DNA of 64,000 nucleotides from Acidimicrobiia bacterium (GTDB taxonomy: Bacteria; Actinomycetota; Acidimicrobiia; Actinomarinales; Actinomarinaceae). The notes beneath the pieces were generated by a model. That model was given only the letters and a program-made list of their open reading frames with translations, was not told where the DNA came from and made no database searches. Numbering within the stretch: position 1 is the first letter of the stretch; every line of letters starts with the position of its first letter. A program made the position numbers and the translations under genes. The DNA lies in NCBI GenBank assembly GCA_028376655.1, contig JAONAZ010000001.1:40784-104783 (forward strand), read 5' to 3'. This document shows, piece by piece, positions 1 to 64,000 of the stretch.

Positions 1-626
1 TTAGATTCTAAAAGACACCATATTAAAAAGAAATAAAAAATTGAGACAAATACTAGATTTACAAAATGTAACAAAATGAAATTATTATCAAACCAAAAAA
101 AAGAGTTTATATATTCACTAAGAGAAGAGTAGCCATATCTCATATAAACATTCCCCAGGCCAAGAACTACCTTTTCTGTCCTAATGTATAATTGATTATT
201 CAAATGGTAAGAAGCAGCATCTTGATGGAAGGAAATAGTGTTGCTGGAGACAGATAGGATAATTAAAGATAATATTCGAACAAATGAAATGCTTAAATTG
301 AATTCTCTAATCTGTGCTTTTCTTAAATTAAAAAAGAGTGGGATAAGTGAAAGGATATAAACAATATTATTAACTCCAGTTGTAAAGAAGTTAGAAATCA
401 AAACTAAATGTCCTATATAGAACAGAGCAATCACTGGATTAAGAATCCTTATTGGGAATCCATTTATTTTGTGATTTGAGATATTTGGTATCTTCAATAT
501 ATCTTCAGCGAAGATAATTATTCCTCTACCAATTAAGTATAAAAGGGCATAAAAAATGACATATACAAAAGCATTTATCATTTTATTGATTATAACAACC
601 TTTGGAATCCCAAATAATATATTCAT
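1..626 (-). CDS. partial polytopic membrane protein; ATG at 626-624, C-terminus lies beyond the window start
   Basis: Manual minus-strand translation from the ATG at 626 stays open to position 1. The product is very hydrophobic (MNILFGIPKVVIINKMINAFVYVIFYALLYLIG...). It is absent from the ORF track because no stop falls in the window. Confidence 0.35.
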   Translation of the reverse strand, partial: MNILFGIPKVVIINKMINAFVYVIFYALLYLIGRGIIIFAEDILKIPNISNHKINGFPIRILNPVIALFYIGHLVLISNFFTTGVNNIVYILSLIPLFFNLRKAQIREFNLSISFVRILSLIILSVSSNTISFHQDAASYHLNNQLYIRTEKVVLGLGNVYMRYGYSSLSEYINSFFWFDNNFILLHFVNLVFVSIFYFFLIWCLLES

Positions 627-686
627 TTATTTTATTTCTGTAAAAATTCACAAGTAGAATAAAAACTAATTGAAAAAATTAAGAAT

Positions 687-2315
687 ATGAAATTAAAAAA
701 TAATCTTTACAGAAACATTTATTCACTCTCTATAGGTTTTTTAACTTACTTATATATATTTGGAAATAACTTTCTTTTTTCAGATACTTCTTTTTTTTAC
801 ACTAAAGACCATCCAATGTTTCATGCTGGATATCTGTCATATATAAATGATGGGTGGAATTTTCCTCTAACAGTTACTAATAATCTATTCCCTGGTAGCA
901 ATTTTTCAATTATTTTTATGGACTCTATACCGATATACAGTCTATTTTTGAAAATAATTTATAGTACTTTTGGTGTAAAAGTATTTAACCCATTTCCAAT
1001 TTGGTATCTTATCTGTTTTATGTTGTTTGCCTTTTATGCCGGAAAAATCTTGAGTATTAAAGTAAAAAATAATTACATATTTGGAATGAGTTTAATATTA
1101 CTGGTTAATACTCCATTGATGGTCAACAGAATGGTTTGGCACTCAGCTCTAGCTGCTCATTGGCTAATATTGGTCAGTATTTACTACTATATAATCAATA
1201 AAGAAAACGATTTTAAATCATTAGGTATTTTTGCTTTTTTCACGGGGTTTTCAATATTTATACACCCTTACATCTTTACAATGATCACATCGATATACAT
1301 AGTTGTTTTATCCTTAGCTTTTTTAAGAAAAAAATACAAAGAAGCAATAAGCTCGATAGGTTTATTTGCCTTTCTTTTAATTGTTTATTTCTTTATATTT
1401 TTATCAGTAGACAATGGAAGCGTTTACCCAGGAACAGACTACAACAAATACGGAGCTGAATTTAATTCTTTCTTTTGTGGAGATTTTCCTATCGATTTGA
1501 TAAATGATGTTTTATGGTGCTATCCACCCTATACAACATTTGGACATGAAGGATATGCTTATTTAGGTTTGGGTTTTATTTTTTTACTTTCTTTGTTGGT
1601 TTTTCAACCTAAAAAAATATATTTTTCAATAAAAACAAATTACTTGTTGAGTTTTGGTTTATTTTTAATGGTAATTTATTCATTTGGAAACAAATGGAAA
1701 ATAGCTCACTATCAATTTTTTGAATTTCAACCATTGTTTTTTCATAAAGAATTACTTGAATTATTTAGAGCTACTGGAAGATATACATGGCCGGTTTGCT
1801 ATTTTCTTATGGTGTTTTTGATATTTAACGTAGCTTCACTGAAAAGAAAATATTTAGCATATGTTCTCCTTACATTCTCATTAATATTTCAGATAACAGA
1901 TATGAACAATATCTATGAAAGCAAATCTGAGTTGTTTCAAGTGAATACCTCTACAGAAGTTCAATCTCTGATGGCAAAAAATATTTATATGGAACACCCC
2001 GAACAAACCCTTTATTTACTACCTGATGAAACGTGTGCTTGGGGAGAGATTGATCACTACATTGTGGCACTTTACTACTTAAACCAAGGAGGGTCTATCC
2101 ACTCAACTAGAACCGCAAGACTAAAAATAAATACTGCATCTTGTAAGGGCTATAAAGTAAAAAATGATGTAGAAGAAAAAAATCCATTTCATTTTCTCTT
2201 GAATGACATTGCCTTGATTGAAGGAACTGACATTAAAAATCAATATAGCTGTATCCCTATTGAGAGTTTTGTAGAAAGCAACAGGAGACCTGTTTACTGT
2301 AAAAAAAACTCTTAA
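687..2315 (+). CDS. polytopic membrane protein (GT-C/Wzy-like, unknown function) with a C-terminal soluble domain
   Basis: 542-aa ORF with many predicted TM helices in the first ~400 aa and a hydrophilic tail. It sits in a glycosyltransferase cluster. Confidence 0.55.
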   Translation: MKLKNNLYRNIYSLSIGFLTYLYIFGNNFLFSDTSFFYTKDHPMFHAGYLSYINDGWNFPLTVTNNLFPGSNFSIIFMDSIPIYSLFLKIIYSTFGVKVFNPFPIWYLICFMLFAFYAGKILSIKVKNNYIFGMSLILLVNTPLMVNRMVWHSALAAHWLILVSIYYYIINKENDFKSLGIFAFFTGFSIFIHPYIFTMITSIYIVVLSLAFLRKKYKEAISSIGLFAFLLIVYFFIFLSVDNGSVYPGTDYNKYGAEFNSFFCGDFPIDLINDVLWCYPPYTTFGHEGYAYLGLGFIFLLSLLVFQPKKIYFSIKTNYLLSFGLFLMVIYSFGNKWKIAHYQFFEFQPLFFHKELLELFRATGRYTWPVCYFLMVFLIFNVASLKRKYLAYVLLTFSLIFQITDMNNIYESKSELFQVNTSTEVQSLMAKNIYMEHPEQTLYLLPDETCAWGEIDHYIVALYYLNQGGSIHSTRTARLKINTASCKGYKVKNDVEEKNPFHFLLNDIALIEGTDIKNQYSCIPIESFVESNRRPVYCKKNS

Positions 2316-2331
2316 CGAAAGTAACCTGAAA

Positions 2332-3954
2332 TTAGCCCAACTTACATTTTTGTAAGTAGCTAAGGTCTAATTCAGTGTTTCTGAGCCGAGTTGTGACTTT
2401 TTCTATAACCTCACATTCATAATTAAAATTATTGTTATAAAAACCACATGTATCAAAATTTAACATTGGTCTTCTTATGTTAATCAGATAAAAATCTTCT
2501 CCTTTTTTTATTTGCTTAACATCCAAAGCTTCTATTCTGTCATCTAAATAGGGTATGAAGACATTTGTAGGCTCACATGTGAAAATACTTGGATATTGCT
2601 CTAAAAGTATTTGTTTAGAAAGCTGCTTTCCTGAGTAACCCCAATAATCTGTTGGCCAATCTCCACAGCCATCTATTTGCTTACAGTCTCTGCTTATATT
2701 ATCTTCATCTGAAAATTCATTAAAATAAGTATATTTAAAAGGTCCTAATCCAGCTTGAGTATAGAAAGAATAAATAATAATAAAAATTACTAAAACATTT
2801 CTATATTTTGTATCTTTAATTTTCAACAAGGCTTCGACAAGAAGAATGCTGTAAAAAGGTAGCAAAAAAATATACTGTCTGATTCCATCATAAGTTATCG
2901 GAAGAAAGAATATGAAGGCGAGATTGACAGAAATAATATAGTATGTTGAGTATCTAAATAATGGACTTGTTTTTCTAAAAACTATGGTTGATAGGAATAA
3001 AAAAATTAAAGCTATGTGATAAACAACGGGGAGTTTATAAAAAAACCAGGTTAAAAGATATGTAGGATCCATTTCAGATGCAATAATGAACTCTCCGTTC
3101 GTAAGAGTTGATCCCGGCCATACAAGAAAAAACTGCGTTTTTATTGTCTCTTTTAAATATAAAACCGGTTTTTGCCATGAAGAAGGTGATCCTAAGAAAA
3201 ATAAAATTATTGATATTGAATAAATTACTAAATTTTCTATAAGAAAAGATTTTTTCTTTTTACAAATTATGAATAAGTAAAAAGAAAACATTCCTACAAA
3301 TAATATCCCACTAAAACGAATTAGTAGAACTGAAGAGATCAACAATATAGAAAAAAAGTTTTGAAACAGTCTAGTGGATGATTGTTCCGTCTCAAACAAT
3401 GATGTCTTAAGTAAATAAAGTGAAGTTATGAAAAGTTGTAGAGCGAATGGTATATCTTTTATATTAAATAGAGCGTGACCACTAAATGAAGGGATCATTA
3501 TTAGAAACAAAATAACTAATAAAGCGTTGTACCTACTATAAAAATTTAATAACAATTTATACGCTACGACAATTGCTATAACTATATAGATATTTAAAGT
3601 AATAAATCTTATAATATTTTCTTGATCAAATACATTCAATGGTGTGTACCCGTAGAGGAAGAGGACTTCGCTTAGTAGGCTTTGAACAAATTCGTTCTTT
3701 GTTAACACATACACCGGTATCCCAACAAGATATCCATAAAATTCAAGATTAAAATCAAATTCAGAGATAAAAGGATTAGAGGGTTCCTTGAAAAAAAGAG
3801 AAGCTTTTTCAATAATTCTTTGGGAAGTTTCTATTAATTTTTGGTCATCCCAAGTTGTGCCGCCAGAAAAAAGAGATTTAAACTGATTGTGGAGAAAGAA
3901 TGACAAAGTTAAAAATAGTAATAAACTCTCATTTTGAATTTTTTTCATATACAT
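2332..3954 (-). CDS. polytopic membrane protein, possible GT-C-type (ArnT/PMT-like) glycosyltransferase
   Basis: 540-aa hydrophobic ORF, convergent with the previous gene. No diagnostic motif was recognised. Confidence 0.5.
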   Translation of the reverse strand: MYMKKIQNESLLLFLTLSFFLHNQFKSLFSGGTTWDDQKLIETSQRIIEKASLFFKEPSNPFISEFDFNLEFYGYLVGIPVYVLTKNEFVQSLLSEVLFLYGYTPLNVFDQENIIRFITLNIYIVIAIVVAYKLLLNFYSRYNALLVILFLIMIPSFSGHALFNIKDIPFALQLFITSLYLLKTSLFETEQSSTRLFQNFFSILLISSVLLIRFSGILFVGMFSFYLFIICKKKKSFLIENLVIYSISIILFFLGSPSSWQKPVLYLKETIKTQFFLVWPGSTLTNGEFIIASEMDPTYLLTWFFYKLPVVYHIALIFLFLSTIVFRKTSPLFRYSTYYIISVNLAFIFFLPITYDGIRQYIFLLPFYSILLVEALLKIKDTKYRNVLVIFIIIYSFYTQAGLGPFKYTYFNEFSDEDNISRDCKQIDGCGDWPTDYWGYSGKQLSKQILLEQYPSIFTCEPTNVFIPYLDDRIEALDVKQIKKGEDFYLINIRRPMLNFDTCGFYNNNFNYECEVIEKVTTRLRNTELDLSYLQKCKLG

Positions 3955-4007
3955 TTATATTTATTATTTAATATAACATTTAACTGTAGTATATTTATGA
4001 TAAGTTT

Positions 4008-4946
4008 ATGGTAAATGCCCCAATAGTATGTTTTGGATTTGATAGGCCTCATCATTTAGAAAATATGTTAACTTCATTGGAAATGAACTCCGAATCTTCT
4101 AAGAGTGATGTTTATATATGCATAGATGGACCGTCAGAAAAAACTGACATTTCTTTACACGAACAAACTAAAAATGTTGCAAAGAAAAATTGGAGATTTA
4201 AATCTACCACATTAATTTTTAGAGAAAATAATTTAGACTGTCGGACAAATATCATAACCACTATTTCTGAATTGTTTGAGAGCCATGAAGAGTTAATTAT
4301 ATTAGAAGACGATCTTGAGCTTGGTAAAAATTTTCTTAAGTTTATGAATGACTCTTTAGAAAAATACAAAGATAGTAACAACGTATGGCATGTTAATGGT
4401 TATGCATACCCTCAACTAAATTTTAAAAAAAGAGCAAGTATTGGGCGCTACATATCACCTTGGGGATGGGCAACCTGGAAAGATAAATGGGATATATTTG
4501 TTAAAAAAGATTATGACAAAACAAATATGATATCCCAACTAAGCGATGAAGAAAGAAACAAATTCAATGTTGAAAAACTATATGATTGGGAAAATATAAT
4601 TATTAAGAATGAAATTGGTGAAATAAGTGCCTGGGATGCATATTGGTATCAAGCGGTATTTTTGAACGATGGATATTCTATTTATCCAAACAAATCTCAT
4701 ATTAAAAATAAAGGATTTGATGGAACAGGGATGCACTGCTCAAATAATGATGATTGGAAAACCCCTTTGAACTCATCACAAACAAATCACTTCCCAAATA
4801 ATATTTCTGAAACTAAATTATTTAGATTCAATACATTGTTGTTCTATAGATATTACAATTTCAAAAGATATTTACGCTTTCACAAATCTAAAATAGAAAG
4901 CTTTGAGAATTTTAGGAATTTTCTTCGAAAAAAACTATCAATTTAA
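4008..4946 (+). CDS. GT-A fold glycosyltransferase (GnT-I/GT13-like, EDD motif)
   Basis: N-terminal IVCFGFDRP...YICIDGPSE and the acidic motif ILEDDLELGKNF resemble the EDD metal-binding motif of GnT-I-type transferases. Confidence 0.45.
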   Translation: MVNAPIVCFGFDRPHHLENMLTSLEMNSESSKSDVYICIDGPSEKTDISLHEQTKNVAKKNWRFKSTTLIFRENNLDCRTNIITTISELFESHEELIILEDDLELGKNFLKFMNDSLEKYKDSNNVWHVNGYAYPQLNFKKRASIGRYISPWGWATWKDKWDIFVKKDYDKTNMISQLSDEERNKFNVEKLYDWENIIIKNEIGEISAWDAYWYQAVFLNDGYSIYPNKSHIKNKGFDGTGMHCSNNDDWKTPLNSSQTNHFPNNISETKLFRFNTLLFYRYYNFKRYLRFHKSKIESFENFRNFLRKKLSI

Positions 4947-4947
4947 C

Positions 4948-5682
4948 TTAATAAAGCCTGCCTTCAGCATGGTTGCCGTCATAGTAAAACAGTGGTTCAT
5001 CAATGTACTGTAGGTCTGTATGCTCTAATATTCTTAACCAACAGTCATAATCTTCTGCCCAAGTTACATTGTTGAAACCATTTACCTTCTTCAATAAATC
5101 CAAACTCACTACTACGCTTGAAGTAATTACACAATTGTGGACTTTTAAAAATTCAAGTGAAAAATTACTTGGCAGTTCATTTTTAAATTTAAATTCAGTT
5201 TTTTTAAACTTCTTTTTTATGTCTTTAAAAAATTTCTGCTTATTATATAGCTTGTACTTATTATTATCAGAATATTCCCCATGACCAAAATATCCATCAG
5301 TAGAGGAAAAGGGGATTCCCATTTCCTCCATTATTGAAATCTGTTTTTGAAGTTTACCTGGTAGCCATAAATCGTCATCATCCAGAAATGCAACATATTC
5401 TCCCTTTGCCTGACTTATACCAATATTTCTTAATGACGCAATGTTTGCAGGGCCATTTTCATAATTTTTTTTTCTATCAACATCAAGGTCTAACCAATTT
5501 ACGAAATTTAATTTTTTCAGCGCACTTGATGAATATGATTCATCTGTTGATCCGTCGTTGATAATTATAACTTCTAATTTTCCATAATCCTGATTTTCTA
5601 CACTTTGAAATGCATTCAGTAAATATTTGTACCTGTTAAAAGTCGGAATAATAACGCTAACTTTGACATTATTTGAATTCAT
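4948..5682 (-). CDS. family 2 glycosyltransferase
   Basis: VSVIIPTFNRYKYLLNAFQSVENQDY...EVIIINDGSTD...FLDDDD is the classic GT2 N-terminal pattern with a DxD motif. Confidence 0.75.
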   Translation of the reverse strand: MNSNNVKVSVIIPTFNRYKYLLNAFQSVENQDYGKLEVIIINDGSTDESYSSSALKKLNFVNWLDLDVDRKKNYENGPANIASLRNIGISQAKGEYVAFLDDDDLWLPGKLQKQISIMEEMGIPFSSTDGYFGHGEYSDNNKYKLYNKQKFFKDIKKKFKKTEFKFKNELPSNFSLEFLKVHNCVITSSVVVSLDLLKKVNGFNNVTWAEDYDCWLRILEHTDLQYIDEPLFYYDGNHAEGRLY

Positions 5683-6542
5683 GTGCTTTTTCCTCTTTTG
5701 ACTTTACCAAACAATATTCTGGATTTCAGATAGGCAAAATTTATTAGTTCTCTAAATCTTAAAGTTAATAGTAATATTATTTTTTTGTTGTTAATTAAAG
5801 TCTGTACTGAATCTAAAAATTCATTTGGATATTTTAAATAAACATCTTTGTAAAAGTAAAGTTTATATTTTGCAACTCTCCACCTTGTGAAGTCATTCTT
5901 TTTTGAAGTGGTAAATTGAAAACGTTCGAACCTTTTGACAACTTTTAGCAAGTTCGAGTCTTTTAAGTGCATTTTGTAAACAGTTTCACAATTTAGGTAT
6001 TCAGGTATTGAGGAATTAAATAATCTAGTATCCAAATAATTGCATATATTTAAATACTCTTCTCCATACTTACTGGGAACTACCGCATGTCTATCACATA
6101 TTCCGGTATAGTTCTCCCCCTCTGGTATCCATATGTTTTCACCGGTAAATATGGGGTGGTTCATTATAAAAAATTGGTCGAAACGTGAATATATAAAATA
6201 ATCATATTTTTTTATGGTGTCTAAGTGGTTTTTACGAATAATATCTTTGATTGCAAAATGAACTGATCCGGAATTATATAGTCCAGTATCCTTTCCTAAT
6301 TCAAATACTTTTTTCCAGTCGCCATCAAAATTTTCTTTGTAATAATCAAACCAATCATCGTATCCATCGAATAGCCATTTATATTTAGCATTCCTGTATA
6401 AAGAAAGATTTTTATCTATAGTTTTTTCTGTGCATATTGCTAAATCTGCATTTAATGGCTTAAGAACATTCTTGTAAATTGTGCTCCAAGTTAGCTCTCC
6501 TCCCCTGGGCAACCCTACTAAAATTAATAAATATTTCTGCAC
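5679..6542 (-). CDS. hypothetical protein (glycan-locus accessory)
   Basis: 287-aa ORF overlapping the GT2 gene start by 4 bp, which suggests translational coupling. No confident family assignment. Confidence 0.4.
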   Translation of the reverse strand: MQKYLLILVGLPRGGELTWSTIYKNVLKPLNADLAICTEKTIDKNLSLYRNAKYKWLFDGYDDWFDYYKENFDGDWKKVFELGKDTGLYNSGSVHFAIKDIIRKNHLDTIKKYDYFIYSRFDQFFIMNHPIFTGENIWIPEGENYTGICDRHAVVPSKYGEEYLNICNYLDTRLFNSSIPEYLNCETVYKMHLKDSNLLKVVKRFERFQFTTSKKNDFTRWRVAKYKLYFYKDVYLKYPNEFLDSVQTLINNKKIILLLTLRFRELINFAYLKSRILFGKVKRGKST

Positions 6543-6650
6543 ATGTTTATCATAATATTTAAATTAAAGTTTTTTACAATTCACCTATTCTCTTGCTTAA
6601 ATACTTTTTTTTATAGTTTAGAAACACTCCAAAATTTAGTTACTATAAAA

Positions 6651-7490
6651 ATGATGAGAATAGATAAAGTTATACTTGCATCTGATAAGAATGATAAGTA
6701 CCTTTCCTTTTGGCCAAAGGTCAGTAAGGTGTGGAAAAATATCGGGATTGACCCAATACTTATTTTTGTTGGCACAGAACCTATAGATCTATGTAAAGAT
6801 GATAATGTTTTATTCTTTGATTCTAAGGAAATTAATCCTGGGTTTATTGCCAGAAATATCCGCATGCTTTACCCTGCTCTGTTTCCTAATGATATTTGTC
6901 TACTCTCTGATATTGATATAATGCCACTAGATAAAGATTACTTTTTGAAATATCCAAATAAATTGGATTCTGATTCTCTGTTAATTTTTAGAAGCAATTT
7001 AATTACGAATTCTCAGATTCCAATATGTTGGAATGCTGCCAAAGGAAGTCTGTGGGGTGAGGTTTTTAAAATATATGAAAAAAATGATATCTATAAAACT
7101 CTCTTAAAGTGGTCTGATGAAACAAAAAATGACTCTGATTCTGCCTGGTATAATGATCAAATTAAGCTGAAGTTCTATGTTGAAAAGCTCCAAATTGAGA
7201 AGCCAAACAAAGTGTTAAATTATGATGATGATGATTTTGGATTTAGGAGACTTGATAGGTCGAATTATACCCATGCTGTAAAATCGATCTTTAACAATGA
7301 AAAATATACAGACTTCCATATGCCAACTCCTTACACACGAAATAAATTACTTATTAAACTTGTCTCTGAATATTTTATATTTAAAAAAAAAGAGAGTTTA
7401 TTTTTGAAATATGTTCTTTTAACTTATGTATTAATAAAGAGATTAAAGTTGAATATCTCTAATAAATTGAAAGTTAAAACCGATGGTTAA
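6651..7490 (+). CDS. hypothetical protein (glycan locus); likely start is the internal ATG at 6651
   Basis: The track ORF starts at 6543, immediately abutting the divergent upstream gene. The MMRIDKVILASD start at 6651 is more plausible. Confidence 0.4.
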   Translation: MMRIDKVILASDKNDKYLSFWPKVSKVWKNIGIDPILIFVGTEPIDLCKDDNVLFFDSKEINPGFIARNIRMLYPALFPNDICLLSDIDIMPLDKDYFLKYPNKLDSDSLLIFRSNLITNSQIPICWNAAKGSLWGEVFKIYEKNDIYKTLLKWSDETKNDSDSAWYNDQIKLKFYVEKLQIEKPNKVLNYDDDDFGFRRLDRSNYTHAVKSIFNNEKYTDFHMPTPYTRNKLLIKLVSEYFIFKKKESLFLKYVLLTYVLIKRLKLNISNKLKVKTDG

Positions 7491-8499
7491 GAAGATAACT
7501 TACCCAAAATATACATCAAAAAGAACTTTGCCAAAAAATTTTAAAGAATCTGATAAGCAAATTTTTTATAGTGAGTTCAACAAAAAGTTCCCAGGAAGTT
7601 ACACGATTATAAAAAAAAATGTAAAAATCTTAAATTTAAATTTATCAAAATACAATAATTTATTTTCCTACACAGAACATACAAAAATGAGCAAATATTC
7701 AATAAAGGACAATTTAAAAAATTTTAAGAATAGTAATTTTTCAGCTGATATTCCAAAAAAAAATATAGCTATTATTGAAAAAGGTAGCTGGATAGTAGAC
7801 GAAAAAAGTTTTCATTATTTTCATTGGATGTGTGATGCTTTACCTAGATTGCTTCAGATAATCAGATACGTTGATGAATTCCCTGTTCTTTTACCTAGTT
7901 CCTTCACAAGATATAGCTACATAATAGAAACTCTAGAAACTTTAAATATAAATTATATAATTTATGAAGATAGCCAAAAATACTTAGTAAAAAATCTTCT
8001 TATTTCGAGCCATGTGGCTTCTTCTGGTAATTTTAATAAAGAGAATATTATAGAATTATCAAGAAAACTACAGTGTAACCAAAACGAGATTGGTAAAAAA
8101 ATTTGGGTAAGCAGAAAGTTGTCAAAACATAGAAAAATTAGTAATGAAAATGAACTATACCAAATTCTTAAAAAATACAATTACGATATTGTGTATCCTG
8201 AGAAGCTTAGTTTTAAAGAACAAGTGAACCTATTTTCAAACACCAAGGTTATATCAGGACTTCACGGCGGAGGTTTGACAAATATGTTATTCATGAAAAA
8301 AAACTCTATTGTTTTTGAACTTAGAAGAGAGAATGATAACGTAAATAATTGCTACTTTTCGTTAGCCTCTGAATTAGACTTAAAATATTATTATTCATTA
8401 GAAACCAAACTTGATGATGACCTATATGTTGGTAATGTGCATGTGAATGTTGATAATTTTAGGTCAATATTAGATATGATAGAAGATGAAATACTATAA
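7483..8499 (+). CDS. glycosyltransferase, DUF563/GT61-like
   Basis: HYFHWMCDALPRL and ISGLHGGGLTNMLFM match the HGxGLTN signature of DUF563/GT61 capsule-type transferases. Confidence 0.5.
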   Translation: MVKKITYPKYTSKRTLPKNFKESDKQIFYSEFNKKFPGSYTIIKKNVKILNLNLSKYNNLFSYTEHTKMSKYSIKDNLKNFKNSNFSADIPKKNIAIIEKGSWIVDEKSFHYFHWMCDALPRLLQIIRYVDEFPVLLPSSFTRYSYIIETLETLNINYIIYEDSQKYLVKNLLISSHVASSGNFNKENIIELSRKLQCNQNEIGKKIWVSRKLSKHRKISNENELYQILKKYNYDIVYPEKLSFKEQVNLFSNTKVISGLHGGGLTNMLFMKKNSIVFELRRENDNVNNCYFSLASELDLKYYYSLETKLDDDLYVGNVHVNVDNFRSILDMIEDEIL

Positions 8500-9952
8500 T
8501 TTTTTAACCAAACCTCATGCACAATTTTGGCTAAAAATATACACATCTATTATTTTCTTATACTCACTTTCTGGGTATTTGCTTAAAGCTTTTCCACACA
8601 ATACAACAGCAAATATTCTTCCTGGAATTGCTCCTCTAATAAATCTTGGAAAACCATATTTAGATTATTGGGATGTTTATCCACCAGGAATATATATGTT
8701 CTATTATTTTCTTTATTTCATTGGGGGAAATACTTTTTTATCATATGCGGTAGCTCATGTGCTTATGCTTTCTTTAATAATCTATTTTGCTTACAAATTA
8801 TTTAGATTTTTATCCGATGAACCTATTTTATTCTACATTGCTGTAAGTTATTTTTTAAGTCCATTATTTATCAGCTACACCTTGCCTAATGAAATAGTCG
8901 GCTTATTTTTTTCATTTTTGGGTCTATACATTTATACATCAAATAGTAGCGAGAGATTATATAATTTCTTTCTTGCTAATTTCTTTCTTATAACTGCAGC
9001 TTTTATAAAAGAAATATTCTTTCTGCCAGCATTTTGTGTAATTCTATACACCATTCTAAAAGGAGAGAGTCGCAAGTTTATATCTTCATTTTTAGGTTTG
9101 CTGGGAAGCTTGACATTGATTTATCTTTATATGCATAATCTCCAAATTTATAATGAGGTAATCCAAAATTATATTTTTAAATTTTCATTATTTAGTTTTG
9201 AAAATATTTTACAAAAAGGTTTTTTATTAATTGCCCCAGTACTTTTCTTATGTTTTTATGTAGTATTTTCTAAAAATAGCTCCATAAAAAAATTACTAAA
9301 AGAACTAGACCGTAGTTCTGTAATTTACTTCTATTCTGTTTTAATTCTTTTTTCTTTTTTAATTATTGGAAGAGATGATGGAGGTCATTTTGATATACCA
9401 AAAATTTTTCCTTTATTTTTTATTTTTATTCCAATGGTCAAGAAGGCTTCCCGTAACATGAAAATTCTATCTATATTATTGGTAATATTTGTTTCCGGAT
9501 ATTTCTTGAAATTCCAACACTCGACTTACTCATATTTATTAATCGAACCAAGCTTTAGTATAAGTGAAACTTATTCTCCCCCAGAAGTATCAAGAGACCT
9601 TGCAGATTCTCTTGAGAGGTTAAAGCCGTCAATTTTATATCTATATGGCTGGGGGAGCACTAATTTTTATTACAATCTTAACATACAACCCTATAGTAAA
9701 TATTGGATTGTAAATCCTCAAATTCTCACAACATTTCAAATTAATGAATTAAAGGAAGAGATTTCGATAGATCCACCTGAGTATATTTACTATTGTGGTT
9801 TTGATGCTAACTGCCAAGCTGGTTTTGATTATAAAAATTTTGAAGAAAACTACATTAACTTTTATGAAATTGTATCAAATTGTTATGTAAACATTGAGAA
9901 AAATTTTTATCATCTCCAGAAAAAATCTTGTCTCGAAAATATTAGATATTGA
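8486..9952 (+). CDS. polytopic membrane protein (possible GT-C-type mannosyl/arabinosyl-transferase-like)
   Basis: 488 aa, about 11 predicted TM helices followed by a hydrophilic C-terminal domain. Confidence 0.5.
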   Translation: MKYYNFLTKPHAQFWLKIYTSIIFLYSLSGYLLKAFPHNTTANILPGIAPLINLGKPYLDYWDVYPPGIYMFYYFLYFIGGNTFLSYAVAHVLMLSLIIYFAYKLFRFLSDEPILFYIAVSYFLSPLFISYTLPNEIVGLFFSFLGLYIYTSNSSERLYNFFLANFFLITAAFIKEIFFLPAFCVILYTILKGESRKFISSFLGLLGSLTLIYLYMHNLQIYNEVIQNYIFKFSLFSFENILQKGFLLIAPVLFLCFYVVFSKNSSIKKLLKELDRSSVIYFYSVLILFSFLIIGRDDGGHFDIPKIFPLFFIFIPMVKKASRNMKILSILLVIFVSGYFLKFQHSTYSYLLIEPSFSISETYSPPEVSRDLADSLERLKPSILYLYGWGSTNFYYNLNIQPYSKYWIVNPQILTTFQINELKEEISIDPPEYIYYCGFDANCQAGFDYKNFEENYINFYEIVSNCYVNIEKNFYHLQKKSCLENIRY

Positions 9953-10775
9953 AATATGCTGGTCTTTTTTTATAGTAATTTTTAAAAATACTATATTTAA
10001 CTCTATCTTTTATTCCATGACCTTTTTTACGTACTGCTAGTATCGGGTAATCAAACTGCATATCCTCTCTAGATCTAAAGTCGGTTTCATTTTCAATTCT
10101 CACACAACCATGTTTTTTACTTAACAAGCTTAAAATACTTTGATCATGTCTGCATTCCTCAAACCCATCAATCTGAATTGAATTGTTGTAGTGATCAGTT
10201 ATGAGGTTGTTATCTGCATCAACAACTTTAATAAATGTGTCTAGCAACTCAAGAGTGTGTTCATTTTTCTTAAAGAGCAAATGTCCACCCTCTAACTGTG
10301 TTGAGTTGCCGATCTCGGAGTCAATCGAAATCTTCAACTCAGAAAAAACTTCTTTTGATGTCCAAATCTTCTCTATATGGTGTTTTTCGGACTCAAATCG
10401 TAGGTTTCCAATTTCTCTAACTTCATTAATCATTTGTATATATTCGTAAAACCTCTTCTTTGCAAAATAGTTTAACGATGATCCTGCATCCATGTATAGT
10501 AAAATATCATTGTCCTTCATTTCCTTGAGTGTTTTATTGATGATATTGATCTTCCAAAGCCAATAACCTCCTCCTCTTTCATACTTAAGGATATTTAAAT
10601 ATTTTTTAACAAATTCATCATCTAGATCTTGTCGTGAATAAGAAATTACATTATCAAAGAATTTTGACTCTTGAGCCAGTGATGTTAAATGTTTCTTAGA
10701 AATATTAAATTCTGAAGTATCACTGTAAGTTATAAAGTTTATTCTTTGTTTCATTTTTTTTCTTAATTCAAACAT
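9942..10775 (-). CDS. hypothetical protein, possible nucleotide-sugar transferase
   Basis: 277-aa ORF with a GGGYWLWK...LLYMDAGS segment reminiscent of GT-A-like transferases. Weak. Confidence 0.4.
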   Translation of the reverse strand: MFELRKKMKQRINFITYSDTSEFNISKKHLTSLAQESKFFDNVISYSRQDLDDEFVKKYLNILKYERGGGYWLWKINIINKTLKEMKDNDILLYMDAGSSLNYFAKKRFYEYIQMINEVREIGNLRFESEKHHIEKIWTSKEVFSELKISIDSEIGNSTQLEGGHLLFKKNEHTLELLDTFIKVVDADNNLITDHYNNSIQIDGFEECRHDQSILSLLSKKHGCVRIENETDFRSREDMQFDYPILAVRKKGHGIKDRVKYSIFKNYYKKRPAYFNI

Positions 10776-10861
10776 AGCTTGTTTTGAATTAAAAATAATC
10801 CATAAAAAATTTATTGTTAAATTAAATAAAAATTTTAATTAAATGTAATCTTGTTAATAAT

Positions 10862-11680
10862 ATGAATGTTGGTTTATTTACTACTATGACTAATCCTGAA
10901 GACAGAAATGACCCTTGGAAAGAATCTCTTGCATGTTATGAAGATATTGTTGATGACGTAGTTGTTGTAGGTTCTGATTGGCCATATGAATTTTCATGGG
11001 ATCATATTGGTAAAACTTTTCATTCTGGTTTTCAGCAATGTAAGACCGACTGGGTTATTCGAATGGATTTAGATTATTTCTTTCATGAAAAAGATGTGAA
11101 AAGACTTCACCAAGCTCTTTTTGAACACAAGGATGCTCCCGCAATAGCTTTTCCTCAATATCAATTTTTTTCTCCTGAAAGATACCAAATAAAAACATTA
11201 ATTTGCATTGCACTAAATAAAAAGGTGTTTCCCTCAATTAAGCTAAATGGCGGTGGAGATCTTTGTCTACCAACAATTGATGGTAAACTAATTAATCCAT
11301 GGAGTGTCCCTATAGCAAACATACCAGTTTGGCAGTACGATACAGTTTTTAGAACAAAAGAGATTATTTCTGAAGATAGAGCAAGGTTTGCTAGGGCCTG
11401 GTATAGATATTTTAATGACTGGGGTGATAGGGGTGGTGGCACTCCAGAAGAAGCATTTGAAGCTTGGTTTAAAGGTGTTAGTGGTAAATACACAAAGCAT
11501 ACTTTTAAGTCTAAAATTGAAAATCACCCTAAATATATACAAAAAAAATTGGCTTCAATTAAAAAAGATTATTTTGGATATGACCTTTTTGGATTAAAAA
11601 ATAATACAACCTTTAAAATTAAAGAGACTTTTAGAGGTTACAAATTAAATAAAACAATAGAATACAGGTCAGTAATCTAA
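10862..11680 (+). CDS. hypothetical protein
   Basis: 272-aa ORF with clean coding appearance. No recognised motif. Confidence 0.4.
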   Translation: MNVGLFTTMTNPEDRNDPWKESLACYEDIVDDVVVVGSDWPYEFSWDHIGKTFHSGFQQCKTDWVIRMDLDYFFHEKDVKRLHQALFEHKDAPAIAFPQYQFFSPERYQIKTLICIALNKKVFPSIKLNGGGDLCLPTIDGKLINPWSVPIANIPVWQYDTVFRTKEIISEDRARFARAWYRYFNDWGDRGGGTPEEAFEAWFKGVSGKYTKHTFKSKIENHPKYIQKKLASIKKDYFGYDLFGLKNNTTFKIKETFRGYKLNKTIEYRSVI

Positions 11681-11681
11681 T

Positions 11682-12527
11682 ATGAAACAAATAAAATATA
11701 AATTTAACAAATTAGCATTTTTGATTGGTGTAAAAATAGAGTTTTTAAAAGTACATTTTTTTTACCTTGTAAATAAAAATAAAGCTATCAACAATACAAT
11801 AAAAATCAACAGAGAGTATTTAAGTACTATCGACAAGTTTTTACCATTAGATGTCTATTTAAAAAATGATTATGGAGTCCAAAAAAGGATTTACGATGAG
11901 CTTGAAGCAGAGATACCTGAGCTGGTTACATATTCTGACCTTATGGTTTTCTTGATCAATGACTTATTTAAAAATAATATAAGTTATCTAGAAATTGGTG
12001 TTTCTGTTTTGAAAAATTATTTACAAATAAATAATGGCGTGAGAGATTCTATATTAGTTGCCTATGACATAAATGATGTTAATCCTAGTTTCGAAGATTT
12101 TGAAAATATTAAGTTGAACAATAATACTTTGTACTATTTCAAAGGGAGCGTTTTAGATGTAAAAGATACCTCAAAATTTTTAGATTTATATAAAAATAAA
12201 TTTGATTTTGTTTTTTCGGATGCACTCCACACGCCGGAAGCTATCAGATCTGAATATGAACATATAATCAAAAATATTTTGAGTGATGATTTTATAATTT
12301 ACTATGATGACTTAGATTTTGATGGATTAGAGAAAGAGTTTTATGAGATAAAAAAAGATCTTGAGAGTCATAAAAATAAAAAAATAAATTACTACACTTT
12401 TTTCGTATATGGATGGATTGGGTCAAAAGAAAAACTCCATAAAAATGGAATCATTACAAATATTGATTTTTCGGCCTATTTAAAGGAGAGGAATATAAAA
12501 ATTTATGGCTTCGAAGAGGTCAAATAA
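11682..12527 (+). CDS. hypothetical protein, possibly class I SAM-dependent methyltransferase (TylF/CmcI-like)
   Basis: LEIGVSVLKNY...VAYDIND...FDFVFSDALHT resembles methyltransferase motifs I and post-I. Weak. Confidence 0.35.
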   Translation: MKQIKYKFNKLAFLIGVKIEFLKVHFFYLVNKNKAINNTIKINREYLSTIDKFLPLDVYLKNDYGVQKRIYDELEAEIPELVTYSDLMVFLINDLFKNNISYLEIGVSVLKNYLQINNGVRDSILVAYDINDVNPSFEDFENIKLNNNTLYYFKGSVLDVKDTSKFLDLYKNKFDFVFSDALHTPEAIRSEYEHIIKNILSDDFIIYYDDLDFDGLEKEFYEIKKDLESHKNKKINYYTFFVYGWIGSKEKLHKNGIITNIDFSAYLKERNIKIYGFEEVK

Positions 12528-13834
12528 TTATTCCTCAGACTTAATAAATATACAACTATAAGAACATAGCTAGTTAATATTCCAAAGTTAAAATTCACTA
12601 TATCGACATTGTTCCAGTGATTGAGCGAAAGAAAATATAGGAAATGTATTGAAAAATATAAATTTTCCCTCTTTGTCGGGGAATTGTTTAAAAGCTGAGT
12701 AACCAGAATAAGAGTAACTAAAAATCCCAGTGAATATAGATTCAATCTTAAAGGAGGATACCATCCCATAAATGCCCAAAAAGAAAACATGGTTAAAGAC
12801 ACAAAGATAATATTTTTTAAGTCTTTCGAATATTCTTTAGATTTAGAGTCTTTTTCAAATATTAAATTTATAATTATCAAAATAACTGGACCTCCTAAGT
12901 AAATTAGTGTATTTAAAAAATCCCTAAGATAACATTTCATAAATAGAGGGACTGACATGCAGTAATACTCCCCTCCTTCTACGTTGTAATTAATATTTTC
13001 GTAACTAACTAAAATAAAGTCCTTTAACCATATAAACTGTCTCCAATATTCAGTTGCAGCGTTGTACGGTTCAAATCCTTGATATGATATGTAGTAATTC
13101 CAGAAAATTTTTGGCAAGATAACAATAATAACTACAAAAATACTACGCATGATTAGGTTTATATTTATGTCTTTATTTTTAAAATTAGAAAATATCAAAA
13201 AGAATGTACAAATCATAAAAGTCATATTCGCAAGTGAAAGTAAACCCAGAATAAATGCAATAAAATATCCTTTTTTATTAAGAGTGATATTTTTTTGTAA
13301 TAAATAAAAAGATAAGACGAACTGTAAAAATGTTAGGGTTTGGTGACTTGAATCAAAGATTCCAAATTTAAAAATTGGATTTAGTAGCATAATAAATAAT
13401 ACAGAATATTTTCGCCAATTAGATAAAAATAGTTTGTTACGATTAAATGAATTGATGAAAATAAAAAAAGTTATATTTACAATCACCAAATGAGCAGTTA
13501 GAAAAGTTATAAAATTTAACAAAGTTACGTTTACAATAAAATTTTTGAATAGAAAATAAAAAATTTTTAAATAAAGCAGATACAATGGTCTCGTTTGATA
13601 GTTGTAGTCAAACTCAACTATTGAAGAAATATCTCTAACTCCCACAAGATAAAGTTCAAGGTCACAACTTATTGGTATAAAAAATGTGATTTTAAAATAT
13701 TCAGAATAATTAGAAACAAACTCATTACATACAAAGAAACTAAAATTTTCAGGATATAAAATAAACATGTAGCAATATAGAAAAGTGACAGCAATTAGGT
13801 TAAATATTAACAAATCTCTGATTTTGGTTTTCAT
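12503..13834 (-). CDS. polytopic membrane protein (Wzy/O-antigen polymerase-like)
   Basis: 443 aa, about 10-12 TM helices, within the glycan cluster. Confidence 0.45.
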   Translation of the reverse strand: MKTKIRDLLIFNLIAVTFLYCYMFILYPENFSFFVCNEFVSNYSEYFKITFFIPISCDLELYLVGVRDISSIVEFDYNYQTRPLYLLYLKIFYFLFKNFIVNVTLLNFITFLTAHLVIVNITFFIFINSFNRNKLFLSNWRKYSVLFIMLLNPIFKFGIFDSSHQTLTFLQFVLSFYLLQKNITLNKKGYFIAFILGLLSLANMTFMICTFFLIFSNFKNKDININLIMRSIFVVIIVILPKIFWNYYISYQGFEPYNAATEYWRQFIWLKDFILVSYENINYNVEGGEYYCMSVPLFMKCYLRDFLNTLIYLGGPVILIIINLIFEKDSKSKEYSKDLKNIIFVSLTMFSFWAFMGWYPPLRLNLYSLGFLVTLILVTQLLNNSPTKRENLYFSIHFLYFLSLNHWNNVDIVNFNFGILTSYVLIVVYLLSLRNNYLTSSKP

Positions 13835-14943
13835 GGTTTGATTATCCGTAATTTTATATCTTGATTTTCTTTCATTTCGTTAACCATGGAAAGTGCCCAC
13901 AACAAGAGCATGCTGCCATGTATATCTGGTACAGGCTCACCTTTTGTAATTCTTAAACCATAGTAAAAAATTTGGCTTTGATTAAGATAATAAGAAAATC
14001 CACCCTCTCTCACAAAATAGTGTTTTGATATAGATTCAAGAAGTCCATCTAAATAACTGAGTATTTCTTTTTTCCTATAATTTGTTTGTTTAGAACAAAT
14101 ATAGAGTATGTATACAATATCTACTAGGTCGCAACCTTTGTTAGAGGGAGCTATCCTTAAACAAGTGTCAATTAATTTATCTGGAAGATGAACTTTTATA
14201 TTGAGCCAATCTAATCCAGTTAATATCTTCATCGTGCCATTGATTATTTCTGAATCTGAGGGAGTACTTCCTTTAAAGTAACAACCAGTTTCTAAGCTAA
14301 GTAACTCTTCGCTAAAAGTAGATAGTTCATTTTTATTTTTTAAATAATTAGACGATCTAAAATCTTGAGTTTCAAGAAATACACACAGACCAGAAAATTG
14401 TGCTCCCGAATTCCATGGTTTTGTCCAATCTAAAGAATTAAGATAGGAAGTTACTGAATCAGTTTTAATTATGTCACTTTCGTAATGTAGATTATTTGTA
14501 AATCCAACTTGATGTAAAGAAGAAATCGCCTGTTTAGTTTCAGCTCTTATAAATTCATCTATTTCTACATTTTTTTTCTTGTAATTTCTGTTGAGTATTT
14601 TTTTTGCTTGCCTTTTTGCTTCAGTGTTTATATCAAATTTTTTTATAATTGAATAATAATCTTTATCTATGAATGAATTTTTAGGAAGATTGTCTATTTG
14701 ATTATCTTGAAAACTATTTATTAAGTTAATCCATTCAGTTTTTTTTTGAGTTGATAAATCATCCCATGCATCTAAAATATACATACACTTTAAGGCAAAA
14801 CATGAAAATCCAAGTGTTAGCTTACTGCCAGCAGGTGTAAGACCTTGCGTGGCTGGATAATAATATCCTGTTTTTTCTTTTTCTAAAGACGATAAAAATG
14901 AGAGGAAATTTTCTTTAAAGCCTTCATTTATTTTTAATTTCAT
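13831..14943 (-). CDS. hypothetical protein (possible alpha/alpha-barrel fold)
   Basis: 370-aa ORF overlapping the downstream gene by 4 bp. GGFSYY and HGSMLLLWAL are motifs reminiscent of alpha/alpha toroid enzymes. Speculative. Confidence 0.4.
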   Translation of the reverse strand: MKLKINEGFKENFLSFLSSLEKEKTGYYYPATQGLTPAGSKLTLGFSCFALKCMYILDAWDDLSTQKKTEWINLINSFQDNQIDNLPKNSFIDKDYYSIIKKFDINTEAKRQAKKILNRNYKKKNVEIDEFIRAETKQAISSLHQVGFTNNLHYESDIIKTDSVTSYLNSLDWTKPWNSGAQFSGLCVFLETQDFRSSNYLKNKNELSTFSEELLSLETGCYFKGSTPSDSEIINGTMKILTGLDWLNIKVHLPDKLIDTCLRIAPSNKGCDLVDIVYILYICSKQTNYRKKEILSYLDGLLESISKHYFVREGGFSYYLNQSQIFYYGLRITKGEPVPDIHGSMLLLWALSMVNEMKENQDIKLRIIKP

Positions 14944-14977
14944 ATGTAAATGTTAATAAGTTTATACAATAGTATGT

Positions 14978-15910
14978 GTGAATAATTTTGTATATGCAGT
15001 TGATGAAAACTACAACACCCAGCTATTTTATTCAATTTTTAGCCTTCTAGACAATTTTGATTCGGATGTGAATGTCTATGTAATACATAAAAATCCTGAG
15101 TCTTTTATAAACTATAAGCAATCTTTAGAAAATAGTTATAAAATACTAAATCTAAATATTTATAAATTTCATTTCAGTAACTTTGATTTCCCAAATATAA
15201 AAGATAAACATGTTTCAGAGGCTACATATTACAGATTATTTATAGACCAGATTATTCCTAAAGAAATTGATTTTTACACATACCTTGATGCAGATATTAT
15301 TTGTATAAATACTCCCATGCAATATCTATCAGAAGTAATAAGTGAGCTTACTTGTGGTGAACAGATTATTGGATGCAGAACCGAAAAAAATTTAATCACT
15401 GAAAACAAAGAGTCTTTTGAACTACTAGGTATGCAATCATCAAAATATTTTAATGCTGGAGTTATGGTTGTAAATCATCAAAAATGGCAAACTGAAAATG
15501 TGGGAGCAAAGTTACTTGAAAAGCTTAATGAAATAAAAGATAAAATCAACTATTGGGATCAAGATGTTTTGAATTCTTTTTTTGATGGAAGATATAAAGA
15601 ACTTTCTCTAAATTTAAACTATCCAATAAATCTTCGCTGGCCGATGGACTGTAAAGATATATCTTCAAAGGGAATATTTTTGCACTATCAAAGCAATAAT
15701 AAACCGTGGTCCATAAGAGGTTGTTTCAACTTAGGGAGTAGTTTTTATCAAGATATTGCTCTAAAAACAGAGAGCAAACACCACCTGGTAAAGACTGTAA
15801 GAAGGTTTGATCTTTTACATCTAATTATTGATACCTTTAAATTAAATTTCAGAAATATCTCAGAACCTTTCAAGTTTTATAAATTAGCTATTAGAAAAAT
15901 ATTTAGATGA
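14978..15910 (+). CDS. family 8 glycosyltransferase (LPS glucosyl/galactosyltransferase type)
   Basis: YAVDENY..., YLDADIICI (DxD), KYFNAGVMVVN and WDQDVLN are characteristic GT8 motifs. Confidence 0.8.
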   Translation: MNNFVYAVDENYNTQLFYSIFSLLDNFDSDVNVYVIHKNPESFINYKQSLENSYKILNLNIYKFHFSNFDFPNIKDKHVSEATYYRLFIDQIIPKEIDFYTYLDADIICINTPMQYLSEVISELTCGEQIIGCRTEKNLITENKESFELLGMQSSKYFNAGVMVVNHQKWQTENVGAKLLEKLNEIKDKINYWDQDVLNSFFDGRYKELSLNLNYPINLRWPMDCKDISSKGIFLHYQSNNKPWSIRGCFNLGSSFYQDIALKTESKHHLVKTVRRFDLLHLIIDTFKLNFRNISEPFKFYKLAIRKIFR

Positions 15911-15928
15911 TGGATATACAATAAAAAA

Positions 15929-16852
15929 ATGAAGGTATTAATTTTCGGAAGTAAAGGTTTAGTTGGTAGTTCTGTCTCAAAGAAGATTACTGAAGTTGAA
16001 CCCAGTTATAAGCTTGTTAAGTCAAGTAGAGAAGATACAAATCTATTTTCATATATTGAAACATCTAAAAAAATTAAAGAAGAAAAGCCAGATGTAGTAA
16101 TAATTGCCGCAGCAAAAGTTGGTGGAATTTATGCTAACAATACAAATAGATATCAATTTATAGTTGAAAATTTAAAAATAAATTTAAACATTCTTGAAGC
16201 ATTAGCTGAATACTCAAAAACAAAAATTATAAATATTGGAAGTAGCTGCATCTATCCACTAGGTGTAAAAAATCCTATTTCGGAAGATAGTCTTATGACT
16301 GGTAAACTAGAACCAACGAATTCCCCATATTCAATGGCCAAACTTGTCTCAGTTGAGCTTGGTAAAACATTGAAAACCCAATTTGGACACGAAGTAATTA
16401 ATCTCATGCCAACCAATTTGTATGGACCGAATGATAAATTTGAAGAAATGAACAGCCATGTAATACCAGGACTTATGTACAAAATGCATGAAGCAAAAGT
16501 TAAAGGTGCAAAGACTGTTGAAATATGGGGAAGTGGAAATCCTCTTAGAGAATTCATGCATGTCGATGATTTGGCATCAGCAATTATATTTTTATTAAAA
16601 AAAGAAGTTAGTCAAGATATATTGAACATTGGATCTGGAGAAGAAGTATCTATTAAAGTTCTTGCTAATAAAATCAAATCTGTTGTTAATTTTGAAGGAG
16701 AATTAATTTTTAATGATAAATTTCCTGATGGTAATCCTAAAAAACTCCTTGACTCAAGTGCAATTAATAAATTAGGTTGGAGTTCTTCGATTGATCTTGA
16801 TTCAGGCCTTAAATCAACATATGAATGGTACAAAAATACTTTAACTACTTAA
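15929..16852 (+). CDS. fcl: GDP-L-fucose synthase (GDP-4-keto-6-deoxy-D-mannose 3,5-epimerase/4-reductase)
   Basis: Near full-length similarity to E. coli Fcl: AAAKVGGIYANNT, GSSCIYP, TLEPTNSPYSMAKL, PTNLYGPND, WGSGNPLREFMHVDDLA. Confidence 0.9.
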   Translation: MKVLIFGSKGLVGSSVSKKITEVEPSYKLVKSSREDTNLFSYIETSKKIKEEKPDVVIIAAAKVGGIYANNTNRYQFIVENLKINLNILEALAEYSKTKIINIGSSCIYPLGVKNPISEDSLMTGKLEPTNSPYSMAKLVSVELGKTLKTQFGHEVINLMPTNLYGPNDKFEEMNSHVIPGLMYKMHEAKVKGAKTVEIWGSGNPLREFMHVDDLASAIIFLLKKEVSQDILNIGSGEEVSIKVLANKIKSVVNFEGELIFNDKFPDGNPKKLLDSSAINKLGWSSSIDLDSGLKSTYEWYKNTLTT

Positions 16853-17881
16853 GGGATGTTCCCATGTTGGGGTTATAAGATTTTCATCAAGCAATACTTT
16901 ATCTTTTTTTGCTAATTCTAAATCGCTTTCACACATAAGTTTGACTAGGTCTTCAAAAGATGTTTTAGGTTTCCAATCTAGTAATTCACTGGCTTTTGAA
17001 TAATCTCCAAGTAGATAATCAACTTCATTAGGTCTAAAGTATTTTTCTGAAGTTATTACATACTTTTCCCAATCTAAATCATAGAGACTAAATGCAATTG
17101 AGAGGAAATCCTTGATCGTATGGGTTTCTCCTGTTGCCAATACCCAATCATCTGGAGTGTTGTACTGCATCATTTTCCACATACCCTCGACGTAGTCTCC
17201 AGCAAAACCCCAGTCTCGTGAAGCATCGAGATTCCCTAATGTTAGTTTTTCTTGAATTCCAAGCACTATTCTGCCTAATGCACGAGTAATTTTTCTAGTA
17301 ACAAATGTTTGTCCTCTAAGGGGAGACTCATGATTAAATAATATCCCATTTACACAAAATAAGTCATATGAATCTCTATACATCTTTGTCATATTGTGGG
17401 CAAAAACTTTTGATGCAGCATAAGGACTTTTTGGGTCAAAAGGTGACTTTTCATTTAGAGAAACTTTTTCGCTTCCTCCAAACATCTCTGATGAAGAAGC
17501 CTGATAAAATTTTACATCTTTTTCAGAATATCGAATTGCCTCTAACATTGAGAGAGGTCCCATATTTCCCGTCTGTGTGGTGTAAACAGGATTCTTAAAT
17601 GACACCATAACATGTGATTGAGCTGCAAGGTTGTAAATTTCGTCAGGATTAATTGACTGAATTAAGGTATTAAGGGATGACGAGTCAAGAAGATCTGAAT
17701 AATGCAATTTAAATTTACCAGATTCTTGGTATTTTGATATTAAATCATCAATTCTATAGGTGTTTATACTTGAAGACCTCCTAACTGTTCCATGAACTGT
17801 GTATTCTTTATCAATTAAAAAGTTTGAAAGGTAACTTCCATCTTGACCTGTGACTCCTGTAATTAGTGCAACTTTTCCCAT
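16841..17881 (-). CDS. gmd: GDP-mannose 4,6-dehydratase
   Basis: MGKVALITGVTGQDGSYLSNFL, YNLAAQSHV, GILFNHESPLRGQTFVTRKITRA and LGNLDASRDWG closely match E. coli Gmd. Confidence 0.9.
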   Translation of the reverse strand: MGKVALITGVTGQDGSYLSNFLIDKEYTVHGTVRRSSSINTYRIDDLISKYQESGKFKLHYSDLLDSSSLNTLIQSINPDEIYNLAAQSHVMVSFKNPVYTTQTGNMGPLSMLEAIRYSEKDVKFYQASSSEMFGGSEKVSLNEKSPFDPKSPYAASKVFAHNMTKMYRDSYDLFCVNGILFNHESPLRGQTFVTRKITRALGRIVLGIQEKLTLGNLDASRDWGFAGDYVEGMWKMMQYNTPDDWVLATGETHTIKDFLSIAFSLYDLDWEKYVITSEKYFRPNEVDYLLGDYSKASELLDWKPKTSFEDLVKLMCESDLELAKKDKVLLDENLITPTWEHPLSS

Positions 17882-17891
17882 AAAATGTACT

Positions 17892-19208
17892 TTAATCTTG
17901 TTTTTGTAAAAAGTAGCCTATGAAAAAATAATAAAGCATTGGAAACTGAACCCCATCCATTGTTATGTCTAATGATGACATAACAAGGCAGGGAACTAAA
18001 AATGTATATGCATGTTGTTTTAAATTTGAAGATTTAAGTTTTTGTAATACCTGGTAATAAATATATACAAATAATATAAAATTCAAAATCCCTCCTCGAG
18101 CAAATGTTGTCATAAAGAAATTATGAACATGTTCATTTAATCCATCACGTCCTAACCTTCCAGGGGCAGATGGATCTGTCATAACCGGTATTATTGACTC
18201 ATAACCATATCCGTATATCATTAAATTTTTATTATTCAGGTCGCTAATAACATCTTGCCAAATATCTAATCTCCAATTTGTCGTTGGATCCGTTGAAAAT
18301 ATTCTTCCTTCACTAAAATAAAGAGATAAAAAAACATCTTGGGTACTTTTTTCATCTGCGATATTGGATACAACTTTTGGTAAATCAGATATCCCAACAG
18401 ACTCAGGAGAGCTTTGATCAGCACCAATATTACTTACCCTAAGCGAAGAATATGAAAATACTACAACGTTCAATAAAACAAACAATATTACTTTCCACGA
18501 CATATCTTTAAGAAGTTTTTTTTCGAAAAAATTATAAAATATAACAAACAAAAATAGACCCAGTACAGCACCCCTACTATTTAAAGCAATTAAGGGTAAG
18601 AATAAAAAAGAGGTTAAGTTAGCAAAATAAATTGCAAATACTTTGTTTTCGGTATATAAAAAAAGGAATAAAGTTGAAATAATTATTATTAGTACCATAT
18701 CTGCAGCTTTCATAAATTGAAACTTGTCAGAATATTCAATAAAAAAATTAATAATAAAATTTGGGAAGTTTCCTGTTTGAAAAATATAAACAGTAAAAGG
18801 CAATAGAAAGAAACCTAATTTAATTAAAACGTCATTATTGGAAATTGATGAGACAAAAAGACCAATAAATATAAACGATATTGTCCAGATTGTAGAGCTT
18901 GATTTAAATAAATATAGATCAATATTTCTAAAATCTGAAAAACTTCTAATCAGAAATAAGATAATTATTGCCTTATACAAAATCGTAATTTTAGATTCTT
19001 TCAACCTAAATATTGCTTCTGGTTTTTCAAAAAATAAAAAGTATAGAGCAGTCGTTAAGCCGACTCCAACCAAAAGCTCACCTATTCGAAATCCTAGAAT
19101 AGATAGACCAATAAATGATCTTGTAAATAAAGATGTACAAAAAATAAAAGCGAATACTAAATATGTAAAGATTTTCTTGACTGAAAGTGATTTAATAATT
19201 GTTTGCAT
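17892..19208 (-). CDS. polytopic membrane protein (O-antigen polymerase/ligase-like)
   Basis: 438 aa, multiple TM helices flanking a large periplasmic-type loop, the topology typical of Wzy/WaaL-like proteins. Confidence 0.45.
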   Translation of the reverse strand: MQTIIKSLSVKKIFTYLVFAFIFCTSLFTRSFIGLSILGFRIGELLVGVGLTTALYFLFFEKPEAIFRLKESKITILYKAIIILFLIRSFSDFRNIDLYLFKSSSTIWTISFIFIGLFVSSISNNDVLIKLGFFLLPFTVYIFQTGNFPNFIINFFIEYSDKFQFMKAADMVLIIIISTLFLFLYTENKVFAIYFANLTSFLFLPLIALNSRGAVLGLFLFVIFYNFFEKKLLKDMSWKVILFVLLNVVVFSYSSLRVSNIGADQSSPESVGISDLPKVVSNIADEKSTQDVFLSLYFSEGRIFSTDPTTNWRLDIWQDVISDLNNKNLMIYGYGYESIIPVMTDPSAPGRLGRDGLNEHVHNFFMTTFARGGILNFILFVYIYYQVLQKLKSSNLKQHAYTFLVPCLVMSSLDITMDGVQFPMLYYFFIGYFLQKQD

Positions 19209-19209
19209 C

Positions 19210-20265
19210 TTATTTACTCTTTGTTAATTTTAATTTCCTTCTAGCCAAATATATTCTCTTAGCTATAGCATTTTGCTTATTGATTAAATTTCTTTTACTA
19301 AGTATATTATCCCTTTTTTCAAGCATATCATTAAACATTCTTTCAAATGCTTTGCACATATTTTGAGAATTAAAAGGATATTTTTCCATATGTTTTAAGT
19401 GTTTGTCATAGTTAGTTCTCATCTCTTCTAAAATTTCAGAAAAATTATCTTTGTTAAATTCAAGTCCAAATCCGTGACAATATTCGGGGATACCTCCGCT
19501 ATTTATATACAAAACAGGTAAGCCACACTGTGCACCCTCTATGTGGTGGTTCCCCGAGGGTTCGTTCAAAGATGCAGTTAAGTACACGTGATTTTTTTTA
19601 ATTTCTTTAGCTAGATTGCTTCCTGATAAGGGTTTTATTACTTTTGTATTTTTAAAACTAAAGTTTTTTGGCAAATTTCCGATATAAGTAAACTCAAAAT
19701 AATTTTTATAAAAGCTTTCTTCCAATAAATTGTCTAATTTTGAATATATATCAAAACCTTTATTCCAATTAGCTCCCCAGTGGTGAGTCACAATTTTTAG
19801 CTTTTCTTCCTGATTCCACGATGCCCTACCTTTCTCATTAAATATAGCCCTATCAGCACCTGCAAGAATTACATGATTTTGTTTTTTGTTTATTCCTTGT
19901 TCTTCATAAACATCTCTGAGCCAAGTACTAACAAAAACCGTATAATCAGCAACTTTATTTGCCTCAATTAAATACTTATTTACGTAATTTGTATTTTTGC
20001 GCTCATCACATTCATTTACCCTATGGACAACCAGCGTCTTGCCGTTGATGTAATTTAAATAATTTTCAACATCTATATGTGTATAAGCTGATGACTCCGA
20101 GGTTCTCCTGGGTTCTGTTAGTAAGATTATATCAATATCACTGTCATTTAAATCTGTGACTACTTTATGACCTTTAGTCTCTAAATATTTTTTTATATTA
20201 ATTGCAAATAAGTTTCCCCCACCCCAAGGGCCCTCTTTAATGTTTGTACCTATACTAACTTTCAT
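19210..20265 (-). CDS. GT-B fold glycosyltransferase (GT4-like)
   Basis: C-terminal NEPSGNHHIEGAQCGLPVLYINSGGIPEY resembles the GT4 E-x7-E nucleotide-sugar binding region. Confidence 0.5.
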   Translation of the reverse strand: MKVSIGTNIKEGPWGGGNLFAINIKKYLETKGHKVVTDLNDSDIDIILLTEPRRTSESSAYTHIDVENYLNYINGKTLVVHRVNECDERKNTNYVNKYLIEANKVADYTVFVSTWLRDVYEEQGINKKQNHVILAGADRAIFNEKGRASWNQEEKLKIVTHHWGANWNKGFDIYSKLDNLLEESFYKNYFEFTYIGNLPKNFSFKNTKVIKPLSGSNLAKEIKKNHVYLTASLNEPSGNHHIEGAQCGLPVLYINSGGIPEYCHGFGLEFNKDNFSEILEEMRTNYDKHLKHMEKYPFNSQNMCKAFERMFNDMLEKRDNILSKRNLINKQNAIAKRIYLARRKLKLTKSK

Positions 20266-21178
20266 ATAAGTCCTTAAATATATCTATGAAAGGTAAAAAA
20301 CCGTTGGGGATTTTTATATTTTGAACTTTCTCGAAAGCGTAATTTACATCTGGGTATGCTTTTTGATGTTCGTTAATTTTAAATATTGAGTTAGGGCTTA
20401 ATATTTCACTTGCATAACCAACATTTGTTGAAATTATAGGTGTTTTTGTTACCGCTGACTCAAAAATAGATCTTGGTCCTCCTTCGACTCTTGATGAAAC
20501 AATATAGAGATCTAAGAGGTTGTAAAGTTCATTCAACTCTTTGTACGATGCCATTTCAAAATAGTAATACGGGATATTGTTTTCTTTAAATAGGTTTATT
20601 AAATATTGTCGCCGGGTCCCAGCAAGAAGTACCTTTGTATTATTATTTTCTCTTAATTTTTCTTTTACTATTTCGAAAAAAATATCGGGCCCTTTTGATA
20701 GCTTAGGAGTTTTAAGGTCGAACCCCTCAGTATCTCTTTGAAATGAGCCAATAATGAATGCTTCTTCTGGTATTTCATATTTTTTTCTGAGTTGCTCTTT
20801 ATTCTTAATATTAAAAAAAGTACTTTCATCTATCCAAAATGGTGCAACAGATATTTTTTTATCTGTAAGTTTAGATAATTGATTTTTAGTTATCTCGCAA
20901 ATAACATGGTATTCATTTACAAATCCATCTCTTTCGTAAAAATTTTTTTCTTCTATCGAATCAAACTTCTCAAAATCTATGTGGTGTATTGTACAAAGTA
21001 CTTTTTTACTATCTAAATATTTTTTTTTAGTTTTATTCCAAGTCCAAGGGGCAATTATCCATATTATGTCACTCTTTTTGATTTTATCCGTAATGTAACC
21101 ACTATTGTGTTCTTCCCATTCTAAAATGAACTTATCTACAACCCAGTTTTCCTTGATTTTATTAGTAAAAATTTTCAT
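20255..21178 (-). CDS. GT-B fold glycosyltransferase (GT4-like)
   Basis: VLLAGTRRQ...YIVSSRVEGGPRSIFESAVTKTPIISTNVG is a GT1/GT4-type C-terminal domain. Confidence 0.5.
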   Translation of the reverse strand: MKIFTNKIKENWVVDKFILEWEEHNSGYITDKIKKSDIIWIIAPWTWNKTKKKYLDSKKVLCTIHHIDFEKFDSIEEKNFYERDGFVNEYHVICEITKNQLSKLTDKKISVAPFWIDESTFFNIKNKEQLRKKYEIPEEAFIIGSFQRDTEGFDLKTPKLSKGPDIFFEIVKEKLRENNNTKVLLAGTRRQYLINLFKENNIPYYYFEMASYKELNELYNLLDLYIVSSRVEGGPRSIFESAVTKTPIISTNVGYASEILSPNSIFKINEHQKAYPDVNYAFEKVQNIKIPNGFLPFIDIFKDLYES

Positions 21179-21891
21179 ATTTTTTCTAAATATTCATGGT
21201 CTGGAGAAATACCAGACTTTACACAATTTGCATAATATTCCTGCTCTTTTTTAAAAATATTTGAAATATTGTTTTCAGTGTTAAGAAAATATAATGCTTC
21301 ATTTAAAACCTTATATCTATATCCCTTTTCTAGTAAGTCTTTCATTAACTTATAATCTTGTGAATAATAAAACCTTTCATCGTAATTTCCAATTTCTTGA
21401 ATTACATCCTTTTTGATAAGTAGTGTCCCATGTATAAATGGGTTTTTGTATTTAATTAACATCTTCTTGGGAAGATAGTTTGAATATCTTGGAATAATTC
21501 CATTAGTTGAAATATTTATAGCTCTTGATGAACAAAAGTCTAAATTATATTCCTTAATAGCATTCAATTGCTTTTCTATTCTGCTTACGTCACTTACATC
21601 ATCTGAATCTTGTCGTGCAATAAATTTACCTGTACTTAAGTTAATTAGTTTATTCAGTGACTTGGTTAATCCTATATTTTTACTATTTTTAAATATTTTT
21701 ACTATTTTAGAATTTACTTCATATGACTTTATAATCTCATAAGTATTATCTGACGACCCGTCATCCATAATTAATATTTCAATATTTTCATATTGTTGTG
21801 CCAACATGCTATCTATTGATTTTCTAACAGTATTACTGGAATTATGAACACTCATTATGAATGACACTAAAGGTAAGTCCTTAAAAGTCAT
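21175..21891 (-). CDS. family 2 glycosyltransferase
   Basis: VSFIMSVHNSSNTVRKSIDSMLAQQYENIEILIMDDGSSDNT is the GT2 N-terminal signature. Confidence 0.8.
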   Translation of the reverse strand: MTFKDLPLVSFIMSVHNSSNTVRKSIDSMLAQQYENIEILIMDDGSSDNTYEIIKSYEVNSKIVKIFKNSKNIGLTKSLNKLINLSTGKFIARQDSDDVSDVSRIEKQLNAIKEYNLDFCSSRAINISTNGIIPRYSNYLPKKMLIKYKNPFIHGTLLIKKDVIQEIGNYDERFYYSQDYKLMKDLLEKGYRYKVLNEALYFLNTENNISNIFKKEQEYYANCVKSGISPDHEYLEKI

Positions 21892-22102
21892 CTATCTCTA
21901 CTTTTTAATTTATATTTAACTAATGATTTTAAATATAAAATTGAGTTGCACTGAATATAAAAGTCTATTACAAAAATTTTCATCAATAAGCTTGATATTA
22001 ATATTAAAAACATCTTTTATTTAAGAATTTTTAAATCAATTAGTTTAAGCTATTGCAAAGTTAGACTACAAGGGAAATTGAAAGCCTAAAGTAATAAATA
22101 AT

Positions 22103-22885
22103 ATGTTAAATAATATCTATATAAATGCTGACGACTACGGAAGATCTGAGATAATATCTCAGAAAATAATTGAATGTATTGATAATGGCATAATTAATAG
22201 TGTTTCAGTAATAATGGGAGCTGATTCAAGTGTCTATAAACAACTTGCTAAGAGAAATATAAAAACGAAGCTACACGTAAATTTAACAGACTTTCCCCCT
22301 AGTAAAGAAGAAGGTAACGAATTATTGATGAACATGACATTCATTAAATTATTATTCCTACGTGAGAAAAACCGTAAAATTGTAAAAAAAGAAATTGATA
22401 ATCAACTAGAAGAGTATATAAAATACTTTGGCACAAAATCTCTAATGATAGATGGCCATCAGCACATTCAGGCAATCCCATGGATATATGATTATTTGAC
22501 TTCAATTGAAGTTGGAATTAAAGAAATCAGATTACCTGATGAAAAGTTTTTCTTTGTAAGTCTTAAATCGACCTTGAATATTAGTTTTCTAAGAAACCTG
22601 AGTGCATTCCTTCTTCTTAAGTTTTTAGTAAGGTTTAGGCTTAAAAATAAACTCTACTCACCAAATTATTCTGGAATGCTGTATTCGGGTTTCTATAATG
22701 AAAAAATTTTAAAAACTAATTATTTATTGATTAAAGGGAAGGAAGCAAGCCATGAAATCGCTTTTCATCCAGGTCATACAGAATTATCTGAAATAGGACA
22801 ATTTAAACCCTTTTTTTATAAATACTACTCACATAAAAATAGATTAATTGAATACAGACTAGCTAAAGATTTTTTTCTTATGTGA
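22103..22885 (+). CDS. YdjC/ChbG/HpnK-family carbohydrate deacetylase
   Basis: N-terminal IYINADDYGRSEIISQKI matches the NADDFG metal-binding motif of the YdjC family. Confidence 0.55.
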   Translation: MLNNIYINADDYGRSEIISQKIIECIDNGIINSVSVIMGADSSVYKQLAKRNIKTKLHVNLTDFPPSKEEGNELLMNMTFIKLLFLREKNRKIVKKEIDNQLEEYIKYFGTKSLMIDGHQHIQAIPWIYDYLTSIEVGIKEIRLPDEKFFFVSLKSTLNISFLRNLSAFLLLKFLVRFRLKNKLYSPNYSGMLYSGFYNEKILKTNYLLIKGKEASHEIAFHPGHTELSEIGQFKPFFYKYYSHKNRLIEYRLAKDFFLM

Positions 22886-22891
22886 TTTGCT

Positions 22892-24016
22892 TTAAAAATC
22901 TACAATTCTTTTAAATTTTTGAAGTAGATCTTTTTCATTAAACATCTTTTTATAGAAATTAAAATTTTCTTTAGATTCTTTAAGCATTAATTCTTTATCT
23001 AAGGTTGATTCAATTTTACGTCTTAAATCTTCATAGTTAAATTGCTCGAATTGTAATTTGGAAGTATTAGGCAAAAAAGAACTTATTCCTCCATATACTG
23101 GAAAAATTGTGGGGATCTTTAATTTACTTGATTCTGTTAGTAATGTTGGTTGCCCTTCATAAACTCTTGTGGCTGATATTGTAAACCTGGCATTTGATAT
23201 AGTTTCTAGTGTCTCTTGGTTGGTCTTTTTTCCTAAAAAACTAATATTTTTATAATTTTGTTTTTGAAAATAACCTAAAGATGGGCCATCTCCAATAATT
23301 AATAATTTCATACTTCCCATATTTGAGATATTCCAAGTATCTACAAGTTCTTTTATTCCTTTTTCTTCAGATACACGACCAGCATAAATTCCATAATCAC
23401 TTACAGAGTTATAAGTTGTATTTGCATAGTCCTCTAATGAAATAGGATTTGGAAATATAAATACGTTATCTTCAAAGCCTAAAGACGATAAATATTTTTT
23501 ATGAAAATCAGAAAGTACAATTAACTTAATTTTTTTGTTAAAAAAACTTCTATATTTTTTAGAATAATTAGTTACAAGAGATGACTTCAAATAAGAGTTA
23601 TCGTAGCATTTATTCTTAATCCCACTTAACCTGTTGCTTGAGCAATCATGACATGCCTGCTCATTTCGGTAATGAATTGCATTAATACAGTCATACCTAA
23701 AATTATGCAACTTAATTAAAATCTCTACATCCTGGGTCAACAGATAGTCTATTATCCCAAGGGAAGCTTCAAACCATGTATTGTGTAAATATACTACATC
23801 AGGTTTAAACTCCTCTACTTTATTCATAATTTGTTTAACAGAATTTTTATTTTTATTTTGTAAAAAAGAAATATAGTTAGATGTTGTAATTTTTTCATTT
23901 TGAAAATAAATAATATCCGTTTCTATACTATTTTTAAAAAAATTAAACTCATTATCAACAGCAATATCTTCGCCACCCTCATGTTTGTACTTTGTATGAA
24001 CTATCAATAATTTCAT
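22892..24016 (-). CDS. GT-B fold glycosyltransferase (GT4-like)
   Basis: 374 aa with a GT4-like C-terminal half (GRVSEEKGIKELVDTW...LLIIGDGP...TRVYEGQPTLLTES). Confidence 0.55.
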   Translation of the reverse strand: MKLLIVHTKYKHEGGEDIAVDNEFNFFKNSIETDIIYFQNEKITTSNYISFLQNKNKNSVKQIMNKVEEFKPDVVYLHNTWFEASLGIIDYLLTQDVEILIKLHNFRYDCINAIHYRNEQACHDCSSNRLSGIKNKCYDNSYLKSSLVTNYSKKYRSFFNKKIKLIVLSDFHKKYLSSLGFEDNVFIFPNPISLEDYANTTYNSVSDYGIYAGRVSEEKGIKELVDTWNISNMGSMKLLIIGDGPSLGYFQKQNYKNISFLGKKTNQETLETISNARFTISATRVYEGQPTLLTESSKLKIPTIFPVYGGISSFLPNTSKLQFEQFNYEDLRRKIESTLDKELMLKESKENFNFYKKMFNEKDLLQKFKRIVDF

Positions 24017-24093
24017 TAATAAATAGCCTATACGATAATTTATTTAGAGAAGGATAAAAAAAATTTATTGTTAGCTAACCTATTTTTATAAAT

Positions 24094-25212
24094 ATGAATA
24101 TTTTAATCATACTTACATACAAAATGTCCTTTGTGAATTGGAAGAAAAGTGGCTTGATAGATAGAGAACTTGAAATTTACAGAAAGCTACAGGACAGATA
24201 TAATCTTAACTTTACATTTGTAACTTTTGGTGACCATAATGATGAAAATATTTCCATTCCTGGTTTTAGGTTTAGTATTATTCCAATATTTAAATATCTA
24301 AAAAAATCTAATTACTTAGTAGTAAATATTTGTAAATCTATTTATTTTGCACTGAAAATAAATAATTATTGTCAAGATATATCTGTTATAAAAACAAATC
24401 AATTAATGGGCTCATGGATTGGAATAATATCAAAGTTTCGCCTAAAGGCTAACTTGATAGTTAGAACCGGATATGATGCATTTGAATTTGCTATTCGAGA
24501 TAATAAAAGCATTTTAAAAAAGACTCTTTACTATCTTCTTACCCAAACGTCCCTAATTGTTGCTGATATTTATACCGTAACAAGTGAATCTGATATGAAG
24601 CTTATTTTGAAAAGATTTAATACTAGATTTTCTAGATTGATCAAAGTCCCAAACTATGTTGTAACTCGAAATTTTGACGTAAAATTTGATAAAAGATCTG
24701 AAAATATACTTTCAATCGGAAGGCTCGAAAAACAGAAAAATTTTGAAGAATTGATTGAAGGTTTTTCAAATACCGATACAGAGATTGATCTAATTGGTAG
24801 TGGCTCAAGTGAAAAGAATCTAAAAGAACTAGCAAGAAAATGCAATACTAAAGTTAATTTCTTAGGAACTTTTTCAAATAATGAATTATTGAATATATAT
24901 AAAAATTATAAGTACTACGTGAGTACTTCAAATTTTGAAGGAAATTCAAAGACAATCTTAGAAGCCCTTAGCGGTGGTTGTATTGTATATGTCAAAGATA
25001 TACCGAACAACCTTGAAATTATTACAGATAAAGTAAATGGATTTTTATATAGTGAAAAATTTGATTATGAAAAGTTTGAAATAATAAAAAATTATGATAC
25101 TTCTTCTCTTGAAAAAATTTCAAATTCGGGTGTGAATTTAATAAACTCAATTTACTCCGTAGATAAACTTTTGGAGATTGAATATAAGAATTATCTTAGT
25201 TTAAAGAAATAG
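24094..25212 (+). CDS. family 4 glycosyltransferase
   Basis: LSIGRLEKQKNFEELIEGF...LIGSGSSEKNLKELARKC...STSNFEGNSKTILEALSGGCIVY is the typical GT4 C-terminal domain. Confidence 0.7.
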   Translation: MNILIILTYKMSFVNWKKSGLIDRELEIYRKLQDRYNLNFTFVTFGDHNDENISIPGFRFSIIPIFKYLKKSNYLVVNICKSIYFALKINNYCQDISVIKTNQLMGSWIGIISKFRLKANLIVRTGYDAFEFAIRDNKSILKKTLYYLLTQTSLIVADIYTVTSESDMKLILKRFNTRFSRLIKVPNYVVTRNFDVKFDKRSENILSIGRLEKQKNFEELIEGFSNTDTEIDLIGSGSSEKNLKELARKCNTKVNFLGTFSNNELLNIYKNYKYYVSTSNFEGNSKTILEALSGGCIVYVKDIPNNLEIITDKVNGFLYSEKFDYEKFEIIKNYDTSSLEKISNSGVNLINSIYSVDKLLEIEYKNYLSLKK

Positions 25213-25378
25213 TTCTCTTTTCATCCTCAATTTTAATTCCTTAATTTTTACATATTTTAAAGTACTTAATACAAATATAAGATATCAGGCAAGAAATCAA
25301 AGACTCTAAAAGTGTATAATTCTACTTGTAGAGATTGGGATATTTATAAATAAAATAATAAAAAAAATATTAAATATA

Positions 25379-26215
25379 TTGGTAAGTAACAATAGTTCCT
25401 TCTTCAGGTATAGCAGCAAACCCTATATCTCAGGTGATACATTTAGAAATTTATCTAAGCACATTCATGATGAAACAAAATTAGTAAATCCTAAAAATGT
25501 AAATGAAAATGATATAGTATTTCTAAAAACTGACTTTATTGAAAGTTATTTTAGTGACATCCATCCACAAATTAGCTTCAACTACAATTTGATTACTCAC
25601 AATTCCGATATTTCAGTTACAAATAAACTAATTAAGCTTAAAGATGAGAATATAAAAAATTGGTTTATCCAAAATCTAGATGCTCCTGCTACAGATTCCA
25701 TACACCCACTTCCGATAGGACTTGAAAATAGGAGATACTTTAATAATGGTAGGATATCCCTTTACAAAAGAACTCAAGCAAATAGCAAAAATAAATACAT
25801 ATTATCAGCCTTTAATACATTTTCTAATCCGAAAGAACGTTCAGAGCTAAACAAAATTACTAAAAATAATCCACTCGTTAACAAACTTGATGCCTCTTTT
25901 CAAAACGATTATGTTAGAGAGCTGGCTAGTCATAGATACGCTTTGTGTCCAGCAGGTAATGGCTTGGACTCTCACAGAATTTGGGAGTCACTAATACTAA
26001 GAGTTATTCCTATTCTTAAAGAGTCAAACTTTTCTAGGAATTTACATAACTTAGGAATACCAATGGTTTTGTTAAAAAACTGGGGAGAATTAAGAAATTT
26101 AACTTTAGACAAACTAGAGGAAAACTATACTCAAACTCTTGAAAGTGTTGAACTTCAGAAATTTAGTTCTTTTGATTTTTGGAATAAATTTATTTTAGAA
26201 AAAATTAAAACTTAG
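25379..26215 (+). CDS. exostosin-like (GT47-like) glycosyltransferase domain protein
   Basis: RYALCPAGNGLDSHRIWESLILRVIPIL resembles the exostosin C-terminal consensus (F-x-L-x-P-x-G...S-x-R-L-x-E-A...G-C-I-P-V). Confidence 0.4.
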   Translation: MVSNNSSFFRYSSKPYISGDTFRNLSKHIHDETKLVNPKNVNENDIVFLKTDFIESYFSDIHPQISFNYNLITHNSDISVTNKLIKLKDENIKNWFIQNLDAPATDSIHPLPIGLENRRYFNNGRISLYKRTQANSKNKYILSAFNTFSNPKERSELNKITKNNPLVNKLDASFQNDYVRELASHRYALCPAGNGLDSHRIWESLILRVIPILKESNFSRNLHNLGIPMVLLKNWGELRNLTLDKLEENYTQTLESVELQKFSSFDFWNKFILEKIKT

Positions 26216-26964
26216 CTTAATTTAAGCATGTTTTTTATAAATATTTTTAATTTCTTTTTATAAAACAAAAGCAAGTCATAAATTATGTTGTTTCGATAAT
26301 AATAATTAAAATTTCCAAGGAAAATTTGTCTCATGTTAAGAAGATTCTTATTTACATAAAGAGCATCTCCAAAACTTCCAGCATTGATTGTAGGAATGGG
26401 TTGATTTATTCTTTTTATTTGGTCGACAACAACAAAACCTTTACTTTTCATAAACCTATTTAAATCTTTATACTTGGGTTGCTTCTTGTAACCCTCATAA
26501 TTAGCAAATTCAACAATTGCAAACTTTAAAGAAGCTAGTTTATCTTCAAATCCTTTTAAAACTTCTATTTCAAAACCTTGAGTGTCAATCACTGCAGCAT
26601 CAACCTCATCAATTCCCAAAGATATAAATTTTTTAACATTGATTTGAATTTTATTAGAAAAAGTTATTTTTGAATCTCGTGGTTCTAGAAGGGAAGAGCT
26701 TCCCGAATCTTCACCATCTGCTATGTATATATCAGTTTTTTCATCCCTAGACCCTAGAGCACAATCATATAATTTATACTTTGGTTTTGTAGATATTTTA
26801 TCTTTAATAATCTTTATACACCTAGGTAATGGCTCAACAAGATATATCTTTTGAATATCATATTGATCATATATCCATACTTCTTGAGCCTCATGTGCAC
26901 CAATATGGATTAAAGTTTTTACATCATAAAATGTAAGTCCTTTATCTAATAATTCCGAACCCAT
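26212..26964 (-). CDS. FkbM-family methyltransferase
   Basis: LIHIGAHEAQE...LVEPLP...YDCALGS...SSLLEP resembles the FkbM-family pattern. Confidence 0.45.
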   Translation of the reverse strand: MGSELLDKGLTFYDVKTLIHIGAHEAQEVWIYDQYDIQKIYLVEPLPRCIKIIKDKISTKPKYKLYDCALGSRDEKTDIYIADGEDSGSSSLLEPRDSKITFSNKIQINVKKFISLGIDEVDAAVIDTQGFEIEVLKGFEDKLASLKFAIVEFANYEGYKKQPKYKDLNRFMKSKGFVVVDQIKRINQPIPTINAGSFGDALYVNKNLLNMRQIFLGNFNYYYRNNIIYDLLLFYKKKLKIFIKNMLKLS

Positions 26965-27084
26965 ATTTAGATTTTAATAACAAATAAATTAATATTGATA
27001 TATTTCTTAATTAAAATAATAAGATTATGATTAAAAATAGAAGCTTTACAATTATATAAAAAATTCTTTTATTGATCGGTACTT

Positions 27085-28989
27085 TTGATAGTAAAAAAAA
27101 TAACAAAACGTAATGATATACAAATTTACAGAGGAATTTCTGTTTTAGCAGTTATTCTTTATCACTTAAGCCCTGTAAGTTTTCCTGGTGGATACCTAGG
27201 TGTTGATATTTTTTTTGTCATATCTGGATTTGTCATATCTAATTTAATTTTTTCAGAAATAGACGCTCAAAAATTTAGTTTTAAAAATTTTTATTTAAGA
27301 AGATTTAGAAGGATTATCCCTTCTGTATTAAGCTTTACAATTTTTGTTCAAATATTACTATTTTTTATTGAAGATAATAAAGAAATCTATGAGATATCTA
27401 AAGGGCTAATTTACTCACTTTTTTTTACCGCTAATATCTATCTCTCAAGAGTGGTTGGTTATTTTAATTCTCAAAATACAGAAAATTACATTGTTAACTT
27501 ATGGAGCTTGTCGGTTGAAGAACAGTTTTATCTTTTCTTTCCTATTATTTTAATTTCCCTTACAAAAAAGAGTCTTCATTTCAGAATTGTAACAATTCTT
27601 TTTATAACAGGCTTTTCATTACTTTTTTTTAATCGAAGCTTTTTTGATAATTTTTTATTTATTGATAACGTATTTTTAAATTTTGATAATTTTTTATTCT
27701 ACAGTCCATTTACTAGATTTTGGCAATTTTCTATTGGAGTAATCTGTATGCTTTTAAATCAAATAAGATCTTATAGAGTGACTCTTTCAGAAAAATACAT
27801 TCCGTTATTTTCAATTGGATTTTTGTATTTTCTTTCAGGGTTTTCATCATCTTCTGGGAGAATTTTTTCTTCAGTATTAGTTACTTTAATTTTTGTTGTA
27901 ATTTTATACGTAGAGATTAGCTTTAAAAAAATTAATTTATTAACAAAAACTTTTTTATACCTTGGTAATATTTCTTATTCTCTTTATCTATTTCATCAAC
28001 CTATTTTTGCAAGTATAAGAAAATATCAAATATATTCAGGAAGCGAGGCTTTTTTAAATTTAAATAGTGTTTCTGGGCTTATGTTAACTTTTATTTGTAT
28101 ATTTCTAGTTAGTTTTTTGAATTACGAGTTAATAGAAAATAAATTCAGACATCTAGCTCCAAATAATAGAAATATAAAACATCTGCTAGCTCCAATGATT
28201 TTTTTGGCTTTCTTGCTTCCTTCAATAGGGATATTCACTGAAGGGTATAATTTTTTAAATAGAAACAATCTAAGACAATACCCATCTAATTCCGAACTTA
28301 ATTTTTTAGTAGGTACAAATTTTATAAAAAATGAGAATTCTCTGTGTTTAGGTAGAGATATTAAGGAGCTATGTATTTACAACGAGAAACTAAAAGATGA
28401 AAAAAGAATTTATTTTGTAGGAGACTCCATAATCGGGTCTCTTGTAGCTGGATTTGTAGAAAATAGTAACTACGAAACTTACACTTTTATAGACTCAACA
28501 AAAGGATCGTGCCCAATATTATTTAATTATTGTGATTTCAAAAATAATTCTGAAAGATTTGAATTATTAACACAGATTAAAAATTCCACAATTATTTTAG
28601 GAGGTAATTACGAAAAATTTGTATATGATGAAAAATTTGAAGATGATTTTACAAATACTATTGAACAGTTTGATAAAAGTAATACGATTTTTTTGATTAA
28701 CTCTGTACCTTACCCTGGTACTAACATAAAGTTATATGAACGGTTTAATAAAAAAATGTTCAAAACAGAATACACCGTTATGAAAAACCAAAACACCCAA
28801 TTAAAAAAGTTGTTTAATAAGACTGGCGAAAATAACAATATTACAACAGTAAATATCGACTCTCTTTTTTGTAATGATCTTTGTATTTTTCAGGATAAAG
28901 ATTATTATTTTTTTAATGATCATTCACACTTTTCATATTTTGGATCAAAAAAAGTTTCAGATTATATTTACACATTAATAAAAGACTAA
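27085..28989 (+). CDS. acyltransferase family 3 (OafA/YrhL-type) fused to a C-terminal SGNH-hydrolase domain; putative glycan O-acetyltransferase
   Basis: RGISVLAVILYHLSPVSFPGGYLGVDIFFVISGFVI and WSLSVEEQFY are acyltransferase-3 motifs, followed by 10 TM helices. The last ~250 aa are soluble with a GDSIIGS-type SGNH block (YFVGDSIIGS). Confidence 0.8.
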   Translation: MIVKKITKRNDIQIYRGISVLAVILYHLSPVSFPGGYLGVDIFFVISGFVISNLIFSEIDAQKFSFKNFYLRRFRRIIPSVLSFTIFVQILLFFIEDNKEIYEISKGLIYSLFFTANIYLSRVVGYFNSQNTENYIVNLWSLSVEEQFYLFFPIILISLTKKSLHFRIVTILFITGFSLLFFNRSFFDNFLFIDNVFLNFDNFLFYSPFTRFWQFSIGVICMLLNQIRSYRVTLSEKYIPLFSIGFLYFLSGFSSSSGRIFSSVLVTLIFVVILYVEISFKKINLLTKTFLYLGNISYSLYLFHQPIFASIRKYQIYSGSEAFLNLNSVSGLMLTFICIFLVSFLNYELIENKFRHLAPNNRNIKHLLAPMIFLAFLLPSIGIFTEGYNFLNRNNLRQYPSNSELNFLVGTNFIKNENSLCLGRDIKELCIYNEKLKDEKRIYFVGDSIIGSLVAGFVENSNYETYTFIDSTKGSCPILFNYCDFKNNSERFELLTQIKNSTIILGGNYEKFVYDEKFEDDFTNTIEQFDKSNTIFLINSVPYPGTNIKLYERFNKKMFKTEYTVMKNQNTQLKKLFNKTGENNNITTVNIDSLFCNDLCIFQDKDYYFFNDHSHFSYFGSKKVSDYIYTLIKD

Positions 28990-29141
28990 TTAGGGTTAAT
29001 ACTACTTAGTTTCTATTAATCGTTACTTATAGTCCAATATAAACTTTCATCTAATTGATTTTCCTCAAATAGTTTAAAGTTTTTTCTAATAGTTCTGGTC
29101 CTATATTTTCACTCTAACAATTAAAGAATTTATGTTTAAGG

Positions 29142-29846
29142 TTAAATTTTATGATTAGCCCAAGGCGCTGAACCCTTTTCCCACAAATCATTCATCTTTA
29201 CATACTCTCTGTATGTATCCATCGGTTCAAAATATCCGTTGTGAATAAAAGCCTTAAGTTCACCATCCTCAGATAACCGAGTCAAAGGCTCTTCTTCAAT
29301 TGTTGAATTATTGTTCAAATAATCCAAGATTTTAATATTGAAAACCATATATCCAATGTTAACAAATCCCTCTAACTTTGGTTTTTCAATAAATTTGTTG
29401 ACAAAATATTTTTCATCAAACTCAACTAATCCAAATCTAGATGTTGGGTTTGAAACAGTTAATGTCCCTATAGAATTTTGAGAAAAATGAAAATCAATTA
29501 AATTATTAATATTTACGTTTGCAAGACCATCACCATAAGTAAAAAGGAAATTTGGTTCTAGTAGATCTCGAATATTGTAAAGTCTTCCTCCAGTATTTGT
29601 ATCTTCCCCAGTAAAAACTACTTTTACATTCTTGACCCCTTTAAAATATCTCTCTATTATTTCACTTTTATATCCTGAACAAATTATGAATTCAAAATTA
29701 GAATAAAATGAAAAAATATTCATTAAATGTTGAATAACAGGTTCAGATCCAATATTTACCATTGGCTTAGGAAGAGATTCGGTTAAAACTCTCATCCGAG
29801 TTCCTTTGCCTCCGGCAAGAATTACTACTTGTTTTATATTACTCAA
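29142..29846 (-). CDS. rfbF: glucose-1-phosphate cytidylyltransferase
   Basis: Strong similarity across its length to Salmonella RfbF/DdhA: VILAGGKGTRM...LPKPMVNIG..., FTYGDGLANVNI, WEKGSAPW. Confidence 0.8.
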   Translation of the reverse strand: MSNIKQVVILAGGKGTRMRVLTESLPKPMVNIGSEPVIQHLMNIFSFYSNFEFIICSGYKSEIIERYFKGVKNVKVVFTGEDTNTGGRLYNIRDLLEPNFLFTYGDGLANVNINNLIDFHFSQNSIGTLTVSNPTSRFGLVEFDEKYFVNKFIEKPKLEGFVNIGYMVFNIKILDYLNNNSTIEEEPLTRLSEDGELKAFIHNGYFEPMDTYREYVKMNDLWEKGSAPWANHKI

Positions 29847-29878
29847 ACTATTTTAATTTTAATGTTTAAAATATATTT

Positions 29879-30718
29879 ATGCACAATGAAGGAATAATTG
29901 TTACTGGTGCAAATGGTTTTTTAGGCAAAAATTTATTTGAACAAAATAAAAATTTAAATTTACTTACAATAAAAAGAACTGACGTTTCAAACTCTAATCA
30001 GTTGAAACTCTATTCAAGAGATGCTGAATTGATAGATGCTCAAGATAGTCAATACAGTGAATTTACCTTGATTCACTTAGCTACACTTTTTTCAGTAGAT
30101 CTAAATACTAATAATGAGATAAAGGATGCAAATTTAGACTATGGCCAAGGAGTCCTAAAAAAAATAGAGCACCTAAATCTTAAGAAAATCATTTATACAA
30201 ACTCAATGTTTGGTTTTTATAAAGATGAAGATGCTAGAAGTTCATACTATTCTGTTACAAAGAATTTGTTTTCGGAGTATTTGAGTAGATACACAAAAGA
30301 CCGATCTATACTCTTTGAAGAAATTTATATTGATAATAATTTTGGAAGCAACGATAAAAGATCAAAAGTTATGCCAGCTATTTTCAAATCTTTCAAAAAT
30401 AACTACAGTAATCCCATAAAAAATCCTGAGGCTTTCATGAATCTATTATTTATCGATGATGTTGTTAAACGAATTAATTATTCACTAGAAAGCGATACTA
30501 GCGGAGAAAGTTGTTTTATTGACAAAAAAATGATTCGTGTAGAGTCAATATATAAATTCATTGAAAATTATATATTTAATAAATCTGTAGAACCTAGTTT
30601 GTTAGATTATCAGGAAAATGATTATATTAGTGGCTATCCTGAGATTGATTTGAAGAACATCAAACTCACACCACATGAGAAATCTTTAATAACTGCAACT
30701 AATGAGGTGATGGCTTGA
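29879..30718 (+). CDS. NAD-dependent epimerase/dehydratase family protein (CDP-sugar reductase, RfbS/CDP-paratose-synthase-like)
   Basis: N-terminal IIVTGANGFLGKNL Rossmann motif. Its 279-aa length and placement next to rfbF and a 3,5-epimerase fit a CDP-6-deoxyhexose pathway. Confidence 0.5.
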   Translation: MHNEGIIVTGANGFLGKNLFEQNKNLNLLTIKRTDVSNSNQLKLYSRDAELIDAQDSQYSEFTLIHLATLFSVDLNTNNEIKDANLDYGQGVLKKIEHLNLKKIIYTNSMFGFYKDEDARSSYYSVTKNLFSEYLSRYTKDRSILFEEIYIDNNFGSNDKRSKVMPAIFKSFKNNYSNPIKNPEAFMNLLFIDDVVKRINYSLESDTSGESCFIDKKMIRVESIYKFIENYIFNKSVEPSLLDYQENDYISGYPEIDLKNIKLTPHEKSLITATNEVMA

Positions 30719-31251
30719 TAATTCGTCCTTTTTCAGAAGAATTTGATGATATAAAAGTTTCAGAAGGTGTTTTTCTTGAAGATGATAGAGGTTTTTTAAA
30801 AAAAACTATCTTTGGTGATGACTTAATACGACTTATGGGTGAAGTTAATGAGGTTATTTGTTCGACCTCCAGGAAAAATGTTATAAGAGGAATGCACTTT
30901 CAAGTTCCCCCTTTTGGTGTTAATAAATTTATAAAATGTATTAGTGGAGAAATTATAGACGTATTTATTGACTTAAGGTCAGAATCAAAATCTTTTGGAA
31001 AAGTTGGAAGCATGAACTTAAAACAAGAGGATAACTATTCATTATTTATTCCAGAAGGTTTTGGACATGGTTATCTGGCTTTAAAAGATACATCTACAGT
31101 TGTGTATTTACAATCAAAAAAATTTTCAAAGGAACATGACTTTACAATAAATCCTTTTTCAATTGATTTTGATTGGTCTGTAGAAAACTCCATCATTTCC
31201 GAAAAAGATAAGTCTGGAATAAATTTTTCTGAATTTAACTCAATTTTTTAA
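30715..31251 (+). CDS. dTDP/CDP-4-dehydro-6-deoxyhexose 3,5-epimerase (RmlC-like cupin)
   Basis: RGMHFQ...KFIKCISGEIIDVFIDLR...FIPEGFGHGYLAL match the RmlC-family catalytic His/Tyr region. ATGA overlap with the upstream gene. Confidence 0.65.
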   Translation: MIIRPFSEEFDDIKVSEGVFLEDDRGFLKKTIFGDDLIRLMGEVNEVICSTSRKNVIRGMHFQVPPFGVNKFIKCISGEIIDVFIDLRSESKSFGKVGSMNLKQEDNYSLFIPEGFGHGYLALKDTSTVVYLQSKKFSKEHDFTINPFSIDFDWSVENSIISEKDKSGINFSEFNSIF

Positions 31252-31998
31252 TCATCTTAATTTAAAGTAGAAATATTTAATAACTCTAAAAATTAAGAAC
31301 AATACTTGATCTAAAAATGTATCGATTACCTCGTTTTTTTTTCTAAACTTTTTATAATTTTTAGATACTTTTAACATTAACAACCCTTCGAATGCTCTCG
31401 GAAGTTTAAATTTATCTAGTCTTAGTCTTGTGTGGAAAATGTCATATCTTAAGTCTGATGGTCGAGGGTAGGAGATAACATCATTTCTTTCAAAGTTAGT
31501 GAATGTTACATTTTGATCCTCCAATAATCTTGATATCGCTATGTCATCAATAAGAGAATGGTCCCATTTATCTTTGTTTTCCAAAATAAGATTTAAGATA
31601 CTTTTATCAATCATATACGCTGCACCAGAGATAAATTTTGATTTATCTTGCTCACCAATATGACCTCCACAAAAGTTATCTGAACTAAGGGATTCAACTA
31701 ATTTTTCTAATGCAATTGAATCTATGTAGGATGAATTATTAGTTCTTAGTATATAATCAAAGTCATAGTTTTGATTTACATACTCAAAAGCCTCTAGAGT
31801 TCTCCTACCCATATCTACAAATTTCGTTGATGATTTTAAGTATAAATTATTTTTTTCAACGTGTGACTTGTGGGAACCTCCAAAATAGAACAAAACTGGA
31901 TACTTTGACTGTCGAACCCACGAAGCTTTTTGAAAAATTTGATTCAAATAAGATGGATAGGTTTTGGATGATACAACTAGTATTAATACATTTTTCAT
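31252..31998 (-). CDS. hypothetical protein (glycan locus)
   Basis: 248-aa ORF. No motif recognised. Confidence 0.35.
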   Translation of the reverse strand: MKNVLILVVSSKTYPSYLNQIFQKASWVRQSKYPVLFYFGGSHKSHVEKNNLYLKSSTKFVDMGRRTLEAFEYVNQNYDFDYILRTNNSSYIDSIALEKLVESLSSDNFCGGHIGEQDKSKFISGAAYMIDKSILNLILENKDKWDHSLIDDIAISRLLEDQNVTFTNFERNDVISYPRPSDLRYDIFHTRLRLDKFKLPRAFEGLLMLKVSKNYKKFRKKNEVIDTFLDQVLFLIFRVIKYFYFKLR

Positions 31999-32221
31999 TT
32001 TTTTACTTTTGTGGTACTTCTAAATATTTTATATCCTAAAGAGACTCTCTCTTTTAAGTCAGAATTAGATTTGCAAATCTTCATCACAATTTTACCTATA
32101 CCCTCTCAGAGATAAAAAAATACAATAAAATAAAGGGAGGTGCTATGTTGTTCATTAATTTAATATCTCTCATCTGCTTTAATTAACTAAATTATTTCAG
32201 ATGTCCTAATCTGAAGTTTAA

Positions 32222-33832
32222 TTACTCAATTAATCTCTTATCGTCTTTAATCTTAATTTTTATATGATTATCAACAGTTCTAAAATCATCTGCATTGTGA
32301 GTAGCATTTAAAATAGTAAGGCTCGATTTGGATAAGATATCAAATATTAAGTTTTTAGAATTTATATCTAGATTTGATGTAGATTCATCCAACAATAAAA
32401 TTTCAACATCACCGAGTAGGGATCTAATGAATGATATTTTTTGTAATTGACCTGAAGATAATGTTTTATTTGAAATATGTTTTTCTAAATCCATATTGTT
32501 TTTTTCATTAAATAATCCAAAATCTTCAAGATACTTGTTTAACACATCATCCGATATGTTTTTGGTATTTCCATATAGTAAGTTATCTTTGAGAGAGCCG
32601 GCGATAATTAATGGGGTTACCCCTACATATCCAAACTTGCTGGAAAAACTGCTCACTGTTCCATCTTCAGGGTAAATAAGACCTGAACATAAACCCAGAA
32701 GAGTACTTTTACCAGAACCATTGGGGCCAGTTATAACATTGTGTGTATTTTTTTTAATCTCTAAACTTAAATCCTCGAATATATAATTTTCAGCATTGTA
32801 ATATTTGAAACTTAGATTTTTAATACTTATGGCTGACTCATTTTTAGTATTAACAGAAAAATTTCCCTTAAAGTTATTCGTACTATTTTCAGTTATCTCA
32901 TAAAGTTTTTTTATAACTACATGATTATTACTGACAAGCATAATGTTCTTGTTAACCTTACTAAATTCTTGGAAAAGCCTTATCAAAACTCCAATAAAAT
33001 CAAGAGTTAATATTTTAGCAAAATTAAAAAAAGCTAAGAGAATAGATAAGAGTAGTAAAGTAGCAAATTGTGGAAAACTTGTAGTTAAAGTTCCTACTTT
33101 TTGGGAGTCTAAATGTGCTCGATAGTAGATTTTTAACACTGACCTGAAATTTGCTATTTCATCATTAACTTTTTTTAGTAACTTTATTAAAAATATATTT
33201 TCTAGTATTTTTTGTAATTGAGAATTATACTCACGGGCAGCTTCCCAATCAACATGAGTATATGTTCTTCCACGTTTTGTAAAAAATTTAGTTGGTAAAT
33301 ACAATATCGCTGCTCCGCCAACAATTATTATCAAGGATTGTGTGTCAGAATATATCAAATATCCAGAATACAAAAATAACTGTATAAGGCTCGCGATCAA
33401 TCCCGTAAGGCTGTGATAAAAAGCTCCGACAGATAGTGCAAATGAGTTTAGGAAATGAAAAGCATCTCCCATGGAAAAGTTGGTTTTATCGAATATTTCT
33501 TCAAGTAAATAGACTCTCAAATTTTCTTCAATCTGAAATTTAAGTTTATAAGAGTTGAGAATATCAAGATATGAAAACAAAAATCTAGATACAACTACTG
33601 CAGGTAGTAAAAATAGATTATTGACAAAAAAGTTAACCACAAAATTATTGTTTGAAATATCATCTTGAAAAAGTGAGGCAATCGTAACAATGATAATTAA
33701 ATCACTTCCAAATGATGCAAACAACAATATTACAGAAAGAAGTACTCTTCCTTTTTTATTTTTGGTACCTGTCAATTTTGAGACGTACATTATATCTCTA
33801 ATAAAAGTTTTAAATTGTGATAACAATTCCAT
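32222..33832 (-). CDS. fused permease/ATPase ABC exporter (MsbA/PglK/Wzk-like), likely lipid-linked glycan flippase/exporter
   Basis: N-terminal 6-TM domain, then Walker A ITGPNGSGKSTLLGL, ABC signature LSSGQLQKISFIRSL and Walker B ILLLDESTSNLD. Confidence 0.8.
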   Translation of the reverse strand: MELLSQFKTFIRDIMYVSKLTGTKNKKGRVLLSVILLFASFGSDLIIIVTIASLFQDDISNNNFVVNFFVNNLFLLPAVVVSRFLFSYLDILNSYKLKFQIEENLRVYLLEEIFDKTNFSMGDAFHFLNSFALSVGAFYHSLTGLIASLIQLFLYSGYLIYSDTQSLIIIVGGAAILYLPTKFFTKRGRTYTHVDWEAAREYNSQLQKILENIFLIKLLKKVNDEIANFRSVLKIYYRAHLDSQKVGTLTTSFPQFATLLLLSILLAFFNFAKILTLDFIGVLIRLFQEFSKVNKNIMLVSNNHVVIKKLYEITENSTNNFKGNFSVNTKNESAISIKNLSFKYYNAENYIFEDLSLEIKKNTHNVITGPNGSGKSTLLGLCSGLIYPEDGTVSSFSSKFGYVGVTPLIIAGSLKDNLLYGNTKNISDDVLNKYLEDFGLFNEKNNMDLEKHISNKTLSSGQLQKISFIRSLLGDVEILLLDESTSNLDINSKNLIFDILSKSSLTILNATHNADDFRTVDNHIKIKIKDDKRLIE

Positions 33833-33867
33833 CCTTTATATATTTTGATTCATGCTTTCAGAAGTCC

Positions 33868-34599
33868 TTAGGACTGACCTAACAAACTATAGAATTTTTT
33901 AATACTTTTTCTTATTGTAATTGGCAAAATATAGTAATAAGCCTTAATTAATTTTTTAATTTTTTTATGACTAAGGAACTTTAGAAATTCTGCAATAATT
34001 TTTGATTTAATTATCCTTGGCTTGTTCATAAAAAAATAAAGTAAATAATCTTTCTTTTCTATTCTTTTATTCCACTTTCTTCCATAAAGATACCTCAATA
34101 CTTTAGTAGGTTCGTTCGGGATTTTTATTTTTATATTATTAAAAAGCGAATCAGTAAAAGGAAGGATGGTATTTTTGGTCATATACATCCATTGCTTTTT
34201 ATCTTCTTGGTATGGACCACCTATAGACTTAAGTAACACTTTTTGCTTAGGTGTTAATTCGTAAAAATAAAAATCTATTAAGCACACCTTATCCTTATTG
34301 TTAAATTCAGCTTGGATAAAATATTCACCTGAATTCACAGGCTTATTTAAATCTAATTTAAGATCAGATTTTAGAAGTAGAGTTATTATCTTTTGCTTAT
34401 TTTTGTAATCTACTAAAAAATCAATATCATCATCATTTTTTAATAAAGAATTATCTCTTATGATCCCCAGAAGTGTTCCAAAAAATATTGAATATTCAAC
34501 ATCTTTTATTATTTCAATAACATAATCAAATGCATTATTTAGCGTTGCATCATCGATTGGTTTTTTGTTATCCAGCTTAAGGTCATCAAATTTTTTCAT
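33868..34599 (-). CDS. LicD-family phospho-group (phosphocholine/phosphonate) transferase
   Basis: FFGTLLGIIRDNSLLKNDDDIDFLV matches the LicD/fukutin-type nucleotidyltransferase-fold motif (GTLLG...DDDxD). Confidence 0.55.
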   Translation of the reverse strand: MKKFDDLKLDNKKPIDDATLNNAFDYVIEIIKDVEYSIFFGTLLGIIRDNSLLKNDDDIDFLVDYKNKQKIITLLLKSDLKLDLNKPVNSGEYFIQAEFNNKDKVCLIDFYFYELTPKQKVLLKSIGGPYQEDKKQWMYMTKNTILPFTDSLFNNIKIKIPNEPTKVLRYLYGRKWNKRIEKKDYLLYFFMNKPRIIKSKIIAEFLKFLSHKKIKKLIKAYYYILPITIRKSIKKFYSLLGQS

Positions 34600-34615
34600 A
34601 ATTTGTTACCTATTC

Positions 34616-35680
34616 TTATATAAATTTCTTCAGAGATGATTTTATTATACTTTCAATATCCCCTTTTGTGGGAGTAACTATAAAGTTATCAAGTCTACTG
34701 TTCATAAATACTTCATTAATTATTTGTTCAAGGCTAAAATCTGTAAAGTATGATTTATAAATTTCCTGGAGACCAAAATTATTAACTATATTTAGTATTG
34801 CTTTAACTTCAACTTCTAAGGCTTCAATAAATATTTCTTTTTCGAAATAATTATTTATTGAATTTAAGGTGAAAGCACACGCAAGACCGTGGGGTAGGTT
34901 AAATTTGTTTGTCAACGGATAAGATATTGCATGAGAAAGAGAAGTCCTAGTTATATTTATAGCCTGACCTGCAAGATTTGAAGCTTCTAATAATTTATTT
35001 CTTGATATTACTGAATATGTCCCATTAAGATTTAGCTCAAATGATTCAATTAAAAGAGATAAAGATTTCTTACAAAGAGATAGTGATTCATTTGTTTTAT
35101 TCTTGCTCCATAAACTATCGAGACAATGAGAAATACAATCAAGCATCGTCGGGATTAAAATATGATCAGGTAAAGAATTTATAAAACTTGGAACAAGATA
35201 AACAACTTCTGGAAGCATTATTATATTTTCAAAAGATTCTTTATTTTTGGTTTCTTTATTCCAAATCGTGGAAAAGCAAGTACTTTCAGCACCTGTTCCT
35301 GCCGTTGTTGGTATGGCAATATTGAATATTTTTGAAGAATAAATTTGATTTAACTCATGCACCGAAGATATCTTCTGATTAGCGTCACTAGCCATACAGT
35401 ATATTTTTGCTAAATCTAATACACTTCCACCACCAAGAGAAATTACCAAATCATGTTTTGTATTTTGATACAGATTTAAGACTTGATTAATTAATTCATA
35501 ATCTGGATATCTTTCTACTAAAAAAATATCAGATGGTTTTATTTGCTCCGAAAACTGGCTTATATAACTTCTCTCATGATTACCTGGACTTGTTATAAGC
35601 AAAATATTTTTTGATTCTTTAATCTTATTGCTGTGTAATAAGTGTTGAGAATGTTTTTTTTTAACTATTACTTGATTCAC
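34616..35680 (-). CDS. iron-containing (group III) alcohol dehydrogenase; putative phosphonoacetaldehyde reductase giving 2-hydroxyethylphosphonate
   Basis: LGGGSVLDLAKIY is the Fe-ADH GGGSxxDxAK motif, with a His-rich metal site later (HCLDSLW...HAISYPLT). It overlaps the ppd stop by 20 bp in the same operon. Confidence 0.6.
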   Translation of the reverse strand: MNQVIVKKKHSQHLLHSNKIKESKNILLITSPGNHERSYISQFSEQIKPSDIFLVERYPDYELINQVLNLYQNTKHDLVISLGGGSVLDLAKIYCMASDANQKISSVHELNQIYSSKIFNIAIPTTAGTGAESTCFSTIWNKETKNKESFENIIMLPEVVYLVPSFINSLPDHILIPTMLDCISHCLDSLWSKNKTNESLSLCKKSLSLLIESFELNLNGTYSVISRNKLLEASNLAGQAINITRTSLSHAISYPLTNKFNLPHGLACAFTLNSINNYFEKEIFIEALEVEVKAILNIVNNFGLQEIYKSYFTDFSLEQIINEVFMNSRLDNFIVTPTKGDIESIIKSSLKKFI

Positions 35681-36785
35681 TATTGACCTTTTTAATAAAG
35701 TTTTCTTTATTTTCTATAGGGGAATTTTTAGGACGTGGAAGATTTGATTCTGAATAATTTTGTACCTCGATTTCTATATATGTTGGTCCATTATTTGTAT
35801 CGAAGCTTGAGTCAGTTAAATCTTTAAGATTATTAAATGTAAATATATTTTCATAGCCAAAAGAGCTAAACAGTTTTTTTCTGTCAATAGAATTATATAC
35901 GTTCGGCTGTCCTCCAACAGATTCATGAGCTGAGTTATTAAAAACAATATGAAAAAAATTCTTCATCTTCTCTGTACCAATAATTCCTTGGTGACCCATA
36001 TGCATGAGAATCGATCCATCACCATCCAAACAAACAATGTTTTTATTGCTTAAAGTTTTAGCAAGACCAAAAGATATAGCAGAAGCATGACCCATCCCAC
36101 CTACGGTATAAAAATCATCTTCACTGAGATCTTGATCTACTCTAAACTGATAAAGCTCTCTAGAAAGTTTGCCAGTAGTAGAAATAAAAATTGTTTCAGT
36201 ACTAAATTTTTTGACAATACCTTCTAACGCTTTTTTTCTCGTAGGAAGATTTTTATTATTCTGAAATTTTCTTTGATCTTTTTCAAATGTATCTTTCCTT
36301 ACTACCAATGCAGATGGATTATTTGTTTTAATATTGATGCTTAAGTATTCATGTACTTCTTCTAAAGTGGTATTTTTATCAATTACTTTATAGTCTATTT
36401 GGAGTAATTCCAGAAGTTTTAGAGTAATTTTACCTTGAAATTGGTGTTGAGGTTCATCTTTAAAACCCGGTTCCCCTCTCCATCCTACTAGTAAAACAAA
36501 AGGGATATTGTAAACCTCACTGTTTAAAAGCGATGTATACGGATTAATAAAATTACCTAAACCAGAATTTTGCATATAAATCAGTGGGATTTTACCTGTT
36601 CCGAGACTGTAACCCATACAAATTCCTAATGCACTACCTTCATTAGTTGAAATTATGTGATTTTTATCATTAAAGTCAAAATGTAAAGATTTACTAAACT
36701 CAGACATTAGTGAATCTGGAACACCTGTGAAAAAGTCAATACCTAAACTTTGTAGTGAGTTAATAAAATTTTTAGCTTTCAGCAT
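35661..36785 (-). CDS. ppd: phosphonopyruvate decarboxylase (TPP-dependent)
   Basis: CLDGDGSILMHMGHQGIIG...FNNSAHESVGGQP is the GDG-X24-NN TPP-binding motif. Its 374-aa length matches Ppd/AepY. It lies directly downstream of the PEP mutase. Confidence 0.7.
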   Translation of the reverse strand: MLKAKNFINSLQSLGIDFFTGVPDSLMSEFSKSLHFDFNDKNHIISTNEGSALGICMGYSLGTGKIPLIYMQNSGLGNFINPYTSLLNSEVYNIPFVLLVGWRGEPGFKDEPQHQFQGKITLKLLELLQIDYKVIDKNTTLEEVHEYLSINIKTNNPSALVVRKDTFEKDQRKFQNNKNLPTRKKALEGIVKKFSTETIFISTTGKLSRELYQFRVDQDLSEDDFYTVGGMGHASAISFGLAKTLSNKNIVCLDGDGSILMHMGHQGIIGTEKMKNFFHIVFNNSAHESVGGQPNVYNSIDRKKLFSSFGYENIFTFNNLKDLTDSSFDTNNGPTYIEIEVQNYSESNLPRPKNSPIENKENFIKKVNSESSNS

Positions 36786-36789
36786 TTTT

Positions 36790-38085
36790 TTAAGAAATAT
36801 CGGTGAAGTTGATAATGTCTTTTATACTCATTAAATTTTTCTCAATTTCTTGAGTTCTTCCATTTTTAAGGATACTTTGAGCTGTGTTTACCATTGCTGG
36901 GTATGCACTTCGAAGAAGATGGTTCGCATAGATAACTACATCTACTCCTATCTGCTTGAATTCACTTAATGAAACATGGTTAAAGGTTGTTGGAACAACA
37001 ACAATTGGTGCTGAATGTTTATCTCTATATTTTTTTACAAACTCAAAAATTTCTTCTTCAGATTCACTTTTACTATGGATAAGAATTCCTCCAGCACCTG
37101 CACCTAAGTAAGCATCTGCTCTAGATAAAGCATCATTCATTCCTTGATTCAAAATTAAGCTTTCAATTCGAGCAATAATAAGAAAATCATTAGTCCTTTT
37201 GGCATTATTACCTGCTCTTATCTTCTCTGAGAAATTCTCAATACTATCTTGTTTTTGATTTGCAGTATCACCGAATAAAGAATTCTTTTTTAAACCCACT
37301 TTATCCTCAATAACTACAGCCGAAACACCAATTCTTTCTAAATTTTTAACAGTATATATAAAGTGTTCAGACTTACCTCCTGTATCTCCATCATAAATAA
37401 TTGGCTTTGAAGTTACTTCTATAATTTCATTAATAGTATTTATTCTTGAAGTTGTATCCACTGCTTCAATATCGGGTTTACCCTTTGCTGTTGAATCCGT
37501 GAGACTACTAGCCCACATTCCATCAAATTCATACTCAACTCCTGAGTCTATAACTCTTGTATTTTCAATAACAATACCTGATAATGCATTGTGGATATCT
37601 AAAAAAATAAGAGTATCTTTATTGTTGATAGCTTTAACTAAAGATTGTCGCCTTTCGTCTGTTGTTAGATTTTTTTTAACTTTTGATTTATATATTGATG
37701 AAGAGACACCTTCGGTATAGGGTATTTCTATAAGCTCACCATCCCATTCTTGTAATACTTTTATCACTTTTTCTCTAATATCCTTTTGAATACCTGTTTT
37801 CCAGTCATCCCCATGCACCACAATACTGGGTTTTAATTTTCTTAAATTTTCTGTATAATCATGGGTTTCTTGTGGAACAACTTCTGAAACATATTTAATA
37901 CCGGCAATTACACTTTTCCTGTCTTCAAAAGCCATAATTGGCATTTTTTTATAAGTTGAAATAGCATGATCAGTTAACAAACCAACGGTTACTTTCCCTA
38001 ATTTGCTTGCTTCTCGTAATATATTCATATGTCCCGAATGTAAAATATCTGCACTCATTCCAACATAAACATTTGAATTCAACAT
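36790..38085 (-). CDS. ppm: phosphoenolpyruvate phosphomutase with an N-terminal HxGH cytidylyltransferase domain (AepX-like)
   Basis: The C-terminal two-thirds carry the Ppm-specific EDKX5NS motif (IEDKVGLKKNS), DGDTGGK and IHNALSGIVIE. The N-terminal ~130 aa (VYVGMSADILHSGHMNILREASKLG...VVHGDDW) match TagD-type CTP-transferase HxGH/GDDW motifs. The 431-aa length equals fused AepX-type enzymes. Confidence 0.85.
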   Translation of the reverse strand: MLNSNVYVGMSADILHSGHMNILREASKLGKVTVGLLTDHAISTYKKMPIMAFEDRKSVIAGIKYVSEVVPQETHDYTENLRKLKPSIVVHGDDWKTGIQKDIREKVIKVLQEWDGELIEIPYTEGVSSSIYKSKVKKNLTTDERRQSLVKAINNKDTLIFLDIHNALSGIVIENTRVIDSGVEYEFDGMWASSLTDSTAKGKPDIEAVDTTSRINTINEIIEVTSKPIIYDGDTGGKSEHFIYTVKNLERIGVSAVVIEDKVGLKKNSLFGDTANQKQDSIENFSEKIRAGNNAKRTNDFLIIARIESLILNQGMNDALSRADAYLGAGAGGILIHSKSESEEEIFEFVKKYRDKHSAPIVVVPTTFNHVSLSEFKQIGVDVVIYANHLLRSAYPAMVNTAQSILKNGRTQEIEKNLMSIKDIINFTDIS

Positions 38086-38169
38086 GTTCTAATCATACCT
38101 TTAATTATTTATAAATTATTAGCTAGTTAAAACCTTTACTAATCTATCTAAATTTTAAATCATTTAAGA

Positions 38170-38718
38170 TTGTTATTAATAATGAAAAATAAAATTAGAA
38201 ATTCTATAAAATCTTCTGCTGAGGGAGACTACATTTACTTAATTGCTTTTCTATTTCTTTTGTTGTCACAAAATTTTTTCTTAATCAGCTTAGCTATTAT
38301 AAGTATTGAGTTGATTATAATTTCCTTAAATAATTCATTCAAAATTACAGTAGCTACATACCCGAATATGAAAACTTCAATAGCTAGATTTTACAAAAAT
38401 AATCAACTCATATTTATTATTTTTGTAGTTGTTTGTTTCTTAATAAATCTGGAACTGTTTAGTTCTTTTTATTCTTTTTTCTTAATTTCTTTTTTTGCAA
38501 ATATTTTAAGGGTTGTTTTACTACCACATAAAATTTACTTTTATAAGCTAGACAAGTTAAAACAATTATTGCTGGTTGAGAGTTCTTTTTTTCTTTTTTT
38601 TATTTATTTTTATTTATTTCAGACTTCCCTTAATATTTTTTTATTAATACCACTAACCTTATCCATTAGAAATATTTCATACTTTATTTTTGTTAAGTTA
38701 AAATTCTATGATCAATAA
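38170..38718 (+). CDS. small hydrophobic membrane protein (hypothetical)
   Basis: 182-aa ORF, strongly hydrophobic, divergent from the ppm operon. Could be spurious in this AT-rich intergenic-like region. Confidence 0.3.
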   Translation: MLLIMKNKIRNSIKSSAEGDYIYLIAFLFLLLSQNFFLISLAIISIELIIISLNNSFKITVATYPNMKTSIARFYKNNQLIFIIFVVVCFLINLELFSSFYSFFLISFFANILRVVLLPHKIYFYKLDKLKQLLLVESSFFLFFIYFYLFQTSLNIFLLIPLTLSIRNISYFIFVKLKFYDQ

Positions 38719-39666
38719 CCTTGGTAATTACTGACTGCAACCTTTATATTTAATTTCTGAAACAATTCTTGTCCTCTTTCTGTCGAGTTCAACCTATTAA
38801 TGTAGTCACCGCGGTAACTTAAAGTTTTGTTAAAGTAGTGGTCATTCATAAAAGTAGAAAATTTAGATAAATCAATTTTGTCATTATTAGTAGTTATGTC
38901 AAAAAGTTGATTATCATGCATGTCTCCAGTTATTAATGATAAACTCGTATCAATTTTTTTATCTTGATGAGACTTGAAAGTAAAATACTCATAGAGGCTT
39001 TGCTCGCTTCCATTTATAAAGTAACTTACTGGTTTTTCGTGAACCTTTTGTAAGTAATCAATCATATTTTTGTAAAGATTTGTATCAATGAACCAAAAGT
39101 CATTCATCCTAATATTGATATTATAAATTGGATCGTGTTTTTTTAAACTCCACCCAAATAAATTTTTAAATAAATGATGATACCTAACACCTTTTATCCC
39201 CGTACCTATAAGAAGTGTGGGCTTTAAAGAATTTTCATTAAGAAATTCTAAAATATCAAAGCTTTTTAATACCAAACTTTCCGAATCCATACACCAGACA
39301 TTTTTAAATCCTTCATTTTGAAGCCTAAGAAGGGAATATGTTCTTTTAAGGGCAACATAATCTCTGTGTTCACCTGCCCCCCCAAAATACAGATAACTGA
39401 TTTTTGGGTTTTAAAACATTGTCTAAATCTTCAATATATTCTAAATTTGCATTTGGAACTATGTTTTCCATTGACAGTGTATTCAAATTTAGATTTGATC
39501 TTACACCTTTTAGGAATTCTTCCTCTTCCTTCCTGCTGTCTAAGACTATGTATATAGGGATGTGTAAAATATTTTCAACTAGTTGTTCAAGAGACATTAG
39601 AAGTTTATACACATACCTATAGTGTGCTGGAATTGTTTGTATATGAATGCAAAAATTGTTTTTCAT
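38712..39666 (-). pseudogene. glycan-locus gene split into two ORFs (39666..39370 and 39290..38712) by a C7 homopolymer; removing one C gives a continuous ~315-aa protein
   Basis: Manual translation: the upstream ORF ends ...LSVFWGGR* immediately after the G7 (C7 on +) run at 39377..39383. In the -1 frame the sequence reads FWGAGEHRDYVALKRTYSLLRLQNEGFKNVWCMDSESLV... straight into the downstream ORF. Confidence 0.55.
39377..39383. repeat. C7/G7 homopolymeric tract inside a coding sequence; candidate slipped-strand phase-variation site or frameshift
   Basis: cacctgCCCCCCCaaaatac seen directly. A 7-nt G/C run is conspicuous in this ~30% GC sequence. Confidence 0.9.
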
Positions 39667-39713
39667 TTTCCTATATTAAAAGAACAAAAAATTTGTAAAT
39701 ATTTAAAATAATA

Positions 39714-42206
39714 TTATTTATTTGCAGTAAACGTGCTAAAAATTATTTCTTCCCAAAATTTGTTTAAATATTGTGTAGCAAATTTAGACAAATGACCTAT
39801 ATTGTCAACATACAGTAGGTTATCTTCTATGTTTACTTTACAAATATTATCATTACATAAAAGGGGTAATGGGTCATAATACAAAATATTTTCATTAACT
39901 AAACTTTTAAGTAACGACGTAAGAAGCAATCTACTTTTTAACACTAATTCATAATCTTGATCGCACAGTTGATAATTTCGCATTGTAATAATTTCAAATT
40001 CGTAGTTTATATCACTACTATTACATAGTTCGGGTGTGTCATCTATGAGAATTAAGGTTGATTCATTATTTTTAACTATATCAATTATTTCAGAAAGTCT
40101 TTTGTAGATATTGGGATAAGTTTCTGTGGTAACTCTAAAACTAGAGATGGAAAATACAATTACATCGTTATAATTTAAATTCTCAGAAAAATATTGAAGA
40201 TATTTTTCATCACTATTTTTAATACAACTCCTAGACCCAACACAGTAGTCAACTCCTGTAAGATCAGAAAGATGTCCCCATTCAACCAATACATGATTCT
40301 TGAAATTCTGTACTTCTTTTAATTGATTTATTGAAGGGTAATGATTAGTTACATGACTGTCTCCTATTAGAAAAATATCACTCTCTATATCACTACTTTG
40401 GAAACAGATTTCTAAATCATTAATTTCCTGGTCTGGAAAACTACAGTAAATATTTTCGTATATAGAAGATAAGTCTTGTGAATTTAGATTATTATTTGAA
40501 TCTTCTTGCCTAAAGGGTGATGTAAGTAAGACAATCAATAATGTTACAAAAAGTATGAATAGTGAACTCTTTTTCCATGAGAAATGATTAAATTTATTTC
40601 CATACCTTATAGGTGATTCAATAAATTTATAGGAAAAAAGAGAAATTACAATAATTATTACAAATAAAGTTTCATCTGTTAAGACTTTAAAATTTATCCA
40701 TTTGCTGAATGTCAAAACTGGAATATGCCACAAATATAGGGAATAGGATAGTAATCCAATATTTGTGATGAGTCGATTTTTTAAAAATGCTCTTGTAAAT
40801 ACGCCCTCTTTATTTTCGACAAGCAATAATAATGTCAGAATCACAACTAATATATGTAAATACTGCGGCAAATTTACTGTAGTAAATACCGTTAAAAAAA
40901 GTAAGCTCAATAAAAAACCATTTTTTTCATAATCTAACTTAACTTTATATTGATTTAGTAGAAGTGAAAGTAAGCAGCCAGCACCAACTTGCCAAAATCT
41001 AGAAAGTACTAAATAATATGAAAAGAGAAAATTTGTTTCAAAATTATTCAAGAACAATATTAGAGAAATAGCTGAAAGAAGAATTAATATATATGTAAAC
41101 ATTTTTCTTTTTTTTGAATTTGAATAAAAAGTAAGAAAAAGTAGTGGGTAAAAAAAATAAAATTGTTCTTCAACGCCTAGTGACCATGTATGTAAAAAAG
41201 AATTGTATTTTGATACATCTGAAAAATATTCAAATGATTGAATATATAAATAAATATTAGATGCTCCGACTAGAGAAAATAATCCTGTTAAAAAAGTACT
41301 TTTAAAGTAATAGTCCACTTTGAATAGTGCCAATGACGAAATTACAAACATAAAGAAAACAGCTGGGAAGATTCTCTTAAATCTCTTTATGTAAAAGTTG
41401 CTCAAGAGATTATTTGTTCCTTTTTTAGTAGACGCCATTAATGAATTTGTAACAACAAATCCAGATATTGTAAAAAATATATCTACACCTAAATAACCAT
41501 TTGGAATAAAGTCTGTGTTGTAATGGTTAAATATTACAAAAATAACTGCTAAAGCTCTGAGTCCATCAATTTCTTTTCTATACTCACTTTTTATTGATCT
41601 ATTTAATTTCACCCTGGATAAATAAATTAGAATAAAAAGAAGTGCAGTTAATATAAAACCATCATAAATATTTTCAAAAAATAATTTATTTTCAACCAAT
41701 AAATTTCTTTGGAAAGTATTAAAAATTAAAATCAGTAGAAAAAATTTAACTTTATATATATATTTCCTAATCCACAATGATATTAAAAAGAAGATTACCG
41801 AAATAAGATTATATAATTTAGGACTAGTTCCGTAATAGATATCTATCTGACCATTAATTGCACTAAATTTAGTAATTTTTGAAATACATTTTATCGATCC
41901 TAAATTTTCAGAAAGATCTAAAGCATAGGGTGTGGCTCTGTAATCTGACTTGTCCTCAGCTTCGTCCAATAAATTAATAGCTAAATTCTGAACTGTACAG
42001 GGATTTTTTTGTATTTCGTTCATAATGTAATTTTCATATGTTTCATCAGAAGAAATAACCAGCTTTGACTGAGCATACGCATCGAATGCATTTAAGGAAT
42101 ACATTATTATTGGAAGAAGTGTCAATAATATATAAATTTTTATATATTTTTTATTAAAGTTTTTATTAAAGTTTTTATTAAAGTTTTTATTAAAGTTTTT
42201 ATACAT
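39714..42206 (-). CDS. large acyltransferase family 3 protein with an N-terminal ~200-aa extension and a C-terminal SGNH domain (830 aa)
   Basis: EIDGLRALAVIFVIFNHYNTDFIPNGYLGVDIFFTISGFVV and WSLGVEEQFY are acyltransferase-3 motifs, and LIGDSHVTNH is an SGNH block. The N-terminus begins MYKNFNKNFNKNFNKNFNKKY, encoded by the 12-bp tandem repeat, followed by a signal-peptide-like segment. Confidence 0.75.
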   Translation of the reverse strand: MYKNFNKNFNKNFNKNFNKKYIKIYILLTLLPIIMYSLNAFDAYAQSKLVISSDETYENYIMNEIQKNPCTVQNLAINLLDEAEDKSDYRATPYALDLSENLGSIKCISKITKFSAINGQIDIYYGTSPKLYNLISVIFFLISLWIRKYIYKVKFFLLILIFNTFQRNLLVENKLFFENIYDGFILTALLFILIYLSRVKLNRSIKSEYRKEIDGLRALAVIFVIFNHYNTDFIPNGYLGVDIFFTISGFVVTNSLMASTKKGTNNLLSNFYIKRFKRIFPAVFFMFVISSLALFKVDYYFKSTFLTGLFSLVGASNIYLYIQSFEYFSDVSKYNSFLHTWSLGVEEQFYFFYPLLFLTFYSNSKKRKMFTYILILLSAISLILFLNNFETNFLFSYYLVLSRFWQVGAGCLLSLLLNQYKVKLDYEKNGFLLSLLFLTVFTTVNLPQYLHILVVILTLLLLVENKEGVFTRAFLKNRLITNIGLLSYSLYLWHIPVLTFSKWINFKVLTDETLFVIIIVISLFSYKFIESPIRYGNKFNHFSWKKSSLFILFVTLLIVLLTSPFRQEDSNNNLNSQDLSSIYENIYCSFPDQEINDLEICFQSSDIESDIFLIGDSHVTNHYPSINQLKEVQNFKNHVLVEWGHLSDLTGVDYCVGSRSCIKNSDEKYLQYFSENLNYNDVIVFSISSFRVTTETYPNIYKRLSEIIDIVKNNESTLILIDDTPELCNSSDINYEFEIITMRNYQLCDQDYELVLKSRLLLTSLLKSLVNENILYYDPLPLLCNDNICKVNIEDNLLYVDNIGHLSKFATQYLNKFWEEIIFSTFTANK
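42151..42198. repeat. 12-bp tandem repeat (ttattaaagttt) x4 plus a partial copy, at the start codon/N-terminus of the 830-aa acyltransferase gene
   Basis: ttattaaagtttttattaaagtttttattaaagtttttattaaagttttt seen directly. The unit length is a multiple of 3 and encodes (NFNK)n on the minus strand. Confidence 0.85.
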
Positions 42207-42304
42207 TGAAAATTAAAATTTCATGTCAATTCTACAACCTCTTCTTCATATATATATTTTTTTTAACTTATAAATTTTTTTTTATATCTAATTAGTATAT
42301 TTTA

Positions 42305-42649
42305 GTGAGGAAAACATACTGTTTTGATTTAGATGATACTATCTGTTATCCAAATCATGAATATAATGATACCCAGAGAAGATATCTCGAAGCTAAGCCT
42401 AATAATATTGTAATTGATAAAATTAACATACTTCATGATCTAGGAAATGAAATAATAATTTTTACTGCAAGAAGAATGATTACTCATAATGGAGATATTA
42501 AAAAAATAAAAGCTGATGTTGAGTTAATCACAATTAATTGGTTAAAAAAATATAAAGTAAATTACGACAGGCTATTATTTGGCAAGCCATATGCTGACTT
42601 CTATATAGATGATAAAGCAATAGAGCTACAAAGTTTTATTGATGAATAA
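42305..42649 (+). CDS. HAD-superfamily phosphatase (small, GmhB/KdsC-like)
   Basis: CFDLDDTICYP is HAD motif I (DxDxT); FTARR and GKPYADFYIDDK fit motifs II and III. Confidence 0.55.
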   Translation: MRKTYCFDLDDTICYPNHEYNDTQRRYLEAKPNNIVIDKINILHDLGNEIIIFTARRMITHNGDIKKIKADVELITINWLKKYKVNYDRLLFGKPYADFYIDDKAIELQSFIDE

Positions 42650-44138
42650 ACTTATTATTCCATCTGCTGGAGCTGCAACAAGATTTTTTGAGCTTGGTAA
42701 ACATTTTCCTAAATCACTTTTACCATTTAAAAATAAACCTTTACTACTTTATTCATTGGAAAAATATCATAAACTTTATGATGAAATTGTTATCGTTGTG
42801 AGTGAAAACCAACAACTTTACGAAGAGATTCTAAATTATTATGAATACAAAAATGTAAAAGTACAAAGTGTATCTAAGGATTTAAAGCAGGGTCCCGCAA
42901 CTTCTGTATATTGCGGATTAGACGGAACTGAAAATAGTATAACTATTCTTCTTAGTGATGCTCTTTATAATGTTGATATATCTGAAATTCCTGAAGATTC
43001 TATAAGTGCCATGGAGGTTACAGATTTTTCTAGATGGTGCATGGTAGATAAAGACATGAAATTTTACGATAAGCCGATTACTAAACCACCAACAAAACTT
43101 GCAGTATCAGGAATTTATAAATTTTCAGATCCAAAACTTTATTATAAAATATCAGAAGAATATATCTCCAGGTCAGATGAAAGTGAGACACAGTTTTCTA
43201 ATATTTTAGAAATTTATAATGATGAAAAAAAGTTGCATATTTATGAGCATCCCACAAAAGCATTCTTAGATTTTGGGACAATCGAACAATATATTCAGAA
43301 TAAAAATCTACCTTTTGGTAGAAGTTTTAATAATATTCGTTTTGAAAGTAACAGTGTTTTTAAAAGTTCTAAATTAAATCCACTGAAAATAATCAATGAA
43401 GGAATGTGGTTAAAACATTTTCCTGTAAATCAAAATTTAATACCAAAATTGATTGATATCAATATTAAAGATGCAGAAATTGAAATAGATCTTGTCTCAG
43501 GCTTTACACTCAGAGAGTTGTTGCTTTATTATGATAACTCAAATAATCTTTGGGAAAAATTATTTAAGAAATTGAAAATGTTTATGAATGATTGTTCCGA
43601 ATATCAATTTAATACTGATGAATTCTGGAGAAAAATATTTGATAAAACAGTTTTAAGAAGTGGTGAAGGAGAGAATGAATTTTTAGACTATTTCAAGAAA
43701 TTAATTTTAGAATCAGAATTTTCACAACAAACAACAGTATTCCATGGAGATCTCGTTCTAAGTAATATCATCTATGAACCAAATAGAGAAAATATAAAAA
43801 TATTTGATCCTATGGGTGATATTTATGGTCACTGGGTTTACGACCTTGCAAAATTAGGACAGTGTGTGTTGGGTAACTATGACTTAATAGATTCAGAGAT
43901 GTATATCTCAGAAAAAAATTTTTATAGATTATTTTCTACAGATAGAAATGAAATACAACGACTATTTTTTGAGATATTTAATAAAGAAATAGAACTAATT
44001 ACTCCTAAGTTCTTATATGCTCTCATTGCCAGTTTGTACCTTTCGCTAATACCCCTACACTCCCATAATTCGCAAAATCAAAAACTCTACTATCAGGAAT
44101 ACAATTATTTCTTCAATTTATCAAAGAAAGAAAGATAA
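42639..44138 (+). CDS. bifunctional sugar/alcohol-phosphate nucleotidyltransferase (N-terminal, LicC/NTP-transferase fold) and kinase (C-terminal, choline/aminoglycoside kinase fold)
   Basis: N-terminal IIPSAGAATRFFELGKHFPKSLLPF is the G-x-G-T-R nucleotidyltransferase motif. C-terminal VFHGDLVLSNIIYEP...IFDPMGDIYGHWVYDLAKL is the APH/ChoK catalytic loop (HGDLxxxN) plus a DxxxxD motif. Confidence 0.6.
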   Translation: MMNKLIIPSAGAATRFFELGKHFPKSLLPFKNKPLLLYSLEKYHKLYDEIVIVVSENQQLYEEILNYYEYKNVKVQSVSKDLKQGPATSVYCGLDGTENSITILLSDALYNVDISEIPEDSISAMEVTDFSRWCMVDKDMKFYDKPITKPPTKLAVSGIYKFSDPKLYYKISEEYISRSDESETQFSNILEIYNDEKKLHIYEHPTKAFLDFGTIEQYIQNKNLPFGRSFNNIRFESNSVFKSSKLNPLKIINEGMWLKHFPVNQNLIPKLIDINIKDAEIEIDLVSGFTLRELLLYYDNSNNLWEKLFKKLKMFMNDCSEYQFNTDEFWRKIFDKTVLRSGEGENEFLDYFKKLILESEFSQQTTVFHGDLVLSNIIYEPNRENIKIFDPMGDIYGHWVYDLAKLGQCVLGNYDLIDSEMYISEKNFYRLFSTDRNEIQRLFFEIFNKEIELITPKFLYALIASLYLSLIPLHSHNSQNQKLYYQEYNYFFNLSKKER

Positions 44139-45097
44139 TGAAGAATAAGAAAATATTGGTGACTGGGGCAACGGGACTTTTAGGCAGCTGGCTATCAGAG
44201 AGCCTTGTGCAAAATAATTGTACCGTAACAGGACTAGCTTTGAACACTGAGCTTGATTTTTTAATTAATTCAAAAAAAATTAATAAAGATATAGATTTAC
44301 ATTATTTTGATATTTCTAATGAAGAAAAATTAAAAACAATTTTTAATCAAGACTATGATCTCGTATTCCACCTTGCGGCACAAACTCAAGTTGGAGATGC
44401 TCTAGTAAATCCTGTTAATACTTTTAAATCAAATATTCAAGGAACTTGGAATATTTTAGAGCTATGCAGATTAAAAGGTTTTCCTATTGTTGTCGCTTCT
44501 TCCGATAAAGCTTATGGCAATTCTGTAATACTGCCATACGAAGAATCCTTCCCCTTAAATGGTATATATCCGTACGAGGTATCTAAATCAGCAACAGATA
44601 TGCTATGTAAGACTTATAAAAATACTTATAATTTAAAAGTTTCGACTCTTAGATGTGGAAATATTTATGGTGGTGGTGACTTAAACTGGGAAAGATTAGT
44701 GCCAGGAGTAATAAAATACCTCTTAAATAATGAAACTCCAATATTAAGAAGTAACGGTACATATAAAAGAGACTGGGTTTATGTTGAAGACGTTGTTCAT
44801 GCATATACAGGAGTGGGTTCAGCCCTTTTAGATTCAGGAATTAATGTTGCTGATTCCTATAATTTTTCAAGCATTGATTATTTAAGTGTTATTGAATTAT
44901 ACAAAAAAATTGTATCTAAATTTTCAGAAAATTATATCGAACCGATAATACAGGTAAGTTCTGAATTTGAGATCAAAGATCAATATCTTAGCTCAATAAA
45001 AATAGAGAAAGAATTAGGAATTAGCTCTAATTTTGATATTGACCTAGGACTAGAAAATACAATAAATTGGTACAGAAAGTTTTTTGCAGATATATAG
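44138..45097 (+). CDS. NAD-dependent epimerase/dehydratase (CDP-glucose 4,6-dehydratase RfbG-like)
   Basis: ILVTGATGLLGSWLSESL resembles the RfbG VTGHTGFKGSWL motif, and YEVSKSATD supplies the YxxxK catalytic pair. The start overlaps the upstream stop (ATGA). Confidence 0.6.
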   Translation: MKNKKILVTGATGLLGSWLSESLVQNNCTVTGLALNTELDFLINSKKINKDIDLHYFDISNEEKLKTIFNQDYDLVFHLAAQTQVGDALVNPVNTFKSNIQGTWNILELCRLKGFPIVVASSDKAYGNSVILPYEESFPLNGIYPYEVSKSATDMLCKTYKNTYNLKVSTLRCGNIYGGGDLNWERLVPGVIKYLLNNETPILRSNGTYKRDWVYVEDVVHAYTGVGSALLDSGINVADSYNFSSIDYLSVIELYKKIVSKFSENYIEPIIQVSSEFEIKDQYLSSIKIEKELGISSNFDIDLGLENTINWYRKFFADI

Positions 45098-45189
45098 ATA
45101 AATAGAAGTTACTTTATATATATAGACATCTCTTAGTTAACATCGGTAGGGAGAAAATCATGTCAAATCAAGAAGTTTATTGGTTTTTT

Positions 45190-45227
45190 CTTGTTTAGGT
45201 AAAGACTTGTGAACAAGCTTTGTTTTT
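45190..45227 (+). terminator. possible bidirectional rho-independent terminator between convergent genes
   Basis: cttgtt-(16 nt)-aacaag stem followed by ctttgttttt. The loop is large, so the hairpin is weak. Confidence 0.25.
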
Positions 45228-45239
45228 GCAGGATTCTTT

Positions 45240-46001
45240 TTAATTATACCTTCCGACTACTGCTGATCTGTAAATGTTGTTATCAGTAAATTCTAAATAC
45301 TCCAATGCTGAAACAAATCCATTTTCTAAAAACTCTTTCCAGGCTTTAGTGGGACCGCTATTGGAGTGATCTAGGTGTTGCATATTTCTTTCAACAACAT
45401 CATCCACTACAAGTATTGATTTATCATGGGCTAATTCTTTAGATTTAAGAATGTCATCTCTTGCATCTTTATATTCGTGACCACCATCTATATATATTAA
45501 ATCAAATTTTTTATTTGTGTTTTCACTAAGCTTAGGTACTAATGTTTTAGAGTCCTCAATGATCATTTGGAATCTATTCCCAAATTTTTTTTTGAGGTAA
45601 AACTCACCAAATTTTGAATAATAATGCCAACCGATATCACACGAAAGAACTTTTGTTGATATGTTATTTTTTAAAAAAGTTTCTGCAGAATGTCCTCCAT
45701 TGAAACCAATTTCAAATATATTCTCTTTTTTTTGTGAAATTTTAGATAAAAAATATGTTTGTTCAATGCTTTGTTGTGTGTGGCCTTCGTTCCCTCTGTA
45801 CCAAAAAATATGGATTTCTGAATAAAATTCTGAAATAGAGTCAACTTTACCTACGATTCGATACGCAACTATCCACCTAATTATGTTCAAACTTCGCAGA
45901 ATAATTTTTAACAAAAGTTTGAATGGATATTTAGCGTTGTAGATTTTAGGGTCATCTATCCTTATTAAATAACTATATAATCTACTAAAAAATTTCTTCA
46001 T
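45240..46001 (-). CDS. class I SAM-dependent methyltransferase (O-methyltransferase family 3/TylF-like)
   Basis: EIGFNGGHSAETFL (motif I), LIYIDGGHEYKDARDD and ILVVDDV resemble macrocin-O-MTase-type sugar O-methyltransferases. Confidence 0.5.
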   Translation of the reverse strand: MKKFFSRLYSYLIRIDDPKIYNAKYPFKLLLKIILRSLNIIRWIVAYRIVGKVDSISEFYSEIHIFWYRGNEGHTQQSIEQTYFLSKISQKKENIFEIGFNGGHSAETFLKNNISTKVLSCDIGWHYYSKFGEFYLKKKFGNRFQMIIEDSKTLVPKLSENTNKKFDLIYIDGGHEYKDARDDILKSKELAHDKSILVVDDVVERNMQHLDHSNSGPTKAWKEFLENGFVSALEYLEFTDNNIYRSAVVGRYN

Positions 46002-46183
46002 GCAATATCTAATATAATCACTTAAATTAAGTCTGTTAATTTTATAAATAGCTTTACATCAAAATTTATAATTATCAATGTGAAGAAAATAAATTTGAAA
46101 AAATAAAATTTAGTGTAGTGATTTATGTGCTCTCATTATGGTTATACTATGAAAATTCAAACTCTTGCTATTAAAATCTAGTT

Positions 46184-47362
46184 ATGAGAGTAGGTTACAA
46201 AACAATTGCTTATATTATTTGTAGTCTGATATTAAGCTTTTATTCTTTTGCAATTGGTCAATGGAAGATTTTTCCACATGGAGTCATAAAAGAAGTCGCA
46301 AATTCTATACAAAATCAAAGTACAAACATTAAAGGTGAAAAAACTAGATTTGGTGAAATAGTTAACCTTAATGATTTAGAAATAAATCAGGTTAACAGAC
46401 TTAATAATTTTAATTTCGAATGGGGTCAGTTAAGTGTCGAAGGAGTTGGAAAGGTTGGTGCTGTAGAACTCAGAGGAGAAAGGGTGTGGTACGTTAATCA
46501 GAATTCTCCTTCATTAATTGAGTATTTGTCACTAGAAAATACAGATTACGTTGAAGTAAAGGCTATTTTTTCTCTTAAAAAAAATCTATATGCTTATGCA
46601 GCGTACATAGATGGAGAGTGTGCTTCAGCTCGTATAGTTTCATTAACAGATAAACATATAGCATTACAGTTGTCATGTTTACCAAGCAATGAAGCAGATA
46701 TGAATGGTGCTGGAGGGGGATGGCTACAGTTATCAGATAGTGAAATACTGTTAGCTACTGGTACCCCTACAAGCTCCAGTGTTGAAAATAAAATTAATAA
46801 AACTGCACAATTAGATGAAAGTTTATGGGGTAAAATTTTAAAAATAAAAATTGATAAAAATAAATTTTCCACTGAAGTTTTTTCAAAGGGTCATAGAAAT
46901 CCTCAAGGTATCGTGAAAATAAAAAATAATATTCTTGCAGCAGAACATGGACCAATGGGTGGTGATGAAATTAATCTAATTTCCAGAGGCGGTAATTATG
47001 GTTGGCCGCTTCAGTCTCTTGGATCTGAATATGATCTAGGAGTCATAAATAAATCTTATGAAAAACCTATACTTACAAAACGTCCTCTTTTTTCTTTTGT
47101 GCCATCAATAGGAATTAGCGATGCAAGTATATGTCCAACTATATATGAGACATATTATGCTCCAAATGATTGTTTGATTGTTGCCTCTATGAGAGCCGGT
47201 TCGATATATTTTATAGTTTATGATAAAGATGGCATTCTTTTTACAGAAAAAATAGAATTTGGATCTCGTATTAGAAAATTAATCATAAAAGAAAATTTAG
47301 TTATTGGTATAACTGATTATGAAGGATTAATAATTGGAGAGCTAATAAACCTTGAAAATTGA
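46184..47362 (+). CDS. PQQ-dependent soluble sugar dehydrogenase (glucose/sorbosone dehydrogenase, YliI-like), N-terminal signal/anchor
   Basis: GHRNPQGI..., AAEHGPMGGDEINLI and GGNYGWP match conserved beta-propeller aldose dehydrogenase motifs. Confidence 0.65.
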   Translation: MRVGYKTIAYIICSLILSFYSFAIGQWKIFPHGVIKEVANSIQNQSTNIKGEKTRFGEIVNLNDLEINQVNRLNNFNFEWGQLSVEGVGKVGAVELRGERVWYVNQNSPSLIEYLSLENTDYVEVKAIFSLKKNLYAYAAYIDGECASARIVSLTDKHIALQLSCLPSNEADMNGAGGGWLQLSDSEILLATGTPTSSSVENKINKTAQLDESLWGKILKIKIDKNKFSTEVFSKGHRNPQGIVKIKNNILAAEHGPMGGDEINLISRGGNYGWPLQSLGSEYDLGVINKSYEKPILTKRPLFSFVPSIGISDASICPTIYETYYAPNDCLIVASMRAGSIYFIVYDKDGILFTEKIEFGSRIRKLIIKENLVIGITDYEGLIIGELINLEN

Positions 47363-47423
47363 AATTATTTAGTCATCGTTTTGAATAGTTTGTTTGTGAA
47401 GGGCCATCGAGTTTATATTTATT

Positions 47424-47467
47424 GTGGCCAGAGGCAGAATCGAACTGCCGACCCCTTGTTTTTCAGA
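47424..47467. repeat. attachment-site repeat: 44-bp perfect copy of the 3' half of tRNA-Phe (distal att)
   Basis: gtggccagaggcagaatcgaactgccgaccccttgtttttcaga is identical to 52351..52394 inside the intact tRNA-Phe gene. Confidence 0.85.
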
Positions 47468-47637
47468 TAAGGGCAGACCTTGTGATTTTATGTTACTTTA
47501 ATCTATTTATCGCTCAATATAGCTCATTGCATACAAGCCCTATGAGTGTGTTGGGTGGTAATGAATGGTAAGTGAAGATATGAGCGAGGGTTGGTTTGTG
47601 GTTGGTTTTGGTAGAACTTCCTAAGTTCCTAAAGTTC

Positions 47638-48075
47638 CTAGACGACTTCTTGTTGTAGTTTCTCTAAACCTAGTACTAACTCTAAATCTGTTTCTTCAAA
47701 CAATGCAGAATAGGTATCGGCAGTAATAGATATGCTTGCGTGTCCTAACCTCTTAGAAATAGAGAGTACATCGGCTCCCGATTGTCTTGCTAGGAATACA
47801 CTTGTATGTCTAAAGGTATGTAGATTAATATCCATATCCATTTCAAGTTCTTCTAATGCAGGTTTAAGAACTCTATGTTTAAAGTTCCTGCCGGTAATTG
47901 GTTGGTTGCAACCTCTGTTAGGAAACACATAAGGGCATATGCCTTGATAAAACTTCTCTTTATGTTCTCTTAGTTTGTTTAAGGTAATGTTATCTATTTG
48001 AATTGTTCTATTAGAACTATCGGTCTTTCTACTCCCTAAATGTTTTAAAAGGCAATACCCACCTATTGATTTCAT
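47638..48075 (-). pseudogene. tyrosine recombinase/phage integrase, C-terminal catalytic fragment only (145 aa)
   Basis: HTFRHTSVFLARQSGADVLSISKRLGHASISITADTYSAL contains the box II HxxR, a second His and the catalytic Tyr. The N-terminal core-binding and arm-binding domains (~200 aa) are missing. Confidence 0.7.
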
Positions 48076-48172
48076 ATGTTAAGTAGTGGGTAGAACTTTC
48101 CGAGAGATGTGAGCCATATGTAGTGGTTCTGTTCGGTCTTACTATTGCTAAATAATCACCATTAATCATATG

Positions 48173-49660
48173 CTAATAATTATTGATAATTTTTATATCA
48201 TCCATTAAATGGCCAAGTGAATTTTGCATTGCTGAATTAATATCTTTAAATCTTACTCTCAATGTTGTGACACCATCAGGTACTGTATATGTTCCAGAAT
48301 ATTCTGTCCATGTATACTGTGTAGAATATTGTCCAATTTCAACTTCTGAACCAGGTGCTCCCAAATAAAATCCAACAGTGTCTGTACCGCTTCTTCCTCT
48401 GTGCCAGAAACTCCAGCTTATTTCATCACCTGGAGAAACACTCACGTCTTGATATATTGAAGATAATCCATTTGAGTTTAATTCAAGATGGTGAGTGCCA
48501 TCTACAGATGCAACACCCTTATGTCCTGATTCCCAAATTTCAATTGGTCTATCACCCGATTCATCTAAATTCTGATTAGTCCATCCAGGGAAAGAACTAT
48601 TAGTAAAAAATTCAGTTGCATTACTTGCTACTGGATCGCCGTCGTAGTTTTCAAATGAACCATTTGTAATCAAATCAGTTGGTGGAAGTGTGGTTGTGGT
48701 TGTGGTTGTGGTTGTAGTTGTGGTTGTAGTTGTGGTTGTGGTTGTGGTTGTGGTTGTAGTTGTAGAAGTAGTAGTAACAGCAAGAGTTGGATTATCTGTA
48801 CTGAGGTTGCCGTTATCATCGTATGCAACAATCTCTAAGGCATAAGATGTTCCAGCAGTTAAGGCGTCTAAAAAGATAGAGTTATTATCATTTTCTCTTA
48901 TATATTCACCCTTTAGTACACCATCTAGATAGAAGTAATAACCAGCAACATTGATATTATCTTCTGCTGGTCTCCATAAAACTTCAAAGTATGTTTCTGT
49001 TGTGTTTTGTATATTTATTGTCTTATCTGGCCAAGTAGGTAGTTCATCATCTACATAAACAGTTGTTGTTGAAGACGTAGTTGTTGTAGATGTAGTTGAA
49101 GATGTAGTTGTTGAAGACGTAGTTGTTGCAGGCGTAGTTGTTGCAGGCGTAGTTGTTGCAGGCGTAGTTGTTGATGTACTTGATGGTGCAGCAGCTGTTG
49201 TAGAAGTAGTTGTTGAATCATCGGTGATAGAGATATCCTCAACAGTGTCCAAGTCAAGAATTACAATATCGTTATCCTCTTCAACAATCTCATTGGTATC
49301 GCTACCTTCTATAACAATCACATTTTCAATTGAGTCAACAATATTTTCATCAGGCTGGTTTGAATTAACATTATTAAATGCAAATAAAGAGAAAAATGTT
49401 AAACCCGAAATAAGGCCATACAGGTAGCCTCTTCTTGTAAATAGCGCAAGAAATGCTGAAAGAAAACCTGATAAATAATTCCAGAACAAAATAAAAAATA
49501 AGAATCTTCTCTTTTCAGTAAAATATTTTGTTAGTTCAATTACCTGGTCATGAGTTAATTTTTGTTCAGAAGAATTAACATCTAGTTTTAATTTATTGGC
49601 AGCCTTTAAAACTTCATCAATTGATCTTTTTAATCTGTCTGCAAGAATATATAACTTCAT
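48173..49660 (-). CDS. membrane-anchored mucin-like surface protein: N-terminal TM segment, acidic region, Thr/Pro-rich linkers, FN3-like domain, (Thr)~27 tract, C-terminal beta-rich putative carbohydrate-binding domain
   Basis: Translation shows STTTPATTTPATTTPATTT, an FN3-like block (YFEVLWRPAEDN...YALEIVAYDDNGNLS) and a 27-residue poly-Thr run. The underlying DNA has 6-bp and 15-bp tandem repeats. Confidence 0.7.
   Translation of the reverse strand: MKLYILADRLKRSIDEVLKAANKLKLDVNSSEQKLTHDQVIELTKYFTEKRRFLFFILFWNYLSGFLSAFLALFTRRGYLYGLISGLTFFSLFAFNNVNSNQPDENIVDSIENVIVIEGSDTNEIVEEDNDIVILDLDTVEDISITDDSTTTSTTAAAPSSTSTTTPATTTPATTTPATTTSSTTTSSTTSTTTTSSTTTVYVDDELPTWPDKTINIQNTTETYFEVLWRPAEDNINVAGYYFYLDGVLKGEYIRENDNNSIFLDALTAGTSYALEIVAYDDNGNLSTDNPTLAVTTTSTTTTTTTTTTTTTTTTTTTTTTTTTLPPTDLITNGSFENYDGDPVASNATEFFTNSSFPGWTNQNLDESGDRPIEIWESGHKGVASVDGTHHLELNSNGLSSIYQDVSVSPGDEISWSFWHRGRSGTDTVGFYLGAPGSEVEIGQYSTQYTWTEYSGTYTVPDGVTTLRVRFKDINSAMQNSLGHLMDDIKIINNY
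48688..48776. repeat. imperfect tandem hexanucleotide repeats (ggttgt/agttgt) encoding poly-Thr
   Basis: tggttgtggttgtggttgtggttgtagttg... seen directly. Confidence 0.85.
49118..49162. repeat. 15-bp tandem repeat x3 (gtagttgttgcaggc) encoding TTPAT repeats
   Basis: cgtagttgttgcaggcgtagttgttgcaggcgtagttgttgcaggc seen directly. Confidence 0.85.
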
Positions 49661-49781
49661 TTAAGAGATATTAATGTGTAACTTCATTTAAGAGCTATTT
49701 TAGTAGACAAGAAGGGGGTGACAGAGTTGTAGGTGTGTGCAGAAGTGTGTGCAGTTTTGGTATTGATAGGGGAAAACCCTA

Positions 49782-49824
49782 GTGGCCAGAGGCAGAATCG
49801 AACTGCCGACCCCTTGTTTTTCAG
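49782..49824. repeat. attachment-site repeat: 43-bp perfect copy of the tRNA-Phe 3' half (internal att between the two island segments)
   Basis: gtggccagaggcagaatcgaactgccgaccccttgtttttcag is identical to 52351..52393. Confidence 0.85.
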
Positions 49825-49886
49825 GGAAAAACCATTATGGCCTACTTGTTTCATTTTAATAGAATCATATAGATTTAAACAATTTT

Positions 49887-50249
49887 TTAATAAATGAGAA
49901 CTCTGTCTGCTTCAAAAGTTAACTCAACTAACTTATTAGGAGTTGCAGGCGTAAAGCCAAGCTCTTCTAATTGTTCTTTTGTAATACCACGAGCGGCAGC
50001 TGATTTTCCAGATGCATATAAATGTGCACCCTTTTCCTTTAGTACTACAAGATGATCTTCAAGAGTTCCTAATCCAACTCCCTTCATTTCTTGAGTGGTT
50101 ATTTCATGGAGACTTGTTACCCCATCTCCCGCACAGAAAATAGTGACTTCATTACCATCTTGAATAGCTGATTTTGCGACTAAAAATCCTAAGACTGCAC
50201 GACTTGGATTTTCAACTCCTGTAATTATATGTACTAACAATTTATTCAT
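49887..50249 (-). CDS. DsrE/DsrF-like family protein (sulfur-relay/peroxiredoxin-like fold)
   Basis: 120 aa, with VHIITGVENPSRAVLGFLVAKSAIQDGNEVTIFCAGDGV resembling the DsrE-family N-terminal region including the conserved Cys. Confidence 0.4.
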   Translation of the reverse strand: MNKLLVHIITGVENPSRAVLGFLVAKSAIQDGNEVTIFCAGDGVTSLHEITTQEMKGVGLGTLEDHLVVLKEKGAHLYASGKSAAARGITKEQLEELGFTPATPNKLVELTFEADRVLIY

Positions 50250-50291
50250 ACCTCAATATTAAAACTAAAGACTCGATAATATCTATTAGTT

Positions 50292-51674
50292 ATGAATTTT
50301 CTCTCCATGATTAAGAACAAACTTGGTGCATTGTCTATCTCATTAGGAATTTTTGCAGTTGTCACCACTATTAACTCCCAAACAATTCAACTTACACTTT
50401 GGGATAGAGATTTCGAAAAACCAATTGCTATTTTGCAATGGGTGAATCTCTCCTACTTATTAATGGCTGCTGTCTCAACTCTTTTAATTGGTAGATTTGC
50501 TGATTTAATTGGAAGAAAAAGAATGTTTATCTATGGTCTTTTAATCTACGGACTTTCAACATCTCTTCTTGTTGCTGTAAATTCTTTTGAACTTTTACTT
50601 GTTGCTAGGGGGCTCCAAGCATTAGGGGCACAATGTGTCATGGGTCTTAGTGTTGGTCTAATGACAACTATGTTTGGTGATGAGAATAGAGGATCTGCAG
50701 TTGGGTTAATTGCCTCAATTGGTTCTGTCTCTGTACTGTTTATTCCATTAACTATTGGCTACTTAGCTGAATACAACAACTGGAGGCTGTTTTTCATCTT
50801 ACCAGTAGCAATTTCTTTTATTAGTGCATATATTTTGCTTCGAGTAAATCTTGGCACAGAGACTGTAACAATTGATAAAGTAGATGTTAAGTCTTTAGTG
50901 TTTATTACATTAATACTCTCTAGTTTCTCATCAGCACTTACATTTTTTAGAGTTGAAAATATTACAAATACTATTAGCTTTCTACTTCTCTTCTTATGTC
51001 CTTATTTCATCTGGTTGTTCTATAAAAGACAGAAATCTGTTGCTAACCCTATCTTTCCACGAGGAGTGTTTTCAGATAAACGATTTCAAATCTCTCTTTT
51101 CACAATTGTTATCTACTTCATCTCTATTGGTGGATGGTCTATTCTCTCCCCATATTTTTTCACACAGGGTTTAGGTTTAAACTCTTTTGAGTATGGACTC
51201 ATTGGAACAGGGTTTGGTTTAATTCTTGTACCAATGGCGATTGTTGCTGGAAGAATTTATGACAAAAAAGGACTGAGAACTTCTCTTTATATTGGAGCTT
51301 ATGGAAATATTATTGCTGGGATAATCTGGTTAACAACTCCTTACTTTCTTAATATTCCTTATATCCTGCTTAATGGAATTTTTGGTATTGCCCCAGTTGT
51401 ATCTTCTGTTGCAACCGATGCTGAGATAATGTCTAAGTTCAATCTAGAGAACAGAGGGACGGGTTCATCCATGATTGAAACCCTTCATGTAATATTTGCT
51501 TTTGCTGGAACAGTTCTCTACTCAACAATATATGATTTTTCATTAGAGATATTTGTTGGAGGCGAAGCAACATATAGTACAGAAATGTTCTGCTTTATTA
51601 CAGGTATTCTTGCAATAATTAATTGGGGTATCCTTGCTATTCTTGTGAAAAAAAATGAGTCGCAACTTCAATAA
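50292..51674 (+). CDS. MFS transporter
   Basis: 460 aa, 12-14 TM helices. GRFADLIGRKRMF is the MFS motif A-like (G-R-x-x-D-R-x-G-R-K). Confidence 0.7.
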   Translation: MNFLSMIKNKLGALSISLGIFAVVTTINSQTIQLTLWDRDFEKPIAILQWVNLSYLLMAAVSTLLIGRFADLIGRKRMFIYGLLIYGLSTSLLVAVNSFELLLVARGLQALGAQCVMGLSVGLMTTMFGDENRGSAVGLIASIGSVSVLFIPLTIGYLAEYNNWRLFFILPVAISFISAYILLRVNLGTETVTIDKVDVKSLVFITLILSSFSSALTFFRVENITNTISFLLLFLCPYFIWLFYKRQKSVANPIFPRGVFSDKRFQISLFTIVIYFISIGGWSILSPYFFTQGLGLNSFEYGLIGTGFGLILVPMAIVAGRIYDKKGLRTSLYIGAYGNIIAGIIWLTTPYFLNIPYILLNGIFGIAPVVSSVATDAEIMSKFNLENRGTGSSMIETLHVIFAFAGTVLYSTIYDFSLEIFVGGEATYSTEMFCFITGILAIINWGILAILVKKNESQLQ

Positions 51675-52348
51675 AAAGGTAGTCAACTCGTTCCCAGTTA
51701 ATATTTAAATCGATATTTTTCACTCTTATTGAAATTTTAGCTTTCCTCGTCCTCTTCTTTTTGAGCTACCCAAGTAATTTTATATCTACTGAAAGGGATA
51801 CCCCATTTTTCAATATGTTTAAGTAGCTTTTTTTCTTGACGCTGTGTTAGGTAGGCCATATTCATATTGTAAACAGGGTAAACAATTTGTTCTCTTTAAA
51901 TATTGAGGCCATACATATACATATAGAGGGGGTTCATATTGACATATCCTTTACTTTTAGAAAGTTGCCTTATATTGCCCGAGGTGTAACGCATTATATA
52001 GAGGCACCGGCAAATTGATATATGCATTAAGTGTCTAGCTAGGTGTCTTGCTCTCAAGATACTACGACTTTTTTGTGTGTAGACAGGGGGATAGTTTTTT
52101 TTCCTAGATACATTATCCACCACCCCCAATACTTAACTCCCTTTTTTTTCTCCCAAATATAGGGTGGTTTTTTACATCATCATTTATAGGCTATTTCAAA
52201 ACAAGTGCAATAAATATAGGATTTAGAAATGTCATATATGGTGTATATCGTTCCAATGTTTATAGGGTTTTACATATATCTGTGGGGCGATAATGGGGAC
52301 GATTAGCTTAGGCGTTCGTTCTGTACTCTGGAATAACCAATGGAACAT

Positions 52349-52424
52349 TGGTGGCCAGAGGCAGAATCGAACTGCCGACCCCTTGTTTTTCAGACAAGTG
52401 CTCTACCGACTGAGCTATCTGGCC
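52349..52424 (-). tRNA. tRNA-Phe (anticodon GAA), CCA encoded
   Basis: Reverse complement GGCCAGATAGCTCAGTCGGTAGAGCACTTGTCTGAAAAACAAGGGGTCGGCAGTTCGATTCTGCCTCTGGCCACCA folds as a cloverleaf: 7-bp acceptor, GCTC/GAGC D-stem, anticodon loop CTGAAAA, TTCGATT T-loop. Confidence 0.9.
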
Positions 52425-52427
52425 GTA

Positions 52428-52505
52428 TGGCGGGGACGACGGGATTCGAACCCGCGACCTCCTGCGTGACAGGCAGGCGTGAACTCCAGACTTCACCACG
52501 CCCCC
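52428..52505 (-). tRNA. tRNA-Asp (anticodon GTC), CCA encoded
   Basis: Reverse complement GGGGGCGTGGTGAAGTCTGGAGTTCACGCCTGCCTGTCACGCAGGAGGTCGCGGGTTCGAATCCCGTCGTCCCCGCCA. The anticodon arm CCTGCCTGTCACGCAGG is identical to E. coli tRNA-Asp. It lies 3 nt upstream of tRNA-Phe. Confidence 0.85.
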
Positions 52506-52559
52506 GATTTCTAAATTATAACTTATTTAAATGTTTTCAATGGTTTTTTTTAATTTACA

Positions 52560-54008
52560 ATGGGTGTTATGAAATTAATAAGTTATATAAAATATCTTTT
52601 TCGTTTTCTCTTTTTGCAGACAGTACTTACTTCTTTTTCAATTTATTATTTTGATAAGTTCCTAATTGGTGATTATTTTGAAGGATATTTAATAATTAGA
52701 GATAACTTGCTTGAAGATAGAGACCGTTTTTATCCCTTTATTACAAATGATTTTATTAAAACTGATATATATATTGCTCTTTTTATATTTATTTTTTTAA
52801 TAATTCTTTACTCTACAAATTTTTACACATATGTAAACGAACTAACATATACTCTAGAAAAAAAGTTTTTTGATGAATTTTTCCCAATTTATCTTTTATG
52901 GACAAGCTGTATGTTTGTTTTCTTTTATGTATTGAGATTTTCAATACTAGCAAGAAGCTACTTGATACTATTCACATTTTTAGTACCGTTGATTCTTATT
53001 CTGTTTAGAAATAGTGAACTTCTTTCATCGTTACTAGGCAGATCTGTTTCAGGTGAAAGTTTTATTACGTTTAACCTTGATAAAGACTCGATTTATAGAA
53101 AATTAAGAATTATGACATTCAGAAAAAATATTGGCGACTATGAACTTTCAGATTTTAAAAATCCTAATGAGATAATAAATTCCATAGATGAGATAAATAA
53201 AAATACTGAAATGAATTTACTTATTTTTAATTTAGGTACAGTAAAAACTCTTCCAGTAGAACTTGAGAAGTATCTTATAAAAATAAATAAAAAAATACTT
53301 TTAATCTCAGAAGATCGCATTGAATTTAACAATAAATTTATTTATAGAAGTGAAAAACTAGATGGTTCTTTCTTAACCTACTTCAATAACGATATTCAAT
53401 ATGGATCCAAATATATTGTAAAAAGAATATTGGATATTCTAGTATCATTTACAGTAATAACCCTGTTGTCTCCGTTGTATGTGTTTTTATATTTATTTAT
53501 ACTCATCAAAGATGGTAGGCCAGTAGTCATTAAGCAAAATAGAGTTGGCCTACATGGAAAACAATTTTCTATGTACAAATTTAGAACAATGAAAAATAAT
53601 TCCCATTCCTTACGAGGTGAGCTAAGTGATTTGAATGAAAGAAAAGGGCCTATTTTTAAAATAGAAAATGATCCCAGAATACTTCAAGGAGCAAATTTCA
53701 TCAGAGACTTTAGTTTTGACGAACTTCCACAATTCTTCAATGTAATTAAGGGAAGTATGTCTGTAGTCGGTCCTAGGCCATTATTTGATAATGATACAAA
53801 GTCCTTCAGCACAAACTATATGAGAAGGTTGAATGTCATGCCGGGCATAACAGGTTTACTACAAATTAATGATCGAAATGCTACTGAGTTTTCAACATGG
53901 TATAAATATGATATTTTATATATAGAGAATTGGTCAATAGCACTTGATTTAAAAATTATATTAAAAACTCCATTAGCACTGATTAAATCTAAAACCAAAG
54001 GCATCTAA
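52560..54008 (+). CDS. polyprenyl-phosphate hexose-1-phosphate transferase (WbaP/PglC/EpsL-type 'bacterial sugar transferase'), the initiating enzyme of glycan assembly
   Basis: C-terminal domain ILDILVSFTVITLLSPLYVFLYLFI...DGRPVVIKQNRVGLHGKQFSMYKFRTM...DELPQFFNVIKGSMSVVGPRPL is the Bac_transf signature. Four N-terminal TM helices and a central linker. Confidence 0.85.
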   Translation: MGVMKLISYIKYLFRFLFLQTVLTSFSIYYFDKFLIGDYFEGYLIIRDNLLEDRDRFYPFITNDFIKTDIYIALFIFIFLIILYSTNFYTYVNELTYTLEKKFFDEFFPIYLLWTSCMFVFFYVLRFSILARSYLILFTFLVPLILILFRNSELLSSLLGRSVSGESFITFNLDKDSIYRKLRIMTFRKNIGDYELSDFKNPNEIINSIDEINKNTEMNLLIFNLGTVKTLPVELEKYLIKINKKILLISEDRIEFNNKFIYRSEKLDGSFLTYFNNDIQYGSKYIVKRILDILVSFTVITLLSPLYVFLYLFILIKDGRPVVIKQNRVGLHGKQFSMYKFRTMKNNSHSLRGELSDLNERKGPIFKIENDPRILQGANFIRDFSFDELPQFFNVIKGSMSVVGPRPLFDNDTKSFSTNYMRRLNVMPGITGLLQINDRNATEFSTWYKYDILYIENWSIALDLKIILKTPLALIKSKTKGI

Positions 54009-54015
54009 TTCATTG

Positions 54016-54088
54016 TGGGTCGGGTGGGAATCGAACCCACGACCTTGAGCTTAAAAGGCTCCTGCTCTACCAATTGAGCTACCGACCC
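54016..54088 (-). tRNA. tRNA-Lys (anticodon TTT), no encoded CCA
   Basis: Reverse complement GGGTCGGTAGCTCAATTGGTAGAGCAGGAGCCTTTTAAGCTCAAGGTCGTGGGTTCGATTCCCACCCGACCCA. Anticodon loop CTTTTAA. Very similar to E. coli tRNA-Lys. Confidence 0.85.
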
Positions 54089-54143
54089 AATAACTATTAA
54101 AGAATACTATACCTCCAAACCTTATATAAATAATTTGTATATA

Positions 54144-54404
54144 TTATTCTTCTTCATTAGTCCTTAGCTTATTCTGCCTATCTTTGTTAATGTCTTTAAC
54201 GTTGACTGTTGATAACTGAAATTGGTTCTGAAGGCTTTCGATATTATTAATAGTTTCTTTTTTAGTTTCTTCATTTAATGATGACAGCTTGATGGAGTCC
54301 AACAATTTGTTAAATATTTCGAAAGTTTCGTCAAGAGTATCTCCTAATGAGTCTTGTAGGTCTTGGACAAGATTATCATCACTTTCTGTTTTTTTTTCAT
54401 TCAT
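54144..54404 (-). CDS. small acidic hypothetical protein (86 aa)
   Basis: ORF with biased acidic/coiled-coil-like composition. No motif recognised. Confidence 0.3.
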   Translation of the reverse strand: MNEKKTESDDNLVQDLQDSLGDTLDETFEIFNKLLDSIKLSSLNEETKKETINNIESLQNQFQLSTVNVKDINKDRQNKLRTNEEE

Positions 54405-54418
54405 ACAAAGATTATAAA

Positions 54419-55261
54419 TTAATATTTAGCCTTGTCTTTAAATTTAAGATTTGGTTTGTTAGTTAATCTTTGTTTCGCCCATCTTGCGGGAGCAATCAGT
54501 CTAAAAAAAGGTGGTAATAAAGGTCTTGTATATTTCAAGAGCTTCAAATTAAATGCCAATATAAAGTTTTTAATTTGTGATTCTTTTATCCCATATATTT
54601 TTTTGAATTCTGGAGGTAAAGTGTTAAAGGCAGTAAACGCAATAAATGGCCAAATTGGTTTTATGTGACGCGGGACTGGTCCACCCCTAATGATATTTTT
54701 TACATCTTGAGCTACATCAGTATTCATTAAAAAATCTTTTTGTTTTGATTTTTGTATAACCCAGTTTTTTAATTCTTCGTGTGTGTCTGGCATAAGATTT
54801 GTATCTACTAAAACTAACTCTGCTGCTTTTGTGTTTTCTTCATGGTATTGGTTTTTCTCTTTATCACTTAACTTTTTAACAGTTAATTCGTAAAAGTAGA
54901 TTGAGGAAATCTGCAAACAAGCATGTACCCAAAGGAGTTGTTCGTGATCAAGCGCATCATATATTTCACCAGAAACCTCATCAGTTCCTTTGATAACTTC
55001 ATGAAGTTTATTAATTCTATTTGCACTTTCTTCAGCTTCTTTCTTGGTTCCAAAGGTAAGAGAGTTTTGTAATGATAACGTACGTATTAGCCTCTTCCAC
55101 GGATCTCTTTGGTAAAACGAAGTTTGTCTTGCCCCAGCAGCAATTAATGGGTGGGCTGCATGCATTAGCAATGCTCGGGCTCCTCCGAAAAGAACTGTAA
55201 TTTCTTTATTAATTTTCCACATCATGGATGTGGGGCCAAAGTAACCTGGGTCTCCATTCAT
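54419..55261 (-). CDS. DUF2236/MpaB-like (ER-bound-oxygenase-type) domain protein
   Basis: GPTSMMWKINKEITVLFGGARALLMHAAHPLIAAGARQTSFYQRDPWKRLIRTL matches the conserved N-terminal block of the DUF2236/MpaB/LnaB oxygenase family. Confidence 0.5.
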   Translation of the reverse strand: MNGDPGYFGPTSMMWKINKEITVLFGGARALLMHAAHPLIAAGARQTSFYQRDPWKRLIRTLSLQNSLTFGTKKEAEESANRINKLHEVIKGTDEVSGEIYDALDHEQLLWVHACLQISSIYFYELTVKKLSDKEKNQYHEENTKAAELVLVDTNLMPDTHEELKNWVIQKSKQKDFLMNTDVAQDVKNIIRGGPVPRHIKPIWPFIAFTAFNTLPPEFKKIYGIKESQIKNFILAFNLKLLKYTRPLLPPFFRLIAPARWAKQRLTNKPNLKFKDKAKY

Positions 55262-55352
55262 ATTTTACATTTTATCTGCTTTTGTTAAATACAAATAATC
55301 ATATATATAAATAACACAAGAAATATAAATTTGATTTAGCGATAATTGTGGT

Positions 55353-55661
55353 ATGAATAAAAAAATATATTCTATTTGTGGAGATTCAAATCAGATTGTT
55401 GACTTTGAAACGATAGGTAATGATCCCAATTTTGTCTTTAAAAATGATCCAAATTTTGAAACGATAGTACTTTATGACCCAGAAGGAAACATTGTAAATG
55501 TTAATTCTTGGTTAGAGTGCGCTAATTATGTAAACGGTGTGTGGACTAATGGTCTGTACGAACAACTTGATTTTGAAAGAATGCTATTTTTCTTGACAGT
55601 ATCTTCAATTTTTTTATATCTAGTGTTTAAAAAGATTTGGAAAGTTAGAAATTATCAATGA
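55353..55661 (+). CDS. small hypothetical protein with a C-terminal TM segment
   Basis: 102-aa ORF whose stop overlaps the start of the next gene (ATGA). Confidence 0.3.
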   Translation: MNKKIYSICGDSNQIVDFETIGNDPNFVFKNDPNFETIVLYDPEGNIVNVNSWLECANYVNGVWTNGLYEQLDFERMLFFLTVSSIFLYLVFKKIWKVRNYQ

Positions 55662-57673
55662 GCAGTAATATTAGGAAATTAACATTCTTTTTGACTACTT
55701 TTTTGCTTCTACTCTTACCATGGTTTCTACAAAATAGCTCTGAAGAAATCGAACCTGTTCTAATAGATAAAAAAGGTACTGCTTTTTATCAAACAAACAC
55801 TTGCGAATTTACACTTTTTGATATTTTAAGTCAAAATTTTTTAAATGACGAAATAAATATCTTGCCTGATACTTATTCAAGCGTAAAGTGTAATTCTAAA
55901 ATTAATGGTGTAGATTACTTTGAATCAGATATAAAGGTTTACATTGGTACAAATGCAAATATTGATTTTCTTTTACAATCGCTCATATGGCTATTACTAA
56001 TAGCTTTGATCCCAAAATCAAATGTAAGAAAATTTAAATACAACAACATAATACCAATTGCTATTACGTCTATTTTATTCACACTTCATCTACTTGGTGA
56101 AAAGAATTTCTATACTTCATTTGCAAAAAGTTACAGTAGCAATATTTCCTTTGATAACTACTTTTTAACTTCATTAATAGCGGCATTAATTTTTATATTG
56201 ATTATTTTTGATGACCTATTAAAAGATAGGTTTTATAACTTAATTAATTATTTTCCTTTTATGTTTCTATTTATAGGTGCATATAATACCTTCAATCTAA
56301 ATTTCTATTTGATAATTCTGGTCTACATAGGATTAAGAATCTTTTTTGAAACTAAAGTAAATGTTAAACTTACTTTGCTTTACGCTTTATTGACAGTTTT
56401 CTGGTTAGTGAATAATGAAAATATATATTTATACTTTGATGTTGATAAATTAAAAGGGTTTGTAAGTAGTTCACAAAGTACTTACTCACAAATTTTTTGG
56501 ATTATTTCTTTTTACTTTGTTGTTCTTGCTTTGTATACAATACTTAATGAATCCAAAGATTTTGTTAATCTTAAAATGATAAGATACAACTTTCTTTTAG
56601 TTGGTGGACTTGTTTCTTTGTTTGGAATACTTTCTGCATTTTACCCCTTTATAAGATTTTTAACTTATTACAACCTAGGTCTAAATAAGCTTGGAATGGG
56701 AAACTTTACAGCGATAGAAGGTAATACTTGGAGAGGTATATCACATAGCGCTGAGGCCTTAGGGGAATACGCTGCATTTACAATCTTATTTGCTGTTTTA
56801 ATTTCATTTCATTATAAAATTAAAATTTCAAATTTTGAAATAGTGTTAATATTTTTAACTTTATTGAACTTATTTAGGTCTAATAATTTTGCAGCTGTAT
56901 CTTCAATGGTCATTTTTATTACTCTCTTCTTTATGAATCAGTTGATAAAGAGTAAATCCTTTAAAATCACACTGATTATATTTGTTATTTTTTCTTCATT
57001 AATTATTTATAGTAAGACAAGTGAATATAGCTATAAATTTGTTAGCAGTGTACTACTAAATGAAGCGGTGAATGCTTCTATAATCTCTGATACCTTACCT
57101 GGAAATGAGGATGGATTTACTGCAGCTGATTTTTCTAATTTTGAAATATTTTTACAAGAATCAAAAGAAGACAGTAGTCTTTCAAGTTCACTTTATTATG
57201 CCTTGGACCAATATACTAATGATGGAAATATCAAATATTTGCCAGATAGTGTAGCCATGGTTAGCCAAATTTCAGTCCCTATTAATCGATCTGAAAAATG
57301 GGGAATATTTATAGCTAAGTATGACCCTGATTTCTTTGAATTCATTTTTGGAAAAGGTCCGTTACAGTTGGCAGATTATTACTTAAGTCATGAAACAAAA
57401 TATAACGATGGCCTAGTTCTCCCACATTCCTCTTTGCTTGACCTATTAATATTCTTTGGGATATTTGGAGTTTTTAGTTTATTAATATATTCTACTTATT
57501 TAATTTACAGCAACAAAAAGAATGCGGTCTACAATTACTTGTTTTTGTTTTTATTGATAAATTACATGAAAAGTGACTCGATTCTTTATCTCTCAAGCTT
57601 CATTCTTTTATATTTTACAACTTATTTTTATAAGTTTTCCTTTGCCATAGAAGGAAATCTTTATAATGAATAA
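55658..57673 (+). CDS. large polytopic membrane protein (671 aa; O-antigen polymerase/ligase- or GT-C-like)
   Basis: More than 14 predicted TM helices with a ~120-aa hydrophilic loop. Followed by a co-directional GT gene with an 8-bp overlap. Confidence 0.5.
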   Translation: MSSNIRKLTFFLTTFLLLLLPWFLQNSSEEIEPVLIDKKGTAFYQTNTCEFTLFDILSQNFLNDEINILPDTYSSVKCNSKINGVDYFESDIKVYIGTNANIDFLLQSLIWLLLIALIPKSNVRKFKYNNIIPIAITSILFTLHLLGEKNFYTSFAKSYSSNISFDNYFLTSLIAALIFILIIFDDLLKDRFYNLINYFPFMFLFIGAYNTFNLNFYLIILVYIGLRIFFETKVNVKLTLLYALLTVFWLVNNENIYLYFDVDKLKGFVSSSQSTYSQIFWIISFYFVVLALYTILNESKDFVNLKMIRYNFLLVGGLVSLFGILSAFYPFIRFLTYYNLGLNKLGMGNFTAIEGNTWRGISHSAEALGEYAAFTILFAVLISFHYKIKISNFEIVLIFLTLLNLFRSNNFAAVSSMVIFITLFFMNQLIKSKSFKITLIIFVIFSSLIIYSKTSEYSYKFVSSVLLNEAVNASIISDTLPGNEDGFTAADFSNFEIFLQESKEDSSLSSSLYYALDQYTNDGNIKYLPDSVAMVSQISVPINRSEKWGIFIAKYDPDFFEFIFGKGPLQLADYYLSHETKYNDGLVLPHSSLLDLLIFFGIFGVFSLLIYSTYLIYSNKKNAVYNYLFLFLLINYMKSDSILYLSSFILLYFTTYFYKFSFAIEGNLYNE

Positions 57674-58820
57674 CATTACTTATGTTACCTATCAAACTTT
57701 TCCAGCAAATACTGCTAACTCTCTTCAAACAATTACTAACCTGAAATTTCTTGTTAAGAGGAAGCATAATGTAAGATTGATATTTCCAAACAGAAGCCTA
57801 GATAGTTCCAGTGATTTAAAGACCCTCCAGTCTCATTATCAGTTTTCAGAATTTTTTGAAATTAATATGTTAGGTCACAATCTTCCTTTTAGGGACTATA
57901 AAGGCAAAGCTTTATTCAAGAAAATTCGATTTCATCTGAGTCATTATTTATGGTCTAAAAAGGCATACAAATTTATTGAATCTAGTAATAGAGTGAATGA
58001 TATTTTTATCACAAGATCTGATTGGTTATTCTACTTTTTAGCTAAAAAAAATAAAAAGGTTATATTTGAATGCCACCAAGTCTCAAGATTACGAATATAC
58101 CTAATAAAAAAATGCCTCAAATTTGAAAAGATAAAGATTATATTTACTCATCCATTACTGTTAGAAGATTTTAAGATTGATGAAAATTATAATGAAAAAT
58201 GTGAGGTTATACACAATGCATATGATGAAGATTTTTTTGATAACAAGATAAAGAAAAAAGGCTCCAATACTGTTATCTTTGTTGGGAATTTGTTGAGATT
58301 TGGAAAAACTAGAAGTATTGAGTTCTTTATTGATGCGTTTAATGACTCAAGATTAAGTACTTTTAATCTTAAAGTAATTGGAGGGCCCTCTTCAAAAAGT
58401 AACAAATACAAAGAATTAGTTAAAAAAAAGAATATAAAAAATATAAAATTTTTGGGGCATTTGCCAAGAAGTGAGACACTATTTGAAATGCAACAGGCAA
58501 AAATTGGTTTATTGATAAATTCAAGCGAAAGTAAGCATTCATTAAGACACACTTCTCCATTAAAATACTTTGAATACCTGAGGGCAAAGTTACAAATAGT
58601 TGCTGTAGATTTTCCATCACATAGAGAACTTCCTTTTAATGAAAATATAATATTTTTTGATGAAGATAATAAAGAAATGTTTATACAAAAATTATATGAA
58701 CTTAAAGATATTGAACCATTTGAAAATACAGAATACGAAGAATTTTCCTATTCCTCAAGGATTAAAAAAATCGAAAAAATAATAGCACGCCTGGAGGGAC
58801 TCGAACCCCCAACCCTCTGA
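57666..58820 (+). CDS. GT-B fold glycosyltransferase (GT4-like); the 3' end overlaps the antisense tRNA-Arg
   Basis: VIFVGNLLRFGKTRSIEFFIDAF...LKVIGGP...FEYLRAKLQIVAV is a GT4-like C-terminal region. The last 11 codons (ARLEGLEPPTL) are encoded antisense to the tRNA. Confidence 0.45.
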   Translation: MNNITYVTYQTFPANTANSLQTITNLKFLVKRKHNVRLIFPNRSLDSSSDLKTLQSHYQFSEFFEINMLGHNLPFRDYKGKALFKKIRFHLSHYLWSKKAYKFIESSNRVNDIFITRSDWLFYFLAKKNKKVIFECHQVSRLRIYLIKKCLKFEKIKIIFTHPLLLEDFKIDENYNEKCEVIHNAYDEDFFDNKIKKKGSNTVIFVGNLLRFGKTRSIEFFIDAFNDSRLSTFNLKVIGGPSSKSNKYKELVKKKNIKNIKFLGHLPRSETLFEMQQAKIGLLINSSESKHSLRHTSPLKYFEYLRAKLQIVAVDFPSHRELPFNENIIFFDEDNKEMFIQKLYELKDIEPFENTEYEEFSYSSRIKKIEKIIARLEGLEPPTL

Positions 58821-58860
58821 TCCGAAGTCAGATGCTCTATCCAGTTGAGCCACAGGCGCA
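58787..58860 (-). tRNA. tRNA-Arg (anticodon TCG), no encoded CCA
   Basis: Reverse complement GCGCCTGTGGCTCAACTGGATAGAGCATCTGACTTCGGATCAGAGGGTTGGGGGTTCGAGTCCCTCCAGGCGTG. Anticodon loop CTTCGGA. Acceptor has G1·U72. Confidence 0.75.
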
Positions 58861-58894
58861 AAATTTACTATTGACCGTATAATAAACTAGATAA

Positions 58895-59650
58895 ATGAAA
58901 AAAGTAAAAATTCTTAAAACAAATATAAGTCAAGTAAGTTTGTCGAAAGCTGCAGAAATATTGACATCGAGTAAGAACACTACTGTAGCAGTTTGTAATG
59001 CAAATTCACTTGTTAGATCTTATAGGAGTAGTGAGCTAAATAAGATTTTGAATTCCTTTAATTTGAATCTTCCTGATGGTTTTTCTGTAGCTAAGGCATC
59101 TTCAATATTGTATAGCAATGATCAAAAACGTGTAGATGGTTTTAAGATATTTAAAGAGACGATAAAAAAAGGACTGGAAAATAATACGAGTCATTATTTT
59201 TTTGGAAATAGTGAGGATGTAATCAGTAAATTAATTTTGGTCCTAAAAAGTGAATATCCTGATATTAATATTGCTGGGTATAACTGTCCTCCAATGAGTT
59301 CAGCAGAAACACTCTCATCAATTAGCTACCAGGAGTTAATTTCACAATTAAACCCAGATATAGTGTGGGTGTCTTTGGGGTTTCCAAAACAAGAGTATGT
59401 TGTTAATGAACTTTCCAATTCAGAAAAGGTTACTTCTAACTTAGTTGGTATTGGTTTTGCGATTGAATGGGTAGCTGGAACTAAGGTAAAGGCTCCAGAA
59501 TTTTTAGCAAATATAGGAGTGGAGTGGATATTCAGATTAATTCAAGAACCTAAACGTTTGTATAAAAGATATCTAATAGATAATACTCTATTCGTAATCT
59601 ATTTCTTAAAACAAATATTAACAAATGATAAGAAGGTTACATCCGAATGA
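58895..59650 (+). CDS. WecB/TagA/CpsF-family glycosyltransferase (GT26)
   Basis: 251 aa. LNLPDGFSVAKASSIL resembles the conserved PDG(M/I)G...WA segment of TagA/WecG, and the length fits the family. Confidence 0.55.
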   Translation: MKKVKILKTNISQVSLSKAAEILTSSKNTTVAVCNANSLVRSYRSSELNKILNSFNLNLPDGFSVAKASSILYSNDQKRVDGFKIFKETIKKGLENNTSHYFFGNSEDVISKLILVLKSEYPDINIAGYNCPPMSSAETLSSISYQELISQLNPDIVWVSLGFPKQEYVVNELSNSEKVTSNLVGIGFAIEWVAGTKVKAPEFLANIGVEWIFRLIQEPKRLYKRYLIDNTLFVIYFLKQILTNDKKVTSE

Positions 59651-61290
59651 AACTATATAAAGATTTATTGTCAGAAATAGCTAATCTGCTTGAAGACTAT
59701 TCAATTAGCGAAGTGGTTGAGCTCCGAATCTCAAAAATTGAAAATTATGATTATCAGATTAACTTATTTATTCGATATAGAAATGATGAAAACATAATAG
59801 AAATACTTCAAAAAGTAGGAGAAATCTTAGAGAGATCTTCATTAGTAGAAACTTATGAAATAGCTTCAAGTTTGTTTATAAATATTAAAATAAATTCACA
59901 AAAATTACTACCCGTCTTAGCAAACGTTGAAGAAAATGTAAGGATTAAAGATACTGAGAAAATTATTATTGACTATGGAGGCCCGAATATTGGTAAACCA
60001 CTTCATGTTGGCCACCTAAGACCGCTAAATATCGGTCGGAGTATCTATTCAATTAACCAAGTTGTCGGGAACCAGATATATAGTGATATACATCTTGGGG
60101 ACTGGGGAATGCCAGTTGCTCAGATAATAACTTATTGTATAGGTGAGAATATAGATATTAAAAAACTGTCAATAAGCATGCTGGAAGAAATTTATCCAAA
60201 AGCATCGAAAAAATATAGTATCGAAAAAGAATTTAAGCTAACTGCACAAAAGATCAATAAACAGCTCACAACCGGCCAAAGTGAAATTAATTTGAACTGG
60301 GAGACTATCAGTAAATTGACCTTAGTAGCACTTAAGGAAACTCTAAATAAACTTGGGCATGATTTTGATTACTGGTGGGGTGAAAGTACTGTAAATGAAA
60401 TTATACCTGAAATGATAGAAAGTTTATTAATTAATAATAAGCTTGAAAAAGATGGTGATGCATTAATAAGTTCTCAAATTACCGATCCAAGAATTCTTAT
60501 TACTAAATCTGATGGGTCTTACTTGTATATCACAACAGACCTCGCCACTGTTATTTTTCGAAATAAAAAAATTCCTCACGAAAAAGTTTTTTACGTTACT
60601 GACAATAGGCAAAAACTCCATTTTGAACAACTATTCAAATCAATAGAATATTTTGAATTTCCAAAAAAAGATTATGAACATATTGGCTTTGGTACAATAA
60701 ATGATTCTAAAGGCAATCCTCTGAAAACAAGAGATGGCGGTAACTTAAAATTATCTGATTTATATGACCAAGCCTATAGTTATATTCAGAAAATAAATAG
60801 TACTCTCTCAAAAGAAGGTGTTGACTGTTTAACGAACACTGTGCTTACTTTTAGTGACTTGATAACAAATAGGAAAACTGATTATAAGTTTGATTTGGAA
60901 AAGTTTACTAACATTACCGGAAAAACTGGAATATATGTTCAATATGCTCAGGTTAGAGCAAATAGATTGATTGAGGCCGTATCACAAAAAACTTCCTCAA
61001 GAAATCAATTTAATGTACCTTTAAGTGATCTGGAAAGAACCCTTATAATGCAAATGGCAAATATTGAATTTTACCTTGATCTCAGTCTAAAAAATAGTGA
61101 GCCACATCATTTGGCAAATTATTTATACGAACTTAGTAATCAATTTAATGCTTTATATCAGGACTCTAATATCAAGAATATTAAGGATATTAATGAGAAA
61201 AATCAAAAAATTTATATTGTTGTACTTTTTGTTAAATATTCTCATCTGGTAATGAGGTGCTTAGGTATAAAACCTGTAGATAAAATGTAA
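59647..61290 (+). CDS. argS: arginine--tRNA ligase
   Basis: HIGH-class motif IDYGGPNIGKPLHVGHLRP, the central catalytic domain, and the C-terminal DALR/anticodon-binding signature YVQYAQVRANRLI. Confidence 0.85.
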   Translation: MKLYKDLLSEIANLLEDYSISEVVELRISKIENYDYQINLFIRYRNDENIIEILQKVGEILERSSLVETYEIASSLFINIKINSQKLLPVLANVEENVRIKDTEKIIIDYGGPNIGKPLHVGHLRPLNIGRSIYSINQVVGNQIYSDIHLGDWGMPVAQIITYCIGENIDIKKLSISMLEEIYPKASKKYSIEKEFKLTAQKINKQLTTGQSEINLNWETISKLTLVALKETLNKLGHDFDYWWGESTVNEIIPEMIESLLINNKLEKDGDALISSQITDPRILITKSDGSYLYITTDLATVIFRNKKIPHEKVFYVTDNRQKLHFEQLFKSIEYFEFPKKDYEHIGFGTINDSKGNPLKTRDGGNLKLSDLYDQAYSYIQKINSTLSKEGVDCLTNTVLTFSDLITNRKTDYKFDLEKFTNITGKTGIYVQYAQVRANRLIEAVSQKTSSRNQFNVPLSDLERTLIMQMANIEFYLDLSLKNSEPHHLANYLYELSNQFNALYQDSNIKNIKDINEKNQKIYIVVLFVKYSHLVMRCLGIKPVDKM

Positions 61291-61291
61291 T

Positions 61292-61834
61292 CTAAAGAAA
61301 AATTTGAGAAGACATAATCCACAAAATTAGCGTAATACTGTAAGAAAATTTATCCAATAAAAATAAATTCTCTCTTAAATTGTGTTGGGTAAATAAAACC
61401 AAGGGTATTGCAATAAAGCCAGAAAAAGAAACTGCTCTAGTTATTGACTTCAAATCAGATAAGATTTGTGTTTCAGCGCTAAAAAGTATCTGAAAAAGAA
61501 TTAAAGATAGTAGTGAAAAAACTATTACATATAGTATATTTGAAACTAAATCTCGAAAATTTGAATTGTAAAGCTTAAATATATTTATAAACTCAATGGG
61601 TATAAATAAAATAAAAATTGCAAAACACAGAAGTATGAGAAACCAAAACAACCCCTGTCCATTCCAAGCTATCACTTTTGTATCAACAATGCCTGTAGAT
61701 TCTAAAAGTAGATAAAAAGCGTAGCCACCTACTAAAGATCCAAGTGAAAAGATATAGAGACCTAGAATAGAGTAAAAATTTTTGGATTCGAAACCCAGAT
61801 TCAGGTTACTAATTGTTTGTCTTTGGTAATTCAT
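61292..61834 (-). CDS. hypothetical membrane protein (4-5 TM helices)
   Basis: 180-aa hydrophobic ORF. Confidence 0.4.
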   Translation of the reverse strand: MNYQRQTISNLNLGFESKNFYSILGLYIFSLGSLVGGYAFYLLLESTGIVDTKVIAWNGQGLFWFLILLCFAIFILFIPIEFINIFKLYNSNFRDLVSNILYVIVFSLLSLILFQILFSAETQILSDLKSITRAVSFSGFIAIPLVLFTQHNLRENLFLLDKFSYSITLILWIMSSQIFL

Positions 61835-61855
61835 AAGTCATATATTAATATTTAA

Positions 61856-62119
61856 ATGATTAAACTAACCATATATATGGAATTAATTACTACTCCTAAC
61901 CCAAATGCAAAAAAAATTGAGATTAACCATGCTCTTACCATTGGTAACGTTATAACTTCAGCAGAAGATACAGACAACGAAACGTGTCTTTTACTTTTAA
62001 ATATACAAGGAATTACAAGTATTTTTGTGGGTCCAGGTTTCTTAACAATATCAAAAAAAGATGAAGCTGAATGGGAATCTATAAACAGTGATATTGTCAA
62101 CAAATTTGATAAACTATAA
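61856..62119 (+). CDS. Nfu/NifU N-terminal-domain (Fe-S scaffold-like) protein
   Basis: ELITTPNPNAKKIEIN...GITSIFVGPGFLTISKKDEAEWESI matches the Nfu_N consensus (TPNPNALKF...GV..VFFG.DFITVTK....W). This is preferred over the overlapping antisense ORF 61852..62103. Confidence 0.5.
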   Translation: MIKLTIYMELITTPNPNAKKIEINHALTIGNVITSAEDTDNETCLLLLNIQGITSIFVGPGFLTISKKDEAEWESINSDIVNKFDKL

Positions 62120-62121
62120 TT

Positions 62122-62733
62122 ATGGAAAACTTTAATCCAGACCCAAAGCCAGGAAGATTAATACTTCCTCTAGTTCTGATTGGCATGATTGCGACAACAT
62201 ATACTTTTATAAATCGTGTTACGACAAATAATAACCTTGAAGTTATAAATATTGAAAATAATACTGAAGAGGTTGTATCTCAAGAGGTTGTAGAAGATAC
62301 TACTACTACCTCAACCACAACTACGTTGCCAGAGAGTGTCGTTAAATACCTTGAAGAAATACAAGCTGAAAAAATTCAATCAAATGAACTTGGTAAAAAA
62401 GTTTTAGAAACTAATCAAAGATGGGATGACAAAGATACTACATATCAAGAAGCTCAGCAAGAATTTGATGCATTCATAGATGATGCTAAGCAGTTTGTAG
62501 CAACAGTCACAGATCCAGGTCCTCCATCTTCAAATGCAAGCTTGATTTCTAGTCATGAAGAACTAAAAATATTAGTTAACTTAATTTATGAAGATTCAAA
62601 AGAACTTTTAGAAGGTTTAACCGCTCCGGATACTGGAGAAAGGCGCTCAAGCGCTCTGAGCTCTTTTAATAGTAACTTAGGATCTTTTCAGCAAAAAATT
62701 GAAGAGATTATAGCTTCTACAACTTCTAGCTAG
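62122..62733 (+). CDS. hypothetical membrane-anchored protein with an acidic/Thr-rich linker
   Basis: 203 aa with an N-terminal TM helix, then a TTTSTTTT stretch and a helical C-terminal region. Confidence 0.4.
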   Translation: MENFNPDPKPGRLILPLVLIGMIATTYTFINRVTTNNNLEVINIENNTEEVVSQEVVEDTTTTSTTTTLPESVVKYLEEIQAEKIQSNELGKKVLETNQRWDDKDTTYQEAQQEFDAFIDDAKQFVATVTDPGPPSSNASLISSHEELKILVNLIYEDSKELLEGLTAPDTGERRSSALSSFNSNLGSFQQKIEEIIASTTSS

Positions 62734-63754
62734 TAGCTGCTGAACAAACAGTATCAATCATTAACATCGCAATTACATATGGGTCTGCATTAGCGTTTGG
62801 TCTTCTATCTTCTAAATAACCTTTTTTGTCAACTTCTACTTGCCATGGAATTCTTACTGAGGCACCTCTGTCGCTAACACCGTATGAAAATGTATCAAAC
62901 TTTTGTGTTTCATGTGCGCCAGTAAGCCTATCCTCAATAGCAGCACCATAATTCTGTACATGGAGTTCAGCATTTTTACCAAGAGCTTCGCAACCAGCAA
63001 CTACAGCATCATACCCACCATCTTCTCTCATTTCTTTAGTTGAGAAGTTGGTATGCATACCTGCACCATTCCAATCACCTTTGACGGGTTTAGGATCTAA
63101 TGTTGCAGATATATTGTAATCCTCAGCAATTCTGTAAAGTAACCATCTAGCTACCCAAATTTGATCACCAATTGCTGGTGAGCCAACAGGTCCTATTTGG
63201 AACTCCCACTGACCTGGCATGACCTCTGCATTTGTTCCAGATATTTCTAAACCAGCTTCCATACAAGCAGTGGCATGCTCTTCAGCTATATCTCTACCAT
63301 AAACTTCATCTGCTCCAACACCACAGTAATAGCCCCCCTGAGGAGCTGGATAACCTGATGGTGGAAAACCTAATGGCTGACCATACTTTAAGGAATCATA
63401 GGATTGTTCATAAAATGTATATTCTTGCTCTAAACCAAACATTGGTTCTAATTCTGAAAAATTTTCTGAAGCCTCTACACACGCTGCACGTGTATTGGAT
63501 GCGTGTGGAGTCATATCTACATTTAATACTTCACACATAACTAATATATTTTCTCCACCACGCAGCGAATCTTTAAAAGTTGCAACTGGCCTTAAAACAC
63601 AATCCGATTGATCACCTGTTGCCTGTTGTGTACTTGAACCATCGAAACCCCATAGAGGTGGTTCTGTACCCTGTTCCATAATTTTTGTTTTACTCCTTAA
63701 TTTTCCAGTAGGAGTTTGTCCGTCTATCCATATATATTCTGCTTTTATTTTCAT
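62726..63754 (-). CDS. glnII: glutamine synthetase, type II (eukaryote-like GSII)
   Basis: MKIKAEYIWIDGQTPTGKLRSKTK..., GPYYCGVGADEVYGRDI, MPGQWEFQIGP, HTNFSTKEMRE and SVRIPW are GSII-family motifs. Length 342 aa. Confidence 0.85.
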   Translation of the reverse strand: MKIKAEYIWIDGQTPTGKLRSKTKIMEQGTEPPLWGFDGSSTQQATGDQSDCVLRPVATFKDSLRGGENILVMCEVLNVDMTPHASNTRAACVEASENFSELEPMFGLEQEYTFYEQSYDSLKYGQPLGFPPSGYPAPQGGYYCGVGADEVYGRDIAEEHATACMEAGLEISGTNAEVMPGQWEFQIGPVGSPAIGDQIWVARWLLYRIAEDYNISATLDPKPVKGDWNGAGMHTNFSTKEMREDGGYDAVVAGCEALGKNAELHVQNYGAAIEDRLTGAHETQKFDTFSYGVSDRGASVRIPWQVEVDKKGYLEDRRPNANADPYVIAMLMIDTVCSAATS

Positions 63755-63821
63755 ATTTATTAATGTAGTATTTATTTTAATTATTGGTATATTTCAAATA
63801 TTAAATAATTGTTTCAAGAAA

Positions 63822-64000
63822 ATGATAAATGCTTACATTAACTTAGATAAAGAACATGCAAATTTTTTGCAGATGTTTAAAGACGTCGGGATCAAGAAAC
63901 TCACTATTAAAAATATTGAAAATCAGAGCCAAATTGATATTGCCTTAACTTCATTAAGTAAGTATGGAGACACAAAGAAAAGCCTATCGGATATTGAATC
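63822..64000 (+). CDS. partial ORF (N-terminal 59 codons), hypothetical
   Basis: ATG at 63822, open to the window end. Too short to assign. Confidence 0.25.
   Translation, partial: MINAYINLDKEHANFLQMFKDVGIKKLTIKNIENQSQIDIALTSLSKYGDTKKSLSDIE

Follow-up and report, generated by a model that had tools for sequence, protein, structure and literature searches.

Two neighboring ORFs in the window (the whole 64,000-nt stretch of DNA analyzed here) are parts of one gene, and we lean towards a recent, non-programmed +1 frameshift (G6 to G7) as the event that inactivated this normally intact 317-aa GT-A-type gene. We prefer to regard the extra G as biological rather than technical in origin, i.e., as a real null allele, and the gene product is presumably non-functional. 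The deposited proteins MDC1070720.1 and MDC1070721.1 are best treated as the two parts of a single gene with a frameshift.

The split gene and its G7 run

The whole frameshifted gene occupies 38712..39666 on the minus strand; the product of its G6 version is a glycosyltransferase-like protein of 317 aa, with a GT-A fold and no named family. At the break, the minus strand reads ...GTA TTT TGG GGG GGC AGG TGA; the run of seven G (C7 on the plus strand) spans 39377..39383, and the closest intact alleles, at G6, have one G fewer. Translation of the G7 allele halts two codons past the run: the 5′ fragment (39370..39666, minus strand) is a 98-aa ORF comprising residues 1–96 plus GR*, and it ends FWGGR* just after the run, in agreement with the initial annotation of this DNA. 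The 3′ fragment (38712..39290, minus strand) is a 192-aa ORF covering residues 126–317; it starts MDSES at an internal Met that sits immediately ahead of the invariant D127-S-E129. The intervening segment, 39291..39369 (minus strand), is encoded in the correct frame by neither ORF and, together with two codons upstream, specifies residues 97–125 (AGEHRDYVALKRTYSLLRLQNEGFKNVWC), which include R101, K107, R108, L113, W124, and C125, all invariant in the family alignment. The alternative frame reads GGAGEHRDYVALKRTYSLLRLQNEGFKNVWC, free of stops, from the run into the Met of the 192-aa ORF, as had also been described. Removal of one G (G6) gives a single 317-aa ORF, whereas addition of one G (G8) does not restore the frame; the annotated claim that a single-base slip restores an ORF of ~315 aa therefore holds for deletion and fails for addition. 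Its central observation, one gene split by a one-base change in homopolymer length inside a glycan locus, is correct.

NCBI (PGAP) annotates the two halves as separate hypothetical proteins, under the label Acidimicrobiia bacterium and on a contig of 144,757 bp. The 5′ fragment is identical to MDC1070721.1 (OAQ50_00420) and to P0071, and the 3′ fragment is identical to MDC1070720.1 (OAQ50_00415) and to P0074. No clear Shine-Dalgarno sequence was found upstream of the internal ATG of the 3′ fragment; the true start of the gene is preceded by AGGA. A functional split enzyme is implausible because residues 97–125 would be missing and the internal ATG is without a clear ribosome-binding site.

The GC content of the window is 29.3%, and 39377..39383 is both the sole G/C run of at least seven and the longest G/C run in the 64 kb. 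The initial annotation regarded a 7-C run as striking in DNA of ~30% GC; however, 100 dinucleotide-preserving shuffles of the window gave a mean of 0.71 G7/C7 runs per window, with at least one such run in 41 of the 100, so the run is statistically unremarkable.

Orthologous alleles and the origin of the run

For comparison, the syntenic locus was collected 30 times (29 distinct contigs) from ~27 datasets, mostly via intact proteins, which biases the set against finding further broken alleles. The reading frame was intact and 317 aa long in every contig. The homopolymer-free sequence TGG GGA GCA (GGGGAG) was present in 21 contigs and TGG GGG GCA (G6) in the other eight; G5, G7, or G8 occurred in none of the 29, leaving the G7 of the window as the only variation in tract length. 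An unbiased variable-gap pattern scan of JGI metagenome contigs for G5–G9 returned two contigs only, both GGGGAG, and exact look-ups in a contig index of both truncated products, the flanking acyltransferase, and PepM produced no matches. Among the public copies examined, the G7 allele was found only in the window's own assembly. One candidate for a second truncated allele, P0072 (187 aa, internal TTG start), was rejected because the end of a contig truncates it.

A single allele, one synonymous base away from the repaired window gene, is common to seven G6 contigs from as many datasets, and P0077 is an exact match to the repaired protein. The window therefore has a G6 allele to which one G has been added, with the background otherwise unaltered. 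Because the commonest intact G6 allele is only that one synonymous base away, the break is either very recent or an error. Pairwise alignments placed the only 1-bp gap at the run in comparisons with L012, L003, L048, L049–L050, and L051–L054, and the extra G is the sole 1-bp indel against L012, L003, L048, and L051 over 13–16 kb. The one further indel relative to those assemblies alters a 12-bp repeat by 24 bp and keeps the frame.

With the repaired protein as the query, 64 homologues were found, each called as a single gene product; most are 305–353 aa long, with a few shorter fragments and one protein of 512 aa, and they include 317-aa proteins that are 99% and 97% identical to the query. 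In an alignment of 36 family members, W95 and R101 are invariant and G96, G98, and H100 are at least 90% conserved. Together they form WGAGGHR, the most conserved motif of the family, and the break falls inside it. Distant homologues have TGG followed by GGT, GGA, or GGG at the equivalent codons, which gives runs of G4–G6 and never longer. Since Trp is encoded by TGG and Gly by GGN, a G4–G6 run is forced by the Trp-Gly codons (TGG GGN) of this motif. The homopolymer hence goes back to a synonymous GGA-to-GGG change in one sublineage and is no maintained repeat.

These alleles suggest a simple course of events. In most of the population, the run is interrupted (TGG GGA GCA); in one sublineage, the synonymous GGA-to-GGG change made it G6; and in the sequenced genome, ordinary replication slippage would have added the further G to produce G7. 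With the stop two codons on, neither fragment encodes residues 97–125 and their six invariant positions, so that the enzyme would be lost. A flexible island may tolerate losing a gene for surface glycan, and phage pressure, for example, could even favor the loss.

Assembly error, phase variation, and recoding

A technical origin is the alternative that we take most seriously, although it remains a tentative one: the gene of the organism would in truth be intact, with G6, and the assembly consensus would be wrong by one G at the region's one G/C homopolymer. Homopolymers are a classic site of indel errors, and this general knowledge counts in its favor. The G7 is unique to this metagenome-assembled genome (MAG), with the closest alleles at G6 and otherwise one synonymous base apart; isolated indels occur in other assemblies of the same island (L001 and L062); and NCBI lists the halves as separate hypothetical proteins, with nothing further in support. 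The quality of the surrounding sequence points the other way. No other 1-bp indel was seen when 13–16 kb were compared with four independent assemblies, in which each of the 44 A/T runs of at least seven in that interval, up to T9, has the same length. Had the platform been prone to errors in homopolymers, miscalls should have appeared in some of these longer A/T runs too, and a generally error-prone assembly was rejected on this evidence. The window is also 93% coding, with no other split or broken gene among its ~60 ORFs. The otherwise clean assembly modestly favors a real allele.

The initial annotation proposed a slipped-strand phase-variation switch, and here the alleles make an evolved or nascent contingency tract unlikely. 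Such a tract would turn the glycosyltransferase on at G6 and G9 and off at G7 and G8, thereby varying the surface glycan. The setting is a suitable one: the GT-A-like gene lies between an AT3-SGNH acyltransferase and a pepM cluster in an fGI1-like window, inside a hypervariable and probably phage-selected island; the run is the longest of its kind in a 29% GC window; and G6 and G7 are both present in near-identical backgrounds. A run of seven G can also be unstable in some bacteria, with G7-to-G8 insertions in C. jejuni estimated at ~1e-4 per division (PMC3401435). As in the contingency loci of Campylobacter jejuni, Neisseria meningitidis, and Haemophilus influenzae, the G/C homopolymer lies within a gene for glycan biosynthesis, the genome is AT-rich, and a one-base change in length toggles the reading frame.

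The resemblance does not extend further. Switching polyG/C tracts are typically 8 or more bases long, and the C. jejuni genome (~31% GC) has 11–29 tracts of at least seven, with modal lengths of G9–G10 and few of G6–G8 (PMC3401435). Unlike these, the run described here reaches G7 only in the window, with G6 or GGGGAG in the other contigs, is interrupted in most of the population (21 of 29 orthologous contigs), and never exceeds six in any orthologue. No length series and no mixture of on and off lengths between strains was detected, with 29 of 29 other contigs in frame in a set mostly fetched via intact proteins. An uninterrupted tract is not kept across orthologues beyond the coding need, and conserved Trp-Gly codons account for the run, as they do for G4–G6 in the distant homologues. 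Instead of a phasome with multiple tracts above chance, the 64-kb window contains one run of at least seven, i.e., a chance-level number, and this run is located in a catalytic core motif, away from the 5′ end of the gene. Homopolymer-free orthologues with a single intact ORF are also the pattern that the initial annotation had itself set against a switch; its fallback explanations, a recent inactivating frameshift or a sequencing error at a homopolymer, are the ones that the evidence supports.

The narrower idea of a nascent tract, in which G6 slips to G7 often enough to toggle a glycosyltransferase of a phosphonate-decorated envelope, is in our view more doubtful still. The actinobacterial host may presumably be without MutS/MutL mismatch repair. 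If the idea were true, the tract would provide phage-escape variants without gene loss, and homopolymer phase variation would be reported for the first time in a free-living, oligotrophic bacterium of the ocean.

We regard it as very improbable that the G7 allele is expressed at full length via programmed +1 ribosomal frameshifting or transcriptional slippage, a check suggested in the initial annotation. Judged from the nucleotide sequence only, a tRNA-Gly on GGG could re-pair +1 on GGG, which would restore exactly WGAGEH, and the 0-frame meets AGG-UGA two codons later. However, the geometry is not prfB-like, and an AGG-to-GGU slip would pair poorly. Frameshifting is needed by none of the 29 orthologous contigs or 64 homologues, so nothing about it is conserved or programmed, and both the re-pairing on the G run and the AGG-UGA were rejected as programmed signals for this reason. 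Some leaky full-length product from the G7 allele is conceivable; any such read-through would be incidental. The notion that the two ORFs are naturally separate genes, as the PGAP calls of MDC1070721.1 and MDC1070720.1 imply, is refuted, with next to no probability left to it, by full-length homologues that are always a single ORF, by a break within the most conserved motif that leaves 29 residues (six of them invariant) uncoded, and by a predicted model with one compact domain.

Protein family and genomic island

The AlphaFold2 model of the repaired protein, built with the family alignment as input, has a pLDDT of 93.6 and a pTM of 0.91 and consists of a single GT-A-type domain with a Rossmann-like alpha/beta/alpha architecture. 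In this model, residues 97–125 cover a helix (100–117) and part of a central strand (122–127), and the invariant D127-S-E129 follows directly after that strand. The top Foldseek matches in the PDB were XXYLT1 (GT8; PDB: 4wlm), S. aureus TarP/TarS (GT2), and the GT6 alpha-1,3-GalT/ABO enzymes, with a probability of 1.0, E values down to 2.9e-7, TM scores of 0.32–0.44, and 8%–15% identity. The modeled protein shares the fold of these GT-A enzymes, but the structural similarity is only moderate and, unlike them, it falls in no Pfam or NCBIfam glycosyltransferase family. Its invariant D-x-E is a candidate counterpart of the DxD motif for metal and nucleotide-sugar binding in GT-A enzymes. Neither the repaired protein nor any of the 36 aligned members matched a curated glycosyltransferase family in Pfam or NCBIfam, DUF7616 gave a sub-threshold match only, and a sequence search of the PDB found nothing meaningful. 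The most fitting description of the repaired protein is a GT-A-like transferase whose family is unnamed.

The family was not recovered in a profile-guided scan of the GTDB species representatives. Members that are 41%–45% identical to the repaired protein occur on giant-virus contigs, and seven IMG/VR loci (L068–L074) carry the family, four of them named GVMAG. One viral member (L066:10001-10936) has as neighbors a PBCV-type minor capsid protein P11 (Pfam P11_C, 7.9e-34), a sub-threshold P4-like match, and DUF5760, and L066 also has orphan ORFs of 1175–2022 aa. The GT-A-like gene could have been exchanged between virus and bacterium.

Upstream of the split gene is an 830-aa AT3 + SGNH O-acyltransferase (39714..42206, minus strand; Pfam Acyl_transf_3 3e-25, SGNH 1.2e-19). 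Its 5′ end contains a 12-bp tandem repeat (42150..42206, minus strand) that encodes an N-terminal MYK(NFNK)n, and the window is 24 bp (two units) longer here than L001, L003, L048, L051, and L052. The copy number of the repeat thus differs, in frame, between near-identical strains. A 182-aa ORF on the plus strand (38170..38718), hydrophobic and matching no family, converges on the split gene, with 7 bp of overlap at the 3′ end of that gene; a 178-aa counterpart is called in every related locus whose fetched DNA passes the 3′ end of the gene.

Downstream is a phosphonate module (32222..38085, minus strand), identified with NCBIfam and Pfam. It comprises PepM fused to an N-terminal cytidylyltransferase (36790..38085; TIGR02320, 384.6 bits, cut-off 319.55), phosphonopyruvate decarboxylase (Ppd; 35661..36785; TIGR03297, 404.3 bits, cut-off 312.5), an Fe-alcohol dehydrogenase (34616..35680; Pfam), a LicD-like phosphotransferase (33868..34599; Pfam), and an ABC exporter (32222..33832; Pfam), all on the minus strand. 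The combination of PEP mutase and phosphonopyruvate decarboxylase by which a phosphonate cluster is recognized is therefore present. The dehydrogenase probably makes 2-hydroxyethylphosphonate, and the complete module suggests transfer of a CMP-activated phosphonate onto a glycan that is exported. In one other assembly (L001), 1-bp indels at window-equivalent positions 34669, 34591, and 42275 were observed, with the Fe-alcohol dehydrogenase and LicD genes shortened, and in another (L062:1-1453) the acyltransferase is split into 431 and 376 aa. Public assemblies of this island thus often contain isolated indels whose origin is uncertain.

Actinomarinaceae are among the marine carriers of pepM, and the neighborhoods typically include glycosyltransferases and genes of the choline-phosphotransferase type (PMC9381506). 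The window resembles these pepM-ppd neighborhoods in that PepM and Ppd, both above their equivalog cut-offs, are found beside LicD-like, cytidylyltransferase, ABC exporter, and glycan genes. It differs in that a phosphonate-decorating role for the split gene is suggested by adjacency only, and pepM was absent within 10 kb on either side of the 44%-identical homologue on a giant-virus contig. By its position, the split gene may have a role in building or decorating a phosphonate-bearing glycan.

The window also contains ArgRS, a polyprenyl glycosylphosphotransferase, and four tRNAs, of which tRNA-Phe and tRNA-Asp lie at 52349..52505. In GTDB representatives, this ArgRS is most similar to that of Candidatus Actinomarina genomes, at 64% identity or less, which places the source as a Candidatus Actinomarina-like bacterium. 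The fGI1 of Actinomarinales is a tRNA-bounded, flexible "glycotype" island, and its gene content varies even within species (PMC7771536). The window with its tRNA-Phe/tRNA-Asp pair is consistent with fGI1. A 118.8-kb contig (L051; JGI 3300046163) matches the window to 45107 and resumes at 52351..53072 by tRNA-Phe/tRNA-Asp; its different short insert carries a Methyltransf_21 gene, such that ~7 kb of the island content in the window is replaced in a strain that is 99.5% identical elsewhere.

Spontaneous loss of function of surface genes in hypervariable islands has reportedly been found in phage-resistant mutants of Prochlorococcus. The case described here would be similar: a one-off frameshift in a glycosyltransferase-type gene of a flexible envelope island in an abundant, streamlined marine bacterium. 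The proposed context is likewise phage evasion (fGI1; PMC7771536), and here the mutation is known from assembled sequence alone.

The value of the case is chiefly as a negative result, in that a lone, Campylobacter-like G7 in an AT-rich glycan locus proves to be one-off when population data are consulted. Three questions form a quick, reusable test for such runs: is the tract conserved, is it longer than the codons require, and is its length polymorphic across public assemblies? If the frameshift is real, then the envelope island of this abundant, uncultured ocean bacterium offers a small example of variation by loss of function. The family itself, with a confident GT-A fold, no curated entry, and members shared with giant viruses, is more interesting than the frameshift.

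Follow-up and report, generated by a model that had tools for sequence, protein, structure and literature searches.

The stalk gene and its modules

The stretch of Candidatus Actinomarina DNA analysed here, a window of 64,000 nucleotides, carries one gene for a threonine-rich stalk protein, whose parts are as follows, in order from the start codon:

48173..49660, minus strand: complete coding sequence of the Thr-rich stalk protein, 495 aa plus stop codon (open reading frame list, ATG start)
49646..49699, no strand assigned: direct duplication of the start region, 27 bp, covering the ribosome site and start codon (repeat search, 89% identity)
49505..49660, minus strand: IF2_N-like domain, aa 1-52, basic, net charge +4, presumed cytoplasmic
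49373..49504, minus strand: membrane region, with hydrophobic aa 53-74, TRRG at aa 75-78 and hydrophobic aa 79-96 (hydropathy, AlphaFold)
49217..49372, minus strand: acidic spacer, aa 97-148, net charge -17 (composition)
49061..49216, minus strand: first Ser/Thr/Pro/Ala-rich tract, aa 149-203, (TTTPA)3 and then TTTSS variants (composition)
48767..49051, minus strand: FN3 domain, aa 204-298 (Pfam fn3 and PDB FnIII profile matches)
48689..48775, minus strand: second Thr tract, aa 296-324, TTTS plus 25 uninterrupted Thr (codons (ACA ACC)n)
48176..48682, minus strand: CBM4/9-like (DUF642-related) beta-jelly-roll, 169 aa, aa 327-495, predicted (AlphaFold, Foldseek)

Our analysis confirms that this open reading frame is real and that the architecture assigned to it in a preliminary description is essentially correct, in that the order of modules given there stands, while the 52-residue N-terminal domain and the second hydrophobic segment had been missed. 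Family profiles of the N-terminal domain, the FN3 domain and the C-terminal domain match no other open reading frame of the window, and no other contains a stretch of at least 60% Ser/Thr. The protein has about 137 Ser/Thr residues in total, mostly in disordered tracts, and a run of 25 threonines would arise by chance with a p of about 1e-19 even at its own threonine content of 18%. An exact-sequence look-up of the protein returned no match, the NCBIfam search gave sub-threshold noise only (aggregation-promoting factor, and a SasC/FmtB domain at E=4.6e-5 for P0092), and a literature search combining Actinomarina with threonine-rich proteins found no papers. The best reading of these results is an uncharacterised family that is assembled from known modules and conserved in the Actinomarina envelope. 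The C-terminus (...HLMDDIKIINNY) lies within the beta domain, where an LPXTG motif followed by a hydrophobic segment and a basic tail is absent. At the other end of the gene, the upstream copy of the duplicated start region leads into a dead-end open reading frame of 8 codons, and the matches of a promoter and terminator scan did not exceed chance expectation.

The N-terminal domain ends in an invariant EKRR(F) motif and has 32 of 53 positions invariant across the family. Pfam IF2_N (PF04760) scores the window segment at E=0.0011 and 19.1 bits against a cutoff of 25.3, and it matches all seven family members (E up to 0.1, best 1.9e-7). Searching PDB sequences with the domain profile gave nothing meaningful, and the AlphaFold pLDDT of the domain is only 60-72. 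Its mean pairwise identity is 79%, second only to that of FN3 and above the 72% of the C-terminal domain. Such conservation of a cytoplasmic-type domain suggests that the protein does more than carry glycan passively.

In the membrane region, the first segment alone exceeds a Kyte-Doolittle value of 1.6, and AlphaFold predicts helices at aa 53-74 and 80-99 with GxxxG-like motifs. The N-terminal tail contains 12 Lys/Arg against 2 in the loop between the segments, which favours an N-in orientation. With two true spans, the membrane would not separate the stalk from the N-terminal domain. The two predicted helices, together with positive charges on either side of the first segment, could be read as a hairpin that keeps both termini cytoplasmic and the Thr-rich, FN3 and CBM parts intracellular. 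We regard such a hairpin as highly improbable, since the second segment is short and marginally hydrophobic and since the FN3 and C-terminal modules are, in all their other occurrences, found with signal peptides, lipoboxes, T9SS sorting tails or in phage fibres. For example, the FN3 module is found at 66-77% identity in Actinomarina lipoproteins that have lipobox signal peptides and Thr linkers. The stalk protein is presumably exposed at the cell surface.

After the membrane region, the acidic spacer evolves faster than any other part of the gene (dS 0.7, dN 0.2) and, with a pLDDT below 50, is predicted to be disordered. The first tract consists of 77% Ser plus Thr (55% Thr, 22% Ser) and contains a 15-bp DNA repeat of 7.5 copies at 49065-49174, while the second is encoded by a 6-bp repeat, (ACA ACC)n, of 12.5 copies at 48689-48763. 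Tandem Repeats Finder thereby bears out the two repeat units that had been pointed out before, although the threonine run, put at 27 residues, is in fact 25 uninterrupted residues after TTTS. It had also been proposed that such repeats would allow length variation, and comparison of the Thr tract among relatives agrees with this, as the run ranges from 9 to 30 in orthologs and from 23 to 27 among cassette copies, which is direct evidence of tract-length variation in natural populations. Thr-rich linkers are common across the exported proteins of Actinomarina.

The FN3 domain named in the preliminary description was upheld by profile searches. A Pfam scan of the whole protein does not report fn3, but the isolated segment matches PF00041 at E=3.7e-5 and 24.3 bits against a cutoff of 25, and all 15 homologous segments scanned match it as well (E up to 0.01, best 1.1e-8). 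The family profile also finds solved FnIII structures, such as those of chitinase A1 (1k85, 2.4e-11) and fibronectin (about 4e-10), and residues W30, Y42 and Y74 are invariant. Low AlphaFold confidence in this domain is uninformative, because FN3 was misaligned in the full-length alignment (A2), leaving those columns without homolog rows.

The C-terminal domain had been described as beta-rich, lectin-like and about 200 residues long; it measures 169 residues, and structure prediction agrees with the beta-rich, lectin-like part of this description. The domain begins with NGSFE, ends with DDIKIINNY and carries the motifs IEIWESGH and WSFWHRGR. Over aa 330-495, blocks of 10 residues have AlphaFold pLDDT values of 67-96, mostly 80-96, and the best Foldseek match of the model in the PDB is CBM4-2 (4bj0_A; E=2.1e-9, TM 0.75, rmsd 3.4, 178 columns), with further matches to CBM16, CBM22 and CBM61. 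At the sequence level, CBM_4_9 (PF02018) scores the stalk protein at E=0.0019 and 19 bits, below its cutoff of 25.9, and distant members are likewise sub-threshold. DUF642 (PF04862) does not match the window protein, but has precomputed matches on 65%-identical homologs (P0005, P0006, P0065), scores P0124 at 35.9 bits, and has been given by NCBI as the name of one distant member. The predicted fold is shared with the galactose-binding-like superfamily of CBM4/CBM_4_9, CBM16, CBM22 and DUF642 (TM 0.69-0.75 to CBM4-2, CBM16 and CBM61); the edge strands NGSFE... and ...DDI are typical of this superfamily, and some homologs bear the name DUF642 or CBM_4_9. Unlike the members of that superfamily, however, the domain forms a large sub-family of its own, scoring below the cutoffs, with 3,667 representatives at 50% clustering and 204 species loci. 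A search for a solved or characterised close homolog within this sub-family found none. Distinct types of the domain are about 63-65% identical and are combined with or without FN3, and the partner modules are always extracytoplasmic (PKD, He_PIG, DUF11, Big_9, T9SS sorting tail). On the strength of the modelled fold, we consider the domain a putative carbohydrate-binding module.

A tRNA-Phe cassette and a distant core locus

The stalk gene lies in one of two adjoining segments that are bounded by copies of part of a tRNA gene:

52349..52424, minus strand: intact tRNA-Phe (GAA), the integration target, followed by tRNA-Asp at 52428-52505 (ARAGORN; Rfam 75.3 bits)
49825..52348, no strand assigned: neighbour cassette with a DsrE-like gene (49887-50249, minus), an MFS transporter gene (50292-51674, plus) and a 350-bp arm by the tRNA-Phe (Pfam)
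49782..49824, minus strand: tRNA-Phe 3' half, proximal direct repeat, dividing the stalk cassette from the DsrE-MFS cassette (repeat search)
48032..48169, minus strand: remnant of gene Y, with only about the first 45 nt homologous
47638..48075, minus strand: integrase (tyrosine recombinase) remnant, C-terminal 145 aa with HxxR...H...Y (Pfam)
47424..47466, minus strand: tRNA-Phe 3' half, 43 nt, distal direct repeat and cassette end (repeat search)

The 43-nt tRNA-Phe 3' half is present in three copies, including the one within the intact tRNA-Phe, and the copies at 47424-47466 and 49782-49824 substantiate the earlier suggestion that the stalk gene sits on a mobile segment. Partial-tRNA direct repeats at an island tRNA hot spot, as observed here, are what defines the additive tRNA cassettes of the Actinomarinales glycotype island fGI1 (PMC7771536). 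An origin of the flanking repeat in tmRNA or another RNA was ruled out, as Rfam and ARAGORN identify it as the tRNA-Phe 3' half. The array of tRNA cassettes in Actinomarinales has already been published (PMC7771536; bioRxiv 10.64898/2026.04.03.716425), in the latter case with 84 complete Actinomarina genomes. As in the fGI1/HVR cassettes described so far (Lopez-Perez et al. 2020; Nielsen & Lui 2026), those in the window are in tandem and use the tRNA-Phe in a boundary cluster of Phe, Asp, Lys and Arg tRNAs. In contrast to the present case, however, PMC7771536 and bioRxiv 10.64898/2026.04.03.716425 describe neither stalk-gene cargo, nor an integrase (the word is absent), nor the capture of a core gene.

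The cassette with the stalk gene is also found in five independent metagenome contigs (including L088, L091, L094 and L095). In L091 and L094, the window segment 49718-51999 is absent and the stalk gene stands directly after the arm. The integrase remnant matches Phage_integrase (PF00589) at E=6.6e-9 and 36.2 bits over profile positions 95-169 of 172, and NCBIfam Xer models match it from position 150 or so to the end. It lacks the box-I TGLRSGE region of P0252, P0255 and P0256, including the box-I arginine, and, judged by its sequence, the remnant would not provide the full catalytic domain of an active tyrosine recombinase. It is 87-90% identical in nucleotides to the remnants in L085 and L086, and an exact-sequence look-up of the fragment gave no match. 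L087 contains a 5.6-kb element with int, HTH and an AAA_25 protein of replication type. Gene Y is intact elsewhere (L089, L090, L093, L095), where it encodes a 219-aa DUF2306-like membrane protein; the Pfam DUF2306 match is weak and was obtained on the intact copy in L095.

These remnants bear on the possibility that the stalk gene is a decaying passenger, that is, a non-functional duplicate in a degenerate cassette. The integrase is truncated, gene Y has been cut to about 45 nt, the start region of the stalk gene is duplicated and no convincing promoter was found, all of which would fit with decay. However, the open reading frame of 495 codons is intact despite its slippage-prone repeats, and the five metagenome copies of the cassette, from independent samples, are full length (454-503 aa), all ending in ...NNY. 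In addition, dN/dS against core-locus orthologs is 0.03-0.38 in all globular parts of the protein, well under 1, which indicates a functional gene. We therefore consider decay very unlikely.

The orthologs used in this comparison reside at a conserved core site that is far from the island and has the order glmU-prs-whiB-GDPD-yqeY-X-...-hom. The stalk family occupies this site in all 11 long Actinomarina loci examined, in one or two copies that are sometimes tandem paralogs, and its neighbours there include yqeY, an HExxH lipoprotein and a PG_binding/reprolysin-like (secreted metalloprotease-like) protein. Homology between the cassette copy and the core copies is limited to 48162-49672, which corresponds to the coding sequence plus about 12 nt on each side. 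The sequence 'TAG nnn ATGATTAA' at the 3' junction was at one point taken as a scrap of the core-locus lipoprotein, which, if right, would have proven the direction of capture; this assignment was withdrawn, since the sequence is the start of gene Y (MINGDYLAI...), and what is left at the junction is an 8-nt microhomology.

The preliminary description placed the mobile segment within a glycosylation and phosphonate-decoration locus, and this placement is accurate. The window has genes for PepM-cytidylyltransferase, Ppd, Fe-ADH and LicD at 33.9-38.1 kb; these and many glycosyltransferase genes are within 10-15 kb of the stalk gene, and glycosyltransferases, acyltransferases, Wzy_C and Bac_transf flank the stalk cassette on both sides. 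From this neighbourhood it had been proposed that the stalk protein plausibly accepts the glycan or phosphonoglycan that the adjacent genes make, in which case it would have been imported on the mobile segment for that purpose. Apart from these genes, the proposal could draw on the many Ser/Thr residues of the disordered tracts and on the Wzy_C protein at 17892-19208, the sole, and ambiguous, candidate for a protein glycosyltransferase among the scanned open reading frames. The superfamily of this protein includes the protein O-oligosaccharyltransferases PglL and PilO. However, the orthologs stand at the core site, remote from the island, in all 11 loci, and the position of the cassette is dictated by the tRNA-Phe attachment site, so that proximity to the glycan and phosphonate genes reflects cassette integration and not function. 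Moreover, the same slot in other genomes holds unrelated cargo (acetyltransferase, GSDH), Thr-rich linkers are a general trait of exported proteins in Actinomarina, and no GT39/PMT protein O-glycosyltransferase was found among the 28 larger open reading frames scanned (about 29 smaller ones of at least 100 aa lay outside the scan). A dedicated acceptor role is thus improbable, and our results establish no connection between protein glycosylation and the phosphonate pathway, nor do they reveal a new mechanism.

A predicted glycan-binding stalk and related systems

Taking these observations together, we lean towards the interpretation that the window carries a functional copy of a conserved Actinomarina envelope family, predicted to be a membrane-tethered, wall-spanning, glycan-binding stalk, that has been captured into a cassette. 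According to this interpretation, the IF2_N-like domain would stay in the cytoplasm and the hydrophobic anchor in the membrane, whereas some 230 residues, comprising the acidic spacer, the Ser/Thr/Pro tract, FN3 and the 25-Thr tract, would form a stalk that, when fully extended, would measure about 30-40 nm, enough for crossing a Gram-positive wall. The CBM4/9-type beta-jelly-roll at its tip may bind a glycan, either a polymer of the cell's own wall or a polysaccharide from outside. In the stalk, the Thr tracts would serve as extended spacers whose lengths may drift in frame by slippage of (ACA ACC)n and the 15-bp repeats. The usual place of the family is the core locus yqeY-X-...-hom, from which the coding sequence alone may have been captured into the array of additive tRNA-Phe cassettes that borders the glycotype island, and the cassette copy could act as an extra or exchangeable surface module.

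It is plausible that the Thr tracts are O-glycosylated, and they probably are, if the analogy with Cellulomonas holds, another actinobacterium, where GT-39 enzymes heavily O-mannosylate the Ser/Thr-rich linkers beside CBMs, with up to about 65 hexoses (PMC11727336). The GH6 proteins Celf_3184 and Cfla_1896 of Cellulomonas fimi and C. flavigena resemble the stalk protein in having a disordered Ser/Thr(Pro)-rich linker that adjoins a CBM. They differ in that they are secreted and combine a catalytic GH6 domain with CBM2, while the stalk protein has no catalytic domain but an anchor, a cytoplasmic N-terminal domain, FN3 and a CBM4/9-like domain. Among the features of an O-mannosylation substrate, Ser/Thr tracts and predicted disorder are seen in the stalk protein, and its export is something we infer.

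A different role that has to be considered is that of a transmembrane glycan sensor or coupler similar to RsgI or RodZ, in which binding by the CBM would be relayed to the cytoplasmic IF2_N-like domain and a partner. The RsgI protein of Clostridium thermocellum consists of a cytoplasmic N-terminal domain, a transmembrane segment, a Thr/Pro linker and a CBM, and the stalk protein has the same layout. The higher conservation of the N-terminal domain than of the C-terminal domain and the invariant EKRRF would also agree with a sensor, and one family member has been automatically named RodZ by JGI. The likeness is nevertheless one of layout only. The N-terminal domain is IF2_N-like, Pfam and NCBIfam give no match to RsgI_N or HTH, and next to the gene at the core locus lie yqeY and proteins resembling secreted metalloproteases, with no adjacent sigma factor or regulator and neither sigI nor mreB. 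We accordingly view a sensor of this kind as unlikely, although it deserves mention. A more specific version, which we offer as a long shot, is a coupler particular to Actinomarinales, in which the CBM would read the cell's own wall glycopolymer, or glycotype, and the IF2_N-like head would report to or organise the cytoplasm, the types of C-terminal domain would be matched to glycotypes, and the cassette would swap the matching lectin along with the island. If this were true, the diversification of surface glycans, which is thought to be driven by phages, would be tied to a dedicated reader of self-glycan in one of the smallest free-living cells.

Returning to the favoured interpretation of a captured envelope stalk, few marine bacteria are as abundant or as streamlined as Actinomarina, whose genomes measure about 1.1 Mb. 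That one or two core copies are kept at a fixed locus and a mobile copy is present in some lineages points to a significant and so far undescribed component of the envelope. The stalk protein is a concrete candidate for a surface lectin or stalk of Actinomarina and for a substrate of protein O-glycosylation, and the cassette would illustrate the capture of a core gene into a tRNA-cassette array that diversifies the cell surface.

An origin of the islet in a phage or prophage was also considered and rejected, as it contains no phage genes and the CBM fold alone is common to tail proteins. The C-terminal module does occur in phage minor tail and fibre proteins. In particular, minor tail proteins of the gp20 type in mycobacteriophages and the central fibre 8zdo have a similar fold with 35% identity (E about 3e-4) and have the motif W..Y.G.Y.VP.GVT.LR in common with it. 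This resemblance is weak and only partial, the stalk gene stands in a cellular context and the rest of the cassette is not phage-like. CenC-like CBM modules of phages recognise glycans of the host envelope.

Modular architecture of the Thr-rich protein

The Thr-rich protein represents a conserved, uncharacterised envelope family of Actinomarina that is made of known module types. Its ORF, at 48173-49660 on the minus strand, encodes 495 aa, which we divided into the following segments from the sequence and a composition script.

Segments of the Thr-rich protein
aa 1-52, basic domain
aa 53-74, very hydrophobic segment
aa 75-78, TRRG
aa 79-96, second, weaker hydrophobic segment
aa 97-148, acidic spacer with a net charge of -17
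aa 149-203, tract of 77% Ser+Thr including (TTTPA)3
aa 204-298, globular segment (FN3)
aa 296-324, TTTS followed by 25 Thr without break
aa 327-495, C-terminal domain of 169 aa

Tandem Repeats Finder reports a 6-bp repeat, (ACA ACC)n, in 12.5 copies at 48689-48763 and a 15-bp repeat in 7.5 copies at 49065-49174. The architecture given in the preliminary description holds overall, except that the Thr run has 25 rather than 27 residues and the C-terminal domain 169 rather than about 200, and that the N-terminal domain and the second hydrophobic segment had been overlooked.

Searched as a whole, the protein gives two sub-threshold Pfam matches, CBM_4_9 (E=0.0019) and IF2_N (E=0.077), and no fn3 is reported. 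The claimed FN3 domain is nevertheless borne out by isolated segments: a profile of 15 homologous FN3 segments matches the solved FnIII domains of chitinase A1 (2.4e-11) and fibronectin (about 4e-10), and Pfam fn3 is matched by all 15, the window segment just missing the cutoff (E=3.7e-5, 24.3 bits against 25). The AlphaFold model is uninformative over this part because the supplied alignment was misaligned there. IF2_N is matched by all seven N-domain representatives (best 1.9e-7, window 0.0011), and 32 of 53 positions in this domain are invariant, including EKRRF abutting the membrane segment. The C-terminal domain is modelled confidently within the full protein (pLDDT 67-96 per 10-residue block, mostly 80-96), and by Foldseek it falls among the CBM4, CBM16, CBM22 and CBM61 jelly-rolls, with Rhodothermus CBM4-2 (4bj0_A) as the best match (E=2e-9, TM 0.75), which supports the lectin-like C-terminus described earlier at the level of fold.

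A C-domain profile run against 1.84 billion representatives recovers 3,667 proteins at E up to 1e-3, and a genome scan places the domain in 204 species loci of many phyla. Its members are often giant multidomain proteins with PKD, He_PIG, DUF11, Big_9 or a T9SS sorting tail, their source names, where given, are 'hypothetical' or 'DUF642 domain-containing', no solved structure of a close relative was found, and phage minor tail and fibre proteins show weak sequence matches together with fold matches. The C-domain is therefore a widespread, uncharacterised and consistently extracytoplasmic branch of the CBM4_9/DUF642 superfamily. Two metagenome proteins of 287-295 aa, P0017 and P0018, are distant relatives (38-40% identity) in which an N-terminus resembling a Flp-type pilin leader (…GSILTLESIAVAAV…) replaces the IF2_N-like head.

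The core locus of the family

The nearest genome loci belong to Candidatus Actinomarina single-cell genomes, and WhiB and sortase genes occur on contigs bearing homologs. In all 11 long Actinomarina loci examined (four metagenome contigs of 31-402 kb and seven species-representative genomes) the family gene directly follows yqeY, within the conserved order tRNA-Gln...glmU-prs-whiB-GDPD-yqeY-X-...-hom-thrC, where X is the family gene, present at some loci as two tandem paralogs. Next comes a Thr-linker lipoprotein with a HEAAHAYS (HExxH) motif and a weak SprT-like match, and then an 855-876-aa protein with PG_binding_1, cadherin and reprolysin-like (HELGHSLG) parts.

Core-locus stretches for these downstream proteins
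L005, 6520-9968
L007, 7964-11429
L003, 8969-9898

With these neighbours, the core locus amounts to a small envelope-protein cluster, and linkers rich in Thr seem to be common to exported proteins of Actinomarina in general. The family is modular: short forms (310-372 aa) lack FN3, long forms (467-495 aa) include it, and the C-domain comes in at least three types that share about 63-65% identity. At the DNA level the window resembles the core loci only over 48162-49672, a span that covers the CDS and some 12 nt to either side; the closest locus is L005 (86% identity). This marks the window copy as a gene-sized segment of core-locus ancestry that now lies in a cassette array.

Some family sequences are broken or cut short. 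On a nanopore-assembled 335-kb contig (L001 9294-10327) the core-locus copy is split by frameshifts into at least four ORFs, and P0020-P0022 end early, within the Thr tract. Either the repeats caused assembly errors or the genes may truly be pseudogenes. Where the family lies on short-read metagenome contigs, these typically stop at the Thr repeats.

The tRNA-Phe cassette array

The window carries tRNAs for Phe, Asp, Lys and Arg, and the 43-nt 3' half of tRNA-Phe occurs three times, once in the intact gene and twice as a half-site, delimiting two cassettes.

Features of the array
52349-52424, intact tRNA-Phe gene
50292-51674, plus strand, MFS transporter (tRNA-proximal cassette)
49887-50249, minus strand, DsrE-like protein (tRNA-proximal cassette)
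49782-49824, tRNA-Phe half-site
48032-48169, stump of gene Y
47638-48075, integrase (tyrosine recombinase) remnant
47424-47466, tRNA-Phe half-site

The second cassette holds the Thr-rich gene and the integrase remnant, a C-terminal piece of 145 aa without the box-I arginine region. A 24-mer from the 3' junction was found in eight metagenome contigs, five of which carry the Thr-rich gene as a cassette beside tRNA-Phe half-sites, in several arrangements: L091 and L094 have tRNA-Phe, a 350-bp arm, the Thr-rich gene, a stump of another gene and a half-site, with neither the DsrE/MFS segment nor the integrase remnant; L088 has the gene between two half-sites; and L095 has a half-site, the gene and an intact 219-aa 'gene Y'. 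The mobile segment proposed earlier is upheld, and the cassette is of a known type, tRNA-targeted cassettes having been published for the Actinomarinales glycotype island (PMC7771536; bioRxiv 10.64898/2026.04.03.716425). GC is 0.34-0.36 in the array (47424-52424) against about 0.28 in the surrounding island. A 27-bp direct duplication at 49646-49699 covers the ribosome-binding and start-codon region of the Thr-rich gene, its upstream copy reading ATG AAG TTA CAC ATT AAT ATC TCT TAA, and may have been left behind by the recombination that put the gene at this site.

Homologs of gene Y and of the integrase in other contigs
L095, 2016-2672, intact gene Y
L085, 8001-8312, integrase homolog
L086, 2334-2636, integrase homolog
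L087, 4618-5130, integrase homolog

Gene Y encodes a membrane protein with a weak DUF2306 match and in L090 follows an integrase 3' end; about 45 nt of homology to it is left in the window. The 24-mer, at first taken for a scrap of the core-locus lipoprotein gene, turned out to come from the start of gene Y, and the former reading is withdrawn; the two genes share an 8-nt microhomology (ATGATTAA) at their starts. The integrase remnant is 87-90% identical to those of two other islands (L085, L086), which also lie between tRNA-Phe and a half-site, with other cargo. All detectable homologs are fragments of 82-236 aa, none being intact, and the two Actinomarinales papers do not mention an integrase. 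The contig L087 is 5.6 kb long, encodes int, HTH_3 and an AAA_25 replication-type protein, and may be part of the active element from which these cassettes are seeded. The L085 island holds a multi-cassette array at 6900-12000, with at least five consecutive half-sites (about 7013, 8472, 9291, 10294 and 11938), one of which ARAGORN calls a pseudo-tRNA-Phe.

Divergence, topology and the neighbouring island

Each globular part of the window copy shows a dN/dS of 0.03-0.38 relative to core orthologs, and the metagenome cassette copies are full length in all five cases (454-503 aa). Synonymous divergence from L005 and L006 over 48176-49660 is mosaic, with dS of 0.05-0.08 in the CBM, 0.26-0.48 in FN3, about 0.36 in the membrane part and 0.7 in the acidic spacer, a pattern that points to intragenic recombination, perhaps at the Thr-repeat tracts. 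Ahead of the CBM, core-locus orthologs have Thr runs of 9, 11, 19, 20, 24, 26 or 30 residues and the window copy has 25; the five cassette copies from metagenomes have 23, 23, 24, 25 and 27. Short-form proteins that are otherwise nearly identical vary only in how many TTTTTVPP units they contain (e.g., P0054 with 340 aa and P0056 with 355 aa). These counts confirm the predicted length variation.

The modules beyond the membrane region are elsewhere found only in proteins that are exported, and the N-tail carries a strong positive charge; the most economical model is an N-in, C-out tether. In such a tether the disordered acidic and Thr-rich parts and FN3 would form a stalk that carries a putative glycan-binding jelly-roll through the wall. 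Two hydrophobic helices are predicted, however, and these would leave both protein ends on the same side of the membrane. Given the conserved IF2_N-like head, the protein may also have a part in coupling or sensing, in an RsgI-like or RodZ-like layout, but the likeness is one of layout, and no defining feature of either family is present. O-glycosylation of the Thr tracts is plausible by analogy with Cellulomonas, where GT-39 enzymes attach as many as about 65 hexoses to Ser/Thr linkers beside CBMs (PMC11727336); GT39 was not found among the 28 larger window ORFs scanned, about 29 smaller ones (at least 100 aa) lying outside the scan.

The tRNA cluster lies inside a locus with glycosyltransferases, AT3-SGNH acyltransferases, Wzy_C, Bac_transf and phosphonate genes, of which 33868-38085 is a phosphonate decoration cluster.

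Phosphonate cluster and adjoining exporter
36790-38085, PEP mutase (PepM) with an N-terminal cytidylyltransferase fusion
35661-36785, phosphonopyruvate decarboxylase
34616-35680, Fe-alcohol dehydrogenase (Fe-ADH)
33868-34599, LicD-family transferase
32222-33832, ABC exporter adjoining the cluster

The proposal that the Thr-rich protein accepts the glycan or phosphonoglycan made here has only this proximity behind it, which the tRNA-Phe attachment site explains and which the family's home at the core locus contradicts; we consider this role very improbable. The original observation is confirmed and its interpretation partly supported, in that architecture, mobile context and repeat variability hold, whereas a functional link with the neighbouring pathway does not. 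Four large island ORFs (2332-3954, 8486-9952, 12503-13834 and 55658-57673) have no Pfam match, and two AT3-SGNH fusion O-acyltransferases are encoded in the island at 27085-28989 and 39714-42206.
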